In this document: piece by piece, positions 1 through 20,000 of the stretch
Position numbering within the stretch: the stretch's first letter is position 1
Layout: each line of letters starts with the position of its first letter
Origin: an uncultured virus (IMG/VR IMGVR_UViG_3300012983_000042)
Taxonomy: Duplodnaviria > Heunggongvirae > Uroviricota > Caudoviricetes
IMG/VR virus record: IMGVR_UViG_3300012983_000042
Length of the DNA stretch: 20,000 bases
Direction: 5' to 3' (one strand)
Translations under genes and position numbers: made by a program
Notes under the pieces: model-generated
Databases searched by the model: none
What the model saw: the letters and a program-made list of their open reading frames with translations, nothing else
Told to the model about the DNA's origin: nothing

Positions 1-202
1 AGATGTCGCCTTTGAACATCACTTTCGTAGGGTCTTCTGGGATGTGTTCAGAGTCTAACCAAATTGCCTTTGCGTCAACCCTAGGTGTAACGGTCTCAGG
101 CTCTTCATACCAAGCAAGATTGTTGTCCGTATGAGACTTGTTCTTGACTGTGTTCTTGTATGTTGCTTCTGCAATATGTCTAATGTAATTATCTTCGCTC
201 AT
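1..202 (-). CDS. Hypothetical (probably virion structural) protein, 5' part only; runs off the left edge of the window
   Basis: Not in the ORF track. ATG at 202-200, preceded by AAGGAG at 8 nt spacing and overlapping the last codons of the 857-aa gene. Open to base 1: MSEDNYIRHIAEATYKNTVKNKSHTDNNLAWYEEPETVTPRVDAKAIWLDSEHIPEDPTKVMFKGDI. The structural role is inferred from context only. Confidence 0.8.
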   Translation of the reverse strand, partial: MSEDNYIRHIAEATYKNTVKNKSHTDNNLAWYEEPETVTPRVDAKAIWLDSEHIPEDPTKVMFKGDI

Positions 203-2762
203 TCAAACACTCCTTAATAGATGAAACCAACTTTTCTAAGTTTACACCTTTATTTGATAGAATCAACTTGATGTACAAGTAGCCTTCTTCAGCAAATCCA
301 TCTTTACCAAAAGTGGCATACATACGCTTATCATCGCATCGGAATAGGTCTAATGCTTTAAAGATGATTCCTGCTTCCCACTTGCCATAACCTTCATAAG
401 GTGCATTACAATTCACCCATCTCGTTACGACATTTGATGGAGCTATACCTGCGTACACATTCACGTCTTTCAAAGTTCCATCTTTGTTCAAATCGAAGTC
501 GTTTCCTTCTTCATCTTCTAAGTCAAAGTAAAAGTTGTTCATTCTTGGACACTTAAACCTCAATGTCAACATTTGAGGTGAACTCTTCTTTGAATAGTCA
601 GGACCAATAAACAACGATTGATAGTTCGTTTTAGCTAAAATAGCTTTATGGTCTTTCACCTGAGCTTCACCGTCATACTTCCCTACTAAGGCAACTGAAG
701 GATCATACACAGAGAATACATCAGTGCTATTGTCGATTGGGACCATTGAGCCGCTTTCTTGCACAACTCTGTAGACTTCTTCTGTAGAGTTGTCAATGTT
801 GATGTAGTCGCTTTGTCCTTCAAATGTTTCATAAGCTTTCCAATTGGAAATCTTTGCTGTGAAAGCAACTATGCCAAAGAAGTCTTCTATGTTCATTATG
901 ATAGTCTTATATGTCATTAAGCCGCCTGACACATCATCAAGCTGTAGTTCGTAATCTTTTCCTAGACAGTTGAAGTTGTTCACAGTAAGTGGTGAAAAGC
1001 GACTTTTGAATGTCTTTGCAACAACTTGTACTGAGAGCTTAGGCTCTCCCCGATAGACACTAACACCAGATGTAAAGCTGTTTGGTGTAGGCTGCTCAAT
1101 GATGTTGAATGAACAAGTTGGTGTAAAGTCTTCGTATGTGTTAAACTCTAGAACATCAGATTTTGTCTGCTCTCCAGAGTTGATGTTTTCTTGGATAAAA
1201 TAGATTGTGTGGTGGCCTTCACTGATGTTGCTAACACGATAAGCAAAAGAGAAGCCTTTGTAGTAGCCTTGGAAAGTCTTGAACTTCGGGTAAGCATCAC
1301 CAACATAAGTAACATTGAAGTTGCCATACTGACCAACAGTGAATGCTCTTTCGGCATCATCATAGGCCTTTAATGACTCAACTTCAACATCGTCAATGTA
1401 TGCACGAATCATCGAACCATCAAGATAGATGACATCAGCTGTTTGGATGACTGTGACACCTGTGTTCACTTTCACGTTCTCTTTTAGAACAACATCATAT
1501 GCATCAACTTTCTTTGTGACATCAGTGAACGTTGCAGTGTTGATTAGCCCCGGCTCGATAGGCTCAATAGTTCCTACACGATTGCCTACTAAGTCAAGGT
1601 CGTTCTTGTACTCTTCTAACAACTCGTTGAAAGCAATAAGTACTTCCCCGATAGTCAAAGATGACATCAGGATAGCGCCTTTGTTGAAGTCCTGATTGTC
1701 GTTGCCTTGATGAAGCTTTTGATTAGAAGCCCATACATTAGCAATGTCCTGATTGAGATCAGTGATGTCGTCCATCTTATGCTGATGCTTTTGGACGTGA
1801 GTTGCTATAGCTTCAAGTCGGCCATTCTCATTTACTATGATTGTCTCTTCATCAACTAAGTTGCTTAAATTCTTAACTAGTGTATTATAGATAGAAGAGT
1901 TGTTGATGATCTCTTTGATGAAGTCTTCTAAACCTTCAATCTGACTTACTTTGTGTTCGTGATTAGCACAGTTGCCACCTTCACCGCCATTGATGTACTC
2001 AGTTAGAACATCAGGATTGACACAAAGCTTTCCATTAGAGTCAAAGCCTAAAGAGTTTTCATCTATGTCGATAGAGTAGACAGCCCCACCTTTTGTGAAT
2101 GAGATGTTGATGCCATCACCTTTAATAGGTCGGATTCTTGCAACTTCATTCTCTAATGATGCAACTTTTTGCTTAAGCTCTTTCAGCTCAGTAGTATCAA
2201 ACTCTACACTTGCATCGGTGCTGCCGCCACCAATCACGCAAAGCTGACCAAGTTCGTTGACTGCAATAGTCTCTTCATCAACTTTTAAGTCGGCACTAAT
2301 CTTGCCTGTCTTTGAGTCGTACTTAAGTTGTATAGGATTTAATGTGTTGTTCTTGAAGATAGATGAAAGCTGATTAGCAATAAGCTTGTTTAAGTTTTCA
2401 TCGGTGATTTGTTCAAACTTATCAAGTACTTCTTGTGGAAGATCATCGTACTCGATGTCGCTAGCAGCAACTATATTGCCTGCGTTGTCAAGCCGTACTT
2501 TTGTATAGAAGCCTGCATCTGGGACATTCTTATGGGCATCAGGATTGAAAAGAACTATGCCATTTGTGACACGCCAATAAGAACGTTCACTCAAAGTCCC
2601 TCTTGCTTCGCATATGTAGATAAGCCAATTATCTTTTATAAATGATGTTGAGTTGTCTGGAATAGATCCTGACTCTGTGATGTAATATGCAGCAAAATCA
2701 AGGTCTTTTACATCAGGCAATGCACCTGATGTAGGTGTCCAAACTCCATAAAAAGTATTCAT
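189..2762 (-). CDS. Phage tail fibre / fibre-associated structural protein (857 aa)
   Basis: Fibre-type motifs: AGFYTKVRLDNAGNIVAA (cf. the common AGTYTKVTVDxxGRV fibre repeat); three D-x-x-(T/S)-(I/L)-x-x-x-x-x-G-x-L repeats (VDEETIAVNELGQL, IDENSLGFDSNGKL, VDEETIIVNENGRL); two HxH phage-tail repeats (HEHKVSQIEGL, HQHKMDDITDL); short coiled coils; beta-rich C-terminal half. Confidence 0.75.
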   Translation of the reverse strand: MNTFYGVWTPTSGALPDVKDLDFAAYYITESGSIPDNSTSFIKDNWLIYICEARGTLSERSYWRVTNGIVLFNPDAHKNVPDAGFYTKVRLDNAGNIVAASDIEYDDLPQEVLDKFEQITDENLNKLIANQLSSIFKNNTLNPIQLKYDSKTGKISADLKVDEETIAVNELGQLCVIGGGSTDASVEFDTTELKELKQKVASLENEVARIRPIKGDGINISFTKGGAVYSIDIDENSLGFDSNGKLCVNPDVLTEYINGGEGGNCANHEHKVSQIEGLEDFIKEIINNSSIYNTLVKNLSNLVDEETIIVNENGRLEAIATHVQKHQHKMDDITDLNQDIANVWASNQKLHQGNDNQDFNKGAILMSSLTIGEVLIAFNELLEEYKNDLDLVGNRVGTIEPIEPGLINTATFTDVTKKVDAYDVVLKENVKVNTGVTVIQTADVIYLDGSMIRAYIDDVEVESLKAYDDAERAFTVGQYGNFNVTYVGDAYPKFKTFQGYYKGFSFAYRVSNISEGHHTIYFIQENINSGEQTKSDVLEFNTYEDFTPTCSFNIIEQPTPNSFTSGVSVYRGEPKLSVQVVAKTFKSRFSPLTVNNFNCLGKDYELQLDDVSGGLMTYKTIIMNIEDFFGIVAFTAKISNWKAYETFEGQSDYINIDNSTEEVYRVVQESGSMVPIDNSTDVFSVYDPSVALVGKYDGEAQVKDHKAILAKTNYQSLFIGPDYSKKSSPQMLTLRFKCPRMNNFYFDLEDEEGNDFDLNKDGTLKDVNVYAGIAPSNVVTRWVNCNAPYEGYGKWEAGIIFKALDLFRCDDKRMYATFGKDGFAEEGYLYIKLILSNKGVNLEKLVSSIKECLNERR

Positions 2763-2776
2763 AATAATTAGTATGA

Positions 2777-4144
2777 TTATGACTCTGTAGCAGTTATATA
2801 AATATTTTCAATTTGGCGAAATGTATTATCATCTTGTTTTGGTGCTACTACACCATCGTATGTTGTTGCATTATGTTTTGAGATATCTTCAGATTTTTCA
2901 TCAGATAGCGTAACATAATATGCATTATCTACGTTTTTATAAACGCCGCCGAAATAAGGAAAATTATAGAATTCTTTATTTTCTGTGTAAACTTCTATAG
3001 TATCTTTTCCATCGAGGTCAGTATTGTCTAACTCTTTTAATGTGTTATTACTAAGAACGAAAAGACTTGAGTAAGAAGTTTTATAATTTTTTACTATAGT
3101 ATTATTTCTAGGTTTAGTTGCACATTCGCCCACAAAAGCATAGACATAGTCATCGCTTTTCTTTTGAAAAAAACGATAAAGTTTATCGTTGAATATGGGT
3201 TCGCCTTCTTTTATATATTCGCTATCTTCCAAAAATTCGAATGTGTTTTCACCAAAACAGGGATTTAGACTTGAACAGTTTTCGTTTTCATAAGCAACAA
3301 ATCCATTTTTAAGCTTTTCAGTATCGTCCACTGCAACATCTCTACTGACTTCTACAAGGTAATCTTTAATTCTTTTATATAAATTAGCGTTAAGTGGCAC
3401 ATTATACTGTATAATATCAATAAGAGATGATTGATTATAAACAAACATAAATCCTTCTTCAGCAGTGTATGAGCTTGCGACATCAAGCTCATTATAGTTA
3501 TTATCGTTAACATCTCTAGAGTCAGGCGCAATATCTCTCATTTCCGGTCTTACTAACTCTTGCAATTTACCATTATAAAATGTTCCGTAATCTGAGTTAT
3601 TATAATCAACTTTGCTATCAACTACTTTATACGCTGTAATGTCTTTGCCTTCAGCTTTTGTGCGAGTAAATTCTTTCATATTACCAGTCACTCTGAAAAA
3701 AAGACTTTTATTGATAGTTTTATCTTCAAATGTAAACTTTACAATAGTTGCGTTTTCACTATCACCTGAAAGAATGAGTGAAGGCTTCTCAGGTATATCT
3801 GCTGTTGTGTTTTCGCTTAAGTGATTCTCTGCTGCTTCCTTGACTTTATCAGGAAACGCCTTTGAACCATCATATGTCTTCTCATTTAATTTATATGTGA
3901 CTGTATATTCACCGTCATTTTGCTTTGTTGCTTCAACGCTAAATTGACTAGATCTTACTGTGTATATTTCACGGTCGTCAGATTCGAGACCTGCAATCGT
4001 TTTCTGAAATATTTCATTATTTTTAATATCAAGTGAAACAGGACTACCATTTTTATATAAGGCAAACAAAGTATCATTTGTTTCGTCTTGATTTAAAACA
4101 CTTTCATTTTTATATATGCCACGAATAAACTTAAATTCTCTCAT
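2777..4144 (-). CDS. Hypothetical protein (455 aa) in the tail gene block
   Basis: Long ORF with AAGGGAG 5 nt before the ATG, tightly packed between two fibre-like genes. Acidic and N/Y-rich. No recognisable family motif. Confidence 0.7.
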   Translation of the reverse strand: MREFKFIRGIYKNESVLNQDETNDTLFALYKNGSPVSLDIKNNEIFQKTIAGLESDDREIYTVRSSQFSVEATKQNDGEYTVTYKLNEKTYDGSKAFPDKVKEAAENHLSENTTADIPEKPSLILSGDSENATIVKFTFEDKTINKSLFFRVTGNMKEFTRTKAEGKDITAYKVVDSKVDYNNSDYGTFYNGKLQELVRPEMRDIAPDSRDVNDNNYNELDVASSYTAEEGFMFVYNQSSLIDIIQYNVPLNANLYKRIKDYLVEVSRDVAVDDTEKLKNGFVAYENENCSSLNPCFGENTFEFLEDSEYIKEGEPIFNDKLYRFFQKKSDDYVYAFVGECATKPRNNTIVKNYKTSYSSLFVLSNNTLKELDNTDLDGKDTIEVYTENKEFYNFPYFGGVYKNVDNAYYVTLSDEKSEDISKHNATTYDGVVAPKQDDNTFRQIENIYITATES

Positions 4145-4154
4145 CTTAACTCCC

Positions 4155-7100
4155 TTAATATATTCTTACAATGTAACTATCATCATCAAGTGAAGATGCA
4201 TTGTTATTAGATCCATAATGGAATGATTGATTTTCATAAAAGTCATCAGCTCTTATAGAAGAATCATAAGGCACATACGCAGTATACATAAGATGGTCGA
4301 CATAATCACTGAGAGTAACTTCAATCATTGACTCACCACAATACATAACGCTGTTATCCGCTATTATAATCTTTCCTGTAGGAGAATTAGAAGATTCACC
4401 TTCTTTGAACTTGCATTCTCTCTCCTGCATATCATATCCATTCCAATCGCTGCCGTTGCGTACAAACTGAATAGCATTTTTACTTGCCTTAATGTCGTCA
4501 CATTTCATATAAGCCATCATCGCAGCAAGTTTTCTGTTGTTCTGAATTGCAGCTGTCATTTCTCTTTGTAATTCAGCAACTGCTTCACTAACAAGACTTT
4601 CAACAGATTTTTGAGTTGCAAGTACGACACCTTCTGCATCTTTGTCATTTTTGACATCTGTCACTGTAGAGCCAGTAAGCTGTTTGTAAACTTCATCTTC
4701 ACCAGTTTCGTATTTTTTAAAGTCTTCAAACTTAGCAGAATCATCATCAACGTTTTCCAAAGATTTTGTAATTGCATCTGAAGCAACTTCAAGCTTTCCG
4801 ATTCTTTCGAAAACAGTTCCATTATCATCTGAAGCGCCAAGTTTACTATTTATTGCTTCAATGTTATTTTCATTAGCAGTTATTCTTTTTTCAGCTACAT
4901 CAATATCATCTTCATTTGTTTTCAAGCGAGCAGTGATAGTTCTTGTTATATTAGCACCAGTGTTATCAAATGTATAGTCGTCACCGATAGCTTTCCAGAT
5001 ACGATTGTCATTTTCAATGCGTACATCTCTGTCCTCAAGAACCTCTTTCTTGAAGTCCATCAAAGCTTCATCAATTTTTGCAGAGTATTCAAGCAACTTT
5101 TTAATTGAAGTAATTACTTTGTAAGAACTAAATGCATCTGCATACGCACTTAGTACTGATATGTTTTCTTTTCCGTCTTTAACATTTCTATATTTTGTAT
5201 CTGCTGTAATAGCATCTTGTTTGCCTTTACTATAAGGCGAGTCGTCTCTATCGCCATTAGGTTTTTCTTCATAAAGCAAACTTGCTATATCAGTTGTGTT
5301 AAAGTATGCTTGAAGCGCGATAGCTGATAAGTAGTAACGATTGCCTGACAAAGTATGGTATCTATTTTGAACACCACCATTAACATCGCTGTTTATAGAA
5401 ACTTTAACACCATTGTTTTCTGTTGAACCCTCTGTAGTTGTTGAGCCCCAAAGCTCAGATGCAACAGCGTCTGTTGTGTCACCGAAAGTAAAGTAGCCAT
5501 CAAAGTAATTTTTATCTTTTGTAGAACCAAAACCAATGTACTTGTAAATTGCACTAACAGTGTTTTCGAGGATGTCGATTCTTGAAAGAGGATGGTCATC
5601 ACCACTTTGTGCAATAAACTTGCTTCGTCTTCCCATACCAAGAAGTGAATTGTTAGTTGTATCTTTAGTCGCAACAGTTACTCTCGGAGATTGAGGATCA
5701 TAACGTAAAGTACTATAACCTGACATTTTGTCATAAGCGGCATTGTTTGTGGTACCGTCAGTATTTACAACTTTTGGCACATTGTAAAGTTGAGTATATA
5801 AGCAGTCAAGAACTGATACGCCTTCTGCAGGTGACTTTGTAAAGTTGTCAGCTTTTTCATATGCAGTCTTGAAGTGTTCATATGTTGTATGATTATTTGT
5901 ATCATCTGATGCAGGCTCAATATCAGCACCATAAAGCAACTTAAGAACTGCTTTCATATCAGATGTTACGGTATAATCTTTTGTATGTGATGGAATCTCT
6001 TCACCAAGAGCTTCATATGTTTCTTTGTTCTTATTAGTGTCAAGGTAATCATCATAGTCAGGACCAAGTACAACTTCGTTATACTTCAATGCCCATTCAT
6101 TGTTCTTGATACGTTTTACTGCATCATAGATGATGTTGTAAAGGTCAAGTTCAGTATTCTTGTTGTCTTTACCTTGAATGTTTTTAATGCTTTCTGCTTT
6201 AATGTTTTTCTTTCTTTCAGTTGCATAGAAGCCATTCTTTTCAAATGTAATGCCGAAAACGTTCTCAACATAATTGAAGAAGTCATCGATTGATGTTACA
6301 TTATGATAAGGTGAAGCATCGGTTCTTGCAGTGATAGTTCTAAAGTCAAGTTGATTTTGAACTTTCAAAGAAAGAAGTTGAAGCACTTTTTCTATAGTGT
6401 CAAGGCGTGAAACAATAGTCTCGTGATTAAGAGTAAGTTTATTGTTATCAAAGTAGTCAGCAGGATTGTATGATATGCCAACTACTTCATTGTTGTCTTT
6501 ACCAACTTTATAGCCGTCTTCAGTGGTGTCACGGTCTTGCCATCTTATAAGATTTGTCTTAACAAGCTTTTTCTCATCGCCTGCAATCAACGCAACTATA
6601 ACGTCTATAATAGATGCAACTTCATCAATCTCTTGTAAGCTTTCAGGTGAGAGAGCTGCAACTTCAGTTGGCTTTTTACCTTCATCTTCTGAAGTAACTC
6701 TGTACTTTAATTCTTTACCGTTGAAAGTTTGGAATGTGTTTTCTTTATCAACAGTGTCAAGATCAAAGTTGAACAAGCTTTGAACAAGTCGGTCGATTCT
6801 TGAAACATTTGTCTTCTTATAAGCACCTGCTTCAAGAGCGGTACTTGTAGCTTTGTCATCATCGTAAACATCTCTCAAGATTGTCTCAAGTGTTTGACGA
6901 ATGTAGTCTAGCATAAGAGGACGATTTTTAATGTTGTCTGAACCTTTAACATCAGCTGTAAGCGTGTTAAGCTTTGCTACGATTCTGTTCACTGCGTCGT
7001 TTAGTCCGTCGAAGTCGTCGCTTGAGCCGTCAACTGTTGTATAGTTTACTTCTTTGACATATTCTTGTGCTGTGTCAAAGTCGTTATCATTATCAGCATC

Positions 7101-10100
7101 TTTTACTACTTCTCTAGGTGTTTCAACTGTTTGTGTTACAGATGCATCATCAGGGTAGGTTGATACTTCTGCAAGAAGAATACGGTTTGACTGTCCTTCG
7201 TCATCTTTAGCATTCTCGCCGTTTACTTCTTTGTCCAACATATCAAGACGAGAGTAGTTGTCACTGTCTTCTGACCAAGCACCTTTACTGTCAATGCTTG
7301 TTGGGTCAGCATCTTGGAAAACTTCACGACAAAGTGCTTTAACTAAACGATTAAGACCTGCAATAGTTGACTTCTGGTCGTTTGCTTTAAAGTCAGAGTC
7401 TTTAACATCAGCACCTGGGAGTGTTGGTGAGTCTTTACCATAAGTAGAAACTTCCAAGTTGAGCAAGCGTTCTTGTGTTTCTTTAGCAGCTTTTAACAAG
7501 ATACCAATTGCGTTATTAGTGTTTAGACCTGCTTCTTTGTCATCAGTTAAAAGTTTGATGTACTCAGAGATTGACTCTTTTTCATCATCTGTATATGTAT
7601 ACTTAACATCATCTAGTGATGTTGCATTCTCTATAACTTCATCATCTTTAAACTTCTTAGATGTGTTTGCTGTTTGTTCAACGATTATACCAAAGAAGCG
7701 TTTAAAGTATGAGTCTTTATCATAGTTGTCTTCTTTTTCGAAGTTGCGATTGTACTGGAATGTTGCAAGAGGCAATTCATAAAGTGCTTGTAATGCTTCA
7801 TTCATTGGCTCTTCAAATGTAGAAGTTTTATCTTTTGTACTGTATGCATCAAGATAAGACTTGTCAGCGTTATCATTTTGATATGAGTGTAATAAGTACT
7901 TATATCTAATTGAAGAAGGTGTAATAACATTTGCTTTAAGATTAGCAAAGTCGTTGTCGCTCTCTCCAACTAAGAAGTCAAACTCATCGTTCTCAATATC
8001 AACTTTCATTGATAAGCCGCCAAAGTTTTCTCTATAGATTAAAGTATTTGAGTAGAAACTATGTTTCTTTGTAATAGTTGCTTCAGCTATGTTTAAAGAT
8101 AATTCTTCAGTGTCAAGTAATCTTGTGCCGTGGTAATGTTTTATAACATTTCCTACACGCATTGTGTACTTATTGTTGAACTTCTGAATGTAAGGAATGG
8201 TGATGTCGTTGCCTGTACCCTGTCTTGCACCGGAGTCTTCTGAGTTTAAAGTATCTCCAGCATTTTGAGAGAAGATGTATTCACCATAACCTAAATGAGC
8301 GCCTTGAAGTTGATTTGCATTTAATGTACCACCAAATCCTTTATTAACGATTCCGTGTGGGTACTCAACACTGTCAGTAGCATTAAGTTCTTTAAGAAGT
8401 TCATCATCTGCCACTTTTGCTTCTTCGTGCTTTTTGAAAATAAAGTATGGCATAAGTGCAAGAGGACGATTAGCAATTCTTGCTTCAAGATTTAATTCAT
8501 TGATACTTGTATCTGATGTATAGTACTCAAGAGCGCCTCTAAAGTAATCAAGATTCCAAACATCATTACCTGATGGATTTGATAGACGAATATCAGATTG
8601 AATCTTGCGAGTGTTTAAGTATTTGTTTCTTGTTTGAGAGTCGATGTCTTTTACATCTAATGCTTCAATGTTGTCTTTAACTGACTTAACATAGATGTTT
8701 TTAAGATAAGCTTCAACTGTTCCGATGCTGTTCTCTTCATCAGAGATGCTTAAGAAATCTGTTCTAACTTTGTACTTAATGTCTTTACGAACAGCTCCAC
8801 CTGAAACAGCAAATCCTTCAAAAGGTGTTCCTTCAGCATTTGTGATTGACTCTTTCACAAAGTTGTTGAAAAGATTTTCTGCATCAAACTGTCTTGAGTA
8901 GTAGTCGTGTTTTGTGACAAAAACTTTTGCATCAAAACCTGCTAATGATACAGGCGGTGCAAAAGGATCCGCTTGCATACATACACCTAAAACGCTTCCA
9001 TCAGGATGTTCTGTATCATCACTTTCAGTACCAGAGTAAACAGCTCTTAAAACATATGTACCGTAAGGATGGCTTGCATCAACTTCATCAAGCTGCATTA
9101 CAGTCCATTTGAAACCATAGTATGTAAAGTTGTTCACTGTATGGAATCCTGGCTCAAGTTGTGTCCAGTTTCTTGATGTTGATGTTGTGTCAGTGTCAAC
9201 AAACAACTTTATGTCAAGTGCTTCAAGCTCAGGAACTTGCATACGGTCTTCATCAGGGCCGTATATCATAAGTGAAGTAATATCTATATCTGGGATAATT
9301 GATTTCTTATCATCACCACCAATCTTTATCAAACGACGAACAAAAGGCGTTCTTGGTAGTTCTTTATAAACAGCTTCAGGCAACCACTTAATTTGAGCTG
9401 CAACATAGCCTGATGTGTTTTCTTCAGAAAAGCGGCTTTTATAGTTAACTTGCGGAATGATGAATGACTCAGCTTTATCAGGATTACCATCAGTACCAAA
9501 GTCACGAACTCTAATGTCAAGTTCTGATTCATCATAGAACTCAAGTAAGTTCTTTAATAAGTGAGCACCATCAACTGTCTTGTGAGGTGTTTTACCGTCC
9601 ATCAACCAGAAGCCAAACTCAGCTTCACCGTGAATAGAGGGCTTCATATAACCAACAGGTAAGTCACCAATGTTAAACTTTCTAGGATTATCACAAGATA
9701 CTACTAAGTTCTTTTCAGTTTGTGCAACACCAACTTGAACGATTGAGTTGTAGAACTCTTGAGGAACTTGGAAAATGTTACCGTGTGAACCAAGGTAGTA
9801 AGTTGCACCTGGCTCATAAGGAGATGTAGGATCTACGAATAAACCTTGTTTTAAGAATACTGCACGAGTTCCTTGCTTAATAAGACCTGTCTTTCCAGAG
9901 TTGTAAACACCTATCAAGTTTTGTCTTGATGGGAATCTAATGTCTGCAAGTACTGCATATCCTTTGTTGTAATTTGAACCGCGAGACGCTATGTAAAGAT
10001 TTGTGATAACATCAAGTAAGTTACTTGATACATAAACTTCATAAGCTCCGCCGATGTCATTAGCTTCAAGCTTATAAACGCCTTTATTTTGAGAATAAAT

Positions 10101-11255
10101 AAGTTCTAATTTATTTGCGTTATGTTCAACGCCATCTTTTAATGATTTTACAGGACCTGCAGAAACTGCCGCAAAAGCATTGCTTAAGAATGTTTCAAGT
10201 CCTGCTGGAGCTTCAACTACTTTTTTAGCATCGTGGTCTTTTACACCAAGTATGCTGTTTGGCTTTCCGTTTATAGCTGCATAGTACTGAGCGACTTGAA
10301 CAAAAGCTCTATCTTTTGCTGTCCATCCTTCGTTGTTGATAATTTCTTCTTCAGTGATTTCACCATTTACACAAACATAAGCAGTTGCGCCGTCGATTCT
10401 TTGGATTGCGATAAATCCTTTTGGTAAGAATCGATTTTGGTCTTCAAAGAAGTTGAATGAAAACTTAAACTTTTCATCATCATCAGACCCAAGAGCAAAC
10501 AATTTTGTGTATGAAGCAAGTTCACCGTTTATTTGAGAATATCTATGGCCAATAGTGAAGTCTTCACCAAGAATTCCTTCAAAAGTTGTAGCATCGATTG
10601 CACCACGGTCATCACCAAGAATCTGAACTTCAATAGCTCCAGTGTTGACTTGCTTTTCACCATTCTTGATGTTAGCATCTGCAACAAAACCAACAATGAT
10701 AACATTATTGTATGCAAGATATGCTTCTTCAGGAACTAGTGTTAAGATGCCATCTTCATTACCTTTAATATAAATCTTTTTACCAATTGAGTTTTCATAA
10801 TCATCGAAAAACTCTGGCCAGTATTCTTCATTAGTAACATCTATAGAATCTTCATCAGCTTCAGTAAATGCATTAGCATAATAGTCTTTATCTTCAATGT
10901 ATTTACCATTTGTGATAATGTGAATCTTTTCTGATACAATAAGTTGATCTTCTTTAAGTGAAAACTCGCCTTTAGTATATTCTAATGCAAGTCCGATTGT
11001 GCTTTCGTGTCTTGAAGGATTTGTAAGAACAACGTATGTGTCTGATGAGTTCTTTAACGCTTCAAATAAAACATTGTCTCCTTTAGAAACAATTCTTAAA
11101 TCATCGATAGTTGCAACTGAAACAGGCTGCCCTCTTTTAATCTCAACAAGCGGAATGTAAGTACTTGTCTGTTGAATCCACTCTTCGTATTCTTGATTAT
11201 TTGCATAGCGCAACTGTCCAGTTCTTTCACTTATATAAGTAAGGCCTTTTTTCAT
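4155..11255 (-). CDS. Giant multidomain tail fibre/spike-like virion protein (2366 aa) with tail-collar-like and internal peptidase S74-like chaperone domains
   Basis: SD AGAGGA upstream. Residues ~533-603 (PVGYMKPSIHGEAEFGFWLMDG...FIIPQV) resemble the phage tail collar domain. Residues ~1114-1268 (SSIRYK...ALQALYELPLATFQY...FGIIVEQ...LLKAAKETQERLLNLE) resemble the S74 intramolecular chaperone. The C-terminal half is interrupted coiled coil. Confidence 0.75.
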   Translation of the reverse strand: MKKGLTYISERTGQLRYANNQEYEEWIQQTSTYIPLVEIKRGQPVSVATIDDLRIVSKGDNVLFEALKNSSDTYVVLTNPSRHESTIGLALEYTKGEFSLKEDQLIVSEKIHIITNGKYIEDKDYYANAFTEADEDSIDVTNEEYWPEFFDDYENSIGKKIYIKGNEDGILTLVPEEAYLAYNNVIIVGFVADANIKNGEKQVNTGAIEVQILGDDRGAIDATTFEGILGEDFTIGHRYSQINGELASYTKLFALGSDDDEKFKFSFNFFEDQNRFLPKGFIAIQRIDGATAYVCVNGEITEEEIINNEGWTAKDRAFVQVAQYYAAINGKPNSILGVKDHDAKKVVEAPAGLETFLSNAFAAVSAGPVKSLKDGVEHNANKLELIYSQNKGVYKLEANDIGGAYEVYVSSNLLDVITNLYIASRGSNYNKGYAVLADIRFPSRQNLIGVYNSGKTGLIKQGTRAVFLKQGLFVDPTSPYEPGATYYLGSHGNIFQVPQEFYNSIVQVGVAQTEKNLVVSCDNPRKFNIGDLPVGYMKPSIHGEAEFGFWLMDGKTPHKTVDGAHLLKNLLEFYDESELDIRVRDFGTDGNPDKAESFIIPQVNYKSRFSEENTSGYVAAQIKWLPEAVYKELPRTPFVRRLIKIGGDDKKSIIPDIDITSLMIYGPDEDRMQVPELEALDIKLFVDTDTTSTSRNWTQLEPGFHTVNNFTYYGFKWTVMQLDEVDASHPYGTYVLRAVYSGTESDDTEHPDGSVLGVCMQADPFAPPVSLAGFDAKVFVTKHDYYSRQFDAENLFNNFVKESITNAEGTPFEGFAVSGGAVRKDIKYKVRTDFLSISDEENSIGTVEAYLKNIYVKSVKDNIEALDVKDIDSQTRNKYLNTRKIQSDIRLSNPSGNDVWNLDYFRGALEYYTSDTSINELNLEARIANRPLALMPYFIFKKHEEAKVADDELLKELNATDSVEYPHGIVNKGFGGTLNANQLQGAHLGYGEYIFSQNAGDTLNSEDSGARQGTGNDITIPYIQKFNNKYTMRVGNVIKHYHGTRLLDTEELSLNIAEATITKKHSFYSNTLIYRENFGGLSMKVDIENDEFDFLVGESDNDFANLKANVITPSSIRYKYLLHSYQNDNADKSYLDAYSTKDKTSTFEEPMNEALQALYELPLATFQYNRNFEKEDNYDKDSYFKRFFGIIVEQTANTSKKFKDDEVIENATSLDDVKYTYTDDEKESISEYIKLLTDDKEAGLNTNNAIGILLKAAKETQERLLNLEVSTYGKDSPTLPGADVKDSDFKANDQKSTIAGLNRLVKALCREVFQDADPTSIDSKGAWSEDSDNYSRLDMLDKEVNGENAKDDEGQSNRILLAEVSTYPDDASVTQTVETPREVVKDADNDNDFDTAQEYVKEVNYTTVDGSSDDFDGLNDAVNRIVAKLNTLTADVKGSDNIKNRPLMLDYIRQTLETILRDVYDDDKATSTALEAGAYKKTNVSRIDRLVQSLFNFDLDTVDKENTFQTFNGKELKYRVTSEDEGKKPTEVAALSPESLQEIDEVASIIDVIVALIAGDEKKLVKTNLIRWQDRDTTEDGYKVGKDNNEVVGISYNPADYFDNNKLTLNHETIVSRLDTIEKVLQLLSLKVQNQLDFRTITARTDASPYHNVTSIDDFFNYVENVFGITFEKNGFYATERKKNIKAESIKNIQGKDNKNTELDLYNIIYDAVKRIKNNEWALKYNEVVLGPDYDDYLDTNKNKETYEALGEEIPSHTKDYTVTSDMKAVLKLLYGADIEPASDDTNNHTTYEHFKTAYEKADNFTKSPAEGVSVLDCLYTQLYNVPKVVNTDGTTNNAAYDKMSGYSTLRYDPQSPRVTVATKDTTNNSLLGMGRRSKFIAQSGDDHPLSRIDILENTVSAIYKYIGFGSTKDKNYFDGYFTFGDTTDAVASELWGSTTTEGSTENNGVKVSINSDVNGGVQNRYHTLSGNRYYLSAIALQAYFNTTDIASLLYEEKPNGDRDDSPYSKGKQDAITADTKYRNVKDGKENISVLSAYADAFSSYKVITSIKKLLEYSAKIDEALMDFKKEVLEDRDVRIENDNRIWKAIGDDYTFDNTGANITRTITARLKTNEDDIDVAEKRITANENNIEAINSKLGASDDNGTVFERIGKLEVASDAITKSLENVDDDSAKFEDFKKYETGEDEVYKQLTGSTVTDVKNDKDAEGVVLATQKSVESLVSEAVAELQREMTAAIQNNRKLAAMMAYMKCDDIKASKNAIQFVRNGSDWNGYDMQERECKFKEGESSNSPTGKIIIADNSVMYCGESMIEVTLSDYVDHLMYTAYVPYDSSIRADDFYENQSFHYGSNNNASSLDDDSYIVRIY

Positions 11256-11274
11256 TATAATCCTCTTTAGTAAA

Positions 11275-13548
11275 TTAGTAACGGCTTCTTAATATCGGCA
11301 ATCTCATATGTTCTGCCTTATAACGCCAAGTTCCATCAGCAGCCATATAAACGTCAGCACCAGTATAGTGTCCTTGTTCTTCATCAAGTGTAACAGATTT
11401 TCCATAGTTTTCAACAAGTAAAGGCATACCTGAGACTTTCTTTTTATCAGTACGCTTATTCTTATTGTCAAGAAGATAAACTTCAATGCCGCTTGCGTGA
11501 ACTTCTTTTGTGTTGTTTAAGTCACCAAAAGTTGCATCCCGACCTGCATCTCCAGTGTTGTCAGCACCCATTTTGAAAATTGTGTTTGGATTTTTTATAT
11601 CTGCATTATAATCTCTGTGCATTTGGTATAATGAACCGCCTGCAACTATAACACCATTTTTATCTTTCTCAACTTTACCAAACATACCTGATGTAGCGTA
11701 TGTTTTAGATTCAAACACAAAGTTGTTATCAACATTGTACTTGATACCCATAATAGCTGCTTCCAATTCACGCAAAGAAAGCGGTACATTACGAGGTCCA
11801 TATTCTCTACCAACATAAGCAAACTCTTTCGAGTGTGTTGATGCATCACCCAATGATATGTCGTCACCTGTCTTGAAGATGCTCCTTGAGCCTGCAACAT
11901 CCGCATTCTGTGCATCAAAGAAACTTGTAAGATCTGATGATACAGCTTGTATCTTAGAATGAATGTTTATGTAATGTTCATCAGGATTTGAAACCCATTC
12001 ATCAACGCTAACGCCATTAACATCGCCGTCGTCATTAGTATTGAAAATAAAGCTTAATGGACTTCCTTTATATGTTTTACCATCGTCATTAGACCATTTA
12101 TATTCTTTTACAGCTTCAGTTAATGATGTGTCTTTGCTACCATAATTGCTACTGCTTGGTGATGATACATAAGTTGAACTTTCATTTGAGTGACCTAAAA
12201 TAGTTTTATAGATAATGTACCACAATTCATCGATTGTTGGCGACATAATGCGGCCATCAGTTGTAAGATTACCATCTCTACCAATCAATGAAGGTATCTT
12301 ACCAAGATCTTCATAATAAGTCTCCAACTCGCGACTTTCAGGATCATAATATGTGAATGGGGTGTATCTTGCTTGGTCAGTTGCTAATGCACCATTTGGA
12401 GATATAAGTACTGAGCCGATAATACTGTCATCTTTTAAAGAATCTTCAAGAAGCTTTGTAGCTTTTTCAAGGATTGTGCTACCTGATATCCCAGAAAGCA
12501 ACATCAACTTTTCAGAAAGAACATCTTTCATTGGAGATATCATTGGACAATATGGTCTTGACATCTTTTCAAGATAATCACTTGAAGTTTGACCTACAAA
12601 GTCAATATCTTCATTATAGCGATTAAAATTGTTTCTTACACTGTTATAATTATTTGAAAGAAGAAGATTTTTATGTATAACATCAGCATCTTGATTTAAG
12701 TCTTGATTAAAATCTTTAGGGTCTATATAATCCGCACAGAATGGAGCTTTAACCCATAAGTAAACATAACTTAAAAGTGGCTTGTCGCCAATTTTCGCAT
12801 TCAACAATCCACTAAAAATATTTTCGATTTCTTGATTGTTTAATATGGCGTTCTTAAAGTAGTCCCCAAGTTCTACAAGTTCATTTGATTTATTCGAGTT
12901 GAATAAAAGAGCACCTAAGATAAGTTTTAATATTCTTATAGTATGATTTATTCCGACAGTAGTATAAGCTTTTTTACCGTCTTCAAAAACCATAGTTGAA
13001 GTAAAAATCTCATCAGTCTCTTTTACATAAATATCTGATGATGATGGATTTTCATCTGTATCAACTGAAGAAGTGAACATTTCATCAACACGATATGAAG
13101 TTGAAACGTCGTGTAATGCTGTTGTAGATGATGGGCGGAAATAACCTTTCCATTGGCCATTTACCGCAAACACTGTTTTAATGTCACTAGGATATAATGC
13201 TGCATTTTTATCTTGAACATAAAAGTCGATTTTAGTGTCATTTGACTTTAAAGCGTTTGCACTAAGTCCAAGATCTGTAAGTTCTATCTCTTCAACTCTT
13301 ACTTTAGATCTTTTGTCAAATGTAGCTGGACCTATATCTAAAGCATAACGATAAAATTGCTCAAAGTTACCATTAAAAACTGTAGCAGCGTAAACGTTTT
13401 CATTTAAGATAACAAGATTATGATTAAGTTTTGACCCGCCTTCTTTTAAAAGATCGTACGCTGTTGTCAGTACTGCTGTAGGCTGCGGAGCAGATGACAT
13501 CCATACTTTCCAAGGCTTTCTTTGTAATTCAAGATCTTTTTCTGCCAT
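11275..13548 (-). CDS. Hypothetical, probably virion/tail-associated protein (757 aa)
   Basis: Long ORF with SD AAAGGA, first gene of the structural run. The C-terminal VYMAADGTW resembles the xxLRxDGTW motif common in phage fibres. Function is inferred from context. Confidence 0.6.
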   Translation of the reverse strand: MAEKDLELQRKPWKVWMSSAPQPTAVLTTAYDLLKEGGSKLNHNLVILNENVYAATVFNGNFEQFYRYALDIGPATFDKRSKVRVEEIELTDLGLSANALKSNDTKIDFYVQDKNAALYPSDIKTVFAVNGQWKGYFRPSSTTALHDVSTSYRVDEMFTSSVDTDENPSSSDIYVKETDEIFTSTMVFEDGKKAYTTVGINHTIRILKLILGALLFNSNKSNELVELGDYFKNAILNNQEIENIFSGLLNAKIGDKPLLSYVYLWVKAPFCADYIDPKDFNQDLNQDADVIHKNLLLSNNYNSVRNNFNRYNEDIDFVGQTSSDYLEKMSRPYCPMISPMKDVLSEKLMLLSGISGSTILEKATKLLEDSLKDDSIIGSVLISPNGALATDQARYTPFTYYDPESRELETYYEDLGKIPSLIGRDGNLTTDGRIMSPTIDELWYIIYKTILGHSNESSTYVSSPSSSNYGSKDTSLTEAVKEYKWSNDDGKTYKGSPLSFIFNTNDDGDVNGVSVDEWVSNPDEHYINIHSKIQAVSSDLTSFFDAQNADVAGSRSIFKTGDDISLGDASTHSKEFAYVGREYGPRNVPLSLRELEAAIMGIKYNVDNNFVFESKTYATSGMFGKVEKDKNGVIVAGGSLYQMHRDYNADIKNPNTIFKMGADNTGDAGRDATFGDLNNTKEVHASGIEVYLLDNKNKRTDKKKVSGMPLLVENYGKSVTLDEEQGHYTGADVYMAADGTWRYKAEHMRLPILRSRY

Positions 13549-13590
13549 TATCTAATTCCTTTATTAGATAATTAGTTGATGACAGCAGTG

Positions 13591-13959
13591 TTACATTATC
13601 AATGATGCAATCTTTTTTATTTTTTCTTGATATAGTTCTGCAATCTTTGAGGAGCCGTTATTGCTTGCTTCTTTTAATAAGTCTTTGAATTGGTCATTTA
13701 GTGCTATAAATGTATCAAAGTTGCTTTCAATTTTATTTGTTTCATTGTTTATAGACTCGCCCTGTGATCTTAATCCTAAAGTTCCAATATAAGGTAAAGG
13801 AATTGATTTCAAAGTCTTTTCATCTTGAGAGTATTTAAGCAACCAAACTATCAAAGTGGCTTCCCAAACATCTCTTATAACATCGGGCTTACACCCAAAA
13901 TAGTCTGCAGTATCTTCTAGCAGTTCTTTAGTTAATCTATCTAATTGTAATTTACTCAT
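13591..13959 (-). CDS. Degenerate HU/IHF-like DNA-binding protein (122 aa)
   Basis: Start moved to the ATG at 13959 (AGAGG 7 nt upstream). The sequence TKELLEDTADYFGCKPDVIRDVWEATL...SIPLPYIGTLGLR...F...FKDLL follows the HU layout: two helices, a V-x-L-x-x-F-G-T-F-x-x-R-like strand, then a C-terminal helix. The RNP arm motif is not conserved. Confidence 0.5.
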   Translation of the reverse strand: MSKLQLDRLTKELLEDTADYFGCKPDVIRDVWEATLIVWLLKYSQDEKTLKSIPLPYIGTLGLRSQGESINNETNKIESNFDTFIALNDQFKDLLKEASNNGSSKIAELYQEKIKKIASLIM

Positions 13960-13982
13960 CTTAAAACCTCTATAAAGATATA

Positions 13983-14774
13983 TTAACACACTTTGGTGAT
14001 TACATCTACAACTTTTTCTAATTCAGCTGTTGAAACAGTCTCACCGTTATCACGACGCTCTATGAGCTTTCTGTCAAGTAAAAAGCGAATGAATGTGTTA
14101 AGAGTGTTGTCATCGAGATCACATTTTACATCAACGATCTTGTTCAGTACTTTATAGTTGCCTATCACAGCAAAGTCGGCCCAAAGTCTTTTTACAAAGT
14201 CAACAAACTTCTTCTCAGTCTCTTTAGTTGCTCGTCCCCATTCATATTGAATAGTAAATCTTTCATTTCTAATTTCTTTCAACTTTGCATCAACTTCTGA
14301 GTGTTTAACATCGTTGTTGTGGATTCTTGTTATCATTGAGTCTATGTCAAGCTCAGAAGACTCTTTAGAAAAAGATTTCAAACGATTGTTTATAGCTTCT
14401 AATGATTTATCTTTTGCATCAACAGACGCTTTTAATCTTTCTGCGTCTGCTTTCATTTCTTTAACTTTGTCGACCAAATCGCCTTTATCTTTTTGAAGTT
14501 GAATGCATCTCTCACCAAGAGCTTTGTTTTCATCTTCAAGCTTTTTCACAAGAGGCTCATAATGTCCTTCAATAGTGTTTTCAACAACATAACGAATTAC
14601 TGACAAAGCTTTGTCATATTTAACTCTAACTTGTTCAAGTTCTTCTGAAATATCATTGTTTTTGTTCTCAAGTTTTTCAATTTCTAATCTTTGCTTATTG
14701 TTTTCTTCTCTTACTATTAAAAGCTTTTCACCAAGACGGTCAAGAGATTCTAAAACTTCTTTCTCTGAAATCAT
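13983..14774 (-). CDS. Coiled-coil protein (263 aa) with possible C-terminal winged-helix domain
   Basis: The first ~170 aa are E/K/L-rich heptads. The C-terminal LDDNTLNTFIRFLLDRKLIERRDNGETVS resembles a wHTH recognition helix plus wing. The start overlaps the upstream stop (ATGA at 14771-14774). Confidence 0.65.
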   Translation of the reverse strand: MISEKEVLESLDRLGEKLLIVREENNKQRLEIEKLENKNNDISEELEQVRVKYDKALSVIRYVVENTIEGHYEPLVKKLEDENKALGERCIQLQKDKGDLVDKVKEMKADAERLKASVDAKDKSLEAINNRLKSFSKESSELDIDSMITRIHNNDVKHSEVDAKLKEIRNERFTIQYEWGRATKETEKKFVDFVKRLWADFAVIGNYKVLNKIVDVKCDLDDNTLNTFIRFLLDRKLIERRDNGETVSTAELEKVVDVITKVC

Positions 14775-16348
14775 ATGTTTTCAACCTCTTTTATTTTACG
14801 AGCAACAGCATCAGAGTATCCTGTAGGTGTTTCAGCTTTAGGCAACTCTTCTTTTATAGTTCTTTTTACAGGCTTTACTGATCTTGTCTTTTTTGAATAT
14901 TTCATAATAATATCATCTTCAGTTTCTTCCATCAACTCAACACACTTTTTACATTTTGCGTTGAAGTCTTCTTGATTTATTATGCCATCACCAACGTAGT
15001 CTTTATAAACAGAGATTAAGAATCTTTCTTTCTCTTCATTAGATGACCATAACAAATATTGAGAAACCTGTGATAATAATTTTCTATCAATAGTTGCTTT
15101 AGGAGTAAATATCGCAATTAGAAACTCTTGCACAATACCTGCAATAGCAATAAACACCATCATTAGGATTTCTGCAAATCCTGAGCCTGATGACTCGCTG
15201 TTCAATTTTGATGTAATCACCTCAGAGATTAACATAAAGATTTGAGATGACTCACCAATATCACTGTTTGATTTCCATTCTTCACGAAGCCCTTGTAAGA
15301 CGCCAATTACTTGAGTGATATCCATAGGCTCGCCATTTTCATCAAGGAATGAAACAGGCTTGCCTTCTATCATAACACCGTCTTTATACTCATTAGGATG
15401 TTTGTATAAGTTCTCAAGAGCTAAAATAGTGTTTCTAATTTCTTCATCGTTTTCGTTGGACAATGCTTCATAAGCTTTGATACTGTCTGAGTCAATTTCG
15501 GATTGCTTTGCTGCTTTAGTAAAAAGATTTTTCAAAACAACAGGTGACATATCATCCATAGATGCCAAAGTAACACCAATACCTCTAGGAGCTCTATCAT
15601 AAGCTGATTGTCTTTCTTTTTTAATTTTGTTTTCTATCTCTAAAATCTTTTCTTCATCAGTCTCATTCTCAAGCTCAGCTTTATAACCGCTCAATTTGTT
15701 TTGCCATTGTTCAAAAATTGGCCAATACATATCAGCACTTTCTTGAGCTTTAGTTGATGCAGTTGCAGTACCTTCAAGATTGCCGCGTGTTAGATTTCTC
15801 TTATCAGAGTTATCAGACTTTCTTTGATTTTTTAATGTCTGCAACTCTTCTATTGAAATCGTAATGTTTGTTGTGTTTCTTTCTGCGTCTTTCATAGCAG
15901 ACCCAATTGAGTTTACTGATAATGAAAGAGCTGTTATAATTGAAACCGCAATAAGGAACTTATGAGCAAGATGCCAAGGTATAAGTGCTTTATTAAGATT
16001 ATTTGCCCAATTTTTTCCTTTAGCAATAAGACGGGCTTTAAGTTCTTTCAACATTCCAATCTTCATTGCACACCAGAACTTACCTAAAATAAATCCTATT
16101 GATATTACAGTGTAAAGTACTGCAGCTGCAATTGGAAATGTCCCTAAATGTAAAAATGATTTTGAAAGTCCACTAAAAAATGTTAGGTCAATAAATCCTG
16201 ATGCTATAGAAAGAATGATACAAGTAATTAAAAGTCCATTTACTAAAATCGTTGACTTATCAAACTTATTAGCAACAAAACCTTTCCCTTTAATCCATTT
16301 TGGAAAGTAAAATGTTATGTTTTTTGATTCTTTTTGTTTTACACCCAT
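14771..16348 (-). CDS. Multi-pass membrane protein with long central coiled coil (525 aa)
   Basis: About three N-terminal hydrophobic segments (ILVNGLLITCIILSIASGFI; FPIAAAVLYTVISIGFILG; FLIAVSIITALSLSV), a long charged helical region, another hydrophobic segment (FAEILMMVFIAIAGIVQEFLIAIF), then a soluble tail. SD GGAG upstream. Confidence 0.75.
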   Translation of the reverse strand: MGVKQKESKNITFYFPKWIKGKGFVANKFDKSTILVNGLLITCIILSIASGFIDLTFFSGLSKSFLHLGTFPIAAAVLYTVISIGFILGKFWCAMKIGMLKELKARLIAKGKNWANNLNKALIPWHLAHKFLIAVSIITALSLSVNSIGSAMKDAERNTTNITISIEELQTLKNQRKSDNSDKRNLTRGNLEGTATASTKAQESADMYWPIFEQWQNKLSGYKAELENETDEEKILEIENKIKKERQSAYDRAPRGIGVTLASMDDMSPVVLKNLFTKAAKQSEIDSDSIKAYEALSNENDEEIRNTILALENLYKHPNEYKDGVMIEGKPVSFLDENGEPMDITQVIGVLQGLREEWKSNSDIGESSQIFMLISEVITSKLNSESSGSGFAEILMMVFIAIAGIVQEFLIAIFTPKATIDRKLLSQVSQYLLWSSNEEKERFLISVYKDYVGDGIINQEDFNAKCKKCVELMEETEDDIIMKYSKKTRSVKPVKRTIKEELPKAETPTGYSDAVARKIKEVENI

Positions 16349-16572
16349 TATTAAATCTCCACTAACCTCTAAACTTGGTACACAAGTGTTTGTTGCAATT
16401 TAGTAAACTATTATTCATAGATTTATATTAACACAATTAAAATTCTAAAATTTTTACAAAAATTATATATAAATAATATTATTGTCCTTTATTATTATTA
16501 TTGTTCCAATATAGCTAAAAAAGTCATTCAGACACATTTTGTCAATCTGTCTAAAGAAAATTACACAAAAAA

Positions 16573-16601
16573 TTGAACTTTTTGTTAATATCTTTTATAT
16601 T
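16573..16601 (+). promoter_or_regulatory. Candidate sigma70-type promoter for the topoisomerase IB gene
   Basis: TTGAAC (16573-16578), 17 nt spacer, TATATT (16596-16601), followed by SD GGAGG (16615-16619) and ATG at 16625. The region is very AT-rich, so a chance match is possible. Confidence 0.5.
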
Positions 16602-16624
16602 AGATTTGTATATTGGAGGAAACA

Positions 16625-18358
16625 ATGTCAAAAGCAAAGTTCAAAACATTAGAACATAAAGGACCGCTCTTTCCTAAAAAATATGAATATAAAGGTATTT
16701 ACAAAGTAAATGGGATTACTTTAAATCCTATGCTCGAAAAACTTGTTTGGTACTGGGCAGCTCTCGGTGAAGATTACAAAAAAGATAAAATGTACACCAC
16801 AAATGCAAGACCAACAATCAAACGCTGGGCAAATCCTGAATTGAAAAACTTGGAATTCCCAAAAGACTATTTGTCTGTTATGGAAAAGATGACAGCAGAT
16901 CGAGAAGCAGAGAAAGAAGCAAAGAAACTTGCAAACACAAAAGAAGCTCGTGAAGCAAAGAAAGCTGAAAATGAAAAGATAAAAGCAGAATATGGATTTG
17001 GTGAAATAGATGGTGTTAAGCAGCAACTTGGCTGCTATGTACTTGAACCTGAAGGATGGTATATCGGCCGAGGACAGTCACCAATTCGTGGATGTTGGAA
17101 GTATGAAATCCTACCTGAAGATGTTACAATCAACTTTATTGGAGACAAGTCACGAGTACCTCAGCCACCAGCAGGACACAAATGGAAAGCAGTTGTACAG
17201 AACGCCGACGCTTTCGTAGCAACTTATTATGACATTCACTTAGGTGAAGATGTAGTAACACTTCATAAGAAGTTTGGCTTCGGTGCCTTATCAAATGTAA
17301 AACAAGATGCAGACATTCATAAGTATGAAAAAGCTCAGAACTTGACAAAAGAATGGTCAAAGATTGAAAAGTGGATTGATGAAGGCGTTGCCGCAGGTAA
17401 GCAAGAAGCAATCATTTCTTGGCTAATTCTTCGTACAGGAATTCGTGTGGGCACTGGACACGCCGAGGTCTTTGAGAATGGGACTGTGGGAGCAAGTACT
17501 TTACTTGTTGAGAACGCAACTGTAAATGGAAACATTTTGAAACTTCACTTTAGCGGAAAAGATAGCGTACCTTATGTCAATGAATTCGAAGTACCTCAAG
17601 AAGTTGCTGATGCAATCAAAAGATGTCAAGCAGGAAAAAAGCCTAAGGACCAACTTTTTGACAAAGCTTCTTCAGGAACAGTAAATGCTTTCCTTGCTGA
17701 ATGCATTCCATATTGTACAGCAAAGTTGTTCCGAACTGCTTATGGAACAAAACTTCTTGCAGAAACATTACAGCAGTATTATCTTGATGGCAAACTTGCT
17801 AAAGGAATGCCTGAATGGAAAGTTCGTTCAATGTATGATAAAGCTTGTCTTGTTGTATCAACAAAACTTAATCATCAACGCAATGTTGCAAAAAACTTCT
17901 CTGAACAAATGGATAAGACTGATGACAACATCAAAAAAGCAAAAGATGCTGCAAAGAAGAGAAAAGAAAGAGCAACTGAACAGTTGAAGAAAATTGCGAA
18001 AGACATCAAAACAGCAAAGCAAGTTTACACAGGCGATATGCTTGCTGAAAAGCTCGAAAAGCTTAAAGAAAAGAAAGACAAAATAGCTGCACAAGTTGAA
18101 AAGAGCGAAGGCAGAATTGAAAAACTTGAAGCAAATAAAGATTTGAAAAAAGCTACAAAGAACATTGCTTTGGGAACAGCGAAAGGCGCATATAGCTCAC
18201 CTTTAATTGCTGCTTCTATGTGCAAAGACTTAGATGTATCACCTGACATCATCTATAACAAAACACTACAAGCAAAGTTTAGTTGGGCATTTGCTCCAGG
18301 AGTTGTAAAGACAACTTATTGGAAAAATTATCCAAATGAAAACCCTCGTATAAAGTAG
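16625..18358 (+). CDS. topIB: DNA topoisomerase IB, long eukaryote/thaumarchaeal type (577 aa)
   Basis: Colinear with the eukaryotic Top1 core as recalled: KFKTLEHKGPLFP, EYGF, EPEGWYIGRG, PEDVTIN, VPQPPAGHKWK, KYEKA, IRVG (R274), TVG, GKDS (K312), TAKLFRT (R370), LNHQR (H417), coiled-coil linker, IALGTAKGAY (Y523), IYNKTLQAKFSWA. Start placed at ATG 16625, 5 nt after GGAGG, rather than the TTG at 16613. Confidence 0.96.
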   Translation: MSKAKFKTLEHKGPLFPKKYEYKGIYKVNGITLNPMLEKLVWYWAALGEDYKKDKMYTTNARPTIKRWANPELKNLEFPKDYLSVMEKMTADREAEKEAKKLANTKEAREAKKAENEKIKAEYGFGEIDGVKQQLGCYVLEPEGWYIGRGQSPIRGCWKYEILPEDVTINFIGDKSRVPQPPAGHKWKAVVQNADAFVATYYDIHLGEDVVTLHKKFGFGALSNVKQDADIHKYEKAQNLTKEWSKIEKWIDEGVAAGKQEAIISWLILRTGIRVGTGHAEVFENGTVGASTLLVENATVNGNILKLHFSGKDSVPYVNEFEVPQEVADAIKRCQAGKKPKDQLFDKASSGTVNAFLAECIPYCTAKLFRTAYGTKLLAETLQQYYLDGKLAKGMPEWKVRSMYDKACLVVSTKLNHQRNVAKNFSEQMDKTDDNIKKAKDAAKKRKERATEQLKKIAKDIKTAKQVYTGDMLAEKLEKLKEKKDKIAAQVEKSEGRIEKLEANKDLKKATKNIALGTAKGAYSSPLIAASMCKDLDVSPDIIYNKTLQAKFSWAFAPGVVKTTYWKNYPNENPRIK

Positions 18359-18385
18359 ACTAATTTATTAAGGAGTTAATAAAGA

Positions 18386-18928
18386 ATGAACCCACAGAAC
18401 TATACATATCTTCGTGACAAAGCTCACGATGCTGCAAAAAAGTCTGCAAGAAGAATTATAGACTTGTACGGAAAAGCAAGAATTGCTGAAGGAGATGAAC
18501 AGGACGACGTTATTGCAATGTTCGGCGCTGTAATTCTTGATGGCATTGTTGATGGCCTTATGGAGTACTATCCTGTAGATGCTTATCAGCCTGATGTTGT
18601 TAAAGCAATTCGTGAAGCTGATGGTAAAGCAACAAACTATGGCAATGGAGATCTTCACGAGAACAAGACTATGAAAAAGCCATCATTAAAAGAAGCTCAA
18701 AGAATTGTAGCTTTGGTCTCTGGTGGAAATGATAAAAGAGTACGCGAACAATTCAGTAGCGTTGAAGAAGAAGACGAAGCAGTTGAAAAATTCTGTATCT
18801 TGATGGACTGGGAAGTTGCACCCGAAGATGTTTTGAATTGTGTAAAGAACGGTGACGGTACTTTTACAATGCAAGTTAAAGATGGCACTCAATTTAAGTA
18901 TAATCCTGTTGAAGATTGTTTGGAGTAG
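18386..18928 (+). CDS. Hypothetical acidic protein (180 aa)
   Basis: ORF with AAGGAG upstream. No recognised family. Confidence 0.8.
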   Translation: MNPQNYTYLRDKAHDAAKKSARRIIDLYGKARIAEGDEQDDVIAMFGAVILDGIVDGLMEYYPVDAYQPDVVKAIREADGKATNYGNGDLHENKTMKKPSLKEAQRIVALVSGGNDKRVREQFSSVEEEDEAVEKFCILMDWEVAPEDVLNCVKNGDGTFTMQVKDGTQFKYNPVEDCLE

Positions 18929-18931
18929 AAA

Positions 18932-19144
18932 ATGAAAGTTAAGATTGATTCACCAGAAGACAGATATGGAAAAATGAGACTAGAAGAGCTTGTTGAAGAT
19001 TGGAATGATATGGAACCTGAAAATATGTTTGAAGAATCTTACCGCGGTGACTATGTAGCTGAAGACCTATCTTTGCCTTTAGTTCAAGATGTCGTAGAGC
19101 ATTTTAATGGAAACAACATTCATATCATTGCTTATGAATACTAA
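18932..19144 (+). CDS. Small acidic hypothetical protein (70 aa), paralog 1
   Basis: ATG 3 nt after the previous stop, GGAG upstream. Similar to the next ORF. Confidence 0.8.
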   Translation: MKVKIDSPEDRYGKMRLEELVEDWNDMEPENMFEESYRGDYVAEDLSLPLVQDVVEHFNGNNIHIIAYEY

Positions 19145-19162
19145 ATCAATATAGGAAAGGAA

Positions 19163-19408
19163 ATACAAAAAAGAACAAGAATTATCGTTAAAAGTTCTTT
19201 TGGATATGGACTATATTTAGACGAACTGGTTGAAGAGTGGAATGAAGTTGAGCCTAATCATAAGCTTGAAAGTCACACAAAAGGATCTTATAAAGCATAT
19301 GATATGCCTATTCCGTTAGTGCAAGACATTATAGAACATTTCAATGGTGAAAATCCAAATTACGACATTATATATAATGTTTATGACCCAACTTATTCTC
19401 CTGACTAA
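19163..19408 (+). CDS. Small acidic hypothetical protein (~81 aa), paralog 2; lacks a canonical start codon (ATA start or lost ATG)
   Basis: Not in the ORF track. Open frame IQKRTRIIVKSSFGYGLYLDELVEEWNEVEPNHKLESHTKGSYKAYDMPIPLVQDIIEHFNGENPNYDIIYNVYDPTYSPD*. It aligns with the 70-aa protein (LEELVEDWNDMEP...PLVQDVVEHFNG). AGGAAAGG precedes the ATA at 19163. Confidence 0.7.
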   Translation: MQKRTRIIVKSSFGYGLYLDELVEEWNEVEPNHKLESHTKGSYKAYDMPIPLVQDIIEHFNGENPNYDIIYNVYDPTYSPD

Positions 19409-19746
19409 TCAGTAGAGTTTTTATCCATCAATTTGAAGATATCACGGAGAGTGTCAAAGAGGCGCTCTCCTTGTTTTTTATACAAGCGGTAAAGGAAATG
19501 AATGACTTTGTGGGTGAGGGGCTGCAACATAATGTACCTTGACTTATCAGTGCTTGTGTAGTTTTCATCACGAAGATCTGTATGGTGGCAATTCGCCTTA
19601 GGAGAAAGTTTAGCTTTTGTGACTGGGTCAATCTTTTGCTCAGCAATCAACTCTTTTCGCATTGCCCACCACTCAGGTGTCATACGAAACTCTTCTTTCA
19701 TTTTAGCTGCAGCAGTTTTCTTTTTTACAGTTTTATTTTTCCGCAC
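19405..19746 (-). CDS. HNH-endonuclease-like protein (113 aa)
   Basis: FRMTPEWWAMRKELI...DPVT...L...ANCHHTDL...YIMLQPLTHKVIH matches the layout of small phage HNH proteins (W-x-x-x-R, HH, L-x-x-x-x-H-x-x-x-H). The start is uncertain: the GTG lies 13 nt after AAGGAG. Confidence 0.6.
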   Translation of the reverse strand: MRKNKTVKKKTAAAKMKEEFRMTPEWWAMRKELIAEQKIDPVTKAKLSPKANCHHTDLRDENYTSTDKSRYIMLQPLTHKVIHFLYRLYKKQGERLFDTLRDIFKLMDKNSTD

Positions 19747-20000
19747 GGTGTTAAGTTAACTCCTTCACAAGGTACTGGGGTGTCTGAGAATGTTCCAAGA
19801 ACGCTAAGCCCGTGATGGCCTAAGACAACTGCATCAGACTTTGACAAGTCGAACACTTTTGCTTTACATTCAATCTTTGATGGCGTCATCTTTATATATG
19901 ATGCTTGGTCTCCAGGTTGTGTACCTGCACGAGACATAATGAACACTTCGGTCTCTTTCATAACAAACATTGTTCCCTTATCAGTCATCATAACCTTAAA
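19725..20000 (-). CDS. 3' end of a protein entering from the right edge; possibly a baseplate spike-like protein
   Basis: The frame stays open to base 20000 (…FKVMMTDKGT…), so the track's start at 19991 is probably internal. Short beta-strand-like repeats (SYIKMTPSKIECKAKVFDL) are reminiscent of gpV/gp5 spike C-termini. The product call is weak. Confidence 0.5.
   Translation of the reverse strand, partial: FKVMMTDKGTMFVMKETEVFIMSRAGTQPGDQASYIKMTPSKIECKAKVFDLSKSDAVVLGHHGLSVLGTFSDTPVPCEGVNLTPCGKIKL

What the first reader, a model, noticed from the sequence alone, without database searches (positions are those of the whole stretch)
16625..18358. Eukaryote/thaumarchaeal-type long topoisomerase IB in a tailed-phage context
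Seen: the protein has the cap region (LEHKGPLFP, EPEGWYIGRG, PEDVTIN, PPAGHKWK), the intact R-K-R-H-Y pentad (codons at 17444, 17558, 17732, 17873, 18191), a ~95-aa coiled-coil linker and the C-terminal IYNKTxxxKFxWA. It has a prokaryotic SD and lies ~3 kb from tail-fibre-like genes. Established: bacterial and poxvirus TopIB are typically the short form lacking this cap and linker, the long form is characteristic of eukaryotes and some archaea (e.g. Thaumarchaeota), and large phages usually encode type IIA enzymes. Inference: a phage lineage carrying a long TopIB, beginning directly at the core as archaeal versions do, which bears on Top1 origins and cross-domain transfer.
Basis: partly seen in the sequence, partly recalled or inferred. 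Interest (0 to 1): 0.9.

Follow-up and report, generated by a model that had tools for sequence, protein, structure and literature searches.

The report
Eukaryote-type topoisomerase IB in jumbo phage
A large tailed bacteriophage from cattle-gut samples carries a complete, apparently active copy of the long DNA-untwisting enzyme topoisomerase IB, a form described so far in eukaryotes, their giant viruses and some archaea, and it belongs to a big phage-borne branch of that family, which bears on where the eukaryotic enzyme came from.

Summary
Observation confirmed. Window 16625-18358(+) encodes a 577-aa protein with all three eukaryote-type Top1 domains, the invariant R274-K312-R370-H417-Y523 pentad, and a confident model that superposes on human Topo70-DNA complexes (TM 0.83/0.85). 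GGAGG lies 5 nt before the ATG.

The context is a large tailed phage, shown through relatives, not by family matches in the window. Both flanks are syntenic in a 189-kb IMG/VR record (65% complete) carrying head protease, baseplate wedge, tail tube, RIIA and replication genes. Near-identical copies lie on 283-kb contigs. Terminase and capsid were not identified.

In an ML tree it sits in a clade of 27 phage or metagenome sequences (100/100), outside archaea, giant viruses and eukaryotes. Other phage lineages branch between. The root is unresolved.

Cultured jumbo phages (PaBG, BCSR5) have a core-only, linker-less form. Six literature searches found no description of long TopIB in phages.

This scan found the same thing before on other DNA (at least eight earlier notes). 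A relative has the gene split by a homing endonuclease.

The parts
16625..18358 (+). TopIB coding sequence, 577 aa plus stop (long, eukaryote/archaeal-type topoisomerase IB)
16637..17221 (+). Cap / DNA-binding region (Topoisom_I_N, residues 5-199)
   Evidence: PF02919, 1.8e-36
17291..17968 (+). Catalytic core (Topoisom_I, residues 223-448), holding R274 (17444-17446), K312 (17558-17560), R370 (17732-17734) and H417 (17873-17875)
   Evidence: PF01028, 5.4e-44; invariant columns
17897..18154 (+). Antiparallel coiled-coil linker (model helices 425-467 and 470-510)
   Evidence: pLDDT 92-97 over this stretch; matches the linker of human Topo70 chains
18110..18292 (+). C-terminal domain (Topo_C_assoc, residues 496-556) with the catalytic Tyr523 (18191-18193)
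   Evidence: PF14370, 1.6e-15
16615..16619 (+). Shine-Dalgarno GGAGG, 5 nt before the ATG
   Evidence: SD-like motifs before 9 of 11 window genes
16573..16601 (+). Promoter-like TTGAAC-N17-TATATT. An extended version recurs before SD-ATG at four distinct sites of the related 91-kb contig. Function is inferred.
   Evidence: (1 match in the window vs 0.4 expected: not significant alone)
16495..16525 (+). 31-nt repeated intergenic element, inside a segment (about 16470-16610) where contigs of three runs break and depth rises 6-13-fold
17464..17557 (+). Hypervariable patch inside the gene. It coincides with the point (17514/17555) where a relative carries a homing-endonuclease insert.
   Evidence: table 5 (diverged 94 nt in runs X1 and X10)
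14771..16348 (-). Divergently transcribed 525-aa protein with hydrophobic segments and coiled coil (read from the sequence). No family match. Syntenic in G001 (37% identity).
4155..14774 (-). Conserved block of four genes (2366, 757, 132 and 263 aa) without family matches, presumed virion or late genes. Same order in G001 (28-54% identity).
189..4144 (-). 857-aa and 455-aa proteins without family matches. The 857-aa protein has relatives on six IMG/VR viral contigs of 53-220 kb.
18386..19144 (+). Two small co-oriented downstream ORFs (180 and 70 aa) of unknown function. No G001 match at E <= 1e-5. The 180-aa ORF is present in the 91-kb relative.

Best explanation
The gene encodes an active long-form type IB DNA topoisomerase carried by a jumbo tailed phage of about 280-290 kb that lives in anaerobic animal-gut (mostly bovine) communities.

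Like human Top1, the cap and catalytic core should clamp around duplex DNA. Tyr523 attacks one strand, helped by R274, K312, R370 and H417, and forms a 3'-phosphotyrosyl link. The cut duplex swivels under the restraint of the coiled-coil linker, and the strand is then resealed. No ATP or Mg is needed, and both positive and negative supercoils are relaxed.

In the phage it most likely removes the torsional stress of replicating and transcribing a very large genome. It may stand in for a type II enzyme, since none was found in the related records.

Shown here: domain architecture, catalytic residues, fold, phage context through syntenic relatives, and phylogenetic position. Inferred: enzymatic activity, role in the phage, genome size and host.
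For: Architecture and residues:
- Three Pfam domains, each well above its curated cut-off.
- Alignment to human Top1 chains over residues 5-556, E 2.6e-56.
- Pentad invariant in 27- and 62-sequence alignments.
- AF2 model pLDDT 94.9, pTM 0.87. Foldseek best hits are human Topo70-DNA complexes, E 1.7e-39, TM 0.83/0.85 over 588 columns. Variola and Deinococcus short forms reach only TMq 0.31 and 0.25.

Conservation:
- Relatives at 96-30% identity before the first eukaryote appears.
- 81 members in the protein's own 90% cluster.

Phage context:
- G001 (189 kb, CheckV 65%) has an intact 564-aa TopIB with both flanks syntenic to the window.
- G001 also has head maturation protease phrog_94 6.8e-28, baseplate wedge phrog_6 2.3e-11, tail tube phrog_45 3.6e-12, RIIA phrog_612 3.6e-78, DnaB, DnaC-like loader, clamp loader, DNA polymerase, NAD ligase, NrdD 4e-170 and SbcCD.
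- The 91-kb relative has a UvsX-like recombinase 2e-50, a PD-(D/E)XK exonuclease, dUTPase and homing endonucleases.
- SD-like motifs precede 9 of 11 window genes, and 85 of 170 G001 ORFs against 8% at random positions.

Genome size:
- CheckV 65% of 189 kb.
- Cluster members on contigs of 283,320 and 283,366 bp.
- A 259-kb contig that ends on both sides of this block.

Other topoisomerases: no PF00521 or PF01131 in 0 of 4 related records.

Habitat: 17 DNA runs from at least 7 studies hold 39-54% of the sampled words, most labelled bovine gut. The anaerobic NrdD fits.
Against: - No gene in the window itself matched a phage family. 12 of 12 neighbours had no PHROG hit, so the phage assignment rests on syntenic relatives.
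- No terminase (PF03237: 0 of 4 records), major capsid protein or portal was identified anywhere. All related records held are incomplete (18-70%).
- Absence of other topoisomerases is weak evidence for the same reason.
- Activity is untested.
- No transcript evidence for the gene. The one RNA run laid covered only 13500-16391, with contigs of a diverged relative, and DNA carry-over cannot be excluded.
- The only named public copy is binned in a 'Bacteroidales bacterium' MAG. As I recall, Bacteroidota make little use of SD, so frequent SD use would be unusual for that host. The host is open.
Confidence: 0.87

Rival explanations
1. The phage lineage acquired the gene recently from an archaeon, a eukaryote or a giant virus.
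For: The architecture is the same as in those groups. The long form is common in one archaeal phylum (122 of 301 sampled genomes) and in giant-virus MAGs (32 of the 80 IMG/VR loci kept).
Against: - In the careful ML tree (83 rows, 558 columns) the window lies in a 27-row clade separated from all archaeal, giant-virus and eukaryotic rows by a 100/100 branch. Archaea (14 rows) and eukaryotes (9 rows) are each one clade at 100/99.
- The gene is syntenic in phages whose TopIBs are only 60% identical.
- Identity to any archaeal, giant-virus or eukaryotic row is about 27-32%.
Confidence: 0.04
2. The contig is not a phage but a giant virus of eukaryotes, an archaeal virus or plasmid, or a mis-assembled chimera.
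For: - No hallmark gene was found in the window.
- Terminase was not found in relatives.
- Short-k contigs of three runs all break just upstream of the gene.
- An archaeal-virus host is not formally excluded by SD use.
Against: - Bacterial-phage families occur in syntenic relatives: RIIA, UvsX-like RecA, DnaB/DnaC, NAD ligase, baseplate wedge, tail tube, prohead protease.
- Contig breaks coincide with a 6-13-fold depth spike, i.e. a repeat, and depth is equal on both sides: 60.1/61.7, 9.7/7.8, 15.2/14.6.
- The same adjacency is found in independent assemblies.
Confidence: 0.05
3. The enzyme is active but is not a general swivel. It could serve a specialised task such as a virion-packaged factor for early transcription, a site-specific nicking or recombination step, or a counter to a host defence.
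For: - The gene sits divergently next to a conserved block of large, presumably virion, genes.
- It lies under a repeated promoter-like element.
- Recalled, not tested: poxvirus TopIB is sequence-specific and packaged in virions.
Against: - Nothing in the sequence points to specialisation. The cap, linker and C-terminal domain match the general human enzyme over their full length.
- No other topoisomerase was seen in relatives.
- In other phage lineages the gene sits beside replication or RIIA genes instead.
Confidence: 0.1
4. The protein is a decayed or non-catalytic relic.
For: A close relative has the gene cut in two by a homing endonuclease, and short members exist in its 90% cluster.
Against: - The ORF is intact.
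- All five catalytic residues and 22 columns are invariant across 62 sequences.
- The model is confident.
- The clade is deeply conserved.
- Even the split copy keeps both halves open, and the second half has its own SD and ATG.
Confidence: 0.02

Closest known systems
Human/eukaryotic nuclear topoisomerase I, Topo70 form (PDB 1RRJ, 1K4T, 1A36)
   Same: Cap, catalytic core, coiled-coil linker and C-terminal domain in the same order. R-K-R-H-Y pentad. Full-length fold match, TM 0.83/0.85.
   Different: About 29% identity. No low-complexity N-terminal domain. H-to-Y distance is 106 residues against 91 in human (the human numbering is recalled). Encoded by a bacteriophage with SD-led translation. 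Separate clade.
Archaeal TopIB (Caldiarchaeum subterraneum CsTOP1, PDB 6Z01; Bathyarchaeia and related archaea)
   Same: Same three domains. Starts directly at the cap. Similar length.
   Different: About 30% identity. Archaeal rows form their own clade (100/99), nearer to giant viruses and eukaryotes than to the window's clade. The solved apo form is open, hence the low global TM of 0.46-0.48.
Long TopIB of giant viruses of eukaryotes (IMG/VR 'GVMAG' contigs and Mb-sized viral contigs)
   Same: A virus-borne long TopIB with all three domains (2 of 2 tested).
   Different: 27-31% identity. These rows group with eukaryotes (100/99) and not with the phage clade. Gene neighbourhood and translation signals also differ.
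'Topoisomerase I' of cultured jumbo phages (Pseudomonas phages PaBG and Lu11, Burkholderia phage BCSR5, Rhizobium phage RHph_N46)
   Same: Jumbo tailed phages. Similar protein length (561-606 aa). Catalytic core and pentad present.
   Different: Pfam was run on PaBG and BCSR5, and both hit PF01028 only, at the C-terminal end, with no Topoisom_I_N and no Topo_C_assoc. In all four the Tyr lies about 15 residues after the His, so there is no linker. A profile comparison with PaBG aligns only columns 229-424. Identity is 25-31% over a third of the protein.
Short TopIB of poxviruses and bacteria (variola 2H7G, Deinococcus radiodurans 2F4Q)
   Same: Same catalytic fold and chemistry.
   Different: They match the catalytic domain only (TMq 0.31 and 0.25). 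They lack the eukaryote-type cap and the linker (passages of PMC8748870).
Heterodimeric Top1 of kinetoplastids (Leishmania donovani, PDB 2B9S)
   Same: A natural two-subunit long TopIB, a precedent for the split copy in relative L001. Both chains match the window protein.
   Different: The Leishmania enzyme is divided between the core and the Tyr-bearing C-terminal part. The phage relative is cut inside the core between R274 and K312 by a homing-endonuclease insert. The window's own gene is not split.

Membership tests
Long (eukaryote/archaeal-type) topoisomerase IB | Eukaryote-type cap / DNA-binding region (Pfam Topoisom_I_N) | tested here: met
   126.1 bits against a cut-off of 25, residues 5-199
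Long (eukaryote/archaeal-type) topoisomerase IB | Catalytic core (Pfam Topoisom_I) with R, K, R and H | tested here: met
   150.7 bits against a cut-off of 23.7; R274, K312, R370 and H417 invariant
Long (eukaryote/archaeal-type) topoisomerase IB | Coiled-coil linker between the core and the Tyr-bearing domain | tested here: met
   helices 425-467 and 470-510; aligned with linker-containing human chains over 588 columns
Long (eukaryote/archaeal-type) topoisomerase IB | C-terminal domain with the catalytic Tyr (Pfam Topo_C_assoc) | tested here: met
   57.1 bits against a cut-off of 25.1; Y523 invariant
Long (eukaryote/archaeal-type) topoisomerase IB | ATP- and Mg-independent relaxation through a 3'-phosphotyrosyl intermediate | not testable with these tools
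   Needs a relaxation assay with a Y523F control
Short TopIB (poxvirus/bacterial type) | Small N-terminal domain, no linker, Tyr a few residues after the His | tested here: not met
   106 residues between H417 and Y523; full eukaryote-type cap; TMq only 0.25-0.31 to variola and Deinococcus structures
Cultured jumbo-phage 'topoisomerase I' (PaBG type; phrog_23460 is probably this family, since its length of 565 fits, but its members were not seen) | Unrelated N-terminal region of about 300 aa followed by a short-type core without a linker | tested here: not met
   The window protein did not hit phrog_23460 at E <= 0.001. G001's TopIB hit it on the core only, 1.5e-12.
Tailed phage (Caudoviricetes) genome | Tail and head-maturation genes | tested here: met
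   Met in the syntenic relative G001, not in the window: tail tube phrog_45, baseplate wedge phrog_6, head maturation protease phrog_94 / Clp protease PF00574. Synteny.
Tailed phage (Caudoviricetes) genome | Terminase large subunit, HK97-fold major capsid protein, portal | tested here: inconclusive
   PF03237 in 0 of 4 incomplete records. No PHROG capsid, portal or terminase hit among the ORFs scanned. Many large ORFs have no family.
Giant viruses of eukaryotes (Nucleocytoviricota) | TopIB groups with giant-virus and eukaryote sequences; eukaryote-style gene context | tested here: not met
   Separated by a 100/100 branch. SD motifs and bacterial-phage families in the neighbourhood.

The most novel reading that the evidence does not exclude
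Long-form Top1 is ancestrally an enzyme of tailed phages, and the archaeal, giant-virus and eukaryotic Top1 descend from within phage-borne diversity. This would parallel the published proposal for Topo IIA.

In the unrooted tree the phage lineages (clade A, phage B, L047) form a grade leading to a 48-row clade of archaea, giant viruses and eukaryotes (97/89). With four short-form phage enzymes as outgroup, the root falls on the clade A side, while phage B + archaea + giant viruses + eukaryotes stay one clade (98 SH-aLRT).

The rooting rests on 269 columns, a quick search and an outgroup branch of 1.63 changes per column, so long-branch attraction to the faster-evolving clade A is a live alternative.
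Probability: 0.2. Interest if true: 0.85.

Novelty: new member of a known kind. Interest (0 to 1): 0.66.

Why it matters
- **Distribution of the family.** The passages I read (PMC8748870; abstract of PMC2621148) place long Topo IB in eukaryotes and one archaeal superphylum, and short forms in bacteria and viruses. A large, deep, phage-borne branch changes that picture. It also adds a third party, besides archaea and giant viruses, to the question of where eukaryotic Top1 came from.
- **Phage biology.** Phages of about 280-390 kb may manage supercoiling with a swivelase instead of a type II enzyme.
- **A natural experiment.** The split copy in a relative tests whether the Top1 active site can be assembled from two chains cut inside the core.
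- **Practical use.** These are compact Top1 enzymes of about 570 aa, bacterially encoded and so presumably expressible in bacteria, which suits mechanistic and inhibitor work.
- **Annotation.** The GenBank copy is labelled 'hypothetical protein' in a bacterial MAG, so such genes currently pass unnoticed.

Tried and rejected
- **Whole-genome search:** none is held for the window, and the 91-kb record is not held whole.
- **GenBank phages:** tblastn of the window protein against 50,697 records gave no match at 1e-5. The 2366-aa neighbour gave none at 1e-3.
- **GTDB scan with the single protein:** 131 pattern matches, none a relative. This method uses exact peptide words, so it does not show absence from bacterial genomes or prophages.
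- **Profile scan of GTDB with alignment A1:** It was redone with the archaeal subgroup A2.
- **Terminase PF03237:** no match in four incomplete related records.
- **ESM Atlas:** no usable hit for the 757-aa neighbour. For the 857-aa protein the best hit was 0.89, to an unannotated viral cluster that may be its own. This is a lead only.
- **Promoter/terminator scan of 16300-19200:** 11 promoter-like sites against 8.2 +/- 2.5 expected, and 1 terminator-like site against 1.7, so not informative. The TTGAAC-N17-TATATT pattern occurs once in the window against 0.4 expected.
- **Rfam on the L001 insert:** no intron family at E <= 1.
- **RNA evidence:** run X19 gave no cover over the TopIB gene. The cover upstream came from contigs of a relative with roughly 7-15% other letters, in a library that may contain DNA. 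Nothing can be said about expression.
- **Bridging contigs:** no Logan contig spans 16470-16610 in X1, X6 or X10, because of the repeat there. Contiguity rests on the longer independent assemblies.
- **Trees:** the quick tree was superseded by the finished careful tree. The FastTree overview was used only to pick rows. Five long-branch rows (P0118, P0068, P0059, P0058, P0051) were left out of the ML trees.
- **Host:** I considered and dropped a crAss-like identity (no PHROG support) and a Lak-type megaphage identity (not testable here).
Full report
**1. The observation**

Window 16625-18358 (+) is an open frame of 577 codons.

Pfam gives the three domains of eukaryotic Top1:
- Topoisom_I_N, 1.8e-36, residues 5-199.
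- Topoisom_I, 5.4e-44, residues 223-448.
- Topo_C_assoc, 1.6e-15, residues 496-556.

Residues 5-556 align in one stretch with human Top1 chains (1RRJ, 2.6e-56). They also align with the Caldiarchaeum enzyme 6Z01 (7e-48) and both chains of the Leishmania heterodimer.

All are invariant columns in alignments of 27 and 62 long TopIBs.

An AlphaFold2 model built on the 62-sequence alignment has mean pLDDT 94.9 and pTM 0.87, with two long helices (425-467, 470-510) that form the linker. Foldseek places it on human Topo70-DNA complexes over 588 columns (E 1.7e-39, TM 0.83/0.85). The variola and Deinococcus short forms match only the catalytic domain, at TMq 0.31 and 0.25.

**2. What the surrounding DNA is**

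The window itself gives no family-level evidence. The 12 neighbouring ORFs have no PHROG match, and no Pfam match above a curated cut-off. The 2366-aa ORF has no relative in 50,697 GenBank phage records. No whole genome is held. I therefore worked through relatives.

*The 91-kb relative.* IMG/VR holds a 91,173-bp viral contig whose TopIB is 80-89% identical. Walking along it gave:
- a UvsX-like recombinase (phrog_97, 2e-50);
- a PD-(D/E)XK exonuclease (phrog_69);
- dUTPase and thymidylate kinase;
- an HD phosphohydrolase;
- a SNF2-type helicase (phrog_62, 1e-55);
- a microbial PARG;
- several homing endonucleases.

*G001.* A second relative, G001, is 188,745 bp with a CheckV completeness of 65%. 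It holds an intact 564-aa TopIB that is 60% identical to the window's. By blastp, both flanks are syntenic with the window:
- On one side, the five window genes between 4155 and 16348 have G001 homologues in the same order, at 28-54% identity.
- On the other side, the two genes at 19405-19991 have homologues at 88% and 49%.

Scanning G001's ORFs against PHROGs gave:
- head maturation protease (phrog_94, 6.8e-28; Clp protease by Pfam);
- baseplate wedge (phrog_6, 2.3e-11);
- tail tube (phrog_45, 3.6e-12);
- a virion structural protein (phrog_1383);
- RIIA (phrog_612, 3.6e-78);
- DnaB-like helicase, DnaC-like loader, clamp loader and DNA polymerase;
- NAD-dependent ligase;
- anaerobic ribonucleotide reductase (4e-170);
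- SbcCD;
- tRNA nucleotidyltransferase;
- homing endonucleases and IS200/IS605 transposases.

This is the repertoire of a large tailed phage with a contractile-tail type baseplate.

*What was not found.* Terminase, major capsid protein and portal were not identified. PF03237 matched 0 of 4 incomplete records, and many large ORFs have no family.

*Translation signals.* SD-like motifs precede 9 of 11 window genes, and 85 of 170 G001 ORFs against 8% of random positions. This is prokaryote-style translation.

**3. Genome size, habitat, integrity**

Three lines of evidence suggest a genome of about 280-290 kb:
- CheckV puts G001's 189 kb at 65% complete.
- Members of the window protein's own 90% cluster lie on contigs of 283,320 and 283,366 bp (40 of 81 members were read).
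- A 259-kb IMG/VR contig with 96-97% identical genes ends on both sides of the block that holds TopIB (my inference).

The stretch 13500-18400 is held at 39-54% of sampled words in 17 DNA runs from at least 7 studies, most labelled bovine gut or bovine metagenome.

I laid contigs of three DNA runs from different studies:
- All break at about 16470-16610.
- Depth there rises 6-13-fold (76 against 9, 408 against 60, 192 against 15). So this is a repeat, not a mis-join.
- Depth on the two sides is equal (9.7/7.8, 60.1/61.7, 15.2/14.6).

Together with the conserved adjacency in independent assemblies, this argues against a chimera. No contig bridged the repeat, so the read-level test is indirect.

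**4. Phylogenetic position**

*Data gathered.*
- A word-indexed search found 132 relatives, and the best 120 were listed. About 60 metagenomic proteins at 96-30% identity rank above the first eukaryotic Top1 (29-32%) and the first named archaeal hit (Bathyarchaeia, 30%).
- A profile scan of IMG/VR found 152 stretches encoding long TopIB, and the best 80 were kept. Thirty-two of the 80 are contigs named as giant-virus MAGs, and some others are 0.6-1.26 Mb. All of these are at 27-31% identity.
- A separate set of 51-388-kb contigs is at 32-38% identity.
- Archaeal references came from GTDB. 530 stretches were found, and the best 80 are nearly all titled Bathyarchaeia or Bathyarchaeota. Topoisom_I_N is present in 122 of 301 sampled genomes of that archaeal phylum.

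*The careful ML tree.* It used IQ-TREE with LG+C20+F+G4 by PMSF on 83 rows and 558 columns, with ultrafast bootstrap / SH-aLRT supports:

| Split | Support |
|---|---|
| Window's clade A (27 rows) against all other rows | 100/100 |
| 'Phage B' clade (7 rows) | 100/99 |
| Clade of 48 rows: L077 + archaea + giant viruses + eukaryotes | 97/89 |
| Archaea (14 rows) | 100/99 |
| Giant viruses + eukaryotes | 100/99 |
| Eukaryotes (9 rows), nested among giant-virus rows | 100/99 |

L047 branches after phage B.

*Caveats on the row labels.*
- Of the 27 clade A rows, only six have a gene context that I examined (window, G001, L046, L061, L063, L082). The other 21 are metagenomic proteins.
- Of the 24 'giant virus' rows, 13 carry a GVMAG name. 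The other 11 were assigned by tree position and contig size.
- Two of the 9 'eukaryote' rows and 4 of the 14 'archaea' rows are unnamed proteins that cluster with named ones.
- Five long-branch rows were left out.

*Contexts of the other phage lineages.*
- L046, L061, L063 and L111 have RIIA (1e-85 to 1e-93) right beside TopIB.
- L082 has a baseplate wedge (phrog_219, 2.5e-39).
- L068, L036 and L040 have homing endonucleases.
- L037 has an Ig-domain structural or tail protein (1e-23).
- L047 has DnaB, primase and RtcB.
- L077 has a helicase.

All eight phage-contig TopIBs tested have all three Pfam domains.

*Rooting.* I used four short-form phage enzymes as outgroup (63 rows, 269 columns, quick search). 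Phage B + archaea + giant viruses + eukaryotes stay together (98), and the root falls on the clade A side. The outgroup branch is 1.63 changes per column and the tool flags a long-branch join. I treat the root as open.

**5. Is it already known?**

*Cultured phages.* GenBank phages contain no long TopIB detectable by tblastn with the window protein. With G001's protein at E <= 1, only core matches appear, in jumbo phages PaBG, Lu11 and BCSR5. An L047 query finds core matches in Rhizobium phages. These proteins are 561-606 aa, but differ in several ways:
- For the two scanned (PaBG, BCSR5), Pfam finds only the catalytic core, at the C-terminal end.
- A profile comparison with PaBG aligns only the core.
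- In all four the Tyr follows the His by about 15 residues, so there is no linker.

They are a different architecture.

*Literature.* The searches were:
- 'topoisomerase IB' + 'phage' + 'Thaumarchaeota': 10 papers, none about phage long TopIB by title or abstract.
- 'topoisomerase IB' + 'jumbo phage': 0 papers.
- 'TopoIB' + 'Caudoviricetes': 0 papers.
- 'type IB topoisomerase' + 'bacteriophage' + 'eukaryotic-like': 2 papers, unrelated by listing.
- 'topoisomerase IB' + 'huge phages': 0 papers.
- A five-term search on Topo IB origins: 15 of 335 papers listed, none on this.

[quoted passage not shown] Passages read in PMC9752973 concern Topo IIA only. They propose that cellular Topo IIAs nest within Caudoviricetes and Nucleocytoviricota diversity, which is a parallel to the topology seen here.

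Subscription journals and supplements were not searchable. The public GenBank copy is annotated 'hypothetical protein [Bacteroidales bacterium]', while JGI records call relatives 'DNA topoisomerase-1'.

*Earlier notes of this scan.* This scan has reported the same kind of finding before on other DNA. At least eight notes describe long TopIB in huge phages of about 300-390 kb, one of them a split copy. They agree with my results, but they are AI notes and not independent evidence.

**6. How it most likely works**

The enzyme has every feature of a working long TopIB. The cap and core should close around duplex DNA. Tyr523 forms the 3'-phosphotyrosyl intermediate with R274, K312, R370 and H417. 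The downstream duplex rotates against the linker, and the nick is then resealed without ATP or Mg. This mechanism is established knowledge for human Top1. Here it is inferred from residues and fold.

No type IIA (PF00521) or type IA (PF01131) topoisomerase was found in four related records, all of them incomplete. TopIB may therefore be the phage's main or only topoisomerase, working with the NAD ligase and replisome genes seen in G001.

The host is open. The anaerobic NrdD and the bovine-gut runs indicate an anaerobic gut bacterium. The 'Bacteroidales' label is a MAG bin label. As I recall, heavy SD use is not typical of Bacteroidota.

**7. Side findings**

*The split copy.* In the 91-kb relative the gene is cut between R274 and K312 by an 821-bp insert:
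- The insert carries a GIY-YIG homing endonuclease on the opposite strand (phrog_314, 1e-33).
- The N-terminal piece is 303 aa and the C-terminal piece 275-280 aa.
- The C-terminal half has its own GGAGG and ATG, and a TTGAAC-N17-TATATT motif.
- No Rfam intron matches the insert.

*The variable patch.* Contigs of two runs carry a diverged 94-nt patch at 17464-17557. Identity between the window and the 91-kb relative is lowest (63-68%) just 3' of the insertion point. Both are what one would expect around a homing site.

*Repeated elements.* The 31-nt element at 16495-16525 and the promoter-like motif recur at several intergenic sites of the relatives.

*tmRNA.* G001 encodes a genuine tmRNA (RF00023, 88 bits).

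**8. Verdict**

The enzyme is an ordinary member of a well-known family in architecture and probable mechanism. What is new is where it is found, and that it belongs to a deep phage-borne branch, apparently undescribed in print, that bears on the origin of eukaryotic Top1.

I rate it a new member of a known kind, with interest 0.66. The boldest reading not excluded, that long Top1 originated in phages, gets probability about 0.2.

Noticed in passing
L001:10001-12511 (91-kb IMG/VR relative): The TopIB gene is split into a 303-aa piece and a 275-280-aa piece by an 821-bp insert carrying a GIY-YIG homing endonuclease on the opposite strand. The cut lies inside the catalytic core, between R274 and K312. 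The second half has its own SD and ATG, and no Rfam intron matches. A 281-aa member of the window protein's 90% cluster on a 62-kb contig may be another such half.
   Followed up: yes
window 17464-17557: Contigs of two independent DNA runs carry a diverged 94-nt patch of the same length here, at the point where the relative has its homing-endonuclease insert. Identity between window and relative is lowest (63-68%) at 17520-17639.
   Followed up: partly
window 16470-16610: Intergenic repeat. Contigs of three runs break here and depth rises 6-13-fold. A 31-nt element (16495-16525) recurs at several intergenic sites in relatives. A TTGAACT.T...CTTTTATATT motif followed by SD-ATG occurs at four distinct sites of the 91-kb contig, including before both TopIB halves. 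It may be a phage promoter class.
   Followed up: partly
L019:13925-14306 (-) = G001 33925-34306: The related jumbo phage encodes a full-length tmRNA (ARAGORN; Rfam RF00023, 88.2 bits, E 4e-33).
   Followed up: yes
window 4155-11255 (-); L025:4477-16209 (+); L028; L032: Giant ORFs of 2366 aa (window) and 3911, 1968 and 1618 aa (G001) have no Pfam or PHROG match. The window's has no relative in GenBank phages.
   Followed up: no
window 189-2762 (-): The 857-aa protein has two H-x-H...I.GL/DL motifs and coiled-coil stretches that recall phage tail-fibre repeats (recalled, not tested). It has relatives on six IMG/VR contigs of 53-220 kb, but no family match.
   Followed up: partly
L005:16414-17244 (-): A microbial-type poly(ADP-ribose) glycohydrolase (PF10021, 3e-36) lies in the 91-kb relative, next to a PD-(D/E)XK exonuclease. 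It could be a counter-defence gene.
   Followed up: no
L018:11571-13186 (-) and G001 102347-103983 (+): Two IS200/IS605-type tnpA + tnpB pairs lie inside the jumbo-phage record G001 (phrog_2577 and phrog_506, E down to 1e-94).
   Followed up: no
L114:526-2214, L115:547-2280, L226:448-2133, L227:400-2220: Cultured jumbo phages PaBG, BCSR5, Lu11 and RHph_N46 encode 561-606-aa 'topoisomerase I' proteins. Each has an uncharacterised N-terminal region of about 300 aa joined to a short-type TopIB core with the full pentad and no linker. This is a third TopIB architecture.
   Followed up: partly
G001 93365-97299 (L022:13365-17299): DNA-polymerase matches (phrog_17) fall in two separate ORFs of 350 and 686 aa, with a 201-aa ORF between them. 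This may be another split or mosaic gene.
   Followed up: no
L046, L061, L063, L111 (IMG/VR contigs of 52-261 kb): In another phage lineage of clade A, the long TopIB lies directly next to RIIA (phrog_612, 1e-85 to 1e-93) and a radical-SAM / NrdG-like gene. The neighbourhood differs from the window's.
   Followed up: partly
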